NCBI GenBank assembly: GCA_018302765.1 | Contig: JAGVZG010000001.1 | Location: 4,482 to 68,481 of the forward strand | Source: Candidatus Woesearchaeota archaeon | GTDB lineage: Archaea > Nanobdellota > Nanobdellia > SCGC-AAA011-G17 > GW2011-AR18 | Length of the DNA stretch: 64,000 bases | Direction of reading: 5' to 3' | Part shown: positions 1 to 64,000 of the stretch, piece after piece | How the letters are laid out: each line of letters opens with the position of its first letter | Numbering within the stretch: the first letter of the stretch is position 1 | Position numbers and translations under genes: made by a program | The notes under the pieces: generated by a model | Seen by the model: only the letters and a program-made list of their open reading frames with translations | Told to the model about the DNA's origin: nothing | The model's database searches: none

Positions 1-24
1 TTATATTTATATAAATTCTTATAA

Positions 25-646
25 TTAGTAATACCACCTAGCTCTTCTATCTCTGCAATCAACGTGAGTAATAGTTGATCCTCTACCTATTCCTCCATTT
101 GCGAAAACTCTTTCAAATCTTTTTCTAATTTTAGGTTTGTTTAAAACATATATCAAATCAACAGCGTCTCCACTCTGGTGTCTGCTTAATTTTTTACCAC
201 CTGATTTTTTGTTGTAAGTTGTAGGTCTGTAACCAGAAGCTATTTCTAATTCTCCTGTACTTGGTCTTACTTTTTCAAGGTACTTTACAAGATCTGGATC
301 TAATACATCTAAAATAGTCTTCTTCACCTATTCTTTGTTTATATTTTTCTGGCACATCTTCTTGGTGGTGTATCAATGCAAACTCTCCAACATCAAAATG
401 TGGAGAAACTTTTTTGTCTAAGTCACTAGGCCTTACTCTTACTAGTTTATTTCCTGAATTATTTGGATCTCTAAAATATTTTTGAGGACAATCTTTATCA
501 TTAGGATTCGTTACAACTTCAAGTTTTAAGCCACTTGGATAAGTAACGTATTTCTTTTTTGGAACTCTTGCTCTAGTTCCGGCTTCTGCATCTCCAATAT
601 ATAGGGCATATCCTAGAATTAAAGGAATTAAAGTTTTATTTGTCAT
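25..646 (-). pseudogene. Secreted zinc peptidase M15 (VanY / D-Ala-D-Ala carboxypeptidase-like), split over two overlapping frames (275..646 and 25..327)
   Basis: The 123-aa upstream frame has an N-terminal signal-peptide-like hydrophobic stretch and SPHFDVGEF (the FxxxEF start of M15 domains). The 100-aa downstream frame has SGYR, SRHQSGDAVD (SxHxxGxAxD zinc site) and a terminal THVD His. The frames overlap at 275-327, which means a frameshift or sequencing error. Confidence 0.55.
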
Positions 647-702
647 GGAAAAACAAAAAAGTAATACTATTTAAAGTTTACTACTTGTTAGTGATATAGT
701 AA

Positions 703-1089
703 TTATTTTTCATATATAACGTCTTGGGCAGTACTAATTTGAGAAAATAGATTCATGTAGTCTTTATAATGTTTTGTTTGTTTTAGCGTATCTAATCTTC
801 TGTCAAGCACGTACAGCCTTTTTGGAGCTTTTTCTTTTATATCGTCTTCATTTTTTATATTTACTATTGAAATATTTGGCAGGAAGTCATCATTGTCTTC
901 ATATGATTTTTTCATATTTTTTACTTGTTTTAATAATTTTTCAATTAATAAGTTAAAATTTTCTTCTAAAATCATTTCCATAGGTAAAGAGGAACCGTCT
1001 GAGAAATTTATATTTAGGCTTAATCTGTGTGTTTTATGGTCAACTTTATTTAGAACTATTGCTGTCACCTCTAAATTTTTTACTTGCAT
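703..1089 (-). CDS. hypothetical protein
   Basis: 128-aa ORF with no recognisable motifs. Confidence 0.35.
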   Translation of the reverse strand: MQVKNLEVTAIVLNKVDHKTHRLSLNINFSDGSSLPMEMILEENFNLLIEKLLKQVKNMKKSYEDNDDFLPNISIVNIKNEDDIKEKAPKRLYVLDRRLDTLKQTKHYKDYMNLFSQISTAQDVIYEK

Positions 1090-1180
1090 AAGTTTTTTAG
1101 TTACAAACTTATTTAAATATATTTTGAAATTTATTTATAATTGATTATATTTAATTAAACATAATTTTTAGTAATAGAAG

Positions 1181-1435
1181 TTATTGTTTTTTGACTTTCT
1201 TTACTTTTATTACGTCTGATGGATCAGTTTCCCCTATAGAAAATAGATCTCCAAGGCGTGTGCTAATTGTATACGGTGCAAATTTACATACTGCTTCAAA
1301 TGTTGGCGTTTCTCTAAGTTTTTCGTAAGCGCTTTTATGTGTGTCTCCATCTAATAACGTTTCTCCCCTTACTGCAATTTTATTGCCGTTAGGCGTACCT
1401 GCTAAAAAGTTCCATCTAAAGTTATACATTGGCAT
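1181..1435 (-). CDS. small hypothetical protein immediately downstream of (same strand as) RNase P RNA
   Basis: 84-aa ORF of unknown family. Possibly co-transcribed with rnpB. Confidence 0.3.
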   Translation of the reverse strand: MPMYNFRWNFLAGTPNGNKIAVRGETLLDGDTHKSAYEKLRETPTFEAVCKFAPYTISTRLGDLFSIGETDPSDVIKVKKVKKQ

Positions 1436-1482
1436 AAATTTATTACTAATTGGTAGTATATAAATTTTTCTTTTTTAGGGAT

Positions 1483-1858
1483 TTGTAGGTAAGAAATAAG
1501 CCGCCTTTTGTCAAAACCAAACAACAATCATAAAGATTGATGCGATGCTTTGCCTTAACATTCTACTAAGCGTCTTTTAGACTTGCACCGACCAGGTCCA
1601 TCGTTTCATCGTTTCCTATAAGGACGTCAGCAGGTTATCTAAGTCCTGTCGCCAGAACCCTCACTGTATCATTCCAATCTTATAGGCCGTGCCGTTTCTC
1701 TATGGTTTCCTTTCATTACTGAAACTTTTTCAAGTAGCCCTCTTTCAGACTTGCCTTATTGGCAGTAGTGGGCGGACTTTCCTCACAATCCCTCAAAATT
1801 AGCTTTTTATAGCTTAAACCTTGGCAGGATGCGTTGGTTAAGTTTCTTACCTACTTGG
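1483..1858 (-). ncRNA. rnpB: RNase P RNA (archaeal type A-like)
   Basis: GC-rich island in an AT-rich genome. On the minus strand it reads ...AGGAAAGUCCGCCC... (P4 5' strand consensus GGAAAGUCCGG) and near the 3' end ACAAAAGGCGGCUUAU (P4 3' strand, consensus ACNGAAnnCGGCUUA). A 12-bp terminal P1 helix forms between GUAGGUAAGAAA and UUUCUUACCUAC. Confidence 0.8.
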
Positions 1859-1889
1859 ATTAATAGCATTAGAAAGTTTATAAGTGTTT

Positions 1890-3191
1890 TTAATTTCCTT
1901 TGAATATTGCTACAGACAATGGTATATTCTTAAAAATTTGTCTTGCAGCAAGCATAACATCTTCATGAGTTTGTTTTCTAAATATGTTTGTTATTCTATC
2001 ATAATTATATTCTGTTCCGTAAAAAGCATTTTGGGATAAATCCATCGCGAGCCCTTCTGATTCAGGCCCATTATAATCTCTTGCTATACTTAATAGTAAT
2101 GCTTTTTTGCATTTCTCAAATTCATTTTCTGGTATTTCTGAATTTCTCAATCTGTCAATTTCTTTTAACATTATTTTTTTTACATCATCAATATTTTTTG
2201 TTAATATTCCTTCACAAGTTATAGTACCCATTCCTAAATTATCACTATATAATTCTAAATCTGTTTTTATATTGTAAATCATTCTTCTTTTATCTCTTAA
2301 TTCCTTCCATAATCTGGAACTTGTCTGGTATTCTTTAAACATGCCTGCAAGATAAAGAATTAGTAATTGGTTTGCATATAAATATTTATTTTTATAGCCT
2401 CCAATTTGGAATGCTATAGAAACTTTGTTGTCTGCATGCCTTCTTGTTGATATTTCTTTTTCTTGATATTTAGCATTACCAATGTCGAAATTTTCAGTTC
2501 TTCCACCAATATCTCTAGGCAGTTTTCCAAAAGTATCATTTAATTTATCTATTAGTCTTTGAGTATCTGTTCCTGCTATTCCAATACATACGCCCTTTCC
2601 ACCAATATACTTTTCTTTTAATTCTTTTATTCTATCTGTTGTAAGTTTTAGAGTCCCTTGTCTTCTTTCTTTGCCTTGATTAAAATAAGTATGAGCTAAT
2701 AGGTTCTTTCTATGTATTAATTCTAATGTATATTCTGGATCCACTATTCTTTCTTGGAATTCTCCCAATATTACTGTTTTTTCTTCTTCAACTGTTTCAT
2801 CGTCTATTTGAGGATTTACTATGCTTTGATATAGAAGTTCTATAATTCTTGGAGTATTTGCTTCTACACCATTAACAATAAATTCCATTTGATCGTAGCC
2901 TGTGAATGCTTGATATCCACCCCCTAGTACTTCAATTTCTCTTTCTATTGAATCAGTTTCTTTTAGTCCTTTTTTGGCTCTGACAATCAGGTGTTCTAGC
3001 AAGTGAGAACCATGTAGGTCGTCTTTAAATCCAAAAGGAAATAGTACTGAGGCTGCTGCATCAAAACTTCTTGTTTTTCCAACATTTACTACTATGCCAT
3101 TATCTAGTTCTAAATACTCTGTCTGAGTAGGAGTTATTTTAATTCTTTTTGCTGGTAAAATTTTTTTTCTTGCTGAGCAATTGAATTTCAT
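1890..3191 (-). CDS. M16-family zinc metallopeptidase (pitrilysin/insulinase-like)
   Basis: Inverted zinc-binding motif HGSHLLEHL (HxxEH) near the N-terminus. Length 433 aa. Confidence 0.8.
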   Translation of the reverse strand: MKFNCSARKKILPAKRIKITPTQTEYLELDNGIVVNVGKTRSFDAAASVLFPFGFKDDLHGSHLLEHLIVRAKKGLKETDSIEREIEVLGGGYQAFTGYDQMEFIVNGVEANTPRIIELLYQSIVNPQIDDETVEEEKTVILGEFQERIVDPEYTLELIHRKNLLAHTYFNQGKERRQGTLKLTTDRIKELKEKYIGGKGVCIGIAGTDTQRLIDKLNDTFGKLPRDIGGRTENFDIGNAKYQEKEISTRRHADNKVSIAFQIGGYKNKYLYANQLLILYLAGMFKEYQTSSRLWKELRDKRRMIYNIKTDLELYSDNLGMGTITCEGILTKNIDDVKKIMLKEIDRLRNSEIPENEFEKCKKALLLSIARDYNGPESEGLAMDLSQNAFYGTEYNYDRITNIFRKQTHEDVMLAARQIFKNIPLSVAIFKGN

Positions 3192-3305
3192 ATTTTTATT
3201 CTTTTGAAAATATTTTTAAGGTTAACGTTTTATTTAACAATATTCTTTAAAATATATATTGGTTTTATAAAAACATTTATTAAGTCTATTTTTAACTTAG
3301 ATTTC

Positions 3306-3797
3306 ATGATTGAAAGAACTTTGATTTTGGTTAAGCCAGATGGGGTACAAAGGCATTTGGTTGGTGAGGTAATTTCTAGGTTTGAAAAAGCTGGTTTGAA
3401 GATTGTTGGTATGAAAATGGTGTGGTGCGACAAAGAACACGCTATGAAGCATTATACTGAAGATATAACTGTTAGAAGGGGAGAACATGTGAGAAATAAA
3501 CTTTTAAGATTTTTAGTTATGGGGCCTGTTGTTGCTTTATGCTTAGAAGGAATAGAGGCTGTAGATGTTGTAAGGAAAATTGTTGGAGATACGCAGCCTA
3601 AGACAGCTGCTCCTGGTACAATAAGAGGAGACTATGCACATATTTCTTATGCTTATGCTGATGCCCATGATAAAGCAATACCTAACTTAATACATGCTTC
3701 TGGAAATAAGGATGAGGCAAAAGCTGAGATTGCTTTATGGTTTAAAGATTCTGAACTATATAATTATAAATTACCACATGAAGAACATATTTTATAA
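3306..3797 (+). CDS. ndk: nucleoside diphosphate kinase
   Basis: ERTLILVKPDGVQR, GDTQP and an HASGN...EIALWF C-terminus. The true start is the internal Met of the 3204 ORF. Confidence 0.85.
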   Translation: MIERTLILVKPDGVQRHLVGEVISRFEKAGLKIVGMKMVWCDKEHAMKHYTEDITVRRGEHVRNKLLRFLVMGPVVALCLEGIEAVDVVRKIVGDTQPKTAAPGTIRGDYAHISYAYADAHDKAIPNLIHASGNKDEAKAEIALWFKDSELYNYKLPHEEHIL

Positions 3798-3881
3798 ATT
3801 TAGAAAATCATCTAAGAATAAATCCAAATATTTCTAAGAAATAATTTTAGCAACTTTTCAAAATCTAAATTTATTTTATAA

Positions 3882-4568
3882 TTAAATTATAGCAACAACT
3901 ACTGCTCCTAGAACTACAGATGCAACTACATAAATATTGAATTTCTTGTGAGCTTCTGGAAGCAGATCACTTGCTCCTACGTATAGAAATGTTCCTGCTG
4001 CAAATGCCAGAATTATTGGAAGAGAAGACATTGGAAATAATGGTGCAAGCAAAACCCCTAAAGGAGTAAAAAATGCATCAACAGCCAATGCTGATACTGC
4101 TGCCTTGTTTGTCTTTTTAGCTGCTTTCATTATTATTGTTGTTGAAAAGCCCCTAGGTATTTCGTGCACTAAAACAGCTGCAGCTATAGTAATACCAAGT
4201 CCGGGATTTATTACATAACCTGCTGCAATAATAAGGCCATCTGCCAGACTTTCTGTCGCTATTCCTATTAATGCAGGCCATCCTGTTGGATGTACTTCAC
4301 ATTCGTGTTCTCCGCATGCATATATTAGAACTAGTTTTTCTATAAGATAAATTAGAAAAAAACCAGCAGCTATAGCTATTGGATATTTTATTCCTGCTTC
4401 TGGCAGCAAATCAAAAATTGCGATTGATATAATTGCTCCTGAAGAAAAACCCACTAGATATCTTATGTCTATCTTTTTGAATAATTTTGTTAATGGAAGT
4501 AAACCTCCTAGAAATGTTGCTATAGAAATAATTAGTGCAATAATAAATGCAATTATTATCGACTGCAT
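3882..4568 (-). CDS. ZIP-family (ZupT-like) metal transporter
   Basis: Polytopic membrane protein with HECEVH and LVHEIPRGF motifs typical of ZIP transporters. Confidence 0.7.
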   Translation of the reverse strand: MQSIIIAFIIALIISIATFLGGLLPLTKLFKKIDIRYLVGFSSGAIISIAIFDLLPEAGIKYPIAIAAGFFLIYLIEKLVLIYACGEHECEVHPTGWPALIGIATESLADGLIIAAGYVINPGLGITIAAAVLVHEIPRGFSTTIIMKAAKKTNKAAVSALAVDAFFTPLGVLLAPLFPMSSLPIILAFAAGTFLYVGASDLLPEAHKKFNIYVVASVVLGAVVVAII

Positions 4569-4649
4569 ATTAAGTTAGAATTTGAATTCTTAATAAAATT
4601 ATCTAATGCAATAAAAACCTTAATAAATTAAGTTTAAGTCATAATATCA

Positions 4650-7166
4650 ATGCTTACCGATAAAGAACAAAAAAAGGAATTTAAGAAAATAGCTAGTAAA
4701 AATCCTGAAAAGTATTATGCAGTTGAATATTTAAAAAAGGAGGGATTTTTGAGGAAGCAGTGTTCCAAATGCAGTAAATTTTTTTGGAGTGTAAACAATA
4801 ATCAAGATGTTTGTGGTGATTCTAGTTGTTCAGGTGGTTTTAGATTTATAGGTAACACTCCTGCAAAAAATAAATTGAGCTATATTGATGTTTGGAAGGA
4901 ATTTTCTTCTATGTTTAAGAAACTAGGCTATGTACCTATTCACAGATATCCTGTTGTTGCAAGGTGGAATCCAACTACAGATTTTACTATTGCGAGCATA
5001 TCTGCTTTTCAGCCATTTGTTGTTTCTGGTGAAGTAAAACCTCCAGCTAGTTCATTAGTTATTCCTCAATTTTGTTTAAGATTTGTAGATATAGATAATA
5101 TTGGAATTACTGGGGCTCATAATATTGGTTTTGTAATGATAGGACAGCATCAGTTTGTTACAAAAAAAGAATGGAATCAGAATAAAGTCTTTGGAGATAT
5201 ACATAATTGGTTGAAAAAAGGATTGGGCTTACCAGATGAAGAAATTACTTTTCATGAAGATGCATGGGCTGGTGGTGGAAACTTTGGACCTTGCATGGAA
5301 TTTTTTTCCAGAGGTGTAGAAATAGGAAACCAAGTTTATATGATGTATGAACAAACTTCCAATGGCAATAAAGAGTTAGATATAAAAGTTTTAGATATGG
5401 GAATGGGACAAGAGAGATGTGCTTGGTTTTCTCAGGGGTGCGCTACAATTTATGACGCTACTTTCCCTAAAGTTATGAAGACTTTGTATAAAATAAGTGG
5501 CTTAGAAGTAGATGAAAAATTAATGGCAAGGTTTATTCCTTATGCCAGTTATTTGAATGTAGATGAAGTTGAAGACCTAGAAAAAGCTTGGAAAGAAGTA
5601 GCTAAAAATGTAGGAATAGATGCTGATGAACTAAAGAAAAGAATTTTACCTTTAAGTGCTTTGTATAGCATCGGAGAACATTCCAGAGCTTTATTATTTG
5701 CTTTAAATGATGGAGGATTGCCTAGTAATGTTGGTGGCGGTTATAATTTAAGGATATTAGCTAGGAGGTGCTTTGATTTTATTGAGAAATATGGTTGGAA
5801 GATTAATTTGTTTAGTATTTGTGAAGAGCATACCAAAGAATTAAAACAACAATATCCTGAGCTACTTGAAAATTTAGATGAAGTTAAGAAAATTTTAAAC
5901 GTTGAAAAAATTAAATATGATGCTAATAAGCAGAAAGCCAGAGTTATTGTTGATAAAATTGTTAAAGACAAAGAGAAGATTGATACTGAAAAGTTAATTG
6001 ATCTTTATGATAGTAATGGGATTTCTCCTGATACAATAAAGAGTGAATTAGCTAAGGTTGGAGTAAATATTAAGATTCCTGATAATTTTTATTTACTTGT
6101 TACAACTAGACATGAACATAAAGAACAAGAACACCAAACTAAGAAAGAAGAAGTTTTGAACTTAGATGGAATTTTAGAAACTAAAGCCTTGTATTTTGAT
6201 AATTATAAATTAATTGAATTTAAAGGAAAAGTTCTGAAAATTATTGGAAATAAAGTTATTTTAGATCAGACTATATTTTATCCTACTTCTGGTGGGCAGT
6301 TACATGATATTGGAAATGTAAACGGAATTAAAGTTGTAGACGTATTTAAACAAGGTAAAGTTATAATTCATGTTTTAGGAGATGCTTCAAAATTTAAAGT
6401 TGGTGAAACTGTTAGTGGTAAGATTAATTTTGTAAGGAGATTGCAATTAGCTCAACATCATACTTCTACACATATAGTAAATGCAGCTGCAAGAAAGGTT
6501 TTGGGAAAACATGTTAATCAAGCAGGAGCAAAAAAAACTGTTGAGAAAGCCCATATAGATATTACGCATTATCAGAGTTTAACAGAAGAAGAGCTGAAGA
6601 ATATCGAGGATGAAGCAAATAAAATTGTAAAACAGAGTGTTATTATTAAGAAAAGCTTTATGCCTAGGGAAGAGGCTGAAAAGAAATATGGATTTACTAT
6701 TTACCAAGGTGGCGTTCCTATAGGACATGACTTAAGAATAATTAATATAGTTGGAGTTGATGTTGAGGCTTGCGGCGGAACTCATTTAGATAATACAAAA
6801 GAAGCTGAGAAAATAAAGATATTAAAGTCTACAAAAGTTTCAGATTCTATTGTTAGAATAGAATTTGTTGCTGGAAAAGCTGCTTTTGAAGAGGAAAATA
6901 AAGATCTTAGAATTTTAAATGAATTAGCTGTTTTATTAAATTGTGAGAGGAAGCAGATTCCTGAAAGACTGCAAGAGTTATTCAACATTTGGAAAAATGT
7001 TGTTAAGAAAGGAAAAACATTGAATAAATTTCAGTTAACAAGCACTGGTAAATATGAAGGGGACTTAATTGAGAAGTCTGTTGAAATCCTTAAGACACAG
7101 CCTGAGCATTTAGTAAATACTGTTAAAAGATTTATTAAGGAAATAAATGAGAAAATAAATAGGTAA
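4650..7166 (+). CDS. alaS: alanyl-tRNA synthetase (archaeal type)
   Basis: 838 aa with an archaeal AlaRS N-terminus and the editing-domain motif HHTSTH...CGGTH. Confidence 0.95.
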   Translation: MLTDKEQKKEFKKIASKNPEKYYAVEYLKKEGFLRKQCSKCSKFFWSVNNNQDVCGDSSCSGGFRFIGNTPAKNKLSYIDVWKEFSSMFKKLGYVPIHRYPVVARWNPTTDFTIASISAFQPFVVSGEVKPPASSLVIPQFCLRFVDIDNIGITGAHNIGFVMIGQHQFVTKKEWNQNKVFGDIHNWLKKGLGLPDEEITFHEDAWAGGGNFGPCMEFFSRGVEIGNQVYMMYEQTSNGNKELDIKVLDMGMGQERCAWFSQGCATIYDATFPKVMKTLYKISGLEVDEKLMARFIPYASYLNVDEVEDLEKAWKEVAKNVGIDADELKKRILPLSALYSIGEHSRALLFALNDGGLPSNVGGGYNLRILARRCFDFIEKYGWKINLFSICEEHTKELKQQYPELLENLDEVKKILNVEKIKYDANKQKARVIVDKIVKDKEKIDTEKLIDLYDSNGISPDTIKSELAKVGVNIKIPDNFYLLVTTRHEHKEQEHQTKKEEVLNLDGILETKALYFDNYKLIEFKGKVLKIIGNKVILDQTIFYPTSGGQLHDIGNVNGIKVVDVFKQGKVIIHVLGDASKFKVGETVSGKINFVRRLQLAQHHTSTHIVNAAARKVLGKHVNQAGAKKTVEKAHIDITHYQSLTEEELKNIEDEANKIVKQSVIIKKSFMPREEAEKKYGFTIYQGGVPIGHDLRIINIVGVDVEACGGTHLDNTKEAEKIKILKSTKVSDSIVRIEFVAGKAAFEEENKDLRILNELAVLLNCERKQIPERLQELFNIWKNVVKKGKTLNKFQLTSTGKYEGDLIEKSVEILKTQPEHLVNTVKRFIKEINEKINR

Positions 7167-7169
7167 TTT

Positions 7170-7706
7170 TTACAATGAGCTAGCATCGACTACATCTTTG
7201 CAAGGTACTTCTTTTGGTATATTATATTGTGTTGCTTTAGTGCATAAGTTAATTTTTCTGTCTCTAACTACGCACATAGAACTGTCTTTATTACTAGTTT
7301 CTCCGGGTTTTCTTAAGACTTCTCTGTAAGGCACAGTTTCGCCTAATCCTATTCTAGTACTATTAAAATAATCGTTTTTTCCATCACCGTCTGTGTCACA
7401 TGCTTTAAACACTTCTGTGTGGCCTGCTTTTGGGTTTTTTGGATCGTAAACCACTATAGGAGCAGATTCTTGGCATCTGCCAGCTTTTGCTGCTGCTTCT
7501 ACGTTATAAACAAATCTTTGGTTTGTATAATTTAATCCATCAAGACTCATTTTCATTTCTAAAGTTGGATTTTTGTTAGAAGATGCAATTGGCGTTACAG
7601 GCATTGGGCATGTAGCGCTTATACAGCCGTAAAGCATACCTGTAAATAGAATTAATAGTGCACTATTTGGATTTTTCATTTTATCACCATTGTTAAGTGG
7701 ATACAA
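7170..7706 (-). CDS. secreted Cys-rich hypothetical protein
   Basis: N-terminal hydrophobic signal (start likely at internal Met MKNPNSALLILF) and many Cys residues. No known domain. Confidence 0.4.
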   Translation of the reverse strand: MYPLNNGDKMKNPNSALLILFTGMLYGCISATCPMPVTPIASSNKNPTLEMKMSLDGLNYTNQRFVYNVEAAAKAGRCQESAPIVVYDPKNPKAGHTEVFKACDTDGDGKNDYFNSTRIGLGETVPYREVLRKPGETSNKDSSMCVVRDRKINLCTKATQYNIPKEVPCKDVVDASSL

Positions 7707-7828
7707 TATAAGAATGGTAATTTATATAGTTTTCGGTCTTTATTTTTATATTGCTTGATTTTATTGACTAATTTATAGAAATACTTATAAATTTTTTACT
7801 AATGTTTGCAATGTACTTTGGAGGAAAA

Positions 7829-9463
7829 ATGACGCAACAACAACCAATTTTTATTTTAGCTGAAGGTTCTCAAAGAACTGTTGGAAAAGACGCACAAAGA
7901 AATAACATTATGGCTGCAAAACTTGTAGCAGAAACTGTAAGGACTACTTTAGGACCTAAGGGCATGGATAAAATGCTTGTTGATTCTTTAGGAGACATTA
8001 TTGTTACTAATGATGGGGTTACAATACTGCAAGAGATGCAGATTGAGCATCCTGCTGCCAAGATGATTGTAGAAGTTGCAAAGACACAGGAAAATGAAGT
8101 TGGAGATGGAACTACTACTGCAGTTATTCTTGCAGGTGAATTATTAAAGAATGCTGAAAGATTACTGGAAAAAGAAATACATCCAACAGTTATTACAAAA
8201 GGCTATAGAATGGCTGCTGAAAAGGCCCAGGAAGTACTTCAAAATATTGCAGAGGATGTTTCTATTAAAGATTTAGGATTATTGAAGAATATAGCAATGA
8301 CTGCCATGACAGGAAAAGGTGCAGAGGTTGCAAAAGAAAACTTGAGTGACTTGATTGTGAATGCAATTAAACATGTTTATGAGGAGAATGGAAATGAATT
8401 AATAATAAATGTTGACGATATAAAACTTGAGAAGAAAGTTGGGGCAGGCATTGAGGATTCTGAGTTAATAGATGGCATTGTTTTGGATAAAGAGAAATTA
8501 CATCCGAATATGCCTAGAACTGTTAAAGATGCTAAAATTTTATTGTTAGATTTAGCTTTGGAAGTTAAGAGCACTGAAGTAGATGCAAAGATACAAATTA
8601 CAGATCCTTCGCAAATGCAGGCGTTTATCGATATGGAAGACAAAATGCTTAGAAACATGGTTGAGAAGGTTGTAAGATCTGGAGCTAATGTAGTTTTCTG
8701 CCAGAAGGGTGTTGATGATTTAGTCCAGCATTACTTGGCTAAGAATGGAATATATGCTGCTAGGAGAATAAAGAAGAGTGACATGGAAAAATTATCAAGA
8801 GCAATAAATGGCAGTATTGTAAGTAATTTAGATGACTTAAACAGTAAGGATTTAGGCTATGCTGCTTTAGTTGAGGAAAAGAAGTTTGGAGACGAAGAGA
8901 TGACTTATGTTACTGGCTGCAAGAAAGCTAAGTCAGTAACTTTATTGATAAGAGGTGGAACTTCGCATGTAGTTGATGAAGTTGAGAGAGCAATTAAAGA
9001 CGCTATTGGTGATGTTTCTGCTTCACTGAAAATAAGTAAGGTTGTTGCTGGCGCTGGTGCTGCAGAGGTTGAGGTTGCAAGGGCGCTTAGGAAATTTGCA
9101 AATTCATTAAGTGGAAGAGAACAGCTTGCAGTTTTGGCTTTTGCTGATGCTTTAGAAGTTATTCCAATAACTTTGGCTGAGAACGCAGGCCTTGATCCTA
9201 TAGATAGTTTGACTGAGTTAAAGGCCAGCCATGACAAAGGCCAGAAATGGGCTGGTTTAGACGTATTTAGTGGAAAGGTGGTTGATGCCTGGAAAAGAGG
9301 AGTTATAGAACCATTAAAGATTAAGACTCAGGCTATAAAATCAGCTTCCGAAGTTGCAGAATTAATATTAAGGATAGATGACGTGTTGGCTGCTGGCTCA
9401 AAAGGCGGAAGCGGTCCTGCAATTCCTCCTGGAATGGGCCATGGTGACTTTGGCGGAGAATAA
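7829..9463 (+). CDS. ths: thermosome subunit (group II chaperonin)
   Basis: Characteristic N-terminus [12 protein letters not shown], a GDGTTT ATP-binding motif and a Gly/Met-rich C-terminal tail [18 protein letters not shown]. Confidence 0.95.
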
Positions 9464-9785
9464 TTATAATAGTTTAAGTAGAAGAGAAGTTCCAGAACGC
9501 ATTAGGAGTTCTTTAGACAGGCAATTAGAGGATTATTTGTTAGTTACTTTTACTTCTTTAGATTTTACTTTGTTATGCAAAGAGTATTATTTCAGAAGAG
9601 AAAATCATGAAGGAGAATTGTACAATTGTTATTATTTAGGTATTTCAGTAATTTCATGTGAAACTAAGGCTTTCGTTAATACTTCTGCTACTTTCTTTGA
9701 TGGCTACAAAGTTGAATCTTCCTAAAATGTTGGATTATATTTTGCACCAGATAAAAAATTTATAAATAAATATATAAAATAAATT

Positions 9786-10360
9786 TTGATGGAAAGTAAT
9801 TTTTTGGGTAGAAAAGTTGATTTTGATGTAGGTTCTGATCGCGTTGAGTTTGGCAATGAATTTTTACGTGCCTGGAGAGAAGAAGGCTTTGTAGCTGTGC
9901 GTAATTATAATTATGAATTGACAGGTCTTAGAAATAATGTTTATTCTTTATTTAGAGAATTTTGCAATCTTCCTCTGGACGTTAAGATGAAATATTACGA
10001 TCCTAAAGTTGGAGGACAAAGAAGCTATATTCCTAATGATGTTGGTTCTTCTTCTGGCGGAAAGTATACTGATTGCAGAGAGCATTTGATGATTGGTCCT
10101 AGAATTCCAAATGGATGTCCATTAGCAAGATGCAGACCTTATTTTTACCTTCCCAATAAAAATATTGAAGAAGTTCCAGGTTTGGTAGAGTGCTCTGAAA
10201 ATTTGTTAGAGTAAAGAGTTTTGTTCTTGATGAATTACCTCATGATGACGTTGTGGTTGGAGACATCTTGAGATGGGAAGAAAAAACTGGCAATTATAAA
10301 CTAATTAATTATGTAAACTCTCCTGACGACTACAATAGAATATTACAACATGGTTATTAA
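9786..10360 (+). pseudogene. remnant of a 2-oxoglutarate/Fe(II)-dependent oxygenase (N-terminal DIOX_N-like part intact, remainder frameshifted/truncated)
   Basis: The 142-aa ORF has a DIOX_N-like pattern (EFGNEFLRAWREEGFVAVRNY). A following +1-frame fragment ...LPHDDVVVGDILRWEE resembles the HxD...vvNiGD core but is only ~50 aa long. No intact catalytic domain remains. Confidence 0.35.
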
Positions 10361-10365
10361 TGCCA

Positions 10366-11754
10366 TTATAGTTTTTTAATTACCATTCCATCTTTTGTGT
10401 CATCAATGTAATATCCTAAGGATTTTATTTTTTCTCTTAATCCATCTGCCAGTTTAAAGTCTTTATTTTTTCTAGCTTGTTCTCTTTTTTCAGCTAATTC
10501 TTTAATCTCTTCTGGGACTTTTATTTCTTCATCTAATATTCCAAATACTTCATTTATTTTATTCATAAAATTTTTTATCTTTTTAGTGTCTTTTGTAGAT
10601 ATTTTCTTTTCTGCAATTAATTTATTTATTTCTTTCATGAATTCAAATAAAACAGTAAGCGCTTTTGGAGTTTCAAAGTCTTCATCCATTGATTTTTCAA
10701 AGTCATTTTTTGTTTTTTCTATCATAGAATTTATTTTTTTATTGTTTGTAGATCTGCTTTTATAATTTTTTAGTTTTAAAATGAATTCATTTAATTTTTG
10801 CAGAGAATTTTTTGCTTGTTCTATTGCTTCTTCTGAAAAGTCTATTGGCTTTCTATAGTGTGTTTGCAAAAACAAGAATCTTAGTATATTTTTATTATAT
10901 TTTTTTATTACATCTCTTATTGTAAAAAAATTTCCCAATGATTTTGACATTTTTTCTTTTTTTATCTGTAAAAACCCAGTATGCAGCCAGTATTTTACTA
11001 ATGGTTTTTTTCCTGATATTGATTCCATTTGTACAATTTCAGCTTCATGGTGAGGAAATATTAAGTCTAGACCGCCACCATGAATATCATATTGTGGGCC
11101 AAATTCTTTTTCTGTTATTGCTGTGTCCTCAATATGCCAGCCTGGTCTGCCTTTTATTAATTCTTTAGACTGCCAGAATGGATCTCCAGGTTTAGAAAAC
11201 TTCCATAGGCAGAAATCCCCTTTGTTTTTTTTCTCAGGGTTTTCATCTATTCTTGAAACAGAGTCTTCTGCTTCTTGTGATTTTCTTTTGGCAAGTTTTC
11301 CATATTCTTTGAATTTGCTTAAATCAAAGTAGTAACCATCTGATATTTTGTAAGCATAGCCTTTTTTTATTAATCTTTTAACTTGAGAAATTATCTGAGG
11401 TATATGATCTGTTGCTCTTGCATATTTATTTACTGAATTCACATCTAGATTTTTCATATCTTCTAAATAAGTTTGTTCATATCTTCTTGAAATTGTTTTC
11501 CAATCAGTATTTTCTTCATTTGCTTTTTTTATTATTTTATCATCTATGTCTGTTATGTTTTGCAGGTAGAATGTTTTATATCCTTTATATCTTAAGTATT
11601 TTACAATTATGTCAAACTGTATGTATGTTTTTGCATGGCCTAAATGTGAAAAGTCATAGACTGTTGGACCACACACAAATAGATTTATTTTTTTATCGTT
11701 TATTGGTTTGAGATTTTCTAGTTTTCTAGTTAGAGTATTGTAAACTTTAAGCAT
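10366..11754 (-). CDS. cysS: cysteinyl-tRNA synthetase
   Basis: HLGHAKTY (HIGH motif) and KMSKSLGN (KMSKS motif). Confidence 0.95.
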   Translation of the reverse strand: MLKVYNTLTRKLENLKPINDKKINLFVCGPTVYDFSHLGHAKTYIQFDIIVKYLRYKGYKTFYLQNITDIDDKIIKKANEENTDWKTISRRYEQTYLEDMKNLDVNSVNKYARATDHIPQIISQVKRLIKKGYAYKISDGYYFDLSKFKEYGKLAKRKSQEAEDSVSRIDENPEKKNKGDFCLWKFSKPGDPFWQSKELIKGRPGWHIEDTAITEKEFGPQYDIHGGGLDLIFPHHEAEIVQMESISGKKPLVKYWLHTGFLQIKKEKMSKSLGNFFTIRDVIKKYNKNILRFLFLQTHYRKPIDFSEEAIEQAKNSLQKLNEFILKLKNYKSRSTNNKKINSMIEKTKNDFEKSMDEDFETPKALTVLFEFMKEINKLIAEKKISTKDTKKIKNFMNKINEVFGILDEEIKVPEEIKELAEKREQARKNKDFKLADGLREKIKSLGYYIDDTKDGMVIKKL

Positions 11755-11842
11755 AAAATCTTTTATTTAAGTCTATTTTTATAGTTTTCTTTGAGAGTAA
11801 AGTTAATAAAGCTCTCATTTTTGTTCCTATCTGCTAGTAGGA

Positions 11843-13315
11843 ATGAAAACTTTATTATTTACAAAAGAGCTGGAAGATCTTAAAACTGAGGCATTAGTCG
11901 TTGGTTTTTACGAGAGCTTTGGGAATTCTGACATTGATAAATATGACGTTATTTCTGATGGCTTGGTGAATGAAGTAATTAAAAGCAAAGAGTTTACAGG
12001 TAAGTTTGGCAAGGTATTGATGCTAAGGCTGAAGGGTAAATTAAAAAGATTAGTTTTAGTTGGTTTGGGCAAGAGGGAGGAATTTGGTCTTGATAAAGCT
12101 AGAGAGATTTCTGGAAAAGCAGCTGTTTATGTTAGAGACCAGGGGATAGGTGAATTTAGTATTGTTTTATTTGAAGACATTAATCCTTATGATGCAGCTT
12201 ATTGCGTTGTAGAAGGAGTGAAGCTTTCATTGTATCAGTTTAATGATTTTAAGACCCAGGGCTTGGATGACATAAAAAAAGTTGATCAGTTTACTTTAGT
12301 TGCAAATGGAAATAATTTTGTTGAGATTGATAATGCAATAAGAAAGGCTTTAGTTATTACAGATGCTGTTTATTACGTAAGGGATTTGCAGAATAAACCT
12401 AGCAATGTTGTAACTCCAAGTTATTTAGCTGAGGAAGCAAAAAGAATTGCAGCTAGATTCAAATTTAAATGCACTGTTTTAGAGACGAAAGACATGAAGA
12501 AACTTGGAATGGGCGGAATGCTGGCTGTTAGTAGGGGCAGTGATCATCTTCCTAAATTTATTATTTTTGAGTACAATGGTGGAAAAGAAACTTTTTGTTT
12601 TGTAGGTAAAGGAATAACTTTTGATTCTGGTGGTATATCATTAAAGCCTTCTCAAGATATGGATGATATGAAGTTTGACATGAGTGGCGGAGCTGTTATT
12701 TTTGGACTTATGATTGCTGTGAGTCAGCTTAAGCTGCCTTACAGGGTTGTAGGTTTGGTTCCTGCAACTGAAAATCTGCCAGGAGGAAATGCTTACAAGC
12801 CTGGAGATATAATAAAATTTCATAATGGAAAGACAGCTGAAATAATAAATACTGATGCTGAAGGCAGATTAGTATTGGGAGATGCTTTGGCTTATTCAAA
12901 GAGATTTAATCCTAATGCAGTTATAGATTTTGCTACATTAACTGGAGCTTGCGTTGTTTCTTTGGGAAATCTTTATGCCGGCTTATTTTCTAATAGCGAT
13001 GAATTTTCTAGTAAGTTAGTTAAGGCTGGAGAAAATTCTGGCGAGCTCATCTGGAGAATGCCTTTGCATGATAAATACAAAGAACATGTAAAGAGCAATG
13101 TTGCTGATATAAAGAATTCTGGCTCTAGAGATGCTGGTGCTATAACTGCTGCAGTATTTTTAAAGGAGTTTGTTGAGTGCAAGAAGTGGGCACATATAGA
13201 TATTGCAGGTACAGCTTATACTAAAAATAACAAAGACGTGCTAAGTCCTTATGGCGGTACTGGATTTGGTGTAAGATTAATTATGAAATTATTAGAAGAC
13301 TGGAAAACTAAATAA
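11843..13315 (+). CDS. pepA: leucyl aminopeptidase (M17)
   Basis: NTDAEGRLVLGDAL signature plus the VGKGITFDSGG motif. Confidence 0.9.
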   Translation: MKTLLFTKELEDLKTEALVVGFYESFGNSDIDKYDVISDGLVNEVIKSKEFTGKFGKVLMLRLKGKLKRLVLVGLGKREEFGLDKAREISGKAAVYVRDQGIGEFSIVLFEDINPYDAAYCVVEGVKLSLYQFNDFKTQGLDDIKKVDQFTLVANGNNFVEIDNAIRKALVITDAVYYVRDLQNKPSNVVTPSYLAEEAKRIAARFKFKCTVLETKDMKKLGMGGMLAVSRGSDHLPKFIIFEYNGGKETFCFVGKGITFDSGGISLKPSQDMDDMKFDMSGGAVIFGLMIAVSQLKLPYRVVGLVPATENLPGGNAYKPGDIIKFHNGKTAEIINTDAEGRLVLGDALAYSKRFNPNAVIDFATLTGACVVSLGNLYAGLFSNSDEFSSKLVKAGENSGELIWRMPLHDKYKEHVKSNVADIKNSGSRDAGAITAAVFLKEFVECKKWAHIDIAGTAYTKNNKDVLSPYGGTGFGVRLIMKLLEDWKTK

Positions 13316-13339
13316 GTTATATTTAAGAGATTTTTCTAT

Positions 13340-13843
13340 TTGTTATTTTTTATGAGCAGAAAATTATTAGTAGATGTTGAAAATTTAGATGATTTAAAAT
13401 TTCTTTATCTTGAATTAGTAGTTCGTCCTAAAGTTGGTGTTGGACCTTTAGCAATGCAATTAGCTGATGGTTTAAGAGATGTTTTTGAACTTTATGAGTT
13501 AAATAAAGATAATATCAGGGAATGCGCAAACTATGTTGATGGAGTTAGTACTGAAGATATTTATTTTTGGCCTTTAGTAAGACCTTTAGTTTATTATATA
13601 GGTGAACCATTCTCTAGGAGTGTTAGAGGGAGCTTAAATGCAGGCAATGGAAGAGTTTTGGTTCATTTGCTTAAAAATACAGATGTTTCTTTTTCAAGAG
13701 AGGATTTAGTAAAAATTTCTGGTTCTTGGAGCATTGGATCTGTTGTCAGCAGTATGGGAATATTAGCAAAACAAGTCAGACATTCTAGATATTATTCTAT
13801 TGATAGAGTTGAAGGTAGTTACACAATGAAAATAATAAATTGA
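13340..13843 (+). CDS. hypothetical protein
   Basis: 167-aa ORF with no recognised motifs. Confidence 0.35.
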   Translation: MLFFMSRKLLVDVENLDDLKFLYLELVVRPKVGVGPLAMQLADGLRDVFELYELNKDNIRECANYVDGVSTEDIYFWPLVRPLVYYIGEPFSRSVRGSLNAGNGRVLVHLLKNTDVSFSREDLVKISGSWSIGSVVSSMGILAKQVRHSRYYSIDRVEGSYTMKIIN

Positions 13844-13895
13844 ACTTTAAAGTTAAGTTTTTATATAAGCGAATTATTGAAAATATACTTTTAAA

Positions 13896-14222
13896 ATGAT
13901 GCCAAACTTAAATCCAAAGCAGCTTGAGCAAGCTATGAAAAAGCTTGGAGTAAAACAAGAAAAAATTGATGCTTATGAAGTTGTTATTAAAACAAGAGAG
14001 AAAAACCTTGTTGTGAAAGACCCTGAAGTTTTGAGAGTTAACATGATGGGACAGGAAAGTTTTCAAATTACTGGAAGCATTGAAGAGGAAATGAATATAA
14101 CTGAGGATGATGTTAATACTGTTGCTAGCCAAGCTGGAGTCAGCAAAGACAAAGCAAGGGAATCTTTGGAAAAGAACAAGGGAGATTTGGCTTCAGCAAT
14201 AATGGAGTTAAAAAATAATTGA
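13896..14222 (+). CDS. nac: nascent polypeptide-associated complex protein (NAC alpha, archaeal)
   Basis: A NAC domain followed by a C-terminal UBA-like segment (VSKDKARESLEKNKGDLASAIMELK). Confidence 0.85.
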   Translation: MMPNLNPKQLEQAMKKLGVKQEKIDAYEVVIKTREKNLVVKDPEVLRVNMMGQESFQITGSIEEEMNITEDDVNTVASQAGVSKDKARESLEKNKGDLASAIMELKNN

Positions 14223-14223
14223 A

Positions 14224-14697
14224 ATGGAAAAGATAAAAAGATTGTTGCAGGAAGCAAACCAAGATTTTAGGACAGCAGAACATTTAATGTATATTAATAA
14301 CACAATGGCTAGCGATGGGAAATTATTAATTTATATTGCAAAAAAACTGCACTTAACAGTTTCAAATTGTTTAGATGCTCTTCTGAACTATGAGAAGCAC
14401 AATAGAATGATCAGGATTTTGCCTTCAGATTTTGGGTCAAAGATTGATATTTTTGAAAATGAAGTACTGCCCAGAATGGCGATTGCTCCAGACGTTGTAG
14501 ATATTATTAAGGAATTAAATTCTATTGCAAATGAGCATGAAAATAGTCCAGTTGAGTTTTCAAGAGGAGACAAGTTTGTTATTTGCAGTGATGGATATCA
14601 CACAATAAAGGCTTTGGATGTTGAGATGTTGAAGCATTATATTGATGCAGTAAGAAACTTTTTGTATTTAGTTAATGGAGCAATTGGAAATGTATGA
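14224..14697 (+). CDS. hypothetical helical protein, tandem paralog 1
   Basis: Shares the patterns AEHLMYI...LDALLNYEK with the next ORF (ADHLVYV...YLEYLRK). The two look like a tandem duplication. Confidence 0.45.
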   Translation: MEKIKRLLQEANQDFRTAEHLMYINNTMASDGKLLIYIAKKLHLTVSNCLDALLNYEKHNRMIRILPSDFGSKIDIFENEVLPRMAIAPDVVDIIKELNSIANEHENSPVEFSRGDKFVICSDGYHTIKALDVEMLKHYIDAVRNFLYLVNGAIGNV

Positions 14698-15139
14698 AGA
14701 TAATGCTGAGACTCCTGATGAGGAATTGAAGAGAGCAGATCACTTAGTTTATGTTTCTTTAAAATATACCAGAACTTGTGACATTATGAAAAATGCAATC
14801 AAAAGAATGATTGCAGCATTTGAGTTATCTATGTCAGAATATTTAGAATATTTGAGAAAGGGTAAAGAATTAAGTCATGTTTCTGGTACTTCCAAAGAGA
14901 GATCAGTGCAAATTAAAAATTTGTTAGGAAATCAATTTAAGAAGTATTTTATATTATATAATTTGCTTAAGAAAATAGACAAAGCAGATTATACTGCTAC
15001 AGAAGAATTCAGGAAGAATGTTACTTTAAAGACTAAAACCTCTAAAGTCATTGAAGTTAAAGTTGATAATCTGTATAACTATTTAGAACTAACAAAAGAA
15101 TTTGTTTTATTTATGAAAAGTAAAATGAAGGCAAGGTAG
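14675..15139 (+). CDS. hypothetical helical protein, tandem paralog 2
   Basis: See paralog 1. Overlaps its 3' end by 23 nt. Confidence 0.45.
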   Translation: MEQLEMYEDNAETPDEELKRADHLVYVSLKYTRTCDIMKNAIKRMIAAFELSMSEYLEYLRKGKELSHVSGTSKERSVQIKNLLGNQFKKYFILYNLLKKIDKADYTATEEFRKNVTLKTKTSKVIEVKVDNLYNYLELTKEFVLFMKSKMKAR

Positions 15140-15214
15140 ATTTCTGTATTTTTTAACTACTCTTAAGTAAGTAAATTAGTAATATTTATATACGCTAAGG
15201 TTTTATTTTTTTAG

Positions 15215-16108
15215 ATGAAAACAAAAGATGTTTTATTTTTTGATAAAGATCATACTTTAGGAGAATTTAGTAAAATTGACAAAGGTCTTTATCCAAGAGT
15301 TATAGATTTTCTTAATAATCAATTTGAAAAAGGGATAGGCCTGTACATAGCTACAGATGCTGGCGAAGCTGGCAGAAAACATCTAGAAAAAATTGATTTT
15401 CTACTAGATGGTTATTTTGGCAGAGAGAAAATAGGAAGTGAACGTGGAACTCTTTATGTTTTACCAGATGGAAATATTAGAAGACTTTATGATGACTATT
15501 GCTCTAGATGTTCTTTATTACCAGAAAAAAAGCAGAGCAGACTAAATGATTTACTTTATAAATTAGCAGATATGAAGGATGATTTTTCATTGTCAATAGA
15601 TAAAAGAAAGGAGATAGAACGGAGACTAGAAAAATTTTGGAAAAAATGGGGAAGGCTTGTTCATAGTGCTACAAAAGAGCCTTTTGATGATTCTACAATT
15701 TATGTAAATCCTAATGCCGAAGCATGTGGTTGTGCAGCATTTTCTAAAGATATTTATCTTGCAAAGAGATTAATAGATCCAGTGAATTATTCAGATTTAA
15801 GAAGTGTTATGGTTGGTGACTTTGGAGATGAAGGTGTTTCTTTGTCAGATCCTGAAACTCCTTTGATTGTAATTTCTAATGGTGTAAGAAGTGGAGAATG
15901 GCATTATATTTCTTCTATGGTTGATCGGCTTTTTAGTAGCCAAGATGAAAAACCTTGGCAAGTTTATGACAGGATATTTGCAGGCTCTAGTATTGTTGGT
16001 AATAATGAAAGAAGTTGCTCTTTAGACGGGCTGAAATTTAGACTTAAAAATAGAATGGAAATTTTATCTGGAAGAGACAGTTTAGCAAGATTAGTTTATT
16101 GCGAATGA
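15215..16108 (+). CDS. HAD-superfamily hydrolase-like protein
   Basis: N-terminal FFDKDHTLG (DxDxT motif I) and a late VMVGDFGDEG (motif IV-like). Confidence 0.55.
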   Translation: MKTKDVLFFDKDHTLGEFSKIDKGLYPRVIDFLNNQFEKGIGLYIATDAGEAGRKHLEKIDFLLDGYFGREKIGSERGTLYVLPDGNIRRLYDDYCSRCSLLPEKKQSRLNDLLYKLADMKDDFSLSIDKRKEIERRLEKFWKKWGRLVHSATKEPFDDSTIYVNPNAEACGCAAFSKDIYLAKRLIDPVNYSDLRSVMVGDFGDEGVSLSDPETPLIVISNGVRSGEWHYISSMVDRLFSSQDEKPWQVYDRIFAGSSIVGNNERSCSLDGLKFRLKNRMEILSGRDSLARLVYCE

Positions 16109-16173
16109 ATTTTTATGATTGGATTTTTTGGCAGAGAAAGATTTATTAATTCTTTTAGATAGGCAAAATAGAT

Positions 16174-16965
16174 ATGGCTATATCAAGAGTTATAGGTTGT
16201 ATTTCTGCTAAAGGTGGCGTTGGTAAAACTACAAGTGCAATTAATTTAGCTGCAGCGTTGCATGTTTTTGGCAAAGACGTTATTCTTGTTGATGCGAATT
16301 TAACAACTCCAAATGTTGGGGTTTACTTAGGAGTACCAATTGCTCCTGTTACATTACATGATGTTTTGAGGGGCAAGAAAGACGCTCGTGATGCAGTTTT
16401 TCAGCATAGGCATGGTTTCAAGGTTTTGCCTGCAAGCATTTCTGTTAAGGACGCAAAAAAAGTAGATCCAAACAAGTTAGATTTTGTTTTGAAAGATATA
16501 GACGGCCATAGTGATTTTATAATACTTGATGGTTCTCCTGGACTAACTAAAGAAGCACTTGCAGTAGTTAAAGCATCTAATGAAGTTATTATTGTTACTA
16601 ATCCTGAGATGCCTGCAGTTACTGACGCTCTTAAAACTATTAAGATTTGCAGAGAGCTTAAGAAAGAAGTTTTGGGAGTTCTAGTAACTAAGACAAATGC
16701 AAAAAATGCTGATATGCCTTTGAAAGACATAGAAAATATATTAGACGTTCCTGTTATGGGTATAATACCTGAGGACAGAGCTGTTAAATTTGCTGTTGCA
16801 AACAAGGAACCTGTTGTTCATAATTATCCTAAGAGCCCTGCTGCTGTTCAATACAAAAAGTTAGCTGCAGAATTATTAAATATAAAATACAGTGAAAGGA
16901 TTGAACCTTTGAATACTGGTAGTTTCTTTGACAGTATATTAAAATGGCTTGGATTTAAAGATTAG
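16174..16965 (+). CDS. minD: MinD/ParA-family P-loop ATPase
   Basis: Deviant Walker A motif SAKGGVGKTT. Typical archaeal MinD length of 263 aa. Confidence 0.85.
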   Translation: MAISRVIGCISAKGGVGKTTSAINLAAALHVFGKDVILVDANLTTPNVGVYLGVPIAPVTLHDVLRGKKDARDAVFQHRHGFKVLPASISVKDAKKVDPNKLDFVLKDIDGHSDFIILDGSPGLTKEALAVVKASNEVIIVTNPEMPAVTDALKTIKICRELKKEVLGVLVTKTNAKNADMPLKDIENILDVPVMGIIPEDRAVKFAVANKEPVVHNYPKSPAAVQYKKLAAELLNIKYSERIEPLNTGSFFDSILKWLGFKD

Positions 16966-17038
16966 GATTTAGATTTGTTTTTATCATTAAGTAGTAAAAA
17001 TAGTAAGATTTAAATACTTTTTCTGTTAAATTATTAAT

Positions 17039-17392
17039 ATGGGTTACTACGAAGAAAATCAAGGTCTTTACGATATGTTTGTAACAGAATTAAATTTAAC
17101 TATAATGAAATTTAATTTAGACAGTCCAATTAAAGACTCTTTAGTTTCTAAGCTTTTAGAAATTGACAAAGATGATTTAACTTACAAATTTTATAGACTA
17201 ATTTATTCTGCCCCTGAAAGGGACTATTCATTTGAAGTTACTAATTTTATATTTGACATGGGACTTAATCCAGTTTTATTGGAACGTCATGTTCTTTTTC
17301 CACAAGGTTGTGACTTATGGCGAGATATTTATAAGGTACTGTGTGGACAAAAAGAAGTGAAATATAATACAAAACCTGATACGATTTCTTAA
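17039..17392 (+). CDS. hypothetical protein
   Basis: 117-aa ORF. Confidence 0.35.
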   Translation: MGYYEENQGLYDMFVTELNLTIMKFNLDSPIKDSLVSKLLEIDKDDLTYKFYRLIYSAPERDYSFEVTNFIFDMGLNPVLLERHVLFPQGCDLWRDIYKVLCGQKEVKYNTKPDTIS

Positions 17393-17450
17393 GAAATATT
17401 ATTTAAAAAGAGATAATTATGGATATATAAACTGTAATTAATATTAAAAT

Positions 17451-17753
17451 TTATGTATACTTAATTTTAATCTTATTATACAAAAATTTTGAAATCTTAA
17501 GTAGAAATGGAACAATAATTAATAATATAATAATTATTTTGTTAAAATTCCTACTTAAGAAAGCAGATTTTTCTGTCAGAGTGCTTAGTAAAATAATGAT
17601 AAAAACAATAGAGAATAGAATTACATTAGCAATTATTATGATTATTAGTAGAGAATGGTCTTTCTTTTTTTGAATGTGTTTATTGTTTGTTAATTTTATC
17701 AGTTCTGTCTGCTTATTGACAATTTCTTTTATTGCTTCTTTTATTTTAACCAT
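17451..17753 (-). CDS. small membrane protein
   Basis: Two strongly hydrophobic helices. Confidence 0.35.
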   Translation of the reverse strand: MVKIKEAIKEIVNKQTELIKLTNNKHIQKKKDHSLLIIIIIANVILFSIVFIIILLSTLTEKSAFLSRNFNKIIIILLIIVPFLLKISKFLYNKIKIKYT

Positions 17754-17791
17754 TTCTGTTTTATGTTTTTTGTCAGTAAACTATATAAATT

Positions 17792-18634
17792 TTGTTTACC
17801 ATATATATTGTTATGAGAAGAAGACTTTTTTGTGCTGGATTAGCATTGCTGCTTTTTCCAGCTTGTGGAGGAAATTCTGACAATGATAGAGAGCGTCCTA
17901 CTAGAGATATGAGGGTTGGTTATTCTGACGGTCGTGGAGATGATAGTAGTACTAATGGCGATGGCAGTAATGGAGTTGATGGCAATAATAATGGAAAAGA
18001 TGGCTTTGCTGGAAATAATCCTCCTGAGGTTTTCTTGCTTGACAGAGATGGCAACCCTACTGATATTTTTAGGGTGCGCGTTGGTATGAATACTGAATTT
18101 TCAGCTAAGGCAGATGATCCTGATGGCGATGAATTAAGTTGCAGGTTTGATATTAATTACAAAAATGGTGGAAATTTATTTACTAGAGACTGGAGCAGTT
18201 GTGATGGTTTTAATTATAACATGACTTCTTTAGGTAGTTATGATGTTGTTGCTAGAGTTAAAGATTCTAGAGGAATGGAAGGTAGACCTTACAGTGCTTC
18301 TTTGGAAGCTATGGCTAATGTTCCTCCTGTTGTTGATTTAGATAGTAGCAAGTGCCCAGAATCTTATATGGGTTCATGTCTTTTTCGACCTCAAATAAAT
18401 AATACTATTTGTTGGGTTATAGCTTTAGATAGGACTTATGATCTTGATGGCAGTATAAAAAAATTTAGAGTTTATCCTATGCTGAGAGAATTTCCCACTA
18501 ATTATATAGAGAGTTCTGATCCAGCAGATATGTGTGGGGTTTTTGTTACTAAAGGAATTTATCTTTCTAGGATAGAAGTTATAGATAATGAAAGTGCTGT
18601 TGGAAGTATAGATTTCTATAACGAAACTATGTAA
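17792..18634 (+). CDS. secreted PKD-domain protein
   Basis: Signal peptide MRRRLFCAGLALLLFPACGG, then a Gly/Asn/Asp-rich linker, then a PKD-like motif DPDGDELSCRFDINYKNGG. Start is probably the internal Met at 17816. Confidence 0.6.
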   Translation: MFTIYIVMRRRLFCAGLALLLFPACGGNSDNDRERPTRDMRVGYSDGRGDDSSTNGDGSNGVDGNNNGKDGFAGNNPPEVFLLDRDGNPTDIFRVRVGMNTEFSAKADDPDGDELSCRFDINYKNGGNLFTRDWSSCDGFNYNMTSLGSYDVVARVKDSRGMEGRPYSASLEAMANVPPVVDLDSSKCPESYMGSCLFRPQINNTICWVIALDRTYDLDGSIKKFRVYPMLREFPTNYIESSDPADMCGVFVTKGIYLSRIEVIDNESAVGSIDFYNETM

Positions 18635-18646
18635 CTTTTTATTATA

Positions 18647-19294
18647 TTAATATTGTTTTATTGTTACAACAATATTTCCTGGACCTAAACCAGCAGTTAC
18701 AGTCTTTTCAGATGTAAGATAATTCATACTAGTAAAATCTTTTATTTGTATTGGTATTGGTGGGGCAGCACTTCCAACTTCTGATATTCTTAATTCTGTT
18801 GGTGACGTAACATTTGTCTTATAATAAGCAGAATCAAAATTACCTACAATTGTGTCTACAGTATTGCACCCTATTCCTTCTATACATAAGTCTCCTTTTG
18901 TTTGTGTACTCTGGCTCATTAAGGCCAGGCTGACTTGTTCTCCTTTTACATTAGTAAATTCTAATTTTAAAACTTTATTATTCAAGGTATTTACAATATG
19001 TAAGTTTCCGGTGCTGTCTTTGTAAATATAAAAAACACCAAAGTTTGGATCTTTCTTTTTTGCTTCTTCAAGAAATGCAATTGTGAAATTATCTATTGCT
19101 TCTACAGGATTTGTTCCATTGTATAGTGCAAAGTTAATTATCTTTGGATATTCTGTCTGGTAATTTTCACTTAGATCTTTGTAGTCTTCTGGAGTTGGAT
19201 ATGTTTTTATTGTATTATATTCAATTGCTACTGAATAAATTGACATTACAAAGATTATTGCAGCTATAAGAAATATCTGACCTCTTTTATTCAT
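18647..19294 (-). CDS. archaeal type IV pilin-like protein (class III signal peptide)
   Basis: N-terminus MNKRGQIFLIAAIIFVMSIYSV. This gives a KRG|Q prepilin-peptidase site followed by a hydrophobic helix. Confidence 0.55.
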   Translation of the reverse strand: MNKRGQIFLIAAIIFVMSIYSVAIEYNTIKTYPTPEDYKDLSENYQTEYPKIINFALYNGTNPVEAIDNFTIAFLEEAKKKDPNFGVFYIYKDSTGNLHIVNTLNNKVLKLEFTNVKGEQVSLALMSQSTQTKGDLCIEGIGCNTVDTIVGNFDSAYYKTNVTSPTELRISEVGSAAPPIPIQIKDFTSMNYLTSEKTVTAGLGPGNIVVTIKQY

Positions 19295-19384
19295 AAATAT
19301 ATTACTCTTATTATTGTTTATAAGTTTTCTCTTTAATTTTTAATAAACCACTAGGTTTAAAAATTATTAAATGTTCTTTTTTAT

Positions 19385-19545
19385 ACCCCGCGTAGCTCAA
19401 CGGTGGAGCTTTCGGCTGTAGATCACGGTCTCTGTTAGATCTTACGCTTTATGCTAGAAATGAAAAACAGGTAGCTGAGCCCGAAGGGTTGCTGGAAGTT
19501 TACTCAATTTAAGGTAAATTGGCAAATTCGAATCTGGCCGCGGGG
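19385..19545 (+). tRNA. tRNA-Tyr (anticodon GUA) with two introns (~58 nt next to the anticodon loop, ~31 nt at T-arm position 53/54)
   Basis: Acceptor CCCCGCG/CGCGGGG with C1-G72 (an archaeal Tyr identity element). D-arm GCUC-AACGGUG-GAGC. Anticodon stem UUCGG/CCGAA with loop CUGUAGA, identical to Methanocaldococcus tRNA-Tyr. T-loop UUCGAAU. The exon pieces are separated by two insertions. Confidence 0.7.
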
Positions 19546-19864
19546 ACTTATTATATATTCTAAAAATATACCTTCTATTTGGTGCGTGGACGACATGACA
19601 TTATCTATATGCGTTTAATTTATAAATTTCTTTTACTAATTTTTTGTATGGGCTGAATCAAATTTCTCAAATGTTAATAGCTTTAGGAATAGTAAACAAA
19701 ATTGTTAGTAGATATGATCAAAAAAGAAATGTTTATGCTGTTGTTATTGGAAAGAAGGAGTACTTAATTAAATTTAGCAATGTTGTTGGATTTAGATCTA
19801 AATTAAAAAGTTTTAAACTATTGAGTTTAATATCTTGATTTATTATTAATATTGAATAAAAAAA

Positions 19865-19872
19865 CTTATAAA
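19865..19872 (+). promoter_or_regulatory. TATA-box-like element upstream of tRNA-Asp
   Basis: cttataaa centred ~30 nt upstream of the tRNA 5' end. Confidence 0.35.
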
Positions 19873-19898
19873 CAATCATATTGTCTTTTACCTAATAA

Positions 19899-20021
19899 GC
19901 CCTGGTAGTGTAGTGGTTAGCACAGAGCCCTGTCGATGTAAGCTTTTAGGAAAGGCTTGAAAAAACTTTGCTAAACAATAGATAGGCTCTAACTCGAGTT
20001 CAAATCTCGGCCAGGGCGCCA
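19899..20021 (+). tRNA. tRNA-Asp (anticodon GUC) with one ~48-nt intron; CCA encoded
   Basis: GCCCUGG acceptor, GUGUAGUGGUUAGCAC D-arm and CCUGUC anticodon region, all close to the archaeal tRNA-Asp consensus. T-arm UCGAG-UUCAAAU-CUCGG. The 3' end is CCAGGGC-G-CCA. Confidence 0.8.
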
Positions 20022-20203
20022 TATTTTTTTGCAATGATAAATAAAAAATCCAGAATTAATAAATAAGTTATGTAATGATATCCAATTATCCTAATTTATA
20101 ATATTATTTGAAAAAGCCTTGTGAGAAGATTTATGTAAAAGATAATAAATAGAAAAGAAATAATTTTGACAAAATATTTAAATGAGAGACAACTTAAGAA
20201 ATT

Positions 20204-20851
20204 ATGAAAAAAGAGGTTTTGTTTGTGTTATTTTTATTAAGTTTATTAGCGGTTTTTACTTCTTTCTCGATGAATTCTGTTTTGGCTATTGAAGGTAAGT
20301 GCGTAGGTGGTCCTGGACCACAAGGAAATTTCTTAACAAGAGCGGAGGGTGGATGCTGTTTGAATGATGAGTGTTGTAATTATCCTGCAACACAAGCTTG
20401 GTGCAATAGAACTAAAAAAGATCTTGTGCCTTTTAAAGATATAGAAAGCTATGTAGAAAATGATGAAGACTTGTTTAAAGATAAAGGAAAGGTAATTGGT
20501 AAAACTGAAAGTTTAGAGGGTAAGGTTGAAGTTAAGCAAGAAGACGGAACATGGAAACAGCTTAAAGTAGGAGATGAAGTAAAATTCTTAGACCATATTA
20601 GGGTTGGAAAAATAGGTAACGTTAAGATAAAGTTGATTGATGATACTTCATTCACAATCTCAGAAAATTCTTATTCAGTTATAGATGAATTTTTTTACGA
20701 CCCAAATCAGTCTTTTTTAGAAAGAACTTATAAAAAATATTTCATAGGTACTTTTGAATGGATACATGAAAAATTAAATGAAATAAATAAAGAATTAAAT
20801 AAACGGTTCCAGCAGAGAAATGTTGAATCAGCAGCAGCTGTTCGCGGCTAA
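20204..20851 (+). CDS. secreted Cys-rich hypothetical protein
   Basis: Signal peptide, then a cluster of 7 Cys (CVGG...CCLNDECCNYPATQAWC), then a beta-rich remainder. Confidence 0.5.
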   Translation: MKKEVLFVLFLLSLLAVFTSFSMNSVLAIEGKCVGGPGPQGNFLTRAEGGCCLNDECCNYPATQAWCNRTKKDLVPFKDIESYVENDEDLFKDKGKVIGKTESLEGKVEVKQEDGTWKQLKVGDEVKFLDHIRVGKIGNVKIKLIDDTSFTISENSYSVIDEFFYDPNQSFLERTYKKYFIGTFEWIHEKLNEINKELNKRFQQRNVESAAAVRG

Positions 20852-21162
20852 TAAAAATTATATTGTTAATTTTTAATTATTTAAAGAAACACACTACAAA
20901 TATACTAAAATATATTCAGGTGCTCCAGAAATGAAAAAACTAGAAAATATTCTTACTTGCCATAAAAATCAACCATGATGAATTTAATTACTAATAAGGC
21001 TTTGGTGCATTCCTAATTCTTTATTTATTTTTGTGTGGAAAATGGTAAGTCTTAGATAAGCAAAGTTAACAAAAGATTATCTGAGAAAAGAGGGTTGCAC
21101 CAGAGCTTCTAATAAAAAGTTTTATATATAAGTTATTATATAGTAGTTATAGGTACTATATA

Positions 21163-21390
21163 ATGGCAGAAGTTACAACAATACAATTGGATAAATCAAT
21201 ATTAGAGAATTTAAAAAAGTCTAAAGAATACCCAAGGCAAAGCTATAATGAATTAATAGTGCATATGCTAGAAATTTTTAAAAATATAAAATCTAAAAAT
21301 CAATATGATGAATTTTTACATAAAATACAGCAACAGAAAATGAGAGAGCTTTGGGACAATGAGAAAGATGAGGTTTGGAATAATGTTTAA
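21163..21390 (+). CDS. putative antitoxin (small DNA-binding protein) of a MazEF/PemIK-like pair
   Basis: 75 aa. Its stop overlaps the toxin ORF. A TATA-like tataggtactatataa lies upstream. Confidence 0.4.
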   Translation: MAEVTTIQLDKSILENLKKSKEYPRQSYNELIVHMLEIFKNIKSKNQYDEFLHKIQQQKMRELWDNEKDEVWNNV

Positions 21391-21697
21391 GTCAGGTGAC
21401 TTAGTAATAGCAAGAGTTCAATATACAGATACTTATGAAGTAAAAACAAGGCCTGCTATAGTTTTGTTTGAGGAATATGACAATGTCGTTATTGCAGGAG
21501 TGACAAGCAATTTGAATATGAAAGGAATACCTTTAACTAAAAAGGAAGGAGCAGTGGAAGATAGTATAATAAAATTAAATTATATATTTACAGTATCTAA
21601 TGCTATGATATCAAAAAAACTATTTCATTTGAGTTTAGAAAAGAAGAGATTAATTTATGAAGAGTTAAATAAAAAATTAGGTGGTTTGAAAAATTAA
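21383..21697 (+). CDS. PemK/MazF-like endoribonuclease toxin
   Basis: The pattern MFKSGDLVIARV...KTRPAIVL...VIAGVTSN matches the PemK/MazF core (GDi..v.f....g.E...RPavVl....v..apiTS). Confidence 0.55.
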   Translation: MFKSGDLVIARVQYTDTYEVKTRPAIVLFEEYDNVVIAGVTSNLNMKGIPLTKKEGAVEDSIIKLNYIFTVSNAMISKKLFHLSLEKKRLIYEELNKKLGGLKN

Positions 21698-21774
21698 TAT
21701 AATATTTCTTGCTACTAACTGGCAATCGCAATGAGCTTAAATAAAATTTAGTACATTTTTATTTAGAAATAATG

Positions 21775-22131
21775 TCAAACTTTTTCTTCTAGATTTCCTT
21801 TTGATTTTAATTTTCTTTCTTCAGTCCAGACTTGTTTTATTCTATCCTGAGAATATCCTAGCATTCTTGCTGCTCTGCTTAAATTTCCATCATACATATT
21901 GTAAGCCCTAATAATTGTTCTTCTTGTTATTTCATCTATAGGTCTTCCGTTAAATCTTTTTCCTCCTGGTTTATTTATTTTATAGATAGCTTTTACCCAG
22001 TAGTTTCTTATTGTTGAGACGCTTACAAAAATATTATCTTCTGTTAATAATTCTCTTGCTTTTGTTATACTTCCTTCTGCTCTGCTATATATTTCTAGAA
22101 CTCTTGTTTTTTCATAGTCTGAAATTGTCAC
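21775..22131 (-). mobile_element. IS630/Tc1-mariner-type transposase N-terminal paired-like HTH fragment (DDE catalytic domain absent)
   Basis: Two HTH segments (GSITKARELL..., GNLSRAARMLGYSQDRI) separated by KPGGKRFNGRPID. The GRP linker is typical of IS630 OrfA. Only 118 aa, so the DDE catalytic domain is missing. Confidence 0.4.
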
Positions 22132-22399
22132 TAATTTTATCTTTGTTTTAAATTATTAAGTCTTTTTGTAAGATAAAATATACTTTAATTACGTTGAATT
22201 AGAGAATAGAATTTTTTTGCAATATTATTTTTCTTTGTATTTTTAGAGTCATGAAAAATTTTATATACAAGTAAAAATCGCAACTTTTATATATAGGACA
22301 GGTTTGTCAGAAACATGATGCTTTCTAAGACCCAGCCAGAAATATCTACATTGGCTTAAAAACGTCTTAGATAGTGGTATATTAACTAATAGAAAAAGA

Positions 22400-22570
22400 G
22401 GGCCGGTAGCTCAGCTTGGTAGAGCACCTGAAACAAGCTTTAATGAGAAGCTTGAACAAAAACGAAAGTTTGAATTGGTGAACCTTTTAAATCAGGCTGA
22501 TGAAAGCAGGTGGTCGTGGGTTCAAAACAGATTAAGCTGGTGTTTATCTGTGTATTTCCCATCCGGCCCG
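22400..22570 (+). tRNA. tRNA, probably Lys(UUU)-like, with three insertions (anticodon region ~51 nt, ~14 nt at 43/44, ~30 nt at T-loop 59/60)
   Basis: GGGCCGG/CCGGCCC acceptor. D-arm UAGCUCAGCUUGGUAGAGC. Anticodon stem CCUGA/UCAGG with CUUUUAA immediately 5' of the 3' stem, the same stem and loop as archaeal tRNA-Lys. Variable loop UGGUC. T-arm GUGGG-UUCAAA[intron]U-CCCAU. The T-arm intron has an acagat/atctgt inverted repeat. Exact splice junctions are unresolved (one extra A). Confidence 0.5.
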
Positions 22571-22612
22571 CATAGTCAAGATTTATCATAGAATTGAGGA
22601 CATAAAGAAAAA

Positions 22613-22855
22613 ATGACAGAAGCAAGCCAAGAAATTAGACATTTTTTAGTTCCAGAACATATAAGGCTTACAGATGAGGAAAAAAAAGAAGTTCTTGAAA
22701 AATATAATATTTCTATTAAGCAATTGCCAATGATTAATATTAGTGATACTGCTTTAAAAAATATGAGCGTTAAAGTAAATGATTTAGTTATGATAAAAAG
22801 AAGCAGTCCAACTGCTAAGGAAACAAATTATTACAGGGTGGTTGTTGATGGTTAA
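22613..22855 (+). CDS. rpoH: DNA-directed RNA polymerase subunit H (Rpb5-like)
   Basis: 80 aa containing HFLVPEH...L and a YRVV C-terminus. Lies directly upstream of rpoB. Confidence 0.9.
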   Translation: MTEASQEIRHFLVPEHIRLTDEEKKEVLEKYNISIKQLPMINISDTALKNMSVKVNDLVMIKRSSPTAKETNYYRVVVDG

Positions 22856-24338
22856 CGGTTATCAAACTTTAATGCAGGCTTACTTTAAGGATTATCCTTT
22901 TGTAGAGTCTAATATACAAAGCTTTAATGATTTTGTAGAGAAAAGTCTGCAATTATTAGTTGATGAAGTTGGAGATATAGTTCCTACAATTGTTCCTCAG
23001 GAAGTTGAAAGTTTTGTAATCAAGCTTAAGAAAATCTGGATAGACAAGCCAAGCATTATAGAAGCAGATGGCAGCAAAAGGGATGTTTATCCCTGCGAAG
23101 CCAGATTAAGGGCTTTGACTTATTCTTCTCCTATATACTTGGAAGTTAGCGCTTATATTGATGACGTGCAAAGAGAAAGTTTTGTTACTATGATAGGAAA
23201 GCTTCCAATTATGCTGAAGTCAAAGTATTGTCATTTGCATGGCTTAAAAAGAGAAGAGCTTATTTTTAGAGGAGAAGATCCGGATGAAGCAGGAGGCTAT
23301 TTTATAATTAATGGAAATGAAAGAGTATTAATTACTGTAGAAGATCTAGCTTCTAATAAATTCTTTATAGAGAAGAAAGATATTGGGCCTAGTGAATATG
23401 TTGCCAAGGTTTTTTCTGAAATGGGAAGCTATAGAATACCTCATACAATAGAACAAATGAAAGATGGAATATTTTACTTGACATTTACAAGATTTAGGAG
23501 AGTACCTTTGGTTCCTGTACTGAAAGCATTGGGCTTGATTAAAGATCAAGAAATAGTAAAGATGATATGCGGAGACAAAGCTTATGATTCTGTATTTATA
23601 AATTTATATGACGCTGCAGAGCTTAAGAGCGAAGGAGATGCATTAGAATATTTGGCTAAGAGAATTGGAGTTACTCAGCCTAGAGAAGTTAAATTAGAGA
23701 AAGGTGGTGAGCAGCTTGATAAATATCTATTGCCGCATTTAGGAACTGATTCTAAGTACAGACTGAATAAAGCTTACAACTTGTGTAAAATGGTAAGGAG
23801 ATTTTTACAAGTTAGCGAAGAAGGCTTGCCTTTGCCAGACAAAGATCATTATACAAATAAAAGATTAAAATTATCTGGAGATTTATTGGAAGATTTAATA
23901 AGAACAAATTTAAGAAGCTTAGTGCAGGACGTTCTTTATAATTTTCAAAGATTAGTCAAGAGAGGTAAATTCCAGAGCATTAAGATAATTATTAGAGATG
24001 AATTACTTAGTTCTAATATTAAGAGCGCACTGGCAACTGGAGGCTGGACTGGAGGAAGAAAAGGTATTAGCCAGAATATGGACAGGACAAATCATCTAGC
24101 TACTTATTCTCATTTGCAGAGAGTTGTATCTTTGCTTACAAGCACACAAGAGAACTTTGAAGCCAGGGCTTTGCATCCAACTCATTTTGGAAGGCTATGT
24201 CCAATAGAAACTCCTGAAGGAACTTCAATTGGTTTGAGAAAGAACATGGCTTTATTATGTAATGTTTCAAGAGGAGATATTCAAGAGGATAAAGTGAAGA
24301 AAGCATTGGAAAATTTAGGGCTGAAGGTGATGGGTTAA
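22842..24338 (+). CDS. rpoB2: DNA-directed RNA polymerase subunit B'' (N-terminal half of split RpoB)
   Basis: Rpb2 N-terminal protrusion/lobe/fork similarity. Gene order is the conserved archaeal one. Confidence 0.95.
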   Translation: MLMVNGYQTLMQAYFKDYPFVESNIQSFNDFVEKSLQLLVDEVGDIVPTIVPQEVESFVIKLKKIWIDKPSIIEADGSKRDVYPCEARLRALTYSSPIYLEVSAYIDDVQRESFVTMIGKLPIMLKSKYCHLHGLKREELIFRGEDPDEAGGYFIINGNERVLITVEDLASNKFFIEKKDIGPSEYVAKVFSEMGSYRIPHTIEQMKDGIFYLTFTRFRRVPLVPVLKALGLIKDQEIVKMICGDKAYDSVFINLYDAAELKSEGDALEYLAKRIGVTQPREVKLEKGGEQLDKYLLPHLGTDSKYRLNKAYNLCKMVRRFLQVSEEGLPLPDKDHYTNKRLKLSGDLLEDLIRTNLRSLVQDVLYNFQRLVKRGKFQSIKIIIRDELLSSNIKSALATGGWTGGRKGISQNMDRTNHLATYSHLQRVVSLLTSTQENFEARALHPTHFGRLCPIETPEGTSIGLRKNMALLCNVSRGDIQEDKVKKALENLGLKVMG

Positions 24339-24394
24339 ATGAAAGGATCTGAAACGACATTGGGAGGAGAGTTACCTGATTATAGGGGTAGGTC

Positions 24395-26203
24395 TTGAAA
24401 ATGGTAGATGTATTTATGAATGAGAGATTTATTGGAACTGTAGAAAATGCAAAGGAATTTATTAAGCAGATAAGATCTGAGAGAAGAAAGGGAGTTTTGC
24501 CTTTAGAGTTGAATTTTTATCATGATCAAGATTATGACGAAGTTTATTTAGATACGACAACTGGAAGAGCAAGAAGGCCATTGATAGTTGTTGAAAATGG
24601 AAAATCAAAATTAACTGAGAAGCATATTGAGGATGTGAAAAGTGGTGCAGTTACTTGGGATAAGCTTGTAAAAGAAGGAATTATAGAATACGTTGATGCT
24701 GCAGAGGAAGAAAATTGTTACGTTGCCTTGAGTGAGGAAGACTTAACTAAAGAACATACGCATTTAGAGATTTCTCCTGTTGTAATCCTTGGTTTGTGTA
24801 CTTCGTTGATTCCTTATTCTAATTTTGGCGGTAGTTCAAGATTAATAAGAGGAAGTAAGATTCAAAAGCAGGCATTAGGTTTGTATGCAAGCAATTTTTT
24901 ATTAAGAATGGATACCGATGTCAATGTTTTACATTATCCTCAGAAACCTATAACAAAAACATTTATGCATGACATTTGGGGGTGGGAGAAACATCCTTCT
25001 GGACAGAATATTGTTATTGCATTGATGAGTTTTGAGGGGTACAATATGGAAGACTCAATTATTATAAGCAAAGCTAGCGTTGACAGGGGATTTGCAAGGT
25101 CAACTTATTTTAAGCCTTTTTCTGCAGAAGAACTTAGATATCAAGGCGGATTAGTTGACGAGATTTGTATACCTGATAAGGAAGTTAAAGGATATAAGTC
25201 AGAAAAGGACTACAGGCTTTTGGAAGAAGATGGCATTGTGTTTACAGGAGCAAAAGTAAAAGATGAAGATGTTATAATTGGCAAAGTTAGTCCGCCAAGA
25301 TTTTTAGGAGAATTTGAGGAATTTAATATTGCTACAAATGTTAAAAGAGAAAGTTCAGTTGCCCTGACACATGGAGAGAATGGCATAGTTGATATGACTT
25401 TGATTACTGAAAATGAGGACGGAAACAGGTTAGTGCAGATGAGATTGAGGCAGCAGAGGATTCCTGAAGTTGGTGATAAGTTTGCGAGTAGACATGGACA
25501 GAAGGGAGTAATAAGTTATCTTGTTCCTATTGAAGACATGCCTTTTACAGCAAGCGGAATAGTGCCTGATATTATATTTAGTCCTCATGGTATTCCATCA
25601 AGAATGACAGTTTCACATTTAATAGAAATAGTTGCAGGGAAAGTTGGTGCTTTATCAGGACAGTATATAGATGGAACTACTTTTAATGCAATGCCAGAAA
25701 AGGAATTAAGAAAAATGCTTAGAGAATTAGGATTTAGAGAGAGTGGCGTAGAAGCAATGTATAATGGCATTGATGGTAGAGAGTTTAAGGCCAGGATTTA
25801 TGTTGGAAATATGTACTACTTGAAGCTTAAGCACATGGTTGCGAATAAACTGCATGCAAGAGCAACCGGTAAAATACAATTGTTGACAAGACAGCCAATT
25901 GAGGGAAGGTCTCAAGGTGGTGGTTTGAGATTGGGAGAAATGGAAAAGGATTGCTTTGTTGCACATGGGGCTTCACTATTATTAAAAGAAAGATTTGATT
26001 CAGACAAGACTTTGGTTTTTGTCTGCGAAGAGTGTGGAATGCTTGGAGTTTATGATAGTTTCAAGAACAAGGAATATTGCACTAAGTGCGGAGCAAATGT
26101 TGGAGTAAGCGTTGTAGAAATGAGTTATGCATTCAAACTGTTATTGGATGAGTTGAAATCACTTTGTGTTTATCCTAAATTGGTTTTAGGAAGGAAGTAT
26201 TAA
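24395..26203 (+). CDS. rpoB1: DNA-directed RNA polymerase subunit B' (C-terminal half of split RpoB)
   Basis: Rpb2 domains 6/7 (GDKFASRHGQKGV) and a C-terminal Zn ribbon CEECG...CTKCG. Confidence 0.95.
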   Translation: MKMVDVFMNERFIGTVENAKEFIKQIRSERRKGVLPLELNFYHDQDYDEVYLDTTTGRARRPLIVVENGKSKLTEKHIEDVKSGAVTWDKLVKEGIIEYVDAAEEENCYVALSEEDLTKEHTHLEISPVVILGLCTSLIPYSNFGGSSRLIRGSKIQKQALGLYASNFLLRMDTDVNVLHYPQKPITKTFMHDIWGWEKHPSGQNIVIALMSFEGYNMEDSIIISKASVDRGFARSTYFKPFSAEELRYQGGLVDEICIPDKEVKGYKSEKDYRLLEEDGIVFTGAKVKDEDVIIGKVSPPRFLGEFEEFNIATNVKRESSVALTHGENGIVDMTLITENEDGNRLVQMRLRQQRIPEVGDKFASRHGQKGVISYLVPIEDMPFTASGIVPDIIFSPHGIPSRMTVSHLIEIVAGKVGALSGQYIDGTTFNAMPEKELRKMLRELGFRESGVEAMYNGIDGREFKARIYVGNMYYLKLKHMVANKLHARATGKIQLLTRQPIEGRSQGGGLRLGEMEKDCFVAHGASLLLKERFDSDKTLVFVCEECGMLGVYDSFKNKEYCTKCGANVGVSVVEMSYAFKLLLDELKSLCVYPKLVLGRKY

Positions 26204-26204
26204 T

Positions 26205-26648
26205 ATGGATGAATATTCATTAGAAAGAATGGATGGCGGAGGCAAATTGAGTTTACCTAACGGCGGATTTTATAACTTAAGAGTAGCAGAACATAATAGT
26301 TTTTTATTACTGCTAGACATTTCTCATTATCAAGGATCTGTTTTTGGTTTGAATATTTACCCTCATCATGACGGTATTGTTTGTGGCACTAATAAACCAG
26401 ATGGACTTGAAATTTGTGGATCTTATTTAGTTAATAAAATCATTGTAGGAGCTGATAGATTGGGAGGTCTAGATAATGCAGAACTTGATAGATTTCATAG
26501 TTATATTATAAGAAAGAATAGAGACATGTCTTTTGATTTAGGAAGATTAGTTGAACTAAGAGACACTGAGAAATGGTTAATGAGAAGAGACGACTTTCCA
26601 AGTTTTAAAACTTTTTTAAGCGGAGTTATTAGGAGGGCAAAGAGCTGA
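26205..26648 (+). CDS. hypothetical protein inserted between rpoB' and rpoA'
   Basis: 147-aa ORF packed between the rpoB' stop (26203) and the rpoA' start (26650). No motifs recognised. Confidence 0.45.
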   Translation: MDEYSLERMDGGGKLSLPNGGFYNLRVAEHNSFLLLLDISHYQGSVFGLNIYPHHDGIVCGTNKPDGLEICGSYLVNKIIVGADRLGGLDNAELDRFHSYIIRKNRDMSFDLGRLVELRDTEKWLMRRDDFPSFKTFLSGVIRRAKS

Positions 26649-26649
26649 G

Positions 26650-29241
26650 ATGGTAGAGAACTATGTTTACAAGAAAGTAGATTCAGTAGTGTTTGGAATG
26701 ATGAGTCCTGAGTTAGTCAAGAAGATGGCTTGTGCTAAAGTTGTAACTCCTGAACTTTATGATAAAGAAGGTTATCCTGTAGATGGTGGGCTTATGGATA
26801 TTAGATTAGGAGTTATAGATCCTGGTCTGAGATGCAAAACTTGTGGTGGAAATTTAAGAGACTGTATGGGTCATTTTGGGTATTTAGAATTAGCTAGGCC
26901 TATTATTCATTTAAAATATGCTGATGTAATATTAAATTTTTTGAGGTGCAGTTGCAGAGAGTGCGGAAAATTACTTACAGATAAGAAGGTTAAAATTGCT
27001 GTTGAGGAAGATGAAGGAGCAGAGCATCATGCTGAGGAAGAGGCTGGCGAGGATGAAGTAAGCACAAAGAAACAAGTTAAGAGCATAACAAGCAGTTTAA
27101 GAAATGTAAAGAAATGTCCTCATTGCGGCGCAAAACAATTCCAAGTAAAACTTGAGAGACCTACTACGTTTTTAGAGGATGATAAAAGATTAAATCCAAT
27201 TGATATAAGAACAAGACTAGAAAGAATAAGTGATTCTGATATTGCTTTTTTAGGATTAGATCCTTCTTTTGCAAGGCCTGAATGGATGGTTCTAATTATT
27301 TTGCCAGTGCCTCCAGTTACTATAAGACCGAGCATTACTTTAGAGACAGGAGAAAGAAGTGAAGATGACTTAACTCATAAATTAGGTGATATAGTAAGAA
27401 TTAATCAGAGATTATTTGAAAACATTAATGCTGGAGCGCCTGAAATAATTATTGAAGACCTTTGGGATCTTTTGCAGTATCATATTACAACTTATTTTGA
27501 CAATGAAGTTAGCCAAGTTCCTCCTGCTAGGCATAGAAGCGGGCAGGCACTAAGAACTTTGACTGAGAGAATTAAAAGCAAAGAAGGAAGATTTAGGCAC
27601 AACCTTGCTGGAAAAAGGGTTAACTATGCAGCTAGAACTGTTATTAGCCCTGATTCTAAAATGGAACTGAATGAAGTTGGAGTTCCTATAGAAGTTGCTA
27701 TGGAATTAACAGTTCCTGAGAGAGTTGTAGAATGGAACTTAAAGAGACTAAAGAAGTTTGTTGAAAATGGCCCTAAGAAATATGTAGGAAGCAATTATGT
27801 TGTAAGACCTGATGGCAAGAAGAAAAAAATTACTGATGAAACACAAGAGCAATTATTAGAAGAGCTGCAGCCAGGCTATATTGTTGAGAGACATTTAATG
27901 GATGGCGATATTGTAATATTTAATAGGCAACCTACACTGCACAGAATGAGTATTATGGCACACAGAGTTAGAGTTCTGCCTGGCAAGAGTTTTAGATTAA
28001 ATCCAGCTATATGCAATCCGTACAATGCAGACTTTGATGGCGATGAGATGAACTTACACGTCCCACAGACTGAGGAAGCAAGAGCTGAAGCTGAAATTCT
28101 TATGGAAGTACAGACACAAATTATAACACCAAAAAGCGGCTTGAATGTTATAGGATGCAGTGATGATGCTATTACAGGAAATTATTTGTTAACTAAAAAC
28201 ATTAAGATGAGTAAAGAAGATGCAGTTCAGATGCTTCATAGTGTTGGCGTATTAAATATTGAAAGATTTGATAAATTTAAAAAAACAGTTGATGGCAAAG
28301 AAATATTTAGTGCCATACTTCCTGATGGTTTTGATTTCAGTGGATATTCTAAGTCTAAGGAACCTATTGTTATAAAAAATGGTTATTTAATAGAAGGAGT
28401 AATAGATAAATCAACTATAGGACAGGATAAAGGCGATTTAATAAGAGCGCTGTATGCAAAGTATGGATCTAGTGTTGGTTTAGATTTATTAGGAAAAATA
28501 TTTAGATTAGGAATTGCTGTTTTGCTTAAACATGGTTTTACTACTTCTATAGCAGATACAGATCTGCCACAGGAAGTTTCTGATAAATGCAAGGAAACAA
28601 TTTATAATTCGGAAAGAAGAGTAGCACAACTCATTGAGCAATATAGCAGCGGTGAATTAGAGGCTTTGCCTGGCCTGACATTAGAAGCTACTCTAGAAGC
28701 AAAAATTATGGAAGTTTTAAACAGATGCAGACAGCGTGTTGGTGAGATAATTGCTGAGAGTAATTTAGAAGAGAACTCTACATTGGTGATGGCTTTATCA
28801 GGGGCTAAAGGCAGCTACCTGAACTTATCTATGATTGCTGCTTGCGTGGGCCAGCAGGCTTTGAGAGGTAAGAGAATTGAACTTGGTTATAGGGGAAGAA
28901 CTTTAAGTATATTTACAAAAGGAGAACTGAGTCCTAGAGCTAAGGGATTTATTAAGAGAGGATATAAAGAGGGGCTAACTCCTGAAGAGTATTTCATGCA
29001 TGCAATGACTGGAAGAGACAGCTTAATGGATACTGCTTTAAGAACACCAAAATCAGGTTATTTGTATAGAAGATTAGCAAGTGCTTTACAAGATATAAGA
29101 GTTGAGTATGATAATACTGTGAGAGATGCAAACCAGAATATTGTGCAGTTTATTTATGGAGAAGATGGCCTGGATGTTTCGAAGACAGAGGGTGGAAAAA
29201 TAAATGTTGCTAGGATTATTAGAGAGGTACTGGGAGAATAA
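26650..29241 (+). CDS. rpoA1: DNA-directed RNA polymerase subunit A'
   Basis: Zn finger CKTCGG...C, the NADFDGDEM catalytic loop and Rpb1 clamp/dock regions. Confidence 0.95.
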   Translation: MVENYVYKKVDSVVFGMMSPELVKKMACAKVVTPELYDKEGYPVDGGLMDIRLGVIDPGLRCKTCGGNLRDCMGHFGYLELARPIIHLKYADVILNFLRCSCRECGKLLTDKKVKIAVEEDEGAEHHAEEEAGEDEVSTKKQVKSITSSLRNVKKCPHCGAKQFQVKLERPTTFLEDDKRLNPIDIRTRLERISDSDIAFLGLDPSFARPEWMVLIILPVPPVTIRPSITLETGERSEDDLTHKLGDIVRINQRLFENINAGAPEIIIEDLWDLLQYHITTYFDNEVSQVPPARHRSGQALRTLTERIKSKEGRFRHNLAGKRVNYAARTVISPDSKMELNEVGVPIEVAMELTVPERVVEWNLKRLKKFVENGPKKYVGSNYVVRPDGKKKKITDETQEQLLEELQPGYIVERHLMDGDIVIFNRQPTLHRMSIMAHRVRVLPGKSFRLNPAICNPYNADFDGDEMNLHVPQTEEARAEAEILMEVQTQIITPKSGLNVIGCSDDAITGNYLLTKNIKMSKEDAVQMLHSVGVLNIERFDKFKKTVDGKEIFSAILPDGFDFSGYSKSKEPIVIKNGYLIEGVIDKSTIGQDKGDLIRALYAKYGSSVGLDLLGKIFRLGIAVLLKHGFTTSIADTDLPQEVSDKCKETIYNSERRVAQLIEQYSSGELEALPGLTLEATLEAKIMEVLNRCRQRVGEIIAESNLEENSTLVMALSGAKGSYLNLSMIAACVGQQALRGKRIELGYRGRTLSIFTKGELSPRAKGFIKRGYKEGLTPEEYFMHAMTGRDSLMDTALRTPKSGYLYRRLASALQDIRVEYDNTVRDANQNIVQFIYGEDGLDVSKTEGGKINVARIIREVLGE

Positions 29242-29242
29242 A

Positions 29243-30358
29243 ATGTTACCGCAACACTTAATTGCTAAAGTTGAGGATTATTCAAAGAAGTATAAAATTA
29301 GTGATAAGGACCAGAAGGAGATTTTAAAGAGAGTTGAGGAAATTTATAACAAAGCTAAAATTTCTCCTGGTGAATCTATTGGAGTAATTACTGCTGAGAG
29401 TTTTGGTGAACCTAGTACCCAAATGACGTTGAATACATTTCACTTTGCAGGTGTGGCAGAGATGAACGTTACTGTTGGCCTGCCAAGACTGATAGAAATA
29501 TTTGACGCAAGAAAGAGGCCAAGCACCCCAAGAATGGAAATTCCGATAAAATCTAAATATTCCAGGACTGTTGAAGCAGTAAGAGAAGTTGCTATGAAGA
29601 TTAAGGAAACTAAATTGGGAGACATAGCACAGGAAATTTCTATTAATATAGCCAAAGCTACAATTGAAATTGTTTTAGATAAGAAGAAGATGAGGGATTT
29701 GGACATTAAACCAAAATTAGTTCTAGACAAAATAGCAGAGGGATTAAAGAGTGTTGATGTTAAGGATAATGATAGTTCTGTAATACTTAAATCTAAAGAA
29801 AAAGAAATATCTTTGTCTGAAGTTTATAAATTGAAAGAGAAAGCAAAGTCAATCCACATAAGAGGTTTACAGGGAGTTACTCATGTTTTACCTGTCAAGG
29901 GAGATGATGGTAATTATATTATACATTGTGCTGGAAGCAATTTAAAAGACGCTTTGCTTTTAGAGGAAGCTGAAAAAGAGAGAATAATGACTAACGATAT
30001 TTTTGAAATTTCTGATGTTTTAGGCGTAGAAGCTGCTAGAGCTGCCATAATCAATGAAGCTAATAAAGTTATAAAAGATCAAGGCATTGATATAGATATC
30101 AGGCACGTAATGTTTTTAGCTGATGTCATGACAAGAAGCGGTACTGTAAAGGGTGTAACTAGAACAGGAATTGTTGGAGAAAAAGAGAGCGTATTAGCTA
30201 GAGCTAGTTTTGAAACTCCAATTAAACATATAGTTAATGCTAGTTTAGTAGGCGAGAAAGATAATTTGAATAGTGTTGTTGAAAATGTTATAATAAATCA
30301 ACCAGTTCCTCTTGGCACTGGATTGCCTGGCTTAATTGCCAAAATGAAGAAGGACTAA
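29243..30358 (+). CDS. rpoA2: DNA-directed RNA polymerase subunit A''
   Basis: Rpb1 C-terminal trigger-loop region (GVAEMNVTVGLPRL...). Starts 1 nt after the rpoA1 stop. Confidence 0.95.
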   Translation: MLPQHLIAKVEDYSKKYKISDKDQKEILKRVEEIYNKAKISPGESIGVITAESFGEPSTQMTLNTFHFAGVAEMNVTVGLPRLIEIFDARKRPSTPRMEIPIKSKYSRTVEAVREVAMKIKETKLGDIAQEISINIAKATIEIVLDKKKMRDLDIKPKLVLDKIAEGLKSVDVKDNDSSVILKSKEKEISLSEVYKLKEKAKSIHIRGLQGVTHVLPVKGDDGNYIIHCAGSNLKDALLLEEAEKERIMTNDIFEISDVLGVEAARAAIINEANKVIKDQGIDIDIRHVMFLADVMTRSGTVKGVTRTGIVGEKESVLARASFETPIKHIVNASLVGEKDNLNSVVENVIINQPVPLGTGLPGLIAKMKKD

Positions 30359-30360
30359 AC

Positions 30361-30609
30361 ATGAAAGCTGATTTACTAGATGATCTGAAAAAGAAAAAAC
30401 CATTTTTAGGACTGGATATCGCGCTTAAGAAAATTAGAAATGGAAAGATAAGCAAGGCTTATGTTTCTTCTAATAGTGGCGCTAAGAATCAGCTAGTTAG
30501 GCTATGCAAAACAATAGGTGTTGAGGTTATTTTATTACAGGAATCTAGCAAAGATCTGGGAATTATTTGCAAAAAACCGTTTTCTGTTTCAGTAATAAGT
30601 TTTGAGTAA
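30361..30609 (+). CDS. rpl30e: ribosomal protein L30e
   Basis: Short L7Ae/L30e-fold protein in the conserved position after rpoA''. Confidence 0.75.
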   Translation: MKADLLDDLKKKKPFLGLDIALKKIRNGKISKAYVSSNSGAKNQLVRLCKTIGVEVILLQESSKDLGIICKKPFSVSVISFE

Positions 30610-30611
30610 AT

Positions 30612-31019
30612 ATGAAATTAACTTTAGATTCTATAAATAATATTAACTTATTTGAGAACTTAACTAGAGCTAAGGTTAAAGACTGTTTTCAGGAAGATGG
30701 CGTTCTTGTTTTTTTAGTTGAAGAGGGCAATGTTAAGAAAGCTTTAGGAAAAGACAGTTCAAATATTGATAGAATCAGCAAAATACTAAAAAAAGATATT
30801 AAAATTATTGCTTTTTCTAATGATATTTGCAAATTTGTTAGTAATTTAATATATCCAAATAAGGCTGACGAGATAAAATTAGAAGGCAAAACTGTTTTTA
30901 TAGTTGCCAGTGATGTTGGTGTCAAGGGAAGAATATTTGGCAGGTCAAGAGAAAATCTAAAGAGAATAAATTCCTTAGTTAGAAATTATTTCGACGTGGA
31001 AGAAGTTAAAGTTGTATAA
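30612..31019 (+). CDS. nusA: archaeal NusA-like KH-domain transcription factor
   Basis: 135 aa with a KH-domain pattern (GKDSSNIDRISKILKKDIKI). Sits in the conserved position after rpl30e. Confidence 0.75.
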   Translation: MKLTLDSINNINLFENLTRAKVKDCFQEDGVLVFLVEEGNVKKALGKDSSNIDRISKILKKDIKIIAFSNDICKFVSNLIYPNKADEIKLEGKTVFIVASDVGVKGRIFGRSRENLKRINSLVRNYFDVEEVKVV

Positions 31020-31035
31020 TAAAAAGAAAAATAAT

Positions 31036-31686
31036 TTATATTTTTCTTAAACAGTATCTTGCATTTGCGCTTTTACAATTACCCATACTATTTACTTCTA
31101 AGTTTCCAATTTTTTTATTGCTTGTATTTCTTGGACTTAAGTAAAATGGTGCGTCAACGCCTATTATTTTTCCTGTATATTTTTCAGCTGTCATTAGTTG
31201 TGTTACTCTTGCCATGCTTAAGTACTCTCCAACGCCTAGACCCCAAACAGCAACTGTTCCTTCTTTTCCTATTTCATGAGCACTAATAATTAATATTTGA
31301 TGTCCTTGTGCTGGATACAATCCTATTGTACCTGGTTCAGCTTTAGCCACTGCTTCATCTTTTTTGCTGTAAGTTCTATAAGCGCCAGTTTCTGTAACTA
31401 ATCCACTCCATGAGTTCATTACATCATTTGCATATGATAAAGAACTTCCACAAAGTTCTTCTGCTACAGTTACTGGGTCTCTGGAAAAGAAATCTGGTGC
31501 ATAGAGATGTGTTCTTCCTGCATTTACTAGTGCTTCTGGAAGTTGGCCTAATGTTTTCTCATCGCCTTCCCTCATATTTTTTAATAATCTTTCTAAATTG
31601 TTATCTAGTTCAATACCCATTCCTAATAGTCTTCTTCTTGTTAAATTTGCAAATGCTTCTAATAATTGGTTTTTTCCCATTGCCAT
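31036..31686 (-). CDS. hypothetical protein, last gene of the five-gene SNF2-helicase operon
   Basis: 216 aa with a Gly-rich core (GTIGLYPAQGHQILIISAHEIGKEGTVAVWGLGVGEY). Family not recognised. Confidence 0.45.
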   Translation of the reverse strand: MAMGKNQLLEAFANLTRRRLLGMGIELDNNLERLLKNMREGDEKTLGQLPEALVNAGRTHLYAPDFFSRDPVTVAEELCGSSLSYANDVMNSWSGLVTETGAYRTYSKKDEAVAKAEPGTIGLYPAQGHQILIISAHEIGKEGTVAVWGLGVGEYLSMARVTQLMTAEKYTGKIIGVDAPFYLSPRNTSNKKIGNLEVNSMGNCKSANARYCLRKI

Positions 31687-31687
31687 T

Positions 31688-32782
31688 TTATTCTCCTTGC
31701 CTGATAATTGTTACAGGCATTCTATGATTAATGTTGAAATCTTTGAACTTTCCCATAATCTCAAACTTTCTTCTTACCCTATTCAGAACCTCTTTTTCTT
31801 CGTCTGATGTTACTGCAATGTTGTTGTCAATATCTCTTAAAACATCATCATGACTTACATCAGGTTTTCTATAAAGATTTAAATATCTTTCTGTTAATGT
31901 TTTTTCTATTCTTGCTTTTAATACATCTTTAATATTGAATGCTTGATAAGATAATATTTTTCTTTTTCTATTTGCAGCTACTGCACTCCAGTCTATACTT
32001 ACGTTATTTCCATTTACTCTTACTCTTCTTGGCCCAGGTATGTAGACTTTGCTAGTGCGTTCTGGCTTTACTATAAATAAATTATTACCATTTGCATATT
32101 TTAGATACAGTGCTAATAAATTCTCATCTGGTTCTGTTTCTTTATACGTTAATGCAGAACAGTGCAATAATTTTGCTCTTTCTGAAAGTTCTGAGTTTGC
32201 TATACTAAATATTCCATCTTCTAAGTCTTCTTCACCATATCTATATACCAATCTTGTTGTTAAATTTAGGTAAGTTCCTTGTGGTTTTGCTGTTGGTATG
32301 ATTTTTTCCTTTGTTATGTCATATCTGAGTAAAAAATTAAATAAGTCTATTTTCTCATCTAACTTTCTTTTTTCTTTTAGCTCTGCATAAATTTCTAGCA
32401 CTTCTTCGATTAATCTTTTGTCTGAGACAACAGCAACTGCATCTTCTATTTTTGAGTAACTTGCATTTTCTAATGCTTCTGTGTAAACTTTTTCAATTAA
32501 ATCTCTGTTTGCCATCGACAGCATTGAAAAGTGACCTACTGTTGACGTTGCTTTTGGAATGAGTGATTCTGGTTTTTTAGCTTCTTCTTTGCTTATTCTA
32601 AATGTTTCTGGAATAAATTCTCTATATGAATTTGCAACACTGTACTCTCCTAATTTATCACAGTTCCAGAAAAATGCGAACGACCATAAGTTATATGTTC
32701 TGTCATACTTAGCAGTACCATAAGTTGCTAACATTATGTCAGCAAGTTCTGCAGCTTGTTGGTTGTATTTTTCTCTTTCCAT
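31688..32782 (-). CDS. hypothetical protein, gene 4 of the operon
   Basis: 364 aa. 1-nt spacing to both neighbours, which implies translational coupling. Confidence 0.45.
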   Translation of the reverse strand: MEREKYNQQAAELADIMLATYGTAKYDRTYNLWSFAFFWNCDKLGEYSVANSYREFIPETFRISKEEAKKPESLIPKATSTVGHFSMLSMANRDLIEKVYTEALENASYSKIEDAVAVVSDKRLIEEVLEIYAELKEKRKLDEKIDLFNFLLRYDITKEKIIPTAKPQGTYLNLTTRLVYRYGEEDLEDGIFSIANSELSERAKLLHCSALTYKETEPDENLLALYLKYANGNNLFIVKPERTSKVYIPGPRRVRVNGNNVSIDWSAVAANRKRKILSYQAFNIKDVLKARIEKTLTERYLNLYRKPDVSHDDVLRDIDNNIAVTSDEEKEVLNRVRRKFEIMGKFKDFNINHRMPVTIIRQGE

Positions 32783-32783
32783 T

Positions 32784-35700
32784 TTATTCTTCTGCCAGTT
32801 TTCTTAGCACTGCTGCCAGTCTTGATAATTCCTCTTCTGGTGTTTCTCTTATTGTTTCTCCGAGTGCTAATATCTCTGGATGTATTGGTTCTCCTTGCGT
32901 TGGTTTTATTTTTGTAGGCTCTATATCTGTATCTATATTTAAGAATCCTGAACATTCATATCTTCTGAATTTTGCTTCTTTTTTTATTATTTCTGCTTCA
33001 TTTTGGGTTCCATCTACTATTTTGTATTCTTCTAACATTCTAAAGTAATGCCCTTCTTCATATCTTGACTTCTTGTCATCTATTTTTTTTGCTACAATTA
33101 CATATGCTTCAAACCCATTTCTCTTTTCTTCGCCTGTATCTATGTCAATAGACTTCATTGATTTGTAAGTTCCAGTTAATTGCCTGTCTATTTCAAAGCC
33201 AATTTCAGTCATATCTTTAATGAACTGTTCCCTGCAACTTATATCTATCTTTGATGTTGGTTCTATAATTAACATATAACTACCATTTTTCATTACTCTT
33301 TTATTTTCAGTGAAGTATTGTTTTCTTTCTTCTTCTGTTGCAAAATCCAAGGCCAAAGAACATACAATTAGATCCTTAGACTTTTCTTCCAAGCTTTCTG
33401 TTTTTTCATATTTCTTTTTCGGATCAAACACTTTGTTCTCTTGTGAATGAGGGACTAGATTTCTTAGGTCTGTGTAAGAACCCAAATAATATTTGTTTTC
33501 TTTATTTCCTTTTTCTTCACATGCATCTATTCCATAATCTAATTGAAATCTATTTACATCTATGCATATAGTTTTTCTTTCTAAAATTCTTGATACTGTT
33601 GCTGGGCCAGAACCTTCATCCAGTATGTCTTCAAGTTTTCTTCCTATTTTATTTTCTAGTCCTAGAATAATATCCCTTGCCAGTCTTGCACAATTGGATG
33701 AGAAACTGTATTCCCATGCGTAGTTATAATTTTTTGCTAGGAACATTGCATTGTCATGCGCACTCATTTCCTCTACAAATCTTTCTACACCTCTGCCCCT
33801 GAGATTATTAAACATTAATGCAACTATGCTTCTTGAGTTTAAATTCAACAAACTACCAATTTCTGCTGATTTCTCTGGTTTTGTATCATCTATGAAAGCA
33901 TTTATTTCCTCTGGTGTTGCATCTTCTCCCTTGAACACTAGGTTTATTAAATATGCCTTCCAGTCTCTGAATTTATACTTTGAATCTTCAAACGTGTTTA
34001 CTGCTCTTGGTTGATGTACTTCAACTTCATTATGTTTTCCAGATCTTACAATTCTGGCTAATAATTGTTCAAATCTTGCCGGTACTGTTGTAGCTTCATA
34101 TTCTATTAGCATATCTGCTTCCTGAACATCTGCTCCTTCTCTTAGTGTTCCATAGCTTACTGATAATACTGTTTTTGCTGGGTTAGTTTGAAATTCTAAT
34201 AAAGCTAGATCCCTTTGTGATGGATCCCATATTTCATAGTTTCTAATTTCTAATCTTTGTCTTGCTGCGAGAGATAGATCAGATCTGAATTTTTGTCCTT
34301 CTTCATAAAGCCCTTCTGATCTTAATGTTTCAATTTCTTCATTTTTTAATTGTATTTCTACTGGCTGTGCTGATACTGTCTGATCTATTCTTACACACCC
34401 ATATTCAGCTAGTTTTTCCTCTAGAAAACTTGTCAGATTAGTTGAATATTCACATGCAACAATAACTTTTTTATTGTCTTTTTTTGCTTTTTTTATTATT
34501 TCTACTGTTGTTTGTAACTTGCTTGGAATGGTATTTTCTGCATATTCTCTTAATTTTGGATTTATTTCAAAGAATCTTTCTATTTTATTTTTTAATGAGT
34601 CTTGTCTTTCACTATCTGTAAAGTTATCAGGAAGCAGCTTTTTTGGATTTGTAAGTAGATAATTTAATAGTAAGTATCTCTCTCTACCTTCAAATAATGT
34701 TGAGTTTATTATTTCTATATACAAGTCTGTTTCTTTTTCTGTTAATTCATAATTAACATTTATGAGAATTGGTTCTTTTACATCTGGATCTACATCTTTT
34801 AGTTCCCTGATTGGATTTGAATGTATGTCCAGTACTGCCCTTACTATTTTTGGATTGTCCCTAAATACTGCAGTGAAATCTTTAGGGTTATCTATAATAC
34901 CCATTAGATAAAATTCATAGGCTATATTTGAAACATAGTTTCTAATTCCTGTTCCGCTTACCAATGTTCCCCATTTTGAATATCTGAATAATTCTCCAAG
35001 GGCTATTGCAGTTGCTGAATCAGGATCTATTACATTGTGTATTTCATCATATATGACATAGTAAGGCTTACCATCTGCTCTGAATGCCTGCTGTCTTAAC
35101 GCTGTTGCAATGCTTGCAGCTTCTGCATTTTTTTCTTCGATTACTATTCTTTTCAGCAAAGCATCTAGACTTCTTTCTTTTCTTGTATATTCTTTAAAAT
35201 GATCTTCTATCATTGAATTTCTGAGAATTTCCAATGCCCTTTCTTTTGTGTAAACAGTTGTTAGAAGTTCTATGTATTTCTCTTCCATTTCTGCTGCAGT
35301 TTCTGGATCACTTATATCTATGCCTGTTCTTCTATGGCTCAGTTCATAACCTAGCAACACAAGATCTACGTCTTCTCTTGCTGCTTTTTTTATAGAATAT
35401 CTTCTATTTCTTCTTGTAACTACACTGATATTTGGATCTTTTAATAACCTTTCTGCTTCTCTGATCCATGTTGGAATTATATACGTTGGACAGCATATCA
35501 ATGTTTTAACTTTGCCATTTTCTCCAAGTTCTTTCATAAAAACTTCATTAATTATGGGTATTGCAGACAGAACCCCAATAGTTTTTCTTGTTCCTGGCTT
35601 GCTAAACTCAAATCTTTTTTTGCCTTCCATTCCAGATAATGCTATTTCTGTTGCTGCTAGTTGTTGTTCTGGAGATGGAATGTCTACAGTTGATGCATCA

Positions 35701-35888
35701 AAATAAGTATCTCTTCCTAAATTATTAAATATATTTTCTATCCCGCCAAATTCTTCTGCTTCTTGTATTATTTGTGATCCATATGGGAATTGTTCTAGAA
35801 AATGTTTGTTTGGAATGAATCTTAATCTATTCAAAACTCTGCTTATTCCTTGCTCTAGTTCTATAAGTTTCTGAGGTTCTATTTGCAT
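32784..35888 (-). CDS. SNF2-family helicase (degenerate P-loop) fused to a C-terminal Rossmann/MTase-like domain
   Basis: SNF2 N-lobe has KPGTRKT in place of GLGKT, LICCPTYIIPTW, a DEIH box and LVSGTGIRNY (the SNF2 LSGTPIQN-like motif). C-lobe motif VI is GADVQEADMLIEYEATTVPARFEQLLARIVRSG. The C-terminal ~350 aa contain ILDEGSGPATV...CIDVN (SAM-MTase motif I / post-I-like). Confidence 0.7.
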   Translation of the reverse strand: MQIEPQKLIELEQGISRVLNRLRFIPNKHFLEQFPYGSQIIQEAEEFGGIENIFNNLGRDTYFDASTVDIPSPEQQLAATEIALSGMEGKKRFEFSKPGTRKTIGVLSAIPIINEVFMKELGENGKVKTLICCPTYIIPTWIREAERLLKDPNISVVTRRNRRYSIKKAAREDVDLVLLGYELSHRRTGIDISDPETAAEMEEKYIELLTTVYTKERALEILRNSMIEDHFKEYTRKERSLDALLKRIVIEEKNAEAASIATALRQQAFRADGKPYYVIYDEIHNVIDPDSATAIALGELFRYSKWGTLVSGTGIRNYVSNIAYEFYLMGIIDNPKDFTAVFRDNPKIVRAVLDIHSNPIRELKDVDPDVKEPILINVNYELTEKETDLYIEIINSTLFEGRERYLLLNYLLTNPKKLLPDNFTDSERQDSLKNKIERFFEINPKLREYAENTIPSKLQTTVEIIKKAKKDNKKVIVACEYSTNLTSFLEEKLAEYGCVRIDQTVSAQPVEIQLKNEEIETLRSEGLYEEGQKFRSDLSLAARQRLEIRNYEIWDPSQRDLALLEFQTNPAKTVLSVSYGTLREGADVQEADMLIEYEATTVPARFEQLLARIVRSGKHNEVEVHQPRAVNTFEDSKYKFRDWKAYLINLVFKGEDATPEEINAFIDDTKPEKSAEIGSLLNLNSRSIVALMFNNLRGRGVERFVEEMSAHDNAMFLAKNYNYAWEYSFSSNCARLARDIILGLENKIGRKLEDILDEGSGPATVSRILERKTICIDVNRFQLDYGIDACEEKGNKENKYYLGSYTDLRNLVPHSQENKVFDPKKKYEKTESLEEKSKDLIVCSLALDFATEEERKQYFTENKRVMKNGSYMLIIEPTSKIDISCREQFIKDMTEIGFEIDRQLTGTYKSMKSIDIDTGEEKRNGFEAYVIVAKKIDDKKSRYEEGHYFRMLEEYKIVDGTQNEAEIIKKEAKFRRYECSGFLNIDTDIEPTKIKPTQGEPIHPEILALGETIRETPEEELSRLAAVLRKLAEE

Positions 35889-35893
35889 TTTTA

Positions 35894-37525
35894 TTATGTT
35901 GCATCTTTATTCTCACCAGTTCTTTTTTCTATTTCATCAACAAAGTACTGCCTGTTTATTCCAATGTATGATCTTAATAGTCTAACTAAATATGTACCAC
36001 ATTCAGTTAATGGTCTTTCTTCATATCTTATTGATGTAAATCTGCCTTTATCTTTATCTAGTAATGAATCATATAATGTTCTGCCAAAAGTACTGCATTC
36101 TCCTTGCGTGTTTAATTCAGTCTTTTTTTCATCAAATACGCCTTTCTCTAATTGTTTTACAAATGCTTTTTTGAGAAGCCTATCGTACAAGTCATATCTT
36201 TCTATTAAATTTCCTATGCCATCTGTGTATTCATTCATTGCACCTCCAATAGTTCTTGGTTCTGATCCTTTATCTGTTTCTTTTTCCATTACACCTTCCA
36301 TCCATAATCCCGCAACCAAAAATCTGAAAAATATTTTATCATAAGAATGATCAGGATCTATAACTAATCTGCCAAGATCAGATACTGCTTCAAATATCTT
36401 ATCTCTAGATGACCTTTCGTCTTCTGTTGTTCTTAACTTAGGCAAAATGTTCTTTTGTATATATTCATCATTTTTTATATAATCAGCAGCTTTCGCATAA
36501 GCAACCCATTTAGCTGTGCTTGAAATATATCTCTTAAAATCTTCCTTACTCATTTCTATTCCAGTTCTTTTTACTGAATATAGTACGTCCAATGCTAATT
36601 GCCTAAAACATATAACAAAGTGTTCTCCTTTATCATCCAATCTTTTGGATATTTTTTTATCAATGAATCTTTTATACAATGGAAGAACTGATTCTGATTT
36701 TTCACATAATTCTCTTAGTTTTTTCTTTTCGCGATCTTCTCTTATTATATATTCAAGCAGAACTTCTCCAGCTGTTTTCCTTATATCTTCCTTTTCTATT
36801 ATTTCAGTTATAACTCTTTTAGTTTTACGGCTTATTTCTCCTCTGTGTTTTGCAACGTATGACGTTATTGATTCTACTTCTATTGTTAAACCTAAATTTG
36901 TTGCTGTTTCTAAAAATGCTGGGTCATTTATTATTTCTTCTAGGTCGTCTCTATTTGTGAATGTACGTGTTTTTTTAATTTTCTCAGGATTAGCTAAAGC
37001 AAAGAATGCCAGTGCGTCTGCATTTTCAATTAAGTAAGTATCTAGTGCTTGGTCTCTAACATATCCTGGTTTGTCTTTTGTTGGTTTAAAGGTTGGCTTT
37101 CCTTTTTTACCTGTCTTTTTCTTTTTAGCTGAGTCTATACGGTTTGATGTGTCAAGCATTGTTGAATAAGCTAATATGTCTGTAATTTCATCTAAACCTT
37201 GTTGCGGGTCTGATAGGTCTAAATTTCCATCTTGGCCTTTTGTGAGTATGACCTTTCCACCTTTCATAATTGTTACATAGTAAATATTACTTCCAGGTAT
37301 TCTCATCATTACAATTTTGGTATCTGATCCTGAATTTCCAGTTGGTTCTTCTGAAGTTGTTGTTCTTGCAAGTGGATCTAATCTATGCAATAATTCTTCT
37401 AGTTCTCTTCTATCTTGTGGCCTTTTTGTATCTATATTACCATCTACTGCTAATCTAACTAATTCATGATAACTAAGTCTTTCCTGTCTTGCAAAATCTT
37501 TTAGTGTTATTTTACCGTCTGTCAT
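35894..37525 (-). CDS. hypothetical protein with an N-terminal wHTH-like segment, gene 2 of the operon
   Basis: 543 aa. N-terminus is ITLKDFARQERLSYHELVRLAV. No NTPase motifs. Overlaps the upstream gene by 4 nt. Confidence 0.45.
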   Translation of the reverse strand: MTDGKITLKDFARQERLSYHELVRLAVDGNIDTKRPQDRRELEELLHRLDPLARTTTSEEPTGNSGSDTKIVMMRIPGSNIYYVTIMKGGKVILTKGQDGNLDLSDPQQGLDEITDILAYSTMLDTSNRIDSAKKKKTGKKGKPTFKPTKDKPGYVRDQALDTYLIENADALAFFALANPEKIKKTRTFTNRDDLEEIINDPAFLETATNLGLTIEVESITSYVAKHRGEISRKTKRVITEIIEKEDIRKTAGEVLLEYIIREDREKKKLRELCEKSESVLPLYKRFIDKKISKRLDDKGEHFVICFRQLALDVLYSVKRTGIEMSKEDFKRYISSTAKWVAYAKAADYIKNDEYIQKNILPKLRTTEDERSSRDKIFEAVSDLGRLVIDPDHSYDKIFFRFLVAGLWMEGVMEKETDKGSEPRTIGGAMNEYTDGIGNLIERYDLYDRLLKKAFVKQLEKGVFDEKKTELNTQGECSTFGRTLYDSLLDKDKGRFTSIRYEERPLTECGTYLVRLLRSYIGINRQYFVDEIEKRTGENKDAT

Positions 37526-40230
37526 TGTGGTCTTAAATCTCCGAAATATTTTAATTCTATTTTTGCTCCAACTTTAGCTAGGTCAGACGATTCAAGTTTT
37601 TTCCTTGTTGTATCTATTAATTTTGATAATCTCTCTGGTGTTGTTTGCCTATACACTAATTCTATATAATAACAATTACGTAATTCTCCTGTTTTTATTT
37701 CTGCATTTCTTCCCTTTAGTGTTGAGGCCAATGCTAGTGAAAAATCTAATGCTGCATTACTCCTGAAGTTTTGATTGTTTGTTGGTATTACAAATCTTAA
37801 TCTATATCCATCTTTTTCTTGTACGTGATAAGAGAAACAGCCGAAAGTTGCATTTAATGGTATTCTTTTTCTAAATTCTGATGTTTCATCTAAAGCTTTG
37901 TTATGCATTATTTTTATATTATCTATTTCATTTAATAATGCTTCTTCTTCTTCTTTTATTCTATAATGTTCTTTTTTTGCATCATTGTAATGTCTTATCA
38001 ATTCTCTTGCTGCTCTTTCATCTTCATTTAAAGATTCATCTTTTCTATGCTTAAATGTTCTCTCTGCTAGTGTAGCCATTTTATATGCAAGATTATGCTC
38101 TTCTGCATATCCAGTTTGGTCGAATTCAACATTATAATATTTCAATTTTTCAGATAATTCATCTATAGTCAATTCTCTATTTCTTAATTTTGGATCAATC
38201 TCTATTAATCTACTTCCTAATTTTTCATATATTAGTTCTTTTAGATCTGTTTGTGCAATTACTAGATTTTCAGGTATTCCTTCTGGGAATAGTTTATTAT
38301 ATTCTTCAATTGCTGCATTTAGTTCTGGTGAATAGACTTTTCTAAATGCTTCAACTAAAATTTCTTCTGCTGTAAGATTTACAATTGAATTTTCTTTTAC
38401 TAACATTTCTAATTCTGACTTTTCTTTTTCTAATGCTGTTGCTATTTCTTTTAGTTCTTCAAGTCTAGCTTCTGTTTTTATAAGTTTTTGTTCTTCTACT
38501 TTAGCTGCTTCTCTTAGTTTTGCTTCAGCAGCACTTACTGTTTCTCTTCTTTTTTCTTCTATTGCTGCTAACAATCCTGATTTATAATTTGCTAAATCTT
38601 TATCATTATCTAATTTAGTTTCAAATGGTGATTTGTGGTTAACACTTATTGCAATTTCATGTAGAAGTGCTTCTATTGAAGTAGCGTATGTATTTGCATT
38701 TCTTGACTCTTTCTTTGCTTCAGTTATTCTTCTCTTATTTTCATCTAATGCTGCTAACAATCCTTGAGTGTATGTTGCAAGTTTTGTTTTACTTTTTGGC
38801 TCTATTTCAGTTTTGTATTCTACTGCTTCAGCTATATTTGCTAATAATACCAATACACTATCTATGTAAATGTTTGTTCTTTCTAATTCTTGTTTTTTCC
38901 CTTCAAGTTCTTCTTCTATTCTTCTGAATCCTGCAACTTTATTTTTAGACTTTTCAAATTCTGTTGTTCCTTCAGCTCCGAATGTTTTTTCATACTCTTG
39001 TAATCTTCTTGTAAAGTCACCTTTATCTTGTTCTTTTTTGCTATAAATTTCTTTATCATCTCTTACAAGTTCTAGGATATCTTTTAATGGAGTAATTTCA
39101 GCTTTTCTTTTTGGTAGATTTGTTCTTATTGCATCTGCTATAAGATCTGCATCTAATGTTGTATTTTGTACCCTAAATCCTATAACTTTCTTTGTAAGTC
39201 CTTTTGGGTCATTATTTGCTGTTATTTTACCTAAATATACCATATTGTTATTTGGTTCTTTTTTATTAACAAGTTTTTTTAATTCTCTTTCTAATACACC
39301 AATATCGCTTGGTTTTTTTCTTTCTATTATGATATCATAGTGCTTATAACCATCTATTTTATTGTACGTTCTTGAACCACTTGCAACTTTTTTAGCTTTG
39401 TCTTTTGGTTCATTAGTTACTTCTGTTTTTTTTATCTGTATTTTTTCCCCTTTTAATGCATCCAGAATTCTAATGCTATACCTTTCGAATTGTTCATCAT
39501 TTAACATATCATTTTCAGTTGGTGTTGGTTCACCAAGATCTTCTGCGACAGCTGTTAATAGACCTTCTAAGTTTCCTCTATATTTTATTGATCTTTCTTT
39601 TTCTTCTATTATATTTCTTGTTAGTTCTTCTACTGCTATTTTTAATTTTTTTTCACCTTTTATTGTTCTTCTTTTTGGAAAATCATGGCCTACCGAAGTT
39701 GCAATTGTTTCTACAGAATCATAAATTGCATCAATTATTTCATTTAATGAAGTTGTTGCGCTTCTACATCTTTCTCCTATATTTGTTTTTATTGCTATGC
39801 CAAGTTCTTCAGTATAGCCAATTAAACCAGGTCTTTTTTCTAATTCTTTTGGCGTTGGAGTTCTATAATCTACAATACGTGCAAGAGTCTTGAATCCTTC
39901 TGCAAGTGCATTTAGATCTATATCTTTTGTTTCTTTAACTTCTGCTAATTCTGGCTTATCAACACACGTTATTGAAAATTCCCCAGTATCAAATCTTTTA
40001 GTTATTATTCTTCTTAGTGTGGCTTCATTTAAATCTCTACCTTCTATTTTTACACCAAATTTACGCTCTCTAGAATCTCTTAAATATTCTATATTAACTT
40101 TATCAATGTTTTTTCCAAACGAACAATCTATTAAATTTTTTAGTATACCTGCTGTTCTTGAATTGCCGCTTGTAACTCTAATTTCATAAATTCTTGCAGT
40201 TCTATTTTCTTGATTAGATGATGCTATCAT
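37522..40230 (-). CDS. large coiled-coil protein (no NTPase motifs), first gene of the operon
   Basis: 902 aa with long Glu/Lys-rich heptad regions in the middle (e.g. EELEGKKQELERTN, KLREAAKVEEQKLIKTEARLEELKE). No Walker A motif. A possible D-x6-EVK motif near the N-terminus. Confidence 0.5.
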   Translation of the reverse strand: MIASSNQENRTARIYEIRVTSGNSRTAGILKNLIDCSFGKNIDKVNIEYLRDSRERKFGVKIEGRDLNEATLRRIITKRFDTGEFSITCVDKPELAEVKETKDIDLNALAEGFKTLARIVDYRTPTPKELEKRPGLIGYTEELGIAIKTNIGERCRSATTSLNEIIDAIYDSVETIATSVGHDFPKRRTIKGEKKLKIAVEELTRNIIEEKERSIKYRGNLEGLLTAVAEDLGEPTPTENDMLNDEQFERYSIRILDALKGEKIQIKKTEVTNEPKDKAKKVASGSRTYNKIDGYKHYDIIIERKKPSDIGVLERELKKLVNKKEPNNNMVYLGKITANNDPKGLTKKVIGFRVQNTTLDADLIADAIRTNLPKRKAEITPLKDILELVRDDKEIYSKKEQDKGDFTRRLQEYEKTFGAEGTTEFEKSKNKVAGFRRIEEELEGKKQELERTNIYIDSVLVLLANIAEAVEYKTEIEPKSKTKLATYTQGLLAALDENKRRITEAKKESRNANTYATSIEALLHEIAISVNHKSPFETKLDNDKDLANYKSGLLAAIEEKRRETVSAAEAKLREAAKVEEQKLIKTEARLEELKEIATALEKEKSELEMLVKENSIVNLTAEEILVEAFRKVYSPELNAAIEEYNKLFPEGIPENLVIAQTDLKELIYEKLGSRLIEIDPKLRNRELTIDELSEKLKYYNVEFDQTGYAEEHNLAYKMATLAERTFKHRKDESLNEDERAARELIRHYNDAKKEHYRIKEEEEALLNEIDNIKIMHNKALDETSEFRKRIPLNATFGCFSYHVQEKDGYRLRFVIPTNNQNFRSNAALDFSLALASTLKGRNAEIKTGELRNCYYIELVYRQTTPERLSKLIDTTRKKLESSDLAKVGAKIELKYFGDLRPQ

Positions 40231-40390
40231 TTTATTTACTTTTTAGTGGTTAATATTCAGCTAATGCAGTAGAATTTAACTTATAAAACTTTCCATCTGT
40301 TAGTAGTAACTTTTCTTTTTATTATTACTATTATTATAATTTAGAAAATACTTTGTTAAAGGCAGTTTTGTTTAGAAAGTTATATAAACA

Positions 40391-40879
40391 ATGGTCTTTA
40401 AGAAACGTTTAATGCAAAAAACAAGGTTTGCCAAAGCAACAATACAATATAACACTGCTCCAGTTTGGAAGAGGTTCTTGGCTTATTTACTAGATCTGAT
40501 TTTGGTTAACTTAATAGTCAGCTTGCCTTTTAGAAATTATTTTAAGGATTTTAGCATTAGTAGTTTAGTATTAAAAAGTACAGATACTGGTTTATTTTTG
40601 GTCAGTATTTTTGTAACTGTAGCTTTGATTTTGTATTTTTCAATTTTGGAGCTTAAAACAGGACAGACTTTAGGCAAAATGATTTTTAGTATTCGTGCAG
40701 TTTCTTTGCTAGGAAAGAGTATGAATTTTTCTCAGGCATTTTTAAGAAATTTAACAAAGCCTTTTCCGATAGTTTTATTAGTTGATGTTGCATATATGTT
40801 TTTTAGGGGCGGAAATCAAAGGCTATTTGAAGTTTTTAGCAGAACTGCTGTAGTTGAAAAGGAGATGAAATTTAAATGA
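40391..40879 (+). CDS. RDD-family membrane protein
   Basis: WKRFLAYLLDLILV...LGKMIFSIRAV, with the RDD-type arrangement of three TM helices. Confidence 0.65.
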   Translation: MVFKKRLMQKTRFAKATIQYNTAPVWKRFLAYLLDLILVNLIVSLPFRNYFKDFSISSLVLKSTDTGLFLVSIFVTVALILYFSILELKTGQTLGKMIFSIRAVSLLGKSMNFSQAFLRNLTKPFPIVLLVDVAYMFFRGGNQRLFEVFSRTAVVEKEMKFK

Positions 40880-41772
40880 ATAAGTGGCTATTTGCTTTTT
40901 TAGTTTTAGTTGCTTTATATTTAGCTGGTAGTTTAATTTCTTTATTTTTATTTAGAAATGATGGTGTTGTTTTAGGAGATAAGATTGTTGTTGTTCCTTT
41001 GGATGGAGAGATAACTGTTTCTGGAAACCAGGATTTTTTTCAGGTTGGAGGAGTGTCTTCTACTGAACTAATTAAAACTATAAAAGAATTAGATGAAGAT
41101 AGTTCTGTCAAGGGTGTGATATTTGAGATTAATAGTCCTGGAGGCGGAGTTGTAGCTAGCCAGGAAATAGCAAGTGCAGTTAAAAGTATGAACAAAACTA
41201 AATATTCCGTTATAAGAGAATTTGGAGCTTCTGGGGCTTACTGGATTGCAAGTGCTACAGACAAGATAATTGTTAGTCCTTTAAGCATAACAGGAAGCAT
41301 TGGTGTTTACGGAAGCTATCTGGAATTTAGTGAGTTGTTTGATAAATATGGAGTTGGTTATCAAAGACTAGTAAGCGGGAAATACAAAGATTTAGGAGTT
41401 CCTTATAGAAATTTAACTGATGAGGAGAGAAAATTATTCCAAGGCAAGTTAGATATTATTCATGAATATTTTATAATGGACGTTGCTAAAAACAGGCATA
41501 TGAATTTTGATAATGTTAAAGATGTAGCAACTGGAGAATTTTTCTTAGGAGTTGAAGCTAAAAAAATTGGCTTGGTTGATGAACTTGGAGACAAAGATAC
41601 TGCTGTTGAACTTATGAAAAAACAGCTTAATTTGACAGATGTTGGCATTGTTGAAAGTAGAAAGAAAGTAACTTTGTTAGATAGATTTTTTGGAGATGTT
41701 GCATATCAATTAGGAAGGGGTTTTGGAAAGAGTATAGTTGAATTTAATACTAGGCTTAGAATCAATGCTTAA
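40876..41772 (+). CDS. sppA: signal peptide peptidase SppA (S49)
   Basis: N-terminal TM anchor and the EINSPGGGVVASQEI motif. Confidence 0.8.
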   Translation: MNKWLFAFLVLVALYLAGSLISLFLFRNDGVVLGDKIVVVPLDGEITVSGNQDFFQVGGVSSTELIKTIKELDEDSSVKGVIFEINSPGGGVVASQEIASAVKSMNKTKYSVIREFGASGAYWIASATDKIIVSPLSITGSIGVYGSYLEFSELFDKYGVGYQRLVSGKYKDLGVPYRNLTDEERKLFQGKLDIIHEYFIMDVAKNRHMNFDNVKDVATGEFFLGVEAKKIGLVDELGDKDTAVELMKKQLNLTDVGIVESRKKVTLLDRFFGDVAYQLGRGFGKSIVEFNTRLRINA

Positions 41773-42236
41773 ATTTTTAGTTCTCTTACTGCTATATTTA
41801 TTAGATTATCTCTTGAGTTTTTTTCACTTAGCAGATAGTGGTTAGTCCCTGCTTTTAGATAGCTTTCTTTTTCATTTTCATAGTTGCTGGTAACTATAAC
41901 AGGAGTTTTTTTATTTGCTGAATCTTCACCTCTTATTATCTCTATTAGCCTTAGTGATGATCTTATGTGATCTTCTGGCTTTGTTTTACCTTGTTTTTTT
42001 ACCTTGCTAATTATTTTCATTATTTTTTGGTCACTGCAGTTTTCTCCTAAGTTTGCGTAAGTATCAATTACTATTAAGTCTAAAACACTTTCTTCTACTT
42101 CTGTTATAGCGTTACATATAGATAATATTGGCCTAACTCCAAAGTCTATTTCTCTTCTTGAGCCGTATAAATTCCTAGCAAAATCTCTTGCTGATAATGG
42201 ATCTTTGTTTATCCAGGCAATAACTTTATACGTCAT
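41769..42236 (-). CDS. CheY-like receiver-domain protein (possibly degenerate acidic pocket)
   Basis: LDLIVIDTYA (phospho-Asp position), PVIVTSNY and LLSEK patterns. The N-terminal DD pair is replaced by NKD. Confidence 0.4.
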   Translation of the reverse strand: MTYKVIAWINKDPLSARDFARNLYGSRREIDFGVRPILSICNAITEVEESVLDLIVIDTYANLGENCSDQKIMKIISKVKKQGKTKPEDHIRSSLRLIEIIRGEDSANKKTPVIVTSNYENEKESYLKAGTNHYLLSEKNSRDNLINIAVRELKI

Positions 42237-42319
42237 AAGATTTGTCTTGGAGAAAAACTTAAATTCGTTTTGATTACTGGTTTGTTTTTAAAGCAAAGCT
42301 TTAAATTGTTTCTTTGGTT

Positions 42320-42594
42320 TATTTATTTGCAGGCAGGCTGGAGAGCTCGTCCTACTCTGTAAGCACAAACGGACGTCATGGTGTAGCTGATGCTTGGTGG
42401 GCGGTGTTGCTATTGTGGTAGGTCTTAGTAACTACAATGATAATCTGTCTTGATTGGTTGAAGCAGTTATGAAATGTGTCAGGTCAGGAATGAAGCAGCA
42501 CTAAATGATTGCTCCAATGCTTTCAGGGTAGCGGATTTGAGGAATGGCTAGGGTAAACCTAACATGATAGGAATATCAACCTCTGGGCGCCTGC
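42320..42594 (+). ncRNA. ffs: signal recognition particle RNA (7S/SRP RNA)
   Basis: GC-rich island containing GUCAGGUCAGGAAUGAAGCAGC (the conserved domain IV motif GUCAGGUCCGGAAGGAAGCAGC). 5' GCAGGC pairs with 3' GCCUGC. Followed by a T-tract. Confidence 0.75.
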
Positions 42595-42600
42595 GTTTTT
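42595..42600 (+). terminator. oligo-T tract after SRP RNA
   Basis: gttttt immediately after the closing helix. Confidence 0.3.
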
Positions 42601-42603
42601 ACT

Positions 42604-43350
42604 ATGAAAGAAATTATTAAAAAAATAAAATCTAAAAAAACATTGGATAGATTAGATGATACATTTGTTGAAAGTTTTCTAAATATTTTTTTGAAGAAAA
42701 ATTCAAAATTAAATAAAAAATATTTAGATGGAGAATTAAAGAAAAAAGACATAAGGATTATAGTTAAGTCAGTCAGGAATAATTTGAACAGATTTTATGG
42801 ACAGTTTTGGACTAGTGACAAATTAAAATTGGAATCACATAGGTCTACTAAGGAAAGACTAGGAATCTATGATAAATTATATAGTTTTATTTTTTCTATT
42901 ACTTGTAGGCCTAAAACAATTCTGGACTTGGCTTGTGGTTTAAATCCATTGACTTACAAGAACATAGGCAATGATATTTATTTTATAGCTGTGGAACTTA
43001 CAGAATATGACTGCGGTAAAATTAAAGAGTATTTTGAAAGGGAAAACATTAAAGGAGAGGTTATAAGAGCAGATCTTAGAACTTATAATACGTTCCCGAG
43101 TGCAGATCTGTGCTTTATGTTTAAAATTTTGGATAGCTTAGGAGGCAATAACAATTTAATTGCTGAGAACTTGATCAGAAGCGTAAAAGCAAAATATATT
43201 GTTGCTAGTTTTTCAACTAAAAATGTTAAAGGAAAAAAGATGAATTATCCCAAGAGAGGATGGTTTGAGATAATGCTTAGAAGGATAGGATATAGGTTTG
43301 TTAAGTTTGACACAAACAATGAGGTCTTTTACATTATTAAAAAATTATAG
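42604..43350 (+). CDS. FmrO-family (ArmA/Rmt-like) rRNA methyltransferase homolog
   Basis: RFYGQFWTS..HRSTKERLGIYDKLYSFIF..ILDLACGLNPL..LCFMFKILDSL..IVASFSTKNVKGKK parallels recalled ArmA segments (IWGSYYS..HSSTNERVATLNDFYTYVF..ILDFGCGFNPL..VVFLLKMLP..FVISFPIKSLSGKE). Recalled from memory, not searched. Confidence 0.4.
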   Translation: MKEIIKKIKSKKTLDRLDDTFVESFLNIFLKKNSKLNKKYLDGELKKKDIRIIVKSVRNNLNRFYGQFWTSDKLKLESHRSTKERLGIYDKLYSFIFSITCRPKTILDLACGLNPLTYKNIGNDIYFIAVELTEYDCGKIKEYFERENIKGEVIRADLRTYNTFPSADLCFMFKILDSLGGNNNLIAENLIRSVKAKYIVASFSTKNVKGKKMNYPKRGWFEIMLRRIGYRFVKFDTNNEVFYIIKKL

Positions 43351-43827
43351 TTATTTTGTGATGTTTCTTACGTCTATAATTTCTGTTGATATTTTACCTA
43401 AGTTTCTAACTATCAGATCATACATTTTTTCTATTGTAATTTCCAGTATTACTTCTTTGAGAGGACCATTGCAGTAATCATTAAGATTTTCTATATCTTT
43501 TACTGGCTTATTTCTTAGTATTTCAACAGGAATGGAGCATTTCATGCTTCTTCCGTTTAGTGCATCTCTCAAGTCTTTTGGCTGGTTATTTGATAGATTT
43601 AGAAGAGTAGCTTCTATTATGCAGTTTTCTTTTTTCTTGCCAAGTATCTCATAGTTATATTTATTGTCATTACTAAATGTTACCACTTTCGCTATCGAGC
43701 ATTTTGCTGCTGCCTTATTAAAGCATATATCATCAGAATTACAGTTTTTTGGTCTTGTGATTAATATTAATGAGGCTATAGCAACTATAACTATTAAAAG
43801 TGCCATCACCTTTTTTTTACTTTTCAT
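43351..43827 (-). CDS. secreted Cys-containing hypothetical protein
   Basis: N-terminal TM/signal helix and several Cys. Confidence 0.4.
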   Translation of the reverse strand: MKSKKKVMALLIVIVAIASLILITRPKNCNSDDICFNKAAAKCSIAKVVTFSNDNKYNYEILGKKKENCIIEATLLNLSNNQPKDLRDALNGRSMKCSIPVEILRNKPVKDIENLNDYCNGPLKEVILEITIEKMYDLIVRNLGKISTEIIDVRNITK

Positions 43828-43865
43828 TATACTTCTTTAAAAAATTTGAAACTTAAAAGCTTTTC

Positions 43866-45110
43866 TTAGAGATCTCTTTGCGTTAGTATTGTTACTTTTG
43901 TTTCATTTGGCCTTATTTTTGAGCTTGTAGCAACTACAAAATTTAAGTTATTTGCTTCTGCTGATTTTGCTATTTCTTTTGTTATGCTACCATCAAAAAC
44001 TACTGCGAATGCATTTTTTACATTTTTAAGCGTTGTCTCTAGTTCTGTTATAGGCACTTTTCCCAAGATATTATAGTCTTTGTCTAATACATATGCGCCT
44101 CTTGTTCCAACTAAGTCATCCAGCATTTCCTTAAAGTTGTCCTTGCTTTTCTTTTCTACTGGCTGTTGCTGTTGTTGTGGTCTTGGTGGATATTGTTCTT
44201 TGTTTTCTCTTGCTTCTCTTATATTATTGTTTACTCTTCTGAAGTTTTCTGCTTGTATTTGTTGCGGTCTTTTTGCTCCGCTTATTTCAAACTTAAATTG
44301 TTCAGCTGCAATTCTGGCTCTTAAAGCTATATGCATTTCCTTTTTTGTCAGTTCTTCCACTTCTTTTCCTGGAGGAGCTTTTGTTATGTAATCTATTTCT
44401 GTAGATTCTAATAATTCTTTTAGTATTATGTCACCGCCTCTATCTCCATCTACAAATGCAGTAACTGTTTTTTGTCTGCACAGTTCTTTTATTGATTCAG
44501 GAATACTGGTTCCGTTTATTGCAATTGTATTCTTAAAGCCGTTCTTTAATAAGTTAAGAACATCTGCACGTCCTTCTACAACTATTATTTCTTCTGATTC
44601 ATCTATTGCAGGTCCTGCTGGAAGCCTTTCTCTTCCCCATTCAACAATCTCAAGCATTCTAACAGCTTGTGAAACTTCCTCAGTTATTTCCTGTGAATCT
44701 GGAAGAACGTTTTCCTGCAAATTCATTAAGAGTTCTTTAGCTCTGGCTATTACAAATTCCCTTTTTGAAACTCTTACATCTTCTATTTTTTCTACTTTTA
44801 CTTTTGAGTTGCATGGGCCAATTCTTTCTATTGTTTCTAGTGCAGCAGCTATTATTGCTGTTTCAGCTTTGTCTAAGCTGCATGGAATAATTATCTGGCC
44901 TGAACTTTTTCCATTAATAGTGTCTAACTTTACTTCTATCCTGCCTACTTTTCCTGACCTTTGAAGTTCTCTAAGCTCTAGATCTTGGCCTAGGAATCCT
45001 TCTGTTTGTCCAAATATTGCGCCAATTACGTCTGGCCTATCAACTAAGCCTTCAATAGTTATGTCATTATATATAATATATTTTGTAGATACTGGGCTTA
45101 CTTTTCCCAT
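43866..45110 (-). CDS. dnaG: archaeal DnaG-type primase (Toprim)
   Basis: N-terminus KYIIYNDITIEGLVDRPDVIGAIFGQTEGFLG and the Toprim motif AFVDGDRGGD. Contains a poly-Gln stretch. Confidence 0.85.
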   Translation of the reverse strand: MGKVSPVSTKYIIYNDITIEGLVDRPDVIGAIFGQTEGFLGQDLELRELQRSGKVGRIEVKLDTINGKSSGQIIIPCSLDKAETAIIAAALETIERIGPCNSKVKVEKIEDVRVSKREFVIARAKELLMNLQENVLPDSQEITEEVSQAVRMLEIVEWGRERLPAGPAIDESEEIIVVEGRADVLNLLKNGFKNTIAINGTSIPESIKELCRQKTVTAFVDGDRGGDIILKELLESTEIDYITKAPPGKEVEELTKKEMHIALRARIAAEQFKFEISGAKRPQQIQAENFRRVNNNIREARENKEQYPPRPQQQQQPVEKKSKDNFKEMLDDLVGTRGAYVLDKDYNILGKVPITELETTLKNVKNAFAVVFDGSITKEIAKSAEANNLNFVVATSSKIRPNETKVTILTQRDL

Positions 45111-45245
45111 TTTATTTTCCTCCGAAACTTAAATCTATAGAACAAAGTATTATTTTGTTGATGTATTTTTGTCTCTTTTTTGGTCTAAATTAAACAAACC
45201 ACATGAATGATTATGAATTTTTTAATAGTCTACCTTTGTCCTATG

Positions 45246-45283
45246 ATTATTAGTTATTATGAAGATTATTAGTTATTATGAAT
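45246..45283. repeat. perfect-but-one 19-nt tandem direct repeat (2 copies)
   Basis: attattagttattatgaag / attattagttattatgaat. Flanked by further ATGATTATGA-like copies at ~45203 and ~45367. Confidence 0.6.
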
Positions 45284-45290
45284 TTATGTT

Positions 45291-45365
45291 GCCTGACATT
45301 AACTCCCAAGCATCATTGCCTGATAGTTTTATCGTCGCTCACTTGAGCCTTTTCTCATGTCAGGC
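45291..45365. other. 9-bp inverted repeat (gcctgacat / atgtcaggc) enclosing a 57-nt GC-richer loop
   Basis: Lies ~40 nt downstream of the stop of the 45406..45807 gene. Possible terminator or small structured RNA. Confidence 0.3.
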
Positions 45366-45405
45366 TATGATTATGAGAATGTTAAATTCTTTATATAATT
45401 TTTGG

Positions 45406-45807
45406 TTATTCTCTTGGGGTGTAAACGTCGTTAGAACTAGTGACTATTACAGGCCTGAAGCCTTTGTCTTCAAGTTCTTTTCTTCTTAATTCTTTTTCTA
45501 TTGCTAATTTTTGTTCTGAAGATCTCACTAATTCTTCTAAGTATTCAATTCCTACACCTAATGGTTGTATTGCTATAATTGTATGCGTTTCAATTATTGC
45601 TGGTTTTTCATGCACTATAACAAGTCTATCACCTAAAGCATTTCCGATATTTACTGCGTGAGGACACAGATGTGTTTTGTCATTGTCTGTATATACTAGT
45701 TTACCAACCATAGTTGTTGGTGGCAGAAAAACTCTTACATATTCATTTATTAACGAACTATAATCTTTATTATTAGCTTCTTTTCTTTCATCTAAAAATC
45801 CCACCAT
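45406..45807 (-). CDS. hypothetical protein
   Basis: 133-aa ORF. Confidence 0.35.
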   Translation of the reverse strand: MVGFLDERKEANNKDYSSLINEYVRVFLPPTTMVGKLVYTDNDKTHLCPHAVNIGNALGDRLVIVHEKPAIIETHTIIAIQPLGVGIEYLEELVRSSEQKLAIEKELRRKELEDKGFRPVIVTSSNDVYTPRE

Positions 45808-45931
45808 AGAATATTATGATTTATAAGACTATATTAATATTACCATTTATTAGTAGTTATATTTTTTGTTAGTAATTTGTGTAGTTTTGCCTACTAGAAA
45901 ATTATTTAAATGAAGTACTTTTTCAGGTTTT

Positions 45932-46189
45932 ATGGAAGGAAAAATAGTTAGTTTTAGAAGAAGCATTAAAAGGCAGCAAAAATATCAGATGATTGTTAAA
46001 GTTAATGGTGTTGAAAATAAAGATAAAGCTATATCTTTATTAAATAAGAAAGTTACTTGGAAAAGCCCAGCTGGTAAAGAAATTCATGGTGTTGTGACAA
46101 ATACGCATGGCAATTCTGGAGCTTTAAGAGTGCAGTTTGAGAAGGGACTGCCAGGACAGAGTGTTGGAAAAATTGTTAGTTTTTCTTAA
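45932..46189 (+). CDS. rpl35ae: ribosomal protein L35Ae
   Basis: HGNSGALRVQFEKGLP...GKIV signature. Confidence 0.85.
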   Translation: MEGKIVSFRRSIKRQQKYQMIVKVNGVENKDKAISLLNKKVTWKSPAGKEIHGVVTNTHGNSGALRVQFEKGLPGQSVGKIVSFS

Positions 46190-46406
46190 AATATCTACCA
46201 TACAATAGTAAGGTATTTATTTTATTTGTTTCTAATTTTTCTTTAAAAGGCTGATTGAACTTGTGCTTGACTGCTGTTCTTTAATAGAGAGCAGATCGAG
46301 GTTCGGCTATAAAAAATTTTGAAGCTACTAAAGTTCATATTGTTGGCGAATGGGCCAGATAAATTTTTTAGTTAATTTTATAAACAATTTATAATTCACT
46401 AATTTT

Positions 46407-46931
46407 ATGGCAGGACTAAGAAAAGGTTGTTGTTATAGAAGATTAGAAAGACCTTATACTAGGAAGAGCAAGTATAAATCAAAGAGTTATATAAAAGCAT
46501 TTCCTAATCATAAGATAAGTAGATTTGAAATGGGTGAGAGAAATAGGTCTTATGAGTACAAAGTAAAATTGGTTTCTAAAGGGACTTTACAAATAAGGCA
46601 GAATTCTATTGAGAGTGCCAGAATGATTGTTAATAGAGCATTGCAGGACAATTTAGGAACTAATTATTATCTTAAGATAAATGTTTATCCTCATCACGCT
46701 TTAAGAGAAAATAAGATGCTGGGTGGAGCTCATGCAGATAGGTTACAGACAGGCATGGCACATTCATTTGGTAAAGTTGTAAACACTGCAGCACAAATGA
46801 AGAAAGGTAAAGAACTTATGACTGCTTGGGTATTTAGAAGTGGATTGGATCAAGCTAAACAAGCTTTGAAGTCTGCAGCTCCTAGACTGTCTGGACAGTT
46901 TGGAATAGAAATTGAGCCTGTTTCTGTTTAA
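46407..46931 (+). CDS. rpl10e: ribosomal protein L10e (uL16)
   Basis: HHALRENKMLGGAHADRLQTGM...FGK signature. Confidence 0.9.
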   Translation: MAGLRKGCCYRRLERPYTRKSKYKSKSYIKAFPNHKISRFEMGERNRSYEYKVKLVSKGTLQIRQNSIESARMIVNRALQDNLGTNYYLKINVYPHHALRENKMLGGAHADRLQTGMAHSFGKVVNTAAQMKKGKELMTAWVFRSGLDQAKQALKSAAPRLSGQFGIEIEPVSV

Positions 46932-47118
46932 TGTTTTTAAAAGAAATAGTTTTAGATTTGCAGAAAAAATATTCTGGTTATATTAAAAATCATGAAAGCA
47001 TGTGGATAGTTAAATAAAATAAAAGATATAATAACTTGGAAAACTCTGAAATTTTAACAAGCTTTATAAATAATAAATTTTATTAAAATCTTTTCACGTT
47101 TTTCCGGAGGTAGTAAAG

Positions 47119-47637
47119 ATGAATGAAAGAAGAATAATGTATATGACTTATAGTCTAGCTGAAAATTCTGAGCTAGAAGTAAAGGGCTTGCCTGACTCTT
47201 TTAGTTATGAGATTGATGACTTTGTAGATCCTAGTGGTGCCATAGCAGGAGAGAAACTTTTGGACAGTGCTTTTGTTGGAGGCTCTGACAATGTTTTATA
47301 TTATTTGGTAGTATTTGACATAAGGGGTTTTAATAAAGAAGAATATGCTTTAGAACATGGACAAAAATTGCTTGGTTATGTTTCCACTGCCAGAATCAAC
47401 AGTCCGCATCTTCGGTCTTTTTATTGTGGCACTGGTATGCCTATTGTTGCTTTAGTTGCTGATAATTCATTGGCAATTAAACTTATGACTAATGAAAGAT
47501 TTGAACATTTGAGGTTTGCTTTGGCCAGACAATCAGATGATAGAGTTGTTGTTGATTTAGAATCTGTTATTGATAGCTCAAGTTTATCTAGGCTTATTAG
47601 ACAAAGCGCAGAAAGAACTCGTGAAAGAAGAGTTTAA
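47119..47637 (+). CDS. hypothetical protein
   Basis: 172-aa ORF. Confidence 0.35.
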   Translation: MNERRIMYMTYSLAENSELEVKGLPDSFSYEIDDFVDPSGAIAGEKLLDSAFVGGSDNVLYYLVVFDIRGFNKEEYALEHGQKLLGYVSTARINSPHLRSFYCGTGMPIVALVADNSLAIKLMTNERFEHLRFALARQSDDRVVVDLESVIDSSSLSRLIRQSAERTRERRV

Positions 47638-47706
47638 TATTTATTTTTTATTTAATGAAAAGCTTTAATAATGAAATAATTCCTAGTTAATTTAGAGAGG
47701 GGGTTT

Positions 47707-50094
47707 ATGGTAAATTCGCCAGTTGTATGGTTTTCTGAAATTAGTGCTAGTGACAATGGCATTGTTGGCGGTAAAGGCGTTAATTTGGGAATAATGTATA
47801 ACCTAAGACTTCCTGTTCCGTCAGGTTTTGTTGTTACAGCCCAGGCTTACAAATTCTTTCTAGATAAAACTGGAATTCAGCAGAGTATTCTTGATATCTT
47901 GAATAATTTAGACGTTGAAGACACAGAGAAACTGCAGAAAGCTTCTGACAGTATTCAGGAAATAATTTTAGACGCAGATATGCCTGATGTTATAAAGAAA
48001 TCCGTAATAGAAGCTTATGATGATATGAACGTTGATAGGGCTGTTACTAAAGCTATTGGTAAAGACGTACTTAATACTTTTATTAAAGCTGGAAGAGACC
48101 TTCCTTTTGTTGCTGTCAGAAGTTCTGCTACTGCAGAGGACCAGCCAGAGGCTAGCTTTGCAGGACAGCAAGCTACTTATTTGAATGTTAGAGGAAAAGA
48201 TGAAGTTGTTTTGGCTGTGCAAAAATGCTGGGCTTCTTTGTTTACTGCAAGGGCAATTTATTACAGAACAAAAAATGGTTTTCCACATGATAAAGTTTTG
48301 ATTGCAGTTGTTGTTCAGAAGATGGTTAATTCTGAAAAATCAGGAGTTATGTTTAGCGTGAATCCTGCGACAAATAATGAAACTGAAATAATGATTGAAG
48401 CAGCTTTTGGTTTAGGTGAAGTTGTTGTCGGGGGTGAAATAACTCCCGATACTTATATTGTAGATAAAAGTTCTTTGGTTATAAAATCTAAAAAAGTTAC
48501 AAAGCAGGAATATGGCTTATTTAGAGATATATATACTGGTAAAAACATTAAGAAATACCTTAGTGAAAAAGAAGGAAACATTCAAAAATTAACTGAGAGT
48601 GAGATCATAAAATTAGCAGAATATGGAAAGTCTTTGGAAGATCATTACAGAAAGCCAATGGATTCTGAATGGGCTGTTGAAAATGGAAAAATATTTTTGG
48701 TTCAAACTAGACCTGTTACAACATTACTAAAGAAAAAGTCTGAAGCTCCTAGAATTGAGCATGACAACATGAGGGAAATTGTGAAAGGATTAGGCGCTAG
48801 TCCTGGCGTCGGCATCGGTAAAGTGAAAATAATTAAAGATGCTAGTGAACTGTCTAAAATTGAGAAAGGTGACGTTTTGGTTACGAGAATGACGTCACCT
48901 GATTATGTTGCTGCCATGAAAAAGGCAGTTGCAATAGTTACTGATGAAGGTGGAATTACTGCTCATGCTGCTATAGTAAGTCGTGAACTTCAAATTCCAT
49001 GTATAGTGGGCACAGAGAAAATAACTCAATTAGTACATAATGGTGATATGATTACTGTTGATGGAACTAACGGTGTTGTTTATGAAGGAAGTGTTGCTCC
49101 AAGCATAACTTCAACTTCTGCAAACGAACAGAAAATTGTTAGTGAACAAAACAGCACTTTGGAAAGTACTGAGAGTTTAGTTACAGGAACTAAGGTTTTT
49201 ATGAATTTAGGTGAGCCTGATAAAATTGATGACTATAAAAACTTGCCTTTTGATGGAATAGGTTTAATGAGAATAGAATTTATAATTACAGACAAGATAG
49301 GAAAGCATCCATTGTACATGATACAGAATGGGCAGCAGCAAGAATACATAGATAAACTTTCTGATGGCATTGCTAAGGTTGCCAGAGCAATTAGTCCTAA
49401 GCCTTTAATAGTTAGATTTTCTGATTTTAAAACCAATGAATATAAGAACTTAGTTGGTGGAGATAAGTTTGAATTTAGTGAAGACAATCCAATGTTAGGA
49501 TTTAGAGGTTGTTCCAGATATTTAAGTGAGGACTTTAGAGAAGCTTTTAGATTGGAAGTTCTGGCTGTAAAAAAATTAAGAGAGCAGGGTTTAAAAAATG
49601 TTCATGTTATGCTTCCTTTTGTTAGGACTGTTGACGATGTTAGAAAGTGCTCTAAATTTTTAGAGAGTGAAGGCTTAGTTAATAATCATGAGTTTAGAAT
49701 TTATATTATGGCTGAAGTGCCTTCAGTTGCTTTTGTACCAGAAGACTTTGCTGAACTGAATATTTATGGTGCGAGCATAGGAAGCAATGACTTAACTCAG
49801 ATGACTTTGGGAGTTGACAGGGACAGTGCAAAGCTTGGAAGAATGGGATATTTTGATGAAAGAAATCCTGCAGTTTTGAAAGCCATGTCAAATATTATCC
49901 GTGGCTTCCGGAAGCACAATAAAAAAGTAAGTATTTGTGGCCAGAGTGTTAGTGAATATGAGGAAATAGTTGAATTTTTAGTTAAAGAAGGAATAGATAG
50001 TGTTTCAGTTAATCCAGATGTTGTTTTTAAAACCAGAAAATTAATTGCTTCTGTAGAAAGAAATATTTTACTTGGTAAAATAAGAAGATACTAG
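47707..50094 (+). CDS. ppsA: phosphoenolpyruvate synthase / pyruvate, water dikinase
   Basis: GGKGVNLG ATP-grasp N-terminus, a central phospho-His domain (TAHAAIVSRE) and a C-terminal PEP-utilising GSNDLTQ motif. Confidence 0.9.
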   Translation: MVNSPVVWFSEISASDNGIVGGKGVNLGIMYNLRLPVPSGFVVTAQAYKFFLDKTGIQQSILDILNNLDVEDTEKLQKASDSIQEIILDADMPDVIKKSVIEAYDDMNVDRAVTKAIGKDVLNTFIKAGRDLPFVAVRSSATAEDQPEASFAGQQATYLNVRGKDEVVLAVQKCWASLFTARAIYYRTKNGFPHDKVLIAVVVQKMVNSEKSGVMFSVNPATNNETEIMIEAAFGLGEVVVGGEITPDTYIVDKSSLVIKSKKVTKQEYGLFRDIYTGKNIKKYLSEKEGNIQKLTESEIIKLAEYGKSLEDHYRKPMDSEWAVENGKIFLVQTRPVTTLLKKKSEAPRIEHDNMREIVKGLGASPGVGIGKVKIIKDASELSKIEKGDVLVTRMTSPDYVAAMKKAVAIVTDEGGITAHAAIVSRELQIPCIVGTEKITQLVHNGDMITVDGTNGVVYEGSVAPSITSTSANEQKIVSEQNSTLESTESLVTGTKVFMNLGEPDKIDDYKNLPFDGIGLMRIEFIITDKIGKHPLYMIQNGQQQEYIDKLSDGIAKVARAISPKPLIVRFSDFKTNEYKNLVGGDKFEFSEDNPMLGFRGCSRYLSEDFREAFRLEVLAVKKLREQGLKNVHVMLPFVRTVDDVRKCSKFLESEGLVNNHEFRIYIMAEVPSVAFVPEDFAELNIYGASIGSNDLTQMTLGVDRDSAKLGRMGYFDERNPAVLKAMSNIIRGFRKHNKKVSICGQSVSEYEEIVEFLVKEGIDSVSVNPDVVFKTRKLIASVERNILLGKIRRY

Positions 50095-50906
50095 TGGCCT
50101 CTAGCGTCTCTTCTTATAGGTACTTTCTTGGGTTGATAATTGGGATTGTTTTTTGATATTCTGGGACTTCTGTTTCTTAGGACATCTTCTAGTTTTGTTC
50201 CTTGAGGCAATTTTCCTATGTATGCATTTGCTTGCTCTGGCAAGCCCTTTCCCAAGTACGAATCTCTTCCAATTTCAAGTCCTCCATAAACATCAATTTT
50301 TTTCCCTTTTATTCCATCACCTAGATCACTTGCTTCATACCAACCATTAAAATTTTTACAAAGATCTGTTTCGCATGGATTTCCTTTTTTATTTATAAAT
50401 TCTATTCTTACTAAAGTTCCTTTTGGAATTAAATCTCTGTCTACCGCTATAGACCTTCCAGTTTTTACACAATTGCCGTCTGCTGTGTAGCCAAGAAGGC
50501 ATCCTGGCTTTGGTTTTTTACCTTTACTTTCTTCTTTTGTTGGTTTTACGCTAGCAGCTGTATACAGCAGACCATCTTTTCCAATACCAGAGCCTTCGCA
50601 TCTTACTGCTTCATAAAATCCTTTATTTTGTAATCTGCAAGCTTTTTTAGCATTTATTCTTTCACAAGTAGTTGACCATTTATCGTAATGTTTGCCGTTT
50701 GCTGTGTTGTAAGTTGTGACTTTAAATCTGCCTAGAGACCATCCGCCTTCTTTTCTATTGTCTTCTTGAACTGCTTCTAACTCTGGAGCCAAGTAATTAT
50801 ACTGCGCTTGGTAATAAGCAGGCCTTAGCCATTCGTACCAAGCTACTGGAGCACTAATAGCAACAAGTCCAGCCAAACCTAATTTTAATTTTGTTTTAGT
50901 TTTCAT
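50091..50906 (-). CDS. secreted 3D-domain protein (MltA/YabE-like peptidoglycan-binding/lytic domain)
   Basis: Signal peptide. FKVTTYN...GRSIAVDRDLIPKGTLVRIE...GWYEASDLGDGIKGKKIDVY matches the three-Asp 3D domain pattern. Confidence 0.55.
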   Translation of the reverse strand: MKTKTKLKLGLAGLVAISAPVAWYEWLRPAYYQAQYNYLAPELEAVQEDNRKEGGWSLGRFKVTTYNTANGKHYDKWSTTCERINAKKACRLQNKGFYEAVRCEGSGIGKDGLLYTAASVKPTKEESKGKKPKPGCLLGYTADGNCVKTGRSIAVDRDLIPKGTLVRIEFINKKGNPCETDLCKNFNGWYEASDLGDGIKGKKIDVYGGLEIGRDSYLGKGLPEQANAYIGKLPQGTKLEDVLRNRSPRISKNNPNYQPKKVPIRRDARGH

Positions 50907-51052
50907 TTTACAAAGAAGAGTTTTTACGTCACTCTTTTATTATTGTTGGGTTTAGCAGTATATAAAGCTTTTTATTGTTGCTACTTTATAGTTATAACAA
51001 ATAGAAAGGTATATAAATAAGTCTTACTACTATTATTATTAGGAGTTTAAAA

Positions 51053-51178
51053 ATGAAATGTGAAATATGCAAATACAATTGGACGCCTAGGATTGTTAGT
51101 CCTAAGTCATGCCCTAGATGCAAGAGAAGGTTTGATTATTTTAATATAAAGAATGTTGTAGGAGTACAAAATGGCTGA
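51053..51178 (+). CDS. small zinc-ribbon protein (41 aa)
   Basis: Reads MKCEICKYNW...SCPRCKRRF, i.e. CxxC-x17-CxxC. Overlaps the next gene's start by 8 nt. Below the size cut-off of the ORF track. Confidence 0.35.
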   Translation: MKCEICKYNWTPRIVSPKSCPRCKRRFDYFNIKNVVGVQNG

Positions 51179-51977
51179 AAAAAAGAAAGAATTCAAGCTA
51201 AGAAAAGATCTAGAACAATTAGTTGGTTTGTCAAATCAAGCTAAAGGTTTGACAGAAAGGGCAAGAAAAGGAGTCAATATTGATTTAGTTGATGAAGCAT
51301 TTGGCCTTTGTAGTGTTTTAAATGAGGGAGGAATTTCTAGTATTGATCCAGCAACACTTGGACCAATGTCCCAATATGATCTTATGAGAACAATTAGAGC
51401 TGGCTATGGACATGTACGTCAGAAGCTAGAGGAAAATATAGATGACGTTACTTATGCTAATGCGAGAAAGGCTTATTTGGGAAGGCTTGACCTTGAGGTG
51501 AAAGTGGGCTTTTATTTAGAAATGTTGAAGGATGGAGCAGTTCCAAATCCTCCTGACGGTAAGGCTTCTAAGGAAGTTAAAGGGACTTATGCAGCTTTAG
51601 TGCAAGCTAAGAAAGAATTAGAGTTGGCAGATAAGATTGAAAAAGCTGTAGAGAGTGGAGACTTATCAGCTGCTAGGCAAGAAGTTGTTAGATACTTAGA
51701 TGCAGACACTATTGATTATTTAGGTGTATTGGGAGGATACAGCGGCCCAGCTTTTACTGGCGCACAGAAAAATGTTTATACAGATATTGCAAATATAAGA
51801 AGGCAGAATGCTGCAAAACTTGTATCTGATAAAAAACTAACTGGCTTGATTGACAAAGGAATTGAAAAATTGGGCAAAGCTAAAGCTCTTGTCGGCATGT
51901 ACAATGCTTACCAAACACAGTTGCAGTATGACGCTATGAAAGAAAGAGCAAAAAAATCAGCTAAGAAAGCTGCTTAA
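51171..51977 (+). CDS. hypothetical protein
   Basis: 268 aa, Ala/Lys-rich, above-average GC. Confidence 0.4.
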   Translation: MAEKKKEFKLRKDLEQLVGLSNQAKGLTERARKGVNIDLVDEAFGLCSVLNEGGISSIDPATLGPMSQYDLMRTIRAGYGHVRQKLEENIDDVTYANARKAYLGRLDLEVKVGFYLEMLKDGAVPNPPDGKASKEVKGTYAALVQAKKELELADKIEKAVESGDLSAARQEVVRYLDADTIDYLGVLGGYSGPAFTGAQKNVYTDIANIRRQNAAKLVSDKKLTGLIDKGIEKLGKAKALVGMYNAYQTQLQYDAMKERAKKSAKKAA

Positions 51978-51998
51978 ATTTTTTATTTTGAGATTAAA

Positions 51999-52244
51999 AT
52001 GGCAAAACTAAATAAGGAAATCTCTGATTTAGTTGTCAGAGCTTGGACAATGGCTGTGGCTACAGTTTTTACTTTAAGCACATGTTGGCCTATTGTTTCT
52101 TATGTAAAAAGTATTAGGCCTTTCTCTGATAGTTATGGATATGATAGAAATTTAGGCATTTGTGTTGGTTTTGAAGATAGTTGTAGCAGAAATCCTGTTT
52201 GTTTTTATAATCTAGAGTCAGAAAGTTTATACGTTAAAAATTAA
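51999..52244 (+). CDS. small hypothetical protein
   Basis: 81 aa with a hydrophobic helix and 4 Cys. Confidence 0.3.
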   Translation: MAKLNKEISDLVVRAWTMAVATVFTLSTCWPIVSYVKSIRPFSDSYGYDRNLGICVGFEDSCSRNPVCFYNLESESLYVKN

Positions 52245-53087
52245 TTAAGTTTGTTTTACTTCGTATTTTATTATTTTCTGATTTTTTATTAATGCTCTTG
52301 ATATTTTATTTAGCTCTATAACAAAATCTTCTGATTTTTTTTGAAGATCCTCAATTTCAAATCCATTCATTCTGTTCACTTCACCGTGCAGTATTGCTTT
52401 TGCTTTTTTTCTTACTAGTTCATACCACTCTACAAATTTTTTGTCTAGAGTATCCTCTTTTACAAATGTTTCATTTAGCATTTCAGCTATATGTTCTGGA
52501 GATGGAGGAATAACATTTATTGCCATTAATGCTGCGTGGCTTGCGTCTACCATTGCCCAGTAAAATCCTTCTATACTGTTTAATATGTTGGAGTTTGCTC
52601 TTATTAGGTGCTGTCCTGATCTTTGCATTGTTGTAAATATTGCTTCTGGACTTGGTCTTATTTTTCCCTTAGCTAGCAAGACTTTTAGAGGATCAAAGAA
52701 TCCACCCAAATCTATTAAAGGTTCACCATATCTTAATACATTAATTACCAATGGCTCGCCAGCTCTCACTTCTTCCCAAAATGCTGTTAGTGTCACTGTA
52801 TTAATATGCAGTTCTTTTTTATAATTTTGCGCAGCCATGAGCTTAGCTAACTCTTCCCTATACCAAGCTATTAATTCGTCATCCCAGTTTACAGTGCAGT
52901 CATCAATAATTATTACTAAATCAATATCGCTTTTTGACGTTGTTTTTTGTTTTATAGAAGAACCAAACATTGCTATTGCTTTTATTACATCTCTGAATTT
53001 TTGATAAGCTTTAGCTGCGAAATCTAATGCGATATCCCTGTCAGAATCTAAACTACTAACTTTTGTTTTTTTCACCTTCTTTTTCAT
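52245..53087 (-). CDS. Pol-beta-superfamily nucleotidyltransferase domain protein (paralog of 54485..56314)
   Basis: GSS...SDIDLVIIIDD NTase motif, plus LKVLLAKGKIRPSPEAI shared with the larger paralog. Confidence 0.55.
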   Translation of the reverse strand: MKKKVKKTKVSSLDSDRDIALDFAAKAYQKFRDVIKAIAMFGSSIKQKTTSKSDIDLVIIIDDCTVNWDDELIAWYREELAKLMAAQNYKKELHINTVTLTAFWEEVRAGEPLVINVLRYGEPLIDLGGFFDPLKVLLAKGKIRPSPEAIFTTMQRSGQHLIRANSNILNSIEGFYWAMVDASHAALMAINVIPPSPEHIAEMLNETFVKEDTLDKKFVEWYELVRKKAKAILHGEVNRMNGFEIEDLQKKSEDFVIELNKISRALIKNQKIIKYEVKQT

Positions 53088-53137
53088 TAGTTATATTAAT
53101 TATATTTCAATATTTATATCTTTTGGTACTATATTGT

Positions 53138-53926
53138 TTATTTTGCTTTGTTTAGTAGTGCAGAAAATTCATCTAATTTTTCATCTAGAAATTCCAAGGC
53201 TTTTCCTAGAATTTCTTCAGGAGTTATTTTTCCCCAAGATTCTATTGTAAATATAAAATCTTTTTCACTTCCTTCAACTTTAATGCCTTCTTTTGGATCT
53301 ACTGCGTCTACACATGCCATGCATAAAGTGCATGCTTCTTGGTCTACAATAGTAAGCTGTTTTCCTTTAATTTCATATACGTTTACTGGACATGATTTTA
53401 CAACTTCTTCAGGATTTTTTACTTTGTCAATATTTATTTTTGGATATCCTTTATAGTATACAAGACCTGGGTTGAATTTAGCATGTTCCTTACCAGTTCC
53501 TAATGTAGCAACAGCTTCGAATTCCAATTCCTGTCCTTTTAGCAATTTAACTATTGGCATTTTTGCATATACAGGTTTAATCTTCGGATCTTGGAATTTA
53601 AGATCTGAAGCATAAACTGTTAATGGCCCTTCTGCTTTTAGAGTTACAACAACTTGGCATTTTGTACATCCTGAACCCTTGCAGTTACATTTTTCTGGTA
53701 GATCATAAGAACTTAAATCAGTAAAAAGAGGCAACATACCTAATCTATGAGCAAGAATTTCATCAAATAGTGCTGAACTATTTTTTGTAATGGTAGCACG
53801 TCTTATAGCCATTGTTGGAACTTCAGAAGTTATAACACGTCTAATAGCGTTAACAAAAGCAGGGTTTGAATCTTTCATTAGGAAAGTGGTTTTATTTCCT
53901 TCTCTCTTTAGCAGTTTTATATCCAT
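53138..53926 (-). CDS. rpoD: DNA-directed RNA polymerase subunit D (Rpb3-like)
   Basis: Rpb3 dimerisation domain plus Cys clusters (CNCKGSGCTKC; CPVN...CTLCMAC). Confidence 0.9.
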   Translation of the reverse strand: MDIKLLKREGNKTTFLMKDSNPAFVNAIRRVITSEVPTMAIRRATITKNSSALFDEILAHRLGMLPLFTDLSSYDLPEKCNCKGSGCTKCQVVVTLKAEGPLTVYASDLKFQDPKIKPVYAKMPIVKLLKGQELEFEAVATLGTGKEHAKFNPGLVYYKGYPKINIDKVKNPEEVVKSCPVNVYEIKGKQLTIVDQEACTLCMACVDAVDPKEGIKVEGSEKDFIFTIESWGKITPEEILGKALEFLDEKLDEFSALLNKAK

Positions 53927-54042
53927 TTTGAATCAAAAATAGTATGGTTGGAAAATATAGGACATTTAAAAAGTTTTTTGTTTGATTTTTCTGATGAGTT
54001 CTTCGTCAAAATGTTTATAAATATCCATACGATTAGTTTTAT

Positions 54043-54363
54043 ATGGGACTTGTAAAAAGAGTTTTTGATGATGTTGATTTTGAACGTTTTTGTTTATTAG
54101 CAAGAAATTTACCACAAGCATTTTATATTGTACCAGAATTGGATCCAAGTCGCCCCCCTATCAAGCCAAGTAATGTTTATGAGATAAGACGTGGCAAATC
54201 AGAGGCATATACTGCAAGGTTTCCTGAAAGACGAGCAGAGTCTTCATTTTCAGTTATGGAATACATTCCTTCTGAGAAGAAATTAGTAGTTGAGTTTGAT
54301 AACGATAAACTCGATAAAGGTCCAGTTCAAAGTATACTTAAACCAATTAGTTTAAAATTATGA
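54043..54363 (+). CDS. hypothetical protein
   Basis: 106-aa ORF. Confidence 0.3.
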   Translation: MGLVKRVFDDVDFERFCLLARNLPQAFYIVPELDPSRPPIKPSNVYEIRRGKSEAYTARFPERRAESSFSVMEYIPSEKKLVVEFDNDKLDKGPVQSILKPISLKL

Positions 54364-54484
54364 ATAAATATATTTAAATTTAATTTGGTGATTAGAATTC
54401 TGAAACTTTTTTTCTGTTACTACCGGATGATTACTAATAAATGGAAAGGTTTATAAAGATTGAAAGTTTGTTTTTCTATAGATT

Positions 54485-56314
54485 TTGAAAATGGAATACA
54501 CTCAATACCAACCGCAGGATTTTAAACTTCCTGAGTTGCCAAAAGAGGCTAAGGAAAAGCTTGAGGCTATGAAATCAAAGCTAGATAAGTTTTCTAAAGC
54601 AGTTACCAAGGAAAATAAAGATATAATGGGTATTGCTTTGTTGCCTCCTTCCAGAATAAGCCCTGAAGAGAAATTATCGAATGAAGAAGTTGAAAAGCTA
54701 AAAAAAAGAATTAATGTTTTGATTGTTATAGACGTTGAGACTAAGAAAGACTGGTCTGCAATAAGAGAAGGTATTATTTCTAGAGTTATTAAAAAGGCGA
54801 ATGAAGTTGATGAGAATATTTTTGTTACTGTAATGGATATTGCTGAAATAAGAGAAAACTGCTTTGATGCCAAGTATGAAATTTTAGAAATGATTGCAGC
54901 TGGAGCTGCTTTGTACGACCCTAAAGATTTCTTGGGCGCACTTAAAATTTCTGAAGTTCATAAAAACATGACTCTAAAGAAATTTGACAAATATATTGTA
55001 AGCTATGTTGCTGTTGGTAGTTTGTTTAGAGGAGACGCCACTAGCAATGACATTGATGTTGCTGTTGTAATAGACGACACAGACGTTAAGAAGATGACTA
55101 GAATTGAGCTTAAGGATAGATTAATGGCTATAATTAGAGGAATGGGCTATGATGCAAGCCAAATTACAGGTGTGAAAAAGGCATTTCATATTCAAACTTA
55201 TATTTTAACTGATTTCTGGGATGCAATTAAGGATGCTAATCCTGTTATCTATACTTTTTTGAGAGATGGCGTTCCAATTTATGATAGAGGTGTGTTTATG
55301 CCTTGGAAATTACTGCTTAAGATGGGTAGAATTAGGCCAAGCCCAGAAGCAATTGATTTTCAAATGGACATGGGAGAAAAGTTGATTCAGAGAACTAAGG
55401 GAAAAATGATTGGGATTATGGGTGATGATTTGTATTACGCAATACTAAATCCGGCTCAGGCAGCTTTAATGTTATATGGAATAGCTCCTCCTACTCCAAA
55501 AGAAACTATAGAACTAATGGAAGAGATTTTTGTAAAGAAAGAGAAATTGCTAGAGAAGAAATATGTTGATATTTTATCTAAGATAAGAAAGTATTACAAA
55601 GATATTGAGCATGGAAATATTAAGGAAGTTAAAGGTAAAGATATTGATGAATTATTAACTGACGCTGAGGATTATATTAAGAGAATAAATAAATTATTTG
55701 AGCAGATACAAAGTAGAAGAGACAAGGAAAGTATTGATGAAATGTATAATAGCTGCATGAATGTTGTTGAGGATGCTTTGAAAGCAAATAATGTCAAGGT
55801 TGAGAAACAGTCTAATTTAGTTAGCTTGTTTAAGAGGCACTTAATTGATGAAAAGAAAATATTTTCAGAGCAATTTTTAGAAACTTTGAAGACAGTAATA
55901 GATACAAAGAACAGTGCTAAGAGCAAGAAGCTTTCTTGGCCTGAGTTGGAAAAAATTAGAAGGGAATCTAGAGGCTTTATTAGGGGCGTTGTTGAGTATG
56001 TGCAAAGGAAAAGAGGCTATGAACTAGAGAGAGCTAAAATCAGATTTAAGTACGGAGACAAATTTGGAGAGGCTTTATTGTTAGATAAAGTTGCTTACAT
56101 TGTCAATGATATTGATGCCCAAGATAAAGAGGTAAGCAGGGCAGTAATAAAAGATGATGGTGGTTTAGGGAGTTTAGAAAAAAGTAACTTAGAAGAACTT
56201 GAGAAGGAAATTATGAAAGTAAAAATACCTACTAAAGTTTTTATCAAAGAGAAAATATTTGAGAGCCTTAGAAACCTATTTGGAAAAGACATAGAAATAC
56301 TTGTTAATTATTAA
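54485..56314 (+). CDS. large Pol-beta-superfamily nucleotidyltransferase domain protein
   Basis: GSLFRGDATSNDIDVAVVIDD NTase motif and PWKLLLKMGRIRPSPEAI. Carries an extra ~200-aa N-terminal extension and a ~250-aa C-terminal extension. Confidence 0.55.
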   Translation: MKMEYTQYQPQDFKLPELPKEAKEKLEAMKSKLDKFSKAVTKENKDIMGIALLPPSRISPEEKLSNEEVEKLKKRINVLIVIDVETKKDWSAIREGIISRVIKKANEVDENIFVTVMDIAEIRENCFDAKYEILEMIAAGAALYDPKDFLGALKISEVHKNMTLKKFDKYIVSYVAVGSLFRGDATSNDIDVAVVIDDTDVKKMTRIELKDRLMAIIRGMGYDASQITGVKKAFHIQTYILTDFWDAIKDANPVIYTFLRDGVPIYDRGVFMPWKLLLKMGRIRPSPEAIDFQMDMGEKLIQRTKGKMIGIMGDDLYYAILNPAQAALMLYGIAPPTPKETIELMEEIFVKKEKLLEKKYVDILSKIRKYYKDIEHGNIKEVKGKDIDELLTDAEDYIKRINKLFEQIQSRRDKESIDEMYNSCMNVVEDALKANNVKVEKQSNLVSLFKRHLIDEKKIFSEQFLETLKTVIDTKNSAKSKKLSWPELEKIRRESRGFIRGVVEYVQRKRGYELERAKIRFKYGDKFGEALLLDKVAYIVNDIDAQDKEVSRAVIKDDGGLGSLEKSNLEELEKEIMKVKIPTKVFIKEKIFESLRNLFGKDIEILVNY

Positions 56315-56374
56315 TACAATGAAAATTTATGAACCAACAATTGATATTTCTGATTTAAGACCGTCAGTTAAGTC

Positions 56375-56698
56375 TTGCGTAGATATATAACTTGTAAAGA
56401 AAGAGCACGATTAGATAGACTGGTTTTTGTACCTAAGTTAAGAAGAAAAGATACTGAAAATTTCGGAATAAACCATGGTAGTCCCATGTTTACTATTAGG
56501 GGTTTTCAATGTAGTTCTGAAGTTTATGAAATAAATCTTGATGATAAGTTATTAATTCAACATCGAGGTGGTTCTTTACTTTATGATTGCGATAAAGTTC
56601 CTGCTAAATGTGTTTATATATTTGAAAGAACAATAAATGAAGTTGTTGAAGAATTTATTATGGCAGACTATAGAGTTATTAAGGACTGGGGCTTGTAG
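56375..56698 (+). CDS. hypothetical protein
   Basis: 107-aa ORF. Confidence 0.3.
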   Translation: MRRYITCKERARLDRLVFVPKLRRKDTENFGINHGSPMFTIRGFQCSSEVYEINLDDKLLIQHRGGSLLYDCDKVPAKCVYIFERTINEVVEEFIMADYRVIKDWGL

Positions 56699-56754
56699 TC
56701 TTATATTTAAGGGGGAATTTTTGGTTAGAACCAACACTTTCAGAGATATTAACT

Positions 56755-57021
56755 TTGAGAAAGTACATTGAAGAGAACTTATCGATGGCAGGCAAGCAGT
56801 TAGGATTTTCTTCAGCAACAGTACATGAGCCTGTTGCAAGACTTTTTAATGATTATTATGGAATTGATTTTTATAGCTTGTATAAAAGAAGTGGGAAAAA
56901 TGGAAGGCCTGTTGTTCATTGCATTGGTGTACTTTTTTCAGGAGATGATTTTAGTATTGAATTTTCTGAAGAATTAAAATTATACCTTAAGAATATTCAA
57001 AGTGAATATCATTTTCCATAG
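56755..57021 (+). CDS. hypothetical protein
   Basis: 88-aa ORF. Confidence 0.3.
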   Translation: MRKYIEENLSMAGKQLGFSSATVHEPVARLFNDYYGIDFYSLYKRSGKNGRPVVHCIGVLFSGDDFSIEFSEELKLYLKNIQSEYHFP

Positions 57022-58315
57022 ATCTTACAATTTTATTTTTAATTTCTTCTAATTTTTCATCTGTGTCAGCTTCAATAACTATTCTCAATACATTTTCTGT
57101 ATTGCTTTTTCTTATATTCAGCCAATAATCTTTATGATATATTGAGGCGCCGTCTATTTTTAGAACTTTCTCTGCATCTTTAATGAATAATTCTGATATT
57201 TTTGACATTGCTTTATCTTTTTCTTTTACTTCTAAGTTTATTAATGTACTTGGGTATTTTTTTATTGATTCTATAATTTTTGATATTTTTTGCTTTTTTT
57301 TATTCATTAGTTCTATTAATTTTATTGTAGCATATACACCAGAGTCCATGTAAAAATTATATTTAAAAAAATAATGGCCTGATCTTTCCACTCCAAAGAC
57401 TGCGTTATTATTCCTCATTGTTCTGCCTACATAAGTGTGACCTACTTTGGAAATAATTGTTTTTACTTTTAGTTTACTTGCTGTTTCTATGAATGACCTG
57501 CTTATAGTTAGATCATGAACAACTTTTGAACCTGATTTTACTGTATCTATTAAGATTAATGAGCCAACTATTGAAGAACGTATCGTGTTACTTTTTTCGT
57601 CTACGAAGCTAACCCTGTCTGCATCACCATCAAAAGCAACTCCAAGGTCTGCTTTTTGTTTCATAACTTCTTGTTTTAATCTTACTAAGTTTTCTTCTTT
57701 GGAAGAATCTGTTCCCCTATTAGGAAATGTACCATCAATCTTGAAGAATAATGGTTTTACTTTTGCTACTTTTGAAATTATTTTTCCATCTATTGCACCC
57801 ATCATGTTTCCTGCATCAACCACAATCTTTAGTTTTGTATTTCTACTTTTTTTGAGAACGAATTTTGTGTAGTCATTTAGTATATGCTTTTTTATTATTT
57901 TTCCTTTTTTCGTTTGCTTGAAGTTATTTTTTTGAATTAATTTTTCTATTTTATTCAGGCCTGCTTCATACGATATAGGAATAGCCTTTTCTTTGCAGAA
58001 TTTCAGACCATTGAATTCTTTTGGAAGGTGAGATGCAGTAATCATTATTCCTGAGTTATTTTTGTAGTATGCTATTCCAAAATAAAACATTGGAGTTGTG
58101 CATAGTCCAATATCAATTACTGTTACACCTTGATCTATCAATCCTTTTATTACTGCTTTATGTAATACTGGTGAGCTCAATCTAGCATCTCTTCCTACAA
58201 CAACTGTTTTTGATTTAAATATGACTGCAAAAGATCTTGATATTTTGTATGCTATTTTTTCATTTAATTCTTCTGGAAACTTCCCTCTTATGTCATAGGC
58301 ATGAAATATTGACAT
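56987..58315 (-). CDS. phosphoglucomutase/phosphomannomutase (alpha-D-phosphohexomutase family)
   Basis: N-terminus GIRGKFPEELNE, TASHLP (active-site Ser loop) and FDGDADR metal-binding loop. Confidence 0.85.
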   Translation of the reverse strand: MSIFHAYDIRGKFPEELNEKIAYKISRSFAVIFKSKTVVVGRDARLSSPVLHKAVIKGLIDQGVTVIDIGLCTTPMFYFGIAYYKNNSGIMITASHLPKEFNGLKFCKEKAIPISYEAGLNKIEKLIQKNNFKQTKKGKIIKKHILNDYTKFVLKKSRNTKLKIVVDAGNMMGAIDGKIISKVAKVKPLFFKIDGTFPNRGTDSSKEENLVRLKQEVMKQKADLGVAFDGDADRVSFVDEKSNTIRSSIVGSLILIDTVKSGSKVVHDLTISRSFIETASKLKVKTIISKVGHTYVGRTMRNNNAVFGVERSGHYFFKYNFYMDSGVYATIKLIELMNKKKQKISKIIESIKKYPSTLINLEVKEKDKAMSKISELFIKDAEKVLKIDGASIYHKDYWLNIRKSNTENVLRIVIEADTDEKLEEIKNKIVRSMENDIHFEYS

Positions 58316-58318
58316 TTT

Positions 58319-59257
58319 TCAGTTTTCTCCACGATAGAATTTTGCTGCATTTTCAGGTGGCATAGGATTTATTATTGTTCCTGAGTATTCAAATCCAGCC
58401 CACGTTGTTAATCTTGGTATAAATTCTATATGAAAATGCAAACCATCTTCTTTTATAGGACTATAGTGAATCATAAAATTGTATGGTGTGTTTAATTCTT
58501 TAAGTTTTATTAGAATTTGGTTCATAATTGATGACAGATCGTTTAATTCACATTCTTCCAATCTTGTTATATGCCTTTTTGAGAAAATCCAGATTTCAAA
58601 TGGAAACCTTGATGCGTAAGGCGTAAACGCTATAAAATTTTTATTTTCATAGCATCTTCTGTATGAGTCTTTTTCTTTTTGTATGATAGTGCAATAAACG
58701 CAGTTTGAATGGTTTTTTGAATTTTTTACTTCGCTTTCTACTATATGCGGTATTTTGTTGTAGGCAATTATCTGCGAGTGGGAATGTAGGATTGATGTTC
58801 CTGCAGCTTCATCATGATTTTTGAATATTTGAACGTAATTTATTCCTGGAATTCTTGAAAGTTCTTCTATTCTTTTTATATAGACATTCAAAATGTTCTT
58901 TATATTTTCTGGATCCAAATCCCATAGCTGTTTTTTATGATCTGCTGTTTCTACCACTATTTCATGTGAGCCATAAGCATCTGAAAATGTATAAAATTCA
59001 TTATGTGTTTTTATTGTGTAATCTCCTTCTTGTTTTACTGCCGGATATTTGTTTTTTATAACTCTTATTTCCCATTTTCCTTTTTCTGGAAAGCGCATTA
59101 TTTCTTCAGGAGTCAGGTTTTCATTTTCAGGGCAGAAATAACAAACGCCTTCTTTTTTCTTTACTTTTTCTTTTTTAAATTCATGCGGTCTTTTAGCTCT
59201 TTCTGATGCTATTATGACCCATCTGTCCAATATGTAGTCTTTTCTTAGCTCAGGCAT
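58319..59257 (-). CDS. galT: galactose-1-phosphate uridylyltransferase-like (HIT superfamily) nucleotidyltransferase
   Basis: N-terminal Zn site CYFCPENE and the HSHSQ (HxHxQ) active-site motif. Confidence 0.75.
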   Translation of the reverse strand: MPELRKDYILDRWVIIASERAKRPHEFKKEKVKKKEGVCYFCPENENLTPEEIMRFPEKGKWEIRVIKNKYPAVKQEGDYTIKTHNEFYTFSDAYGSHEIVVETADHKKQLWDLDPENIKNILNVYIKRIEELSRIPGINYVQIFKNHDEAAGTSILHSHSQIIAYNKIPHIVESEVKNSKNHSNCVYCTIIQKEKDSYRRCYENKNFIAFTPYASRFPFEIWIFSKRHITRLEECELNDLSSIMNQILIKLKELNTPYNFMIHYSPIKEDGLHFHIEFIPRLTTWAGFEYSGTIINPMPPENAAKFYRGEN

Positions 59258-59266
59258 ATTACCTCT

Positions 59267-59815
59267 TTATTTTTTATCTTTAACTTTTTTATAACCTATC
59301 CATACCAATATTATAAGTTCTATCCCCAATATAACCGCTCTTAATGTCTTGCTTAAGTCACCAAACACCCTGAAAGTACCTTGTATTAATACAAGTATAC
59401 CGCCAAACATAAAACCAGAGGCTATTGCATCAAGTATTTTAGGCAAGTATAATCCTGTTAGTATAGTTATTATGCCAATGATTGCTGAAATATAAAATAT
59501 GTTCTTATTATATTTTGAACTTTCTTCATGAAATTTTTTAGAGCAATAGTCACAGTGAGCTTCCTCTGGACACCCTTTGCTGTCATATTTATATCTTACT
59601 TCTCCTTTATCTTTGTAACACTGCTCTGCTATTTTTTGCGCATTTATTTGGCTACAGTTTTGCTGCACTCCTAAAGGCAGAGGCTCAGGATAGTAGGTTT
59701 GATTACAATATTCATCATATTTTGGCTGTTCATAAACAGCATCTACTAGAAATACTATAAATAAGACAAACAATACTGCTATTCCTGCAGTCAGAGCTAT
59801 CTTTTTTGTTTCCAT
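59267..59815 (-). CDS. membrane protein with an extracytoplasmic Cys-rich segment
   Basis: N-terminal TM helix, 8 Cys in the central region, and 2 C-terminal TM helices. Confidence 0.4.
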   Translation of the reverse strand: METKKIALTAGIAVLFVLFIVFLVDAVYEQPKYDEYCNQTYYPEPLPLGVQQNCSQINAQKIAEQCYKDKGEVRYKYDSKGCPEEAHCDYCSKKFHEESSKYNKNIFYISAIIGIITILTGLYLPKILDAIASGFMFGGILVLIQGTFRVFGDLSKTLRAVILGIELIILVWIGYKKVKDKK

Positions 59816-61620
59816 TAATATACCTTGGTGATCGCCAACTCATGTGCTTTTATATAATTTTCTATGAGAATTTTCCAGTCTGCGAGATTTGAAATTTCTT
59901 TTGCTATTATTTTTTCTTCTACTCTGCCTTTTCTATTTAGTTTAGTGAAATTATGCATTATTCTTGTAAAGTCATCTATTATTTCGTCTTCATTTCTCTT
60001 GAATCTCTTTAGTACAAAAACTCCTGACTCTGTTTTATTTTTTGACATTAAAAATCTGCCAAATCCGCCTAGGTCTGTTGTTAGTGACGGAACACCCCAA
60101 GCTGAGCTTTCTAATGGGGTGTATCCCCAAGGTTCATAGTAACTTGGAAATAAACCCATATGGCATCCTGATATTGCATCGTAGTAAGGGAGATCTAGTA
60201 AACCATCTATTCCATTTAAATATACAGGGTAAAAAATTATTTTCACTTTATTATTTTTTGAGTTGTTCAGTCCATTTTCTAGTAAAGATTTTATTATTGC
60301 ATCATTGTTTTCATTTGGAATATTGTGCGTTATTAGCGGAGGACTGCCTTCTTTTGCAAAATTAATTCTTAGTTTTCTTACTTCTTGCAGGAAGTTTTCA
60401 TCGAAAACCTGATAGTGGAAATTTTCTTCTTCTGTCAGACATTCTGTTCCTACGCATTCAAGAATATTTTCAATTAGCCTTGATTGAAATAGTTTGGAAT
60501 TTTGCTCTACAAAATGTTTTATCTGGTGATAATTAAGTTTATTTTTTGCTAGTGTTTGTTTTGCGCTTTCTACCTGTGTTGGTATCCATAAAAAAGCTAT
60601 TACAGTTTTTTTTGATTTTTCTTCTGCTAAGATATTATTTAATTTAGATAATGATTTTATGAAAAGATCTATGCCTTTGTTTTTGAATTCATAGCGGCCA
60701 ACTATGAAAAATATTAATGTCTGCTCTATGTCAAAATAATAATATGGGAAAAAATAATATGCAATGAATTCTCTTATTTTTTCTCTGTTCTGTTGGTGGA
60801 GTATTGATGTTTCTTCAAACGAAGGAAATTGATCTATGTCTAGTCCGTTTAGTAATAATACATCTGGCTTTTTTCCTAAGAAATGCTCAGCTTCCATGCT
60901 TGTTATTTCTGATACTGTAGTAAAAACATCAGAACTGATTGCACATGCTTTTTCTGTTGAATGCTTATCTATTACGTTGTTTTTTCTTGCCTCTTCATCT
61001 GCATTAATTGACTCTATATTATTGTATATTTCATTTCCTATTGCAGACAAAGTTCTGCCTAGCATTGTTGCATGAGTAGTGAATATTGTTGCTACTTTTG
61101 CCTTATTCATTTTTAAGTAAAGCAGAGCAAATCCTGCAAGCCATTCATGACAATGTAAAACTATTTGCGAATTATTTTTATTGCTGTATAATTCAACTAA
61201 TTTTCCCACTGCAGTTGCCCATAACAATGGTTCTTCAAAATCCCATTGGGAAAATAATGAGTCTACTTTGAAATTATCCCACAGATCGCTTTTTATTTTA
61301 TTTTTTTCGTTAATTAAACCCTGAAATTCAATTAATATTGTTTGCGGGTTTCCTTTTGTTGTTGTCCATTCACCATAATGACATATTATACCTTGATTTT
61401 TTAATTCATTAAATACTTCTTGTAAAGGTTCAGGAAGTTCTTTAATTTTGAATTCGAATTTTGCTTGGTCTTTAAAATATGGACCAATTAAGAAATAATT
61501 ATTTTTATAGTTTTCAACCATTAAAGCTGATTTTGATTTTATTACTGTGTAAATACCGCCTACTTTATTGCATACTTCCCAGGATGCTTCAAATAGTATT
61601 TCTGGCTTTGTCATTTGCAC
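59815..61620 (-). CDS. glycogen synthase, GT3 (eukaryote-type) family
   Basis: N-terminus ILFEASWEVCNKVGGIYTVIKSKS matches the GT3 glycogen synthase signature (FEVAWEVANKVGGIYTV). Confidence 0.8.
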   Translation of the reverse strand: MQMTKPEILFEASWEVCNKVGGIYTVIKSKSALMVENYKNNYFLIGPYFKDQAKFEFKIKELPEPLQEVFNELKNQGIICHYGEWTTTKGNPQTILIEFQGLINEKNKIKSDLWDNFKVDSLFSQWDFEEPLLWATAVGKLVELYSNKNNSQIVLHCHEWLAGFALLYLKMNKAKVATIFTTHATMLGRTLSAIGNEIYNNIESINADEEARKNNVIDKHSTEKACAISSDVFTTVSEITSMEAEHFLGKKPDVLLLNGLDIDQFPSFEETSILHQQNREKIREFIAYYFFPYYYFDIEQTLIFFIVGRYEFKNKGIDLFIKSLSKLNNILAEEKSKKTVIAFLWIPTQVESAKQTLAKNKLNYHQIKHFVEQNSKLFQSRLIENILECVGTECLTEEENFHYQVFDENFLQEVRKLRINFAKEGSPPLITHNIPNENNDAIIKSLLENGLNNSKNNKVKIIFYPVYLNGIDGLLDLPYYDAISGCHMGLFPSYYEPWGYTPLESSAWGVPSLTTDLGGFGRFLMSKNKTESGVFVLKRFKRNEDEIIDDFTRIMHNFTKLNRKGRVEEKIIAKEISNLADWKILIENYIKAHELAITKVY

Positions 61621-61729
61621 CTCTTTATATTGTAGAATTGTAGTTTTGTAGTTTATATATTTTACTTAGGTTTATTACTAATTAATTATACTAATTTTTG
61701 CTGGCAGGTCTAATTTAATATCTTTAAAA

Positions 61730-62368
61730 TTAATTATATTTTAATAAATCATTAAGAACTTTCTTTGGGTTTTTTGCTGTAACAACAGCTGATGAAACTA
61801 AAATTCCTATTGCTCCATATTCAATTGATTTTTTCACGTCTAACTTATTATGAATTCCTGCACCTACCAATAGGTTTTTTATTTTTTTAGCTGCATTTTT
61901 TATTAATTCTGGCTTGGCCTCACTTACACTTATTCTCCCAGAAATGAGTTCTGGTGGTTCAATTGCTACATAATCTGGTTTTAATCTAGAAATTTTTTCT
62001 GCTTCATTTATGTCTTTGCTTGACACTACAGTTTTCAAATTATATTTTCTTGCTAATTTAATTCCTTTTTTTATATCTTTGAATTTCAATCTTTTTTCTG
62101 AATGATTAAGCAGAACTCCATAAGTCTTTGCAGCTTTTATTTCTGGGAAACTTACTGTTCCTGTGAAAGCTCCTGTTTCTACTGGGTCTGCATGTTCAAC
62201 GATAACTTTGGATTTTTTTACTGATTTTACTACATCTTTTATATCTACTGCATTTACTATTAGCCAGACATTTTTATGATCTAATTGTTTCGCTAATTTA
62301 ACTGCACTTTTTCCTATACCTTGTTTGTAGTCTTTAAAATTTACCAAAATTAAACTTTTTTTTTGCAT
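61730..62368 (-). CDS. tpiA: triosephosphate isomerase (archaeal type)
   Basis: NFKDY start, AIEPPELISG and GAGI motifs. Confidence 0.9.
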   Translation of the reverse strand: MQKKSLILVNFKDYKQGIGKSAVKLAKQLDHKNVWLIVNAVDIKDVVKSVKKSKVIVEHADPVETGAFTGTVSFPEIKAAKTYGVLLNHSEKRLKFKDIKKGIKLARKYNLKTVVSSKDINEAEKISRLKPDYVAIEPPELISGRISVSEAKPELIKNAAKKIKNLLVGAGIHNKLDVKKSIEYGAIGILVSSAVVTAKNPKKVLNDLLKYN

Positions 62369-62460
62369 TATTATTTGAATTCTGTTTAACTTAAATCATT
62401 TTTGGTTTTATTTTATTAAATTAAGAAGAAATATAAACACTTCAAAAGCTAAATATTACT

Positions 62461-63135
62461 ATGTTAAATCTAGTTTTTATTAGTTTTGCATTTGTCGCAG
62501 GATTAGTTGCATTTTTTGCTCCTTGTTCTGTTGTACTTTTACCCGGATATATAGCATATTATTTAAGTTCTGGTGAGACTAAGAAATTGGGAATATTTGA
62601 GAAGTTATACAAGGGATTAAAGTTTAGTTTTTTCACTATACTTGGATTTTTTACTGTATATGGAATTGCAGGCATTTTAGTGATATTATTCGGACAATTT
62701 ATCAAGGGATTTATCCCATGGCTTGCTATAATTTTTGGAATAGTTTTAGTTCTTATTGGTTTGCTTATGCTTTTGGGTGAGCATTTTGCCTTAAGTTTTG
62801 GTTTTTTAAGAATACAAAAAGAAACTCATAGTTTGTATTTATTCGGAACTGCATATTCAGTTGCTTCTCTTGGTTGCGTGTTTCCAATATTTCTGACTAT
62901 TTTGTTACAGGCTGTTGCAGGAGGGACTTTTTTTGAATCTGTAGCTCCTTTGCTGGCTTACATTTTTGGAATAAGTTTTGTAATGCTGGTAGTTACGGTT
63001 TTAATTATATTTGCCAGAAATTTCTTTAGTAAAAAATTAAATTATATTCTTCCTTATTTTTATTACATTAGTGCAGCTGTACTGATAATTGCAGGCATTT
63101 ACATGATTTATTATCAGTATGTTTTATTTAGATAG
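62461..63135 (+). CDS. ccdA: CcdA/DsbD-family thiol-disulfide transfer membrane protein
   Basis: FFAPCSVVLLPGYIAY in TM1 plus a second conserved Cys in LGCVFPI. Six TM helices. Confidence 0.65.
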   Translation: MLNLVFISFAFVAGLVAFFAPCSVVLLPGYIAYYLSSGETKKLGIFEKLYKGLKFSFFTILGFFTVYGIAGILVILFGQFIKGFIPWLAIIFGIVLVLIGLLMLLGEHFALSFGFLRIQKETHSLYLFGTAYSVASLGCVFPIFLTILLQAVAGGTFFESVAPLLAYIFGISFVMLVVTVLIIFARNFFSKKLNYILPYFYYISAAVLIIAGIYMIYYQYVLFR

Positions 63136-63165
63136 GAATATAAAATAGTTAAGCACTTTGTATTT

Positions 63166-64000
63166 ATGCGTAAAATACCATTAGTAGAGGTGAGTGGCGA
63201 TTATTATGACATTGGTTATCAAATAGGTGAGGCTTTAAAATCCAACATTAAAAAAACTATTAAATTTCCCATTAAAATTGCCAAAGAGCATCAATATTTT
63301 AAGATTGATTATTTTGTTGAAGTGGCACGAAAGTATTTTCCTTATGCTAACAAATACTTTCCTAATTTAGTGACTGAACTTAAAGGTATATCTGATGGCT
63401 CTGATCAGGATTTTGATATGATCTGGCTGTTAAATATTGAAGAGGTTCTTATTGATAATTATTTTGATAAATGTACTTCTATTGTCTTTAGAGAGGTTGA
63501 TGACAAAATATATCTTTATCATAATGAAGATTTTGAAAAGTATTATTCTAATAATATGGCAGTTGTTAAGGCAAACGTTAATAACAAAGTTAAGTTTTTA
63601 AGTCTGACATTTGCAGGAATGCTTCCTGGCAGTTCTGTTAGTTTGAATTCTTTTGGATTAATACAATGCATTAATTCTCTCCATACTAAGGATTATAGAT
63701 TAGGAATTCCTAAAAATTTTATTTCTAGAGCAGTATTGGAAGTTAAGAATATTAATGAAGCATTGAAAATTATTAAATTAAAATATAGAGCTTCAGCTTA
63801 TAATCATATCTTGATTCATAAAAATGATGTTGTTGATGTAGAAACTACAGCTGTTAAATATAAATTATTTAGTGTAAAGGATAAGGTTTTTGTTCACACA
63901 AACCATTATTTACATAAGAAGTTTTTTGATAATGAAGATCTTTTAGGTTCTAAATGGAGATATAATTCTATTTTTGATATTATTAAAAATTCAAAAGTTA
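63166..64000 (+). CDS. peptidase C45 / acyl-CoA:6-APA acyltransferase-like protein (3' end beyond window)
   Basis: 278 codons are open to the window end. DKCTSIVF supplies the putative N-terminal nucleophile Cys-Thr. The overall pattern resembles the C45 family. Confidence 0.5.
   Translation, partial: MRKIPLVEVSGDYYDIGYQIGEALKSNIKKTIKFPIKIAKEHQYFKIDYFVEVARKYFPYANKYFPNLVTELKGISDGSDQDFDMIWLLNIEEVLIDNYFDKCTSIVFREVDDKIYLYHNEDFEKYYSNNMAVVKANVNNKVKFLSLTFAGMLPGSSVSLNSFGLIQCINSLHTKDYRLGIPKNFISRAVLEVKNINEALKIIKLKYRASAYNHILIHKNDVVDVETTAVKYKLFSVKDKVFVHTNHYLHKKFFDNEDLLGSKWRYNSIFDIIKNSKV

Follow-up and report, generated by a model that had tools for sequence, protein, structure and literature searches.

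The 64,000-nucleotide stretch of Woesearchaeota DNA analysed here (hereafter the window) contains three loci which resemble tRNA genes interrupted at one or more places, raising the question whether these represent genuine genes split by removable introns and, if so, where the introns lie and how unusual they are within the lineage. Sequence comparison indicates that the tRNA-Tyr, tRNA-Asp and tRNA-Lys genes are genuine and are split by six BHB-type archaeal introns, two, one and three in number, respectively (Table 1). The window belongs to the Woesearchaeota (DPANN), its RpoB'' being 60-92% identical to those of Woesearchaeota/Nanoarchaeia MAGs, and includes both an archaeal SRP RNA and an RNase P RNA (Rfam). 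The G+C content is 58-65% in the tRNA exons and 26-40% in the introns, compared to 32% for the genome. The host, a tiny DPANN archaeon, is probably mesophilic; its genome and its introns are AT-rich.

Anatomy of the three genes and their BHB junctions

Excision of all six segments restores cloverleaves with 7-nt anticodon loops and correct T-arms, and the spliced sequences, which carry the right identity elements, are folded by ARAGORN into regular cloverleaves and called Tyr(gta), Asp(gtc) and Lys(ttt). C1 pairs with G72 in tRNA-Tyr, which has the discriminator A73 and no encoded CCA. The tRNA-Lys gene lies 43 nt upstream of rpoH. The preliminary description had noted insertions of about 58 nt beside the anticodon loop and 31 nt between the T-stem and T-loop in tRNA-Tyr, an intron of about 48 nt in tRNA-Asp and a Lys-like tRNA at 22400 in need of three excisions, all of which are borne out here. 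Among the non-canonical sites it proposed, 53/54 (Tyr) and 59/60 (Lys) stand, while 43/44 in tRNA-Lys does not, the sites in this gene being 30/31, 37/38 and 59/60.

Table 1. Coordinates of the split tRNA genes, their introns and the conserved structure in the tRNA-Tyr 37/38 intron, counted from the first nucleotide of the window
Feature	Position	Strand	Details
tRNA-Tyr(GUA)	19386..19546	+	exons 19386-19421, 19480-19495, 19527-19546; 72 nt spliced
Tyr intron 1	19422..19479	+	58 nt; canonical 37/38
Conserved module in Tyr intron 1	19431..19471	+	helix P1, K-turn-like loop, hairpin P2
Helix P1	19431-19436 with 19466-19471	+	from alignment
K-turn-like loop, non-bulged strand	19437-19439	+	A-G-A
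K-turn C-stem	19440-19441 with 19457-19458	+	UC with GA
Cap hairpin P2	19440-19458	+
K-turn 3-nt bulge	19459-19461	+	AAU, then G-A at 19462-19463
Tyr intron 2	19496..19526	+	31 nt; 53/54, T-stem/T-loop boundary
tRNA-Asp(GUC)	19899..20018 (to 20021 with CCA)	+	exons 19899-19935, 19984-20018; CCA encoded
Asp intron	19936..19983	+	48 nt; 37/38; strict hBHBh'
tRNA-Lys(UUU)	22400..22570	+	exons 22400-22430, 22483-22489, 22505-22526, 22557-22570; 74 nt spliced
Lys intron 1	22431..22482	+	52 nt; 30/31; strict BHB
Lys micro-exon	22483..22489	+	CCUUUUA, 7 nt; nucleotides 31-37, whole UUU anticodon
Lys intron 2	22490..22504	+	15-nt mini-intron; 37/38
Lys intron 3	22527..22556	+	30 nt; 59/60, T-loop

A BHB or relaxed BHB motif can be drawn at each of the six junctions, at the corrected sites in the case of tRNA-Lys, with two 3-nt bulges on opposite strands and the central helix between them. 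The central helix is complete (4/4) at the Asp, Lys 30/31 and Tyr 53/54 junctions and has three of four pairs at Tyr 37/38, Lys 37/38 and Lys 59/60, where the second pair is in each case a U·U mismatch; the latter three count as relaxed BHBs, while Asp and Lys 30/31 are strict. Outer and inner helices (h and h') are both present at the Asp (6/3 bp), Lys 30/31 (4/2 bp) and Lys 59/60 (5/5 bp) junctions. The Asp motif combines the central helix CUGU/AUAG with the bulges CG/A and AU/A (bulges are written with a slash at the junction, after their second nucleotide). At Lys 30/31 the central helix CACC/GGUG is flanked by the bulges UG/A and AA/C and by the outer helix AGAG/CUUU, in which the D-stem nucleotides 21-24 pair with nucleotides 32-35. 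This motif forms only in a non-cloverleaf fold, with the D-stem and the nucleotides at positions 26 to 28 pairing with C32-U35 and the intron. The anticodon stem (CCUGC/GCAGG) provides the outer helix of the Lys 37/38 motif, which has the bulges UA/A and AA/A, the central helix CUUU/GAUG with its mismatch at U33 and an inner helix h' of about 1 bp. At Lys 59/60 the T-stem is the outer helix, the central helix is UUCA/UGUA (U55·U) and the bulges are AA/A and UU/U; the inner helix, CAGAU/AUCUG, falls within the acagat/atctgt inverted repeat previously pointed out in the T-loop intron. The introns at 30/31 and 37/38 flank nucleotides 31-37 of tRNA-Lys and thereby give rise to the 7-nt anticodon micro-exon.

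In tRNA-Tyr, the outer helix of the 37/38 motif is likewise the anticodon stem, with the bulges AG/A and AG/C, a central helix composed of C32-G, U33·U, G34-C and U35-G, and an inner helix h' of about 1 bp. The 53/54 motif comprises the central helix UGCU/GGCA, the bulges GG/A and AA/U and an inner helix of 8 bp. It has no outer helix and is a relaxed, HBh'-like form, which is drawn only in a non-cloverleaf fold where nucleotides 48-51 pair with the intron. When each intron except Lys 37/38 was shuffled 20000 times and scored for central plus inner helix pairing, equivalent motifs arose in 6 shuffles for Tyr 53/54, 96 for Lys 59/60, 116 for Lys 30/31 and 214 for Asp. For Tyr 37/38 the count was 3629 (18%), and by shuffling alone this BHB appears weak, although conservation supports it: over the window gene and its 23 homologues in related genomes, C32-G is kept in 23/24, G34-C and U35-G are kept in 24/24, and the nucleotide opposite U33 is a pyrimidine in all 24.

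Orthologous genes and alternative readings

Introns occur in 47/53 tRNA-Lys, 42/50 tRNA-Asp and 24/24 tRNA-Tyr genes among the Woesearchaeota relatives. The occurrence of three split tRNAs in 3 kb, initially regarded as striking, is therefore not exceptional; intron-split tRNAs are typical of this lineage, and the introns are of the ordinary archaeal kind, with no new mechanism. The 53 syntenic tRNA-Lys genes located upstream of rpoH carry none (six genes), one (14), two (15), three (17) or four (one) introns, with hot spots in the D-loop at 19/20-20/21 (nine genes), at 30/31 (28), in the 37/38 region (approximately 33) and at 59/60 (26). The last site is also occupied in approximately 22 of the 50 Asp orthologues. 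Central helices are complete in 77 of the 99 Lys orthologue introns and have three of four pairs in 21. At 30/31 they are complete in 27 of the 28 introns, with compensatory variants in which CACC/GGUG is replaced by CAUC/GAUG or CACU/AGUG. Introns at 30/31 and in the 37/38 region occur together in approximately 17 Lys orthologues, giving the same micro-exon arrangement. Several splice junctions are confirmed by intron-less orthologues which show the mature sequence directly, namely six tRNA-Lys genes (L012, L041, L036, L069, L077 and L021) and, for Tyr 53/54, the homologue L001, whose T-arm (GCTGG TTCGAAT CTGGC) is identical and lacks the insert. Of the 74 positions of spliced tRNA-Lys, 70 match the L012 and L041 genes, and the change at 31-39 is compensatory. 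The 53/54 intron is unique to the window's gene among the 24 tRNA-Tyr genes, and a short BLAST search of the window and 80 related loci, in which the six introns served as queries, found only orthologous Tyr introns, with no copies elsewhere that would indicate mobility.

The tRNA-Lys layout initially proposed has CCUGA/UCAGG as its anticodon stem and, in addition to the T-loop intron, places one of about 52 nt next to the anticodon loop and another of 14 nt at 43/44. The sequence CCUGA (nucleotides 27-30 and the first intron base) can indeed pair with UCAGG at 22492-22496, in this window only, and the stem is real in the intron-less L012 and L041. It would, however, leave an 8-nt anticodon loop (CUUUUAAA), no scoring BHB is found at its junctions, and close relatives that share all three introns (L001, L002, L003, L004, L008 and L010) have GCAGG or GCAAG at this place rather than UCAGG. 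Furthermore, covariation links nucleotide 39 to nucleotide 31, with which the exon sequence resumes after intron 1. This layout is very improbable. At Lys 37/38, a BHB shifted by 2 nt would have a complete central helix but produces a C31·A39 opposition, and the junction adopted here is favoured because the 31-39 pair covaries (C-G, G-C, A-U). A match to the Rfam C/D box family sR52 at 22445-22502 (18 bits, E = 2.1) is ascribed to chance, the GANG in this stretch being explained by BHB pairing.

Little credence can likewise be given to a division of the anticodon-side insert of tRNA-Tyr into two introns of about 18 and 40 nt, or to cuts at other BHB-like motifs. A raw BHB scan of this gene yields two motifs with complete central helices in this one sequence, CUGU(AG/A)...ACAG(GU/A) and UUAG(AU/C)...CUGA(GC/C), but these interleave and every combination of them results in an anticodon loop of 6 nt, 8 nt or more. 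Neither is kept in the relatives: in the conserved P1 helix, ACAG makes up the 3' strand and pairs with the intron's own CUGUU, and the UUAG/CUGA pairing is lost where UUUGAUC or UUCGAC is found instead. A further register, based on the 5-bp pairing GGCUG/(C/U)AGC(Y), places both cuts 3 nt past the helix with a 6-nt bulge and does not constitute a BHB; this pairing is retained only as a fold competing with the Tyr 37/38 BHB.

Default tRNA finders make no call at these loci, as might be expected if they were never spliced and represented pseudogenes in decay, artefacts of assembly or fragments resembling a cloverleaf by chance. Against this reading, the exons are intact and GC-rich, the same genes, with homologous introns, are found in conserved synteny in dozens of genomes that were assembled independently, and both the BHB helices and P1 are maintained by compensatory changes. 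Within the 64 kb, moreover, GC-rich islands between genes coincide only with the three tRNAs, RNase P RNA and SRP RNA, with no additional tRNA-like island that could represent a further hidden tRNA. Such an origin is very improbable, and the three loci are very probably functional Woesearchaeota tRNA genes, transcribed as precursors with archaeal BHB introns.

The expectation that standard tools would miss or mis-call these genes proved correct. Default ARAGORN called no tRNAs in the 64 kb, and Rfam recovered tRNA-Asp alone of the three (49.7 bits with the tRNA model). The intron mode of ARAGORN also found tRNA-Asp, mis-folded tRNA-Tyr with a 69-nt 'intron' and a false long variable arm, and missed tRNA-Lys. 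At low stringency a false Thr was called at the Lys locus; the other low-stringency calls were discounted, none falling on an intergenic GC-rich island.

Probable splicing order, enzymes and related systems

In the established archaeal pathway, the endonuclease EndA cuts the BHB bulges and an RtcB-type ligase joins the exons. EndA would cut within the two 3-nt bulges of each BHB in the three precursors, and ligation would then give tRNA-Tyr(GUA), tRNA-Asp(GUC) and tRNA-Lys(UUU). C32-U35 takes part in the BHB of intron 1 as well as in that of intron 2 of tRNA-Lys. The two motifs cannot coexist, suggesting that splicing of tRNA-Lys must be ordered. In the simplest order, the 30/31 intron would be removed first and the 37/38 intron afterwards, with the anticodon micro-exon staying attached throughout. 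A Pfam scan of 50 window ORFs detected neither EndA nor RtcB, and a tblastn search of the window and the 80 related loci with the Methanocaldococcus jannaschii EndA sequence, checked against PDB 1a79, gave no true match. The sole match, in L057, sits inside rpoB and is due to chance.

Work by Sugahara, Fujishima and Kanai on Thermoproteales and other Crenarchaeota has reportedly revealed up to three BHB introns per tRNA, at sites including 30/31, 53/54 and 59/60 and with relaxed HBh' motifs, for which special software is said to be needed. Intron number, sites and relaxed motifs are alike in the genes described here, whereas the lineages differ, TACK in the one case and DPANN in the other. Three introns over different arms of one tRNA are also found in a eukaryotic alga, as in tRNA-Lys here, although the algal splicing machinery is different. 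The EndA of the Crenarchaeota (TACK) is an (alpha-beta)2 enzyme with a crenarchaeal loop. In contrast, an alpha4-type EndA with an extra 'L3' loop has been reported in multiple DPANN lineages, in association with more extensive disruption of tRNA genes (Kaneta et al. 2018, PMC5829648), so that a heterotetrameric endonuclease would not be the obvious expectation for this lineage. ARMAN-2/Micrarchaeum, likewise of the DPANN, has non-canonical tRNA introns and a broad-specificity EndA, and the epsilon2 EndA with an L2 loop is reported for the Micrarchaeum group only (PMC5829648).

The three split genes belong to the increased tRNA gene disruption already reported in DPANN lineages (Kaneta et al. 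2018, NAR 46:1958, PMC5829648). That study, within the same superphylum, likewise deals with BHB introns at canonical and non-canonical sites, with several in one gene, and with standard predictions that yield incomplete tRNA sets. It sampled one Woesearchaeota and one Pacearchaeota genome, with single-genome predictions given as summary proportions only. The 7-nt micro-exon, the 30/31 and 59/60 hot spots, the range of zero to four introns among orthologous genes and the structure conserved in the Tyr intron are found here and are absent from that report.

A conserved K-turn-like module in the tRNA-Tyr intron

The 37/38 intron is kept in all 24 Woesearchaeota tRNA-Tyr genes compared, whereas those of the Lys and Asp genes are variably present. 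All six pairs of its helix P1 covary in the alignment of the 24 homologues, with 92% of the cells paired. For the intron structure, 92.7% of the cells are paired, compared to 75% in shuffles and 21-51% when the partners are slid, and double changes are observed at 11 pairs. The closing pair of the K-turn C-stem covaries (CG in 12, UA in eight and GC in three). The bulge has the form N-R-U, with R and U in 24/24 and the following G-A in 24/24 (U-G-A invariant), and G-A is present on the non-bulged strand in 23/24. The intron thus displays the kink-turn sequence signature, with G-A on both strands, an adjacent Watson-Crick C-stem and a 3-nt bulge on one strand.

This conserved, covarying K-turn-like motif represents a candidate L7Ae binding site. 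It is a tentative and rather doubtful further step to regard the whole as a functional intron which recruits L7Ae. In that event, the module may serve to hold the weak Tyr BHB in shape, or may take part in intron-dependent modification of the anticodon loop, for which precedents exist in Psi35 of eukaryotic tRNA-Tyr and Cm34/Um39 of haloarchaeal tRNA-Trp. The searchable literature yielded no report of a K-turn within an intron of tRNA-Tyr, and the motif may be new. A known 37/38 tRNA intron contains a K-turn-forming RUGA/NGA element, and such an element is shared with the Tyr intron. The latter differs, however, in its single K-turn-like element and in having neither a conserved terminal C/D pair nor guide complementarity to an exon, and is therefore not a box C/D guide RNA. 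The 'CUGA' at its 3' side is GCCG or GCCA in approximately half of the homologues, and P1 is formed between the sequence preceding the D'-like element and the 3' strand of the same intron.

As none of the three genes of the window is recovered by default finders, tRNA complements, and with them any inference on completeness or codon usage, will be underestimated in Woesearchaeota and other DPANN genomes unless multi-intron-aware searches are used. With zero to four introns across 53 species and its anticodon micro-exon, tRNA-Lys provides a natural series for the study of intron gain and loss, which is also useful for ordered splicing and the substrate range of DPANN endonucleases. The tRNA-Tyr intron, which is always kept and contains the K-turn-like module, is a candidate functional intron amenable to testing.

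Exon/intron structure of three tRNA genes

The six introns in the tRNA-Tyr(GUA), tRNA-Asp(GUC) and tRNA-Lys(UUU) genes are standard archaeal bulge-helix-bulge (BHB) introns of multi-intron tRNA genes. To score BHBs, all pairs of cut sites were tried, each strand comprising a helix, a 4-nt central helix, a 3-nt bulge and a helix with the cut after the second bulge base, and cloverleaf-restoring junctions were then checked. A BHB can be drawn at all six junctions, three with a 3/4 central helix, and the intron-bearing structure is maintained in orthologues. In these three imperfect BHBs it is always pair two of the central helix that is mismatched, as U33·U in two cases and U55·U in the third. 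ARAGORN recognises the spliced products (72-74 nt before CCA) as regular cloverleaves for Tyr(gta), Asp(gtc) and Lys(ttt). G+C content is 58-65% in the exons and 26-40% in the introns. The insertions of ~58 and ~31 nt in tRNA-Tyr, the ~48-nt intron in tRNA-Asp and the three excisions needed in tRNA-Lys, as proposed in the preliminary description, are borne out, and the inverted repeat it reported in the tRNA-Lys T-loop intron forms the inner helix of the 59/60 BHB. Its finding is real and its interpretation correct save for one intron position.

A shuffle control covered five of the six introns. The observed central plus inner pairing was equalled in 6 (Tyr 53/54), 214 (Asp), 116 (Lys 30/31) and 96 (Lys 59/60) of 20000 intron shuffles; the Tyr 37/38 BHB is weak by shuffling alone (3629/20000).

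Features of the three tRNA loci and other elements in the window (↓, cut site; central, outer and inner refer to BHB helices)
Feature	Position	Strand	Details
Archaeal RNase P RNA	1490-1809	-	Full Rfam model covered, 83.1 bits
tRNA-Tyr(GUA) gene	19386-19546
Tyr intron 1	19422-19479		58 nt, 37/38; central C32-G, U33·U, G34-C, U35-G (3/4); bulges AG↓A, AG↓C; outer = anticodon stem, inner ~1 bp
P1 + K-turn-like motif	19431-19471		Inside Tyr intron 1; conserved and covarying in alignment A1 (24 genes)
Tyr intron 2	19496-19526		31 nt, 53/54; central UGCU/GGCA (4/4); bulges GG↓A, AA↓U; outer none, inner 8 bp
64-aa ORF	19644-19835	+	Between tRNA-Tyr and tRNA-Asp; sub-threshold match to C-terminal half of LAGLIDADG_3 homing-endonuclease domain
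tRNA-Asp(GUC) gene	19899-20021
Asp intron	19936-19983		48 nt, 37/38; central CUGU/AUAG (4/4); bulges CG↓A, AU↓A; outer 6 bp, inner 3 bp
ORF	20204-20851		In 2.4-kb insert; no Pfam match
Structured element	20997-21108	+	13-bp terminal stem (GGCUUUGGUGCAU...) around two hairpins
DUF7557-like protein + MazF/PemK toxin pair	21163-21697		In 2.4-kb insert
Small ORF	21775-22131	-	In 2.4-kb insert; weak sub-threshold HTH matches
tRNA-Lys(UUU) gene	22400-22570
Lys intron 1	22431-22482		52 nt, 30/31; central CACC/GGUG (4/4); bulges UG↓A, AA↓C; outer AGAG/CUUU 4 bp, inner 2 bp
Lys micro-exon	22483-22489		7 nt, CCUUUUA, whole anticodon; between the 30/31 intron and the canonical 37/38 mini-intron
Lys intron 2	22490-22504		15 nt, 37/38; central CUUU/GAUG (3/4); bulges UA↓A, AA↓A; outer = anticodon stem, inner ~1 bp
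Lys intron 3	22527-22556		30 nt, 59/60; central UUCA/UGUA (3/4, U55·U); bulges AA↓A, UU↓U; outer = T-stem 5 bp, inner CAGAU/AUCUG 5 bp
Archaeal SRP RNA	42326-42597	+	Rfam, 106 bits

The position requiring correction is that of the tRNA-Lys intron formerly placed at 43/44. With its anticodon stem CCUGA/UCAGG, this placement leaves an 8-nt anticodon loop and no BHB, and close relatives that share all three introns lack UCAGG at the corresponding place. The BHB-supported solution instead cuts after G30 and restarts at C31, giving the stem CCUGC/GCAGG. For the 37/38 mini-intron, a BHB shifted by 2 nt has a 4/4 central helix; it was rejected because it would give C31·A39, in conflict with the covariation of nt 39 with nt 31 (C-G in the window, G-C in the related-genome loci L025, L029 and L043, A-U in L019, L030 and L012). 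The pair of introns flanking an anticodon micro-exon is shared by ~17 related species.

Intron distribution among related genomes

A genome scan with RpoB'' yielded 80 loci, one per species. tRNA-Lys(UUU) lies directly upstream of rpoH in 53 of these, the window included, and carries no intron in six genes, one in 14, two in 15, three in 17 and four in one (L026 5433-5642; D-loop, 30/31, 37/38 and 59/60). The 99 Lys introns concentrate at the D-loop (19/20-20/21; 9), 30/31 (28), the 37/38 region (~33) and 59/60 (26), the remainder being singletons at other sites. Their central helix is 4/4 in 77 and 3/4 in 21, and compensatory variants of the 30/31 central helix CACC/GGUG occur as CAUC/GAUG (L026, L074) and CACU/AGUG (L014). 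In the relatives' Lys 37/38 introns any base (G, A, U or C) may stand opposite the second central position. The mature sequence can be read directly from intron-less orthologues, of which L012 and L041 share 70 of 74 positions with the spliced tRNA-Lys of the window.

Eight of the 50 tRNA-Asp genes lack an intron and the others contain at least one, with hot spots at 37/38 (24) and 59/60 (22); a tRNA-Asp of 316 nt in L067 (349-664) has a T-loop insert of ~200 nt. The 37/38 intron is present in all 24 tRNA-Tyr genes and a second intron in four only, the window being the sole case at 53/54; L001 has an identical T-arm without this intron. The tRNA-Tyr in L078 (4358-4527) apparently has extra introns within the anticodon loop and variable region. 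Three such tRNAs within 3 kb had been considered striking, but orthologues in relatives are commonly intron-bearing (Lys 0-4 introns, Asp 42/50, Tyr 24/24), so the arrangement is a trait of the whole lineage rather than specific to the window.

Proposed splicing and the conserved module of the tRNA-Tyr intron

In the established archaeal pathway EndA cuts the BHB bulges and RtcB joins the exons. By analogy, EndA would cut both bulges of each of the six BHBs and RtcB would ligate the exons, with release of the introns. The non-canonical BHBs require folds other than the cloverleaf: in Lys 30/31, D-stem nt 21-24 pair with C32-U35 and C25-C28 with intron GGUG; in Tyr 53/54, nt 48-51 pair with intron GGCA instead of 63-65. 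Because C32-U35 is needed for the outer helix at Lys 30/31 and for the central helix at 37/38, the two motifs are mutually exclusive, which suggests ordered splicing. The 30/31 intron would most simply be removed first, since the full anticodon stem, the outer helix of the 37/38 BHB, exists only after C31 is joined; ordered splicing would also prevent loss of the 7-nt micro-exon as a free fragment. No EndA or RtcB domains were detected among 50 window ORFs scanned against Pfam, and neither the window nor any of the 80 loci contains a genuine match to M. jannaschii EndA (checked against PDB entry 1a79). Kaneta et al. 2018 (PMC5829648) reported alpha4-type EndA with an L3 loop from several DPANN lineages and associated it with more frequent disruption of tRNA genes, so a heterotetrameric EndA is not required by the data.

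Alignment A1 comprises the 24 tRNA-Tyr anticodon arms together with their 37/38 introns. The BHB pairs are retained (C32-G 23/24, G34-C 24/24, U35-G 24/24), with a pyrimidine opposite U33 in 24/24. Helix P1 (6 bp; 19431-19436 with 19466-19471) shows compensatory changes in all pairs and 92% of cells paired. It adjoins a K-turn-like loop with near-invariant purines, a 3-nt bulge N-R-U (U 24/24) followed by G-A (24/24), N-G-A on the non-bulged strand in 23/24, a covarying adjoining Watson-Crick pair (CG 12, UA 8, GC 3) and a variable hairpin as cap. Overall, 92.7% of cells are paired, versus 75% in shuffles and 21-51% with partners slid; the intron is more structured than the BHB demands. In sequence, the loop bears the signature of a box C'/D'-type kink-turn, a class of site bound by L7Ae, and it is a candidate for L7Ae binding. 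A box C/D guide RNA identity was discarded, there being no conserved terminal C/D pair and the stretch upstream of the D'-like element pairing with the intron itself. A literature search found no comparable K-turn in a tRNA-Tyr intron. Muller et al. 2009 put the share of intron-containing genes among archaeal tRNA-Tyr at only about one half, which makes a conserved module in 24/24 introns notable. A K-turn module in this always-retained intron is supported by the alignment but cannot be proven from it; speculatively, it may stabilise the weak BHB or support intron-dependent modification.

Genomic neighbourhood and visibility of the tRNA genes

tRNA-Asp lies just upstream of tRNA-Lys in many relatives (3 nt in L020, ~165 nt in L004). 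In the window they are separated by a 2.4-kb insert (20022-22399) that resembles a small accessory islet. The structured element within this insert (20997-21108) is stable (MFE -36.9 kcal/mol, z = -4.2, 0/200 shuffles as stable), is unconserved across the 80 loci and has no Rfam match. In the AT-rich spacer between the two tRNA genes, a hairpin of ~70 nt (about 22313-22380, +; 5' start AUGAUGC) is accompanied by a TATA-like TTTATATA box at about 22286-22296. It is kept in L001, L003 and L004 (73-80% identity) and has no Rfam match. Although it folds no more stably than shuffled sequences (z = -1.3), this hairpin may represent a small RNA gene from an unassigned family. The 64-aa ORF downstream of tRNA-Tyr, whose Pfam match narrowly misses the cutoff (E = 2.8e-4), is probably a truncated homing-endonuclease remnant.

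RpoB'', 60-92% identical to Woesearchaeota/Nanoarchaeia metagenome-assembled-genome proteins, together with the archaeal SRP and RNase P RNAs, indicates that the source organism is a DPANN archaeon. Window G+C is 32%, and the only intergenic GC-rich islands are the three tRNA loci and these two RNAs. The RNase P RNA falls narrowly short of the gathering score of 84 and would go undetected at default thresholds. As anticipated, standard finders miss or mis-call the tRNA genes: default ARAGORN calls none in the entire 64 kb, Rfam only Asp (19899-20018), and ARAGORN in intron mode calls Asp, mis-folds Tyr and misses Lys.

Multi-intron BHB tRNA genes are best known from Thermoproteales. In DPANN lineages they have been reported in outline (PMC5829648). 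The main value of the present genes is practical, since tRNA annotation of DPANN genomes overlooks such genes. The orthologue set also provides a natural series in which to study ordered splicing and how introns are gained and lost.

What the first reader, a model, noticed from the sequence alone, without database searches (positions are those of the whole stretch)
31036..40230. Five-gene, translationally coupled operon built around an SNF2-like helicase with a methyltransferase-like tail: candidate undescribed defence or DNA-modification system
Five minus-strand genes (902, 543, 1034, 364 and 216 aa) are packed with -4 to +5 nt spacing. They sit directly after nusA. In the conserved archaeal cluster rpsL–rpsG–fusA normally follow, and those genes are absent here. 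The only recognisable domain is an SNF2 helicase. Its Walker A is degenerate (KPGTRKT) and its C-terminal extension carries SAM-MTase-like motif I (ILDEGSGPATV) and a post-I Asp (CIDVN). The partners are a ~900-aa protein with central coiled-coil stretches and no NTPase motif, a wHTH-like 543-aa protein and two unknown proteins. This component set does not match DISARM, BREX, Dpd, Druantia or Zorya gene sets as I know them. The gene architecture (large helicase, putative modification domain, several unknown partners) is typical of defence islands.
Basis: partly seen in the sequence, partly recalled or inferred. Interest (0 to 1): 0.85.

Follow-up and report, generated by a model that had tools for sequence, protein, structure and literature searches.

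The report
Unannotated five-gene helicase–methyltransferase module
A tightly packed five-gene operon in a tiny DPANN archaeon is a real, conserved and so far unannotated module built around a DNA-motor/methyltransferase fusion and a glycosylase-like base reader; it behaves like a dispensable accessory system (possibly anti-virus defence), but its function is not shown.

Summary
The five minus-strand genes exist exactly as described (902/543/1034/364/216 aa; spacing -4, +5, +1, +1), convergent on nusA in a Candidatus Woesearchaeota genome. The same gene order recurs in every sufficiently long related locus (at least 11 genomes, helicase identity down to about 30%). Neighbours differ each time. 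In relative L010 the cassette lies between two genes that are adjacent, with no cassette, in this window.

Gene C is an SNF2 ATPase with invariant motifs I-VI. It is fused to a class-I Methyltransf_11/RRP8-like methyltransferase, not a DNA N6A/N4C/C5 type. A (coiled coil plus conserved C-terminal domain), B and D match nothing known.

The family is rare (about 27 full-length clusters among 1.84 billion representatives). It has no phage, plasmid or viral-contig relatives and no PADLOC system match. Codon usage equals the host's. A near-clonal population variant carries two nonsense mutations in gene C, so C is dispensable.

Best reading (confidence 0.45): an accessory, DNA-tracking methylation and base-sensing complex for telling self from foreign DNA. 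Defence is inferred, not demonstrated.

The parts
40281..40294 (-). Archaeal BRE/TATA-like promoter box GGAAAG-TTTTATAA, about 50 nt upstream of the gene A start codon
   Evidence: Read directly from the sequence. A GAAArnTTTATAA box sits at the equivalent position upstream of gene A in 8 of 9 aligned loci and also in L014.
40301..40307 (-). ACTACTA/TAGTAGT element about 20 nt upstream of the TATA box; possible operator or general promoter element
   Evidence: The exact 7-mer lies at -68 to -83 from the gene A ATG in 5 of 10 loci (binomial P about 5e-6, motif chosen post hoc). There are 11 further copies elsewhere in the window, so it may not be cassette-specific.
37522..40230 (-). Gene A, 902 aa: variable coiled-coil-rich N-terminal ~600 aa plus a conserved C-terminal ~300-aa domain of unknown fold; no NTPase motif
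   Evidence: only generic coiled-coil Pfam hits; conservation 0.2-0.29 over residues 1-600 against 0.37-0.43 over 601-900; no PDB relative; no Walker A. It is the fastest-evolving component, at 18-35% identity.
35894..37525 (-). Gene B, 543 aa: orphan protein with a conserved N-terminal ~125-aa region, a Lys-rich linker and a helical C-terminal part
   Evidence: no Pfam, NCBIfam or PDB match. Homologs occupy the same position in all loci, and a weak homolog is present in L014 (E 2e-5).
32784..35888 (-). Gene C, 1034 aa: SNF2-family ATPase fused to a C-terminal class-I SAM methyltransferase and a conserved C-terminal tail (RRYxCxxFxN..DTG)
   Evidence: Pfam SNF2-rel_dom, Helicase_C and Methyltransf_8/11/25; phrog_62 helicase E 5e-21; PDB 1z63 SsoRad54-like; family alignment and motifs.
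34713..35594 (-). Gene C residues 99-392: SNF2 lobe 1, with motif I SKPGTRKT, motif II DEIHN, motif III GTGIRN and a helical insertion (about residues 185-275)
34014..34526 (-). Gene C residues about 455-625: SNF2 lobe 2, with motifs V (GTLREG) and VI (QLLARxxRSGK/Q)
33084..33671 (-). Gene C residues about 740-935: class-I methyltransferase domain, with motif I ILDEGSGPA, motif II CIDVN, motif IV DLIVCSLALD and motif V/VI YMLIIEPTSK
   Evidence: Pfam (stronger in relatives, up to 52 bits). The nearest solved relatives are type-11 MTases 3sm3 and 3i9f and human RRP8 2zfu, E 1e-4 to 6e-4. No [DNS]PP[YFW] motif and no PCQ+ENV pair in any of 12 members.
31688..32782 (-). Gene D, 364 aa: mostly alpha-helical orphan with many invariant charged residues (N92 R93 D121 D146 R177 R181 E184 E188 H207 H353)
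31036..31686 (-). Gene E, 216 aa: N-terminal helical region (about residues 1-60) plus an AAG/MPG-like domain
31039..31503 (-). Gene E residues 62-216: AAG (alkyladenine DNA glycosylase)-like domain. The Y127 and Y159 equivalents are kept (Y103, Y124). The catalytic E125 position is Gly101. The H136 loop is deleted. The Y162 position is Gln. The family-invariant S135-A136-H137 has an unknown role.
31016..31035 (-). Oligo-T tract (ATTATTTTTCTTTTTATTAT on the coding strand) immediately after the gene E stop codon: probable archaeal terminator
   Evidence: T-runs follow the gene E stop codon in all eight loci examined.
56315..56986 (.). Empty site: the interval between window genes 54485-56314 and 56987-58315, whose homologs (83% and 64% identity) bracket the whole cassette in relative L010
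   Evidence: No A-E remnants were detected elsewhere in the window with the family HMMs.

Best explanation
The five genes encode one multi-subunit, ATP-driven nucleic-acid surveillance and modification complex. It is an accessory (dispensable) module of some DPANN archaea, most likely used to tell resident from foreign DNA, in the manner of BREX, DISARM or 'BR' systems.

Proposed working:
1. The SNF2 motor of gene C translocates along duplex DNA and carries its fused class-I methyltransferase along the substrate.
2. Gene E, an AAG-fold protein that keeps the base-stacking aromatic residues but lacks the water-activating glutamate, flips out purines. It reads their modification state, or excises them through a non-canonical active site.
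3. Gene A (long coiled coil plus conserved C-terminal domain) and genes B and D act as scaffold, DNA-binding or regulatory subunits.

Shown here: operon structure; conservation of the five-gene set; domain identities of C; AAG-superfamily relationship of E; rarity; relocation; dispensability of C.

For: Operon: tight coupling, a single BRE/TATA box upstream of gene A and an oligo-T tract after gene E.

Conserved module: the same A-B-C-D-E order occurs in the window, L001, L002, L005, L006, L008, L009, L010, L014 and the P0043 locus, and in part in L011, L012 and the P0009 locus. All five proteins are homologous across loci.

Enzymes look active: helicase motifs I-VI and methyltransferase motifs I, II and IV are conserved across 12 members down to 32% identity.

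E is AAG-like.

Partners travel with the fusion: D-like and E-like proteins also accompany more distant SNF2-MTase fusions (L015, L016), which points to a functional core of motor-MTase plus AAG-like plus D.

Accessory behaviour:
- About 27 full-length clusters and 94 hits below 1e-30 among 1.84 billion representatives.
- Flanks differ between loci. L010 carries the cassette at a site that is empty in the window, even though the flanking genes are 64-83% identical.
- A 99.97%-identical population variant has E200* and S320* in gene C as practically its only differences over 15 kb.

Precedent: SNF2 ATPases coupled to DNA methylases are a recurrent theme of R-M, anti-restriction and BREX-related systems (PMC5512222; PMC12839542).
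Against: - No nuclease, PLD, HKD, PglZ or other effector was detected.
- PADLOC gives no system-level match.
- The methyltransferase belongs to the Methyltransf_11/RRP8-like group, whose characterised members act on RNA, proteins or small molecules, not to a DNA N6A/N4C/C5 class.
- Flanks are housekeeping genes, without defence-island neighbours or mobility genes, except a short integrase about 1 kb upstream in L006.
- Codon usage and GC3 equal the host's.
- Pairs of relatives that share a flank (window/L001, L002/L009) show cassette divergence similar to flank divergence, which indicates vertical inheritance over those distances.
- The AAG assignment of E rests on a pLDDT-65 model and sub-threshold sequence scores, and Foldseek did not find AAG.
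- The nonsense allele was read directly in one assembly, with a second inferred from protein fragments.
Confidence: 0.45

Rival explanations
1. A cellular chromatin, epigenetic or DNA-repair complex. On this reading an SNF2 remodeller with a fused methyltransferase and an AAG-derived lesion or base-binding subunit serves genome maintenance or gene regulation in a subset of DPANN lineages, with no role in conflict with viruses.
For: - The cassette always lies in chromosomal housekeeping surroundings.
- Its codon usage equals the host's.
- Related genome pairs indicate vertical inheritance.
- AAG is a repair-enzyme family.
- No effector nuclease was found.
- SNF2 proteins such as SsoRad54 are cellular in archaea.
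Against: - The family is very sparse.
- The whole cassette relocates as a unit and leaves an empty site.
- Gene C is knocked out by two nonsense mutations in a near-clonal variant.
- Gene A evolves fast, at 18-35% identity.
- The catalytic Glu of AAG is missing in all members, so canonical repair activity is unlikely.
Confidence: 0.25
2. A domesticated or resident mobile-element module of the DarB-like 'methylase-helicase dyad' type. In those elements an SNF2 ATPase plus methylase protects the element's own DNA (anti-restriction) or behaves as a selfish, addictive unit.
For: - The best family hit for the helicase part is phrog_62, a phage 'DNA helicase' family (E 5e-21).
- SNF2-methylase coupling is typical of phages, plasmids and conjugative elements (PMC5512222).
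- The cassette moves between chromosomal sites.
- A short Phage_integrase gene lies about 1 kb upstream in L006.
- A perfect 15-nt inverted repeat brackets the cassette in the window.
Against: - No relatives were found in IMG/VR viral contigs, in 50,697 phage records or in 72,556 plasmid records.
- There are no capsid, replication, conjugation or transposase genes in any locus.
- The inverted repeat is absent from the other seven loci.
- Composition equals the host's.
- The methylase is not the adenine-N6 type found in DarB-like proteins.
Confidence: 0.1
3. An RNA- or RNP-directed machine. On this reading the RRP8-like methyltransferase modifies rRNA, tRNA or another RNA, or a protein, while the SF2 motor remodels an RNP or RNA polymerase in the manner of RapA. 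The AAG/FMT-C-like domain would bind RNA.
For: - The nearest solved methyltransferases include the rRNA m1A enzyme RRP8 (2zfu, E 5e-4) and generic type-11 MTases.
- Pfam's best methyltransferase model is Methyltransf_8.
- Several loci lie next to transcription or translation genes: the rpo operon and nusA here, L37ae, RpoP and prefoldin in L002, and Rpb7, Spt4 and S24e in L008.
- SNF2 member RapA acts on RNA polymerase (PMC5512222).
Against: - DPANN genomes consist largely of information-processing genes, so such neighbours are expected by chance, and they differ between loci.
- Characterised SNF2 ATPases track duplex DNA (PMC5512222).
- The sequence signature of E matches the DNA glycosylase family specifically.
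- A housekeeping RNA-modification role fits poorly with the rarity and the natural knockout.
Confidence: 0.1

Closest known systems
BREX-related 'BR' systems and type 3 BREX (Swi2/Snf2 helicase + N6-methyltransferase + nuclease; PMC12839542)
   Same: A multi-gene operon centred on a Swi2/Snf2-family ATPase combined with a SAM methyltransferase. It also has fast-evolving, non-enzymatic partner proteins and is found in archaea as well as bacteria.
   Different: - Here the methyltransferase is fused to the helicase and is a Methyltransf_11/RRP8-like class-I enzyme without an NPPY-type motif.
- No TUDOR, REase, HKD, PglZ, BrxC or BrxA components were detected.
- The partners are an AAG-like protein and three orphans.
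DISARM class 1 (DrmA, DrmB, DrmC, DrmD SNF2, DrmMI)
   Same: An SNF2-like helicase together with a methyltransferase in a five-gene operon.
   Different: The only PADLOC signal is a weak DrmD hit to helicase lobe 2 (E 1e-3). No DrmA, DUF1998 (DrmB) or PLD (DrmC) was found.
DarB-like methylase-helicase dyad of phages, plasmids and conjugative elements (PMC5512222)
   Same: An SNF2 ATPase and a methyltransferase sit in one polypeptide. The helicase part matches phage family phrog_62.
   Different: - In DarB-like proteins the methylase is an adenine-N6 DNA methylase and the protein belongs to a mobile element.
- Here the methylase class differs.
- The context is chromosomal, and no phage, plasmid or viral relatives exist.
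AAG/MPG alkyladenine DNA glycosylase (human AAG, PDB 1ewn)
   Same: - The N-terminal signature FFxRD..VA..LxG...TxAY.
- The equivalents of the base-stacking residues Tyr127 and Tyr159.
   Different: - Catalytic Glu125 is Gly, Ala or Ser in all 11 relatives examined.
- The His136 loop is deleted.
- The intercalating Tyr162 is not aromatic.
- There is an extra N-terminal helical domain.
- Scores are below the Pfam gathering threshold (20.8 against 27 bits).
- Canonical glycosylase chemistry is therefore unlikely.
Restriction glycosylases of the R.PabI family (PMC10273834)
   Same: The concept only: a methyltransferase paired with a base-flipping, base-excising protein as an 'epigenetic immune system'.
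   Different: R.PabI has the unrelated HALFPIPE fold, works as a two-gene R-M pair with an N6A methylase, and has no ATPase. No homology to gene E is claimed or found.
Dnmt5-type SNF2-methyltransferase fusions of eukaryotes (bioRxiv 10.1101/2020.01.05.895227, listed)
   Same: An SNF2 ATPase and a methyltransferase lie in one chain, with ATP hydrolysis proposed to gate methylation.
   Different: Dnmt5 carries a C5-cytosine DNMT domain and is eukaryotic. Here the methyltransferase is a different class, and the domain order and partners differ.

Membership tests
SNF2/Swi2 family of SF2 ATPases | Two RecA-like lobes with helicase motifs I, II (DExH), III (TGTPxxN-like), V and VI, and helical insertions in lobe 1 | tested here: met
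   - Pfam SNF2-rel_dom 27.5 bits (cut-off 24.9) and Helicase_C 31.7 bits (cut-off 23.5).
- PDB 1z63, E 1.4e-4.
- DEIHN, GTGIRN and Q..R..RSGQ are invariant or nearly so.
- Motif I is the unusual but conserved PGTRKT, with Arg in place of the second Gly.
Class-I SAM-dependent methyltransferases (Methyltransf_11/25/8 group) | Rossmann-like fold with motif I (D/E-x-G-x-G), an acidic residue at the end of beta-2, and motif IV after beta-4 | tested here: met
   - Methyltransf_8 27.8 bits (cut-off 27) in the window protein.
- Methyltransf_11 at 26-52 bits in relatives.
- Motifs are conserved, except motif I in the P0010/P0011 clade.
DNA amino-methyltransferases (N6A/N4C) and C5-cytosine methyltransferases | Catalytic (D/N/S)PP(Y/F/W) motif IV, or the PCQ plus ENV motifs | tested here: not met
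   No [DNS]PP[YFWH] motif in any of 12 family members. PSQ or ENV strings are sporadic and unaligned. The nearest PDB relatives are type-11 MTases and RRP8.
AAG/MPG (Pur_DNA_glyco, PF02245) DNA glycosylases | The AAG fold | tested here: inconclusive
   [not shown]
AAG/MPG (Pur_DNA_glyco, PF02245) DNA glycosylases | Score above the Pfam gathering threshold | tested here: not met
   20.8 bits against a cut-off of 27, matching only profile positions 1-44 of 181. 7 of 8 members hit below threshold.
AAG/MPG (Pur_DNA_glyco, PF02245) DNA glycosylases | Catalytic general base Glu125 and intercalating Tyr162 (human numbering; residue roles from my own knowledge of the AAG literature) | tested here: not met
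   The hhalign alignment places Gly, Ala or Ser at position 125 and Gln, Glu, Arg, His or Asn at position 162 in all members, and the His136 loop is deleted. Its register was checked at 7 published residue positions.
DISARM | DrmA helicase, DrmB (DUF1998) and DrmC (PLD) core genes | tested here: not met
   PADLOC and Pfam scans of all five proteins gave only a weak DrmD hit (E 1e-3) on gene C.
BREX | PglZ phosphatase, BrxC ATPase and PglX N6-methyltransferase | tested here: not met
   No PADLOC or Pfam hits to any of these.
Dpd (7-deazaguanine DNA modification) | DpdA transglycosylase together with the DpdB-K set | tested here: not met
   Only a DpdE helicase-core hit on gene C (E 2.4e-5, 56 residues).
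BR (BREX-related) systems, PMC12839542 | Swi2/Snf2 helicase with N-terminal TUDOR and inactive REase domains, a separate N6-MTase, and an HKD or PD-(D/E)xK effector | tested here: not met
   The SNF2 core is present. No TUDOR, REase or HKD domain was detected by Pfam or PADLOC, and the methyltransferase is not the N6 type.
Mobile genetic element (virus, plasmid or integrative element) | Integrase, replication or structural genes; terminal repeats; compositional deviation; relatives on viral or plasmid records | tested here: not met
   The exceptions are a single short integrase near L006 and a 15-nt inverted repeat found only in the window.
Anti-phage defence system (functional class) | Protection against virus or plasmid infection; enrichment next to other defence genes | not testable with these tools
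   No experiment was possible. Neighbourhoods in 11 loci show no known defence genes.

The most novel reading that the evidence does not exclude
The module is a new kind of nucleic-acid immunity or epigenetic system that works through ring-nitrogen purine methylation. The SNF2 motor drives an RRP8-like (m1A-type) methyltransferase along DNA. An AAG-fold subunit, from the one enzyme family specialised in recognising N-methylpurines, then reads or excises the marked (or unmarked) bases. Foreign DNA would be flagged or destroyed by base excision rather than by a nuclease. The three orphan proteins would be new scaffold or sensor folds.
Probability: 0.15. Interest if true: 0.85.

Novelty: new variant of a known kind. 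Interest (0 to 1): 0.62.

Why it matters
- DPANN archaea have tiny genomes and few recognised defence or epigenetic systems. A 9.2-kb conserved operon, about 1% of such a genome, with no annotation is a substantial unexplained investment.
- If it is a defence or modification system, it would add a helicase-methyltransferase architecture with a non-DNA-type methyltransferase and a catalytically altered AAG-fold subunit. That suggests base flipping or base excision as the read-out in place of a nuclease.
- It would also give a function to a wider, unannotated set of SNF2-Methyltransf_11 fusions (459 representatives below E 1e-10).
- The intact and nonsense alleles coexist in public groundwater metagenomes. 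This offers a rare natural experiment for an uncultivated organism.

Tried and rejected
1. Sequence-profile searches of the A, B, D and E families, of the gene A C-terminal domain and of the gene B N-terminus against PDB gave nothing significant.
2. Scans of every member of the A, B and D families against Pfam gave only generic coiled-coil hits for A and nothing for B or D.
5. Internal repeats in gene A (N-terminal, middle and C-terminal alpha/beta-looking segments) were tested by hhalign, and none was found.
6. Terminal repeats as insertion scars: a perfect 15-nt inverted repeat brackets the cassette in the window (0 of 100 shuffles reach it). No comparable repeat exists in seven other loci, so I treat it as AT-rich promoter/terminator sequence.
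7. Compositional test for recent transfer: negative.
8. Viral contigs, phage records and plasmid records: no relatives.
9. I first read the 706-aa fragments as three independent disrupted alleles. L018 and L019 proved to be contig-edge truncations identical to the window, so only L017 and the P0179/P0180 contig count.
10. The TAGTAGT upstream element as a cassette-specific operator: weakened by 11 other copies in the window.
11. Literature searches for this gene set found no description.
A and B could not be modelled because only two jobs were allowed.

Full report
**Observation.** The window holds five minus-strand ORFs at exactly the stated coordinates: A 37522-40230 (902 aa), B 35894-37525 (543), C 32784-35888 (1034), D 31688-32782 (364) and E 31036-31686 (216). 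The spacing is -4, +5, +1 and +1 nt, with AGGAG-like ribosome-binding sites inside the preceding genes. Upstream on the + strand lie rpoB''/rpoB', an unassigned 147-aa ORF, rpoA'/rpoA'', an 82-aa ORF and a KH-domain NusA (30612-31019). NusA ends 16 nt from the stop codon of gene E, in convergent orientation. On the other side are an RDD protein, an S49 peptidase, SRP RNA (42326-42597), an FmrO-like methyltransferase and a Toprim protein. None of the larger ORFs scanned up to about 53 kb is S12, S7 or EF-2. Genes C and D are 100% identical to 'hypothetical protein' entries J4230_00250 and J4230_00245 of a Candidatus Woesearchaeota archaeon.

**The cassette is a conserved module.** A word-indexed search with C found 13 clusters, all archaeal or DPANN, at 71-32% identity. 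Every related contig long enough to show it has the same five genes in the same order:
- L001 (816/534/1031/365/214 aa)
- L002-4 (904/647/1057/390/271)
- L005 (908/522/1067/372/238)
- L006/7 (1040/579/1032/370/295)
- L008 (781/536/1081/370/240)
- L009 (1086/651/1037/371/270)
- L010 (671/547/1037/363/227)

The shorter contigs L011, L012 and the P0009 locus show the corresponding parts. BLASTP confirms that each of the five proteins is homologous across loci. Conservation ranks C (32-60% identity), then D (26-47%) and B (23-49%), then E (32-49%), then A (24-45% over partial alignments).

An exhaustive HMMER search of 1.84 billion representatives with the C profile found 94 proteins below 1e-30, about 27 of them full-length. 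Two of these more distant members were inspected, L014 (753/499/1005/386/207 aa) and the P0043 locus (728/494/1010/383/237 aa). Both again show five genes of matching sizes. In L014, where DNA was available, B, C, D and E are detectable with the family HMMs.

**Context and mobility.** Flanking genes are ordinary archaeal housekeeping genes, and they differ from locus to locus. Two pairs of loci share one flank:
- Window and L001: RDD 62% and S49 peptidase 65% identity, against C 61%, D 51%, B 49% and E 44%.
- L002 and L009: M24 peptidase 52% and M16 peptidase 65%, against C 65%, D 52% and E 53%.

Over those distances the cassette seems to have been inherited vertically. In L010, by contrast, the cassette lies between homologs of window genes 56987-58315 (phosphoglucomutase, 64% identity) and 54485-56314 (83% identity). 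These two genes are convergent neighbours in the window, with only a 107-aa ORF between them. The module has therefore changed chromosomal position as a unit among fairly close relatives, and the window contains the corresponding empty site.

No insertion scars were found. A perfect 15-nt inverted repeat (31016-31030 and 40311-40325) brackets the cassette in the window, but nothing comparable exists in seven other loci. GC, GC3 and synonymous codon usage of all five genes fall within the range of 23 host genes. No relatives were found in IMG/VR contigs, phage records or plasmid records.

**Gene C.** Pfam finds SNF2-rel_dom (residues 99-392), Helicase_C (556-617) and Methyltransf_8/11/25 (828-903). 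The helicase part matches phage family phrog_62 (E 5e-21) and the Sulfolobus SNF2/Rad54 structure 1z63. Across 12 members the following are invariant or nearly so: motif I S-K-P-G-T-R-K-T, motif II DEIHN, motif III GTGIRN, motif V GTLREG and motif VI Q..R..RSGQ/K. The odd Walker A is a fixed family trait, not decay.

The methyltransferase has motif I (ILDEGxGPA), the motif II aspartate (CxDxN), motif IV (DLxVCSLAL) and EPTSK. It has no [DNS]PP[YFW] motif and no PCQ/ENV pair. Its nearest solved relatives are generic type-11 methyltransferases and human RRP8, the rRNA m1A enzyme (E 1e-4 to 6e-4). Its substrate cannot be read from the sequence. The P0010/P0011 clade has a degenerate motif I.

The same SNF2-Methyltransf_11/25 fusion occurs in a wider set of proteins of 780-1316 aa with other partners.

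**Gene E.** Several lines of evidence bear on the AAG assignment:
- The window protein hits the first 44 positions of Pfam Pur_DNA_glyco (E 2.6e-4, below threshold) and five NCBIfam 3-methyladenine glycosylase models.
- 7 of 8 family members give the same Pfam hit independently.
- Foldseek against PDB found nothing significant.
- hhalign of the family against human AAG gave E 2e-4.
- After adding three distant E-like ORFs from L014 and L015, hhalign gave probability 85%, E 6e-6 and score 43.9, against a maximum of 21 for 60 shuffles.

In that alignment Y127 and Y159, which stack on the flipped base, are retained as aromatic residues. Catalytic Glu125 is Gly, Ala or Ser in every member. The His136 loop is deleted. 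The intercalating Tyr162 is not aromatic. S135-A136-H137 is invariant in the family. I conclude that E belongs to the AAG superfamily but is not a canonical glycosylase. A base-binding 'reader' is the simplest reading, and an alternative catalytic set cannot be excluded.

**Genes A, B and D.**
- A has only generic coiled-coil hits, no P-loop, a variable N-terminal ~600 aa and a conserved C-terminal ~300 aa.
- B has no detectable domain, and the suggested wHTH was not confirmed.
- A D-like unit is repeated four times in the 772-aa partner of a distant SNF2-MTase (L016). Two AAG-like ORFs accompany another distant fusion (L015). D-like and E-like proteins therefore seem to be recurrent companions of this helicase-methyltransferase fusion.

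**Natural knockout.** Contig L017 comes from the same population (99.97% identity over window 24436-39485). Ignoring two mismatches in its last 15 nt, it differs from the window at only three positions. All three lie in a 410-nt stretch of gene C: S184R, E200* and S320*, all G:C to T:A changes. Protein fragments from a second assembly also stop at codon 320. Gene C is therefore dispensable in nature. Finding two nonsense changes among three substitutions hints at selection for loss, although the sample is tiny.

**Regulatory signals.** A GAAArnTTTATAA BRE/TATA-like box lies 30-57 nt upstream of the gene A start codon in most loci, and an oligo-T tract follows gene E in all eight examined. This fits a single transcription unit.

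**Interpretation.** The data establish a rare, autonomous, dispensable five-gene module with two probably active enzymatic activities (SNF2 ATPase and SAM methyltransferase) and an AAG-derived base-binding subunit. The combination of an SNF2 motor with a methylase is characteristic of R-M-like, BREX-related and anti-restriction systems (PMC5512222; PMC12839542). A methylase paired with a base-excising protein has a precedent in restriction glycosylases (PMC10273834). I therefore favour a DNA-tracking modification and base-sensing complex for discriminating self from foreign DNA (0.45). The rivals are a cellular chromatin or repair role (0.25), a mobile-element-derived module (0.10) and an RNA/RNP-directed machine (0.10).

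Against the defence reading stand four points: no identified effector, no PADLOC match, a methyltransferase that is not of a DNA-modifying class, and housekeeping surroundings with host-like composition.

The module is not a member of DISARM, BREX, Dpd or the BR systems, because their defining components were tested and are absent.

Noticed in passing
window 34930, 35291, 35337 (gene C) compared with L017 positions 4556, 4195, 4149: A 99.97%-identical population variant carries S320*, E200* and S184R in gene C. These are its only differences over 15 kb apart from contig-end mismatches, and all three are G:C to T:A transversions. A second assembly adds a Pro-to-Gln change, also C to A.
   Followed up: yes
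window 21359-21697 and 19899-20018: A MazF/PemK-like toxin ORF (Pfam E 7.5e-8) sits in the lowest-GC stretch of the window (about 19-23 kb, GC 0.28-0.29). Nearby is a 120-nt tRNA match from Rfam that ARAGORN missed, which is probably an intron-containing archaeal tRNA.
   Followed up: no
L016 165-2483: The 772-aa protein encoded directly upstream of a short (780-aa) SNF2-Methyltransf_11 fusion contains four tandem copies of the conserved core unit of gene D (D profile positions 118-183).
   Followed up: partly
L015 9001-18770 (Nanoarchaeota archaeon, GCA_042572295.1): A 1234-aa SNF2-methyltransferase is followed by seven small unannotated ORFs. Two of them (12702-13259 and 17681-18334) carry the AAG-like FFxRD..A..LLG...ASAY signature. 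A Holliday-junction resolvase Hjc gene follows. This may be a sister system.
   Followed up: partly
L001 10540-10648 and 1500-1619: The promoter region of gene A (ACTAATAAGAAACTA...TATAGAAAGATTTAT) is duplicated after gene E, in front of an unannotated 292-aa ORF (10649-11527) that has no homolog in the other loci. This may be an extra, co-regulated component in that genome.
   Followed up: no
window 31016-31030 and 40311-40325: A perfect 15-nt inverted repeat (ATAATAAAAAGAAAA / TTTTCTTTTTATTAT) brackets the cassette exactly (0 of 100 shuffles reach this length). It is not found at the cassette borders in seven other loci.
   Followed up: yes
window 40301-40307, and -68 to -83 from the gene A start in L001, L002, L005 and L014: A TAGTAGT/ACTACTA 7-mer lies about 20 nt upstream of the TATA box in 5 of 10 loci. 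The window holds 11 further copies, several of them apparently between genes, so this may be a general promoter-proximal element of these archaea.
   Followed up: partly
P0010 and P0011 (L008, L005), methyltransferase motif I: In this clade motif I reads VLSLASGPAS or VLSLAAGPAS, so the acidic residue and the first glycine are lost, while all helicase motifs stay intact. SAM binding may be weakened or lost there.
   Followed up: no
window 26205-26648: A 147-aa ORF between rpoB' and rpoA' has no Pfam match. The same ORF is present in L017.
   Followed up: no
L014 (GCA_030697685.1, labelled 'bacterium'): The contig carrying a distant copy of the cassette has an archaeal-type GAAAGGTTTATAAA promoter box upstream of gene A. 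The 'bacterium' label of the MAG may therefore be wrong.
   Followed up: no
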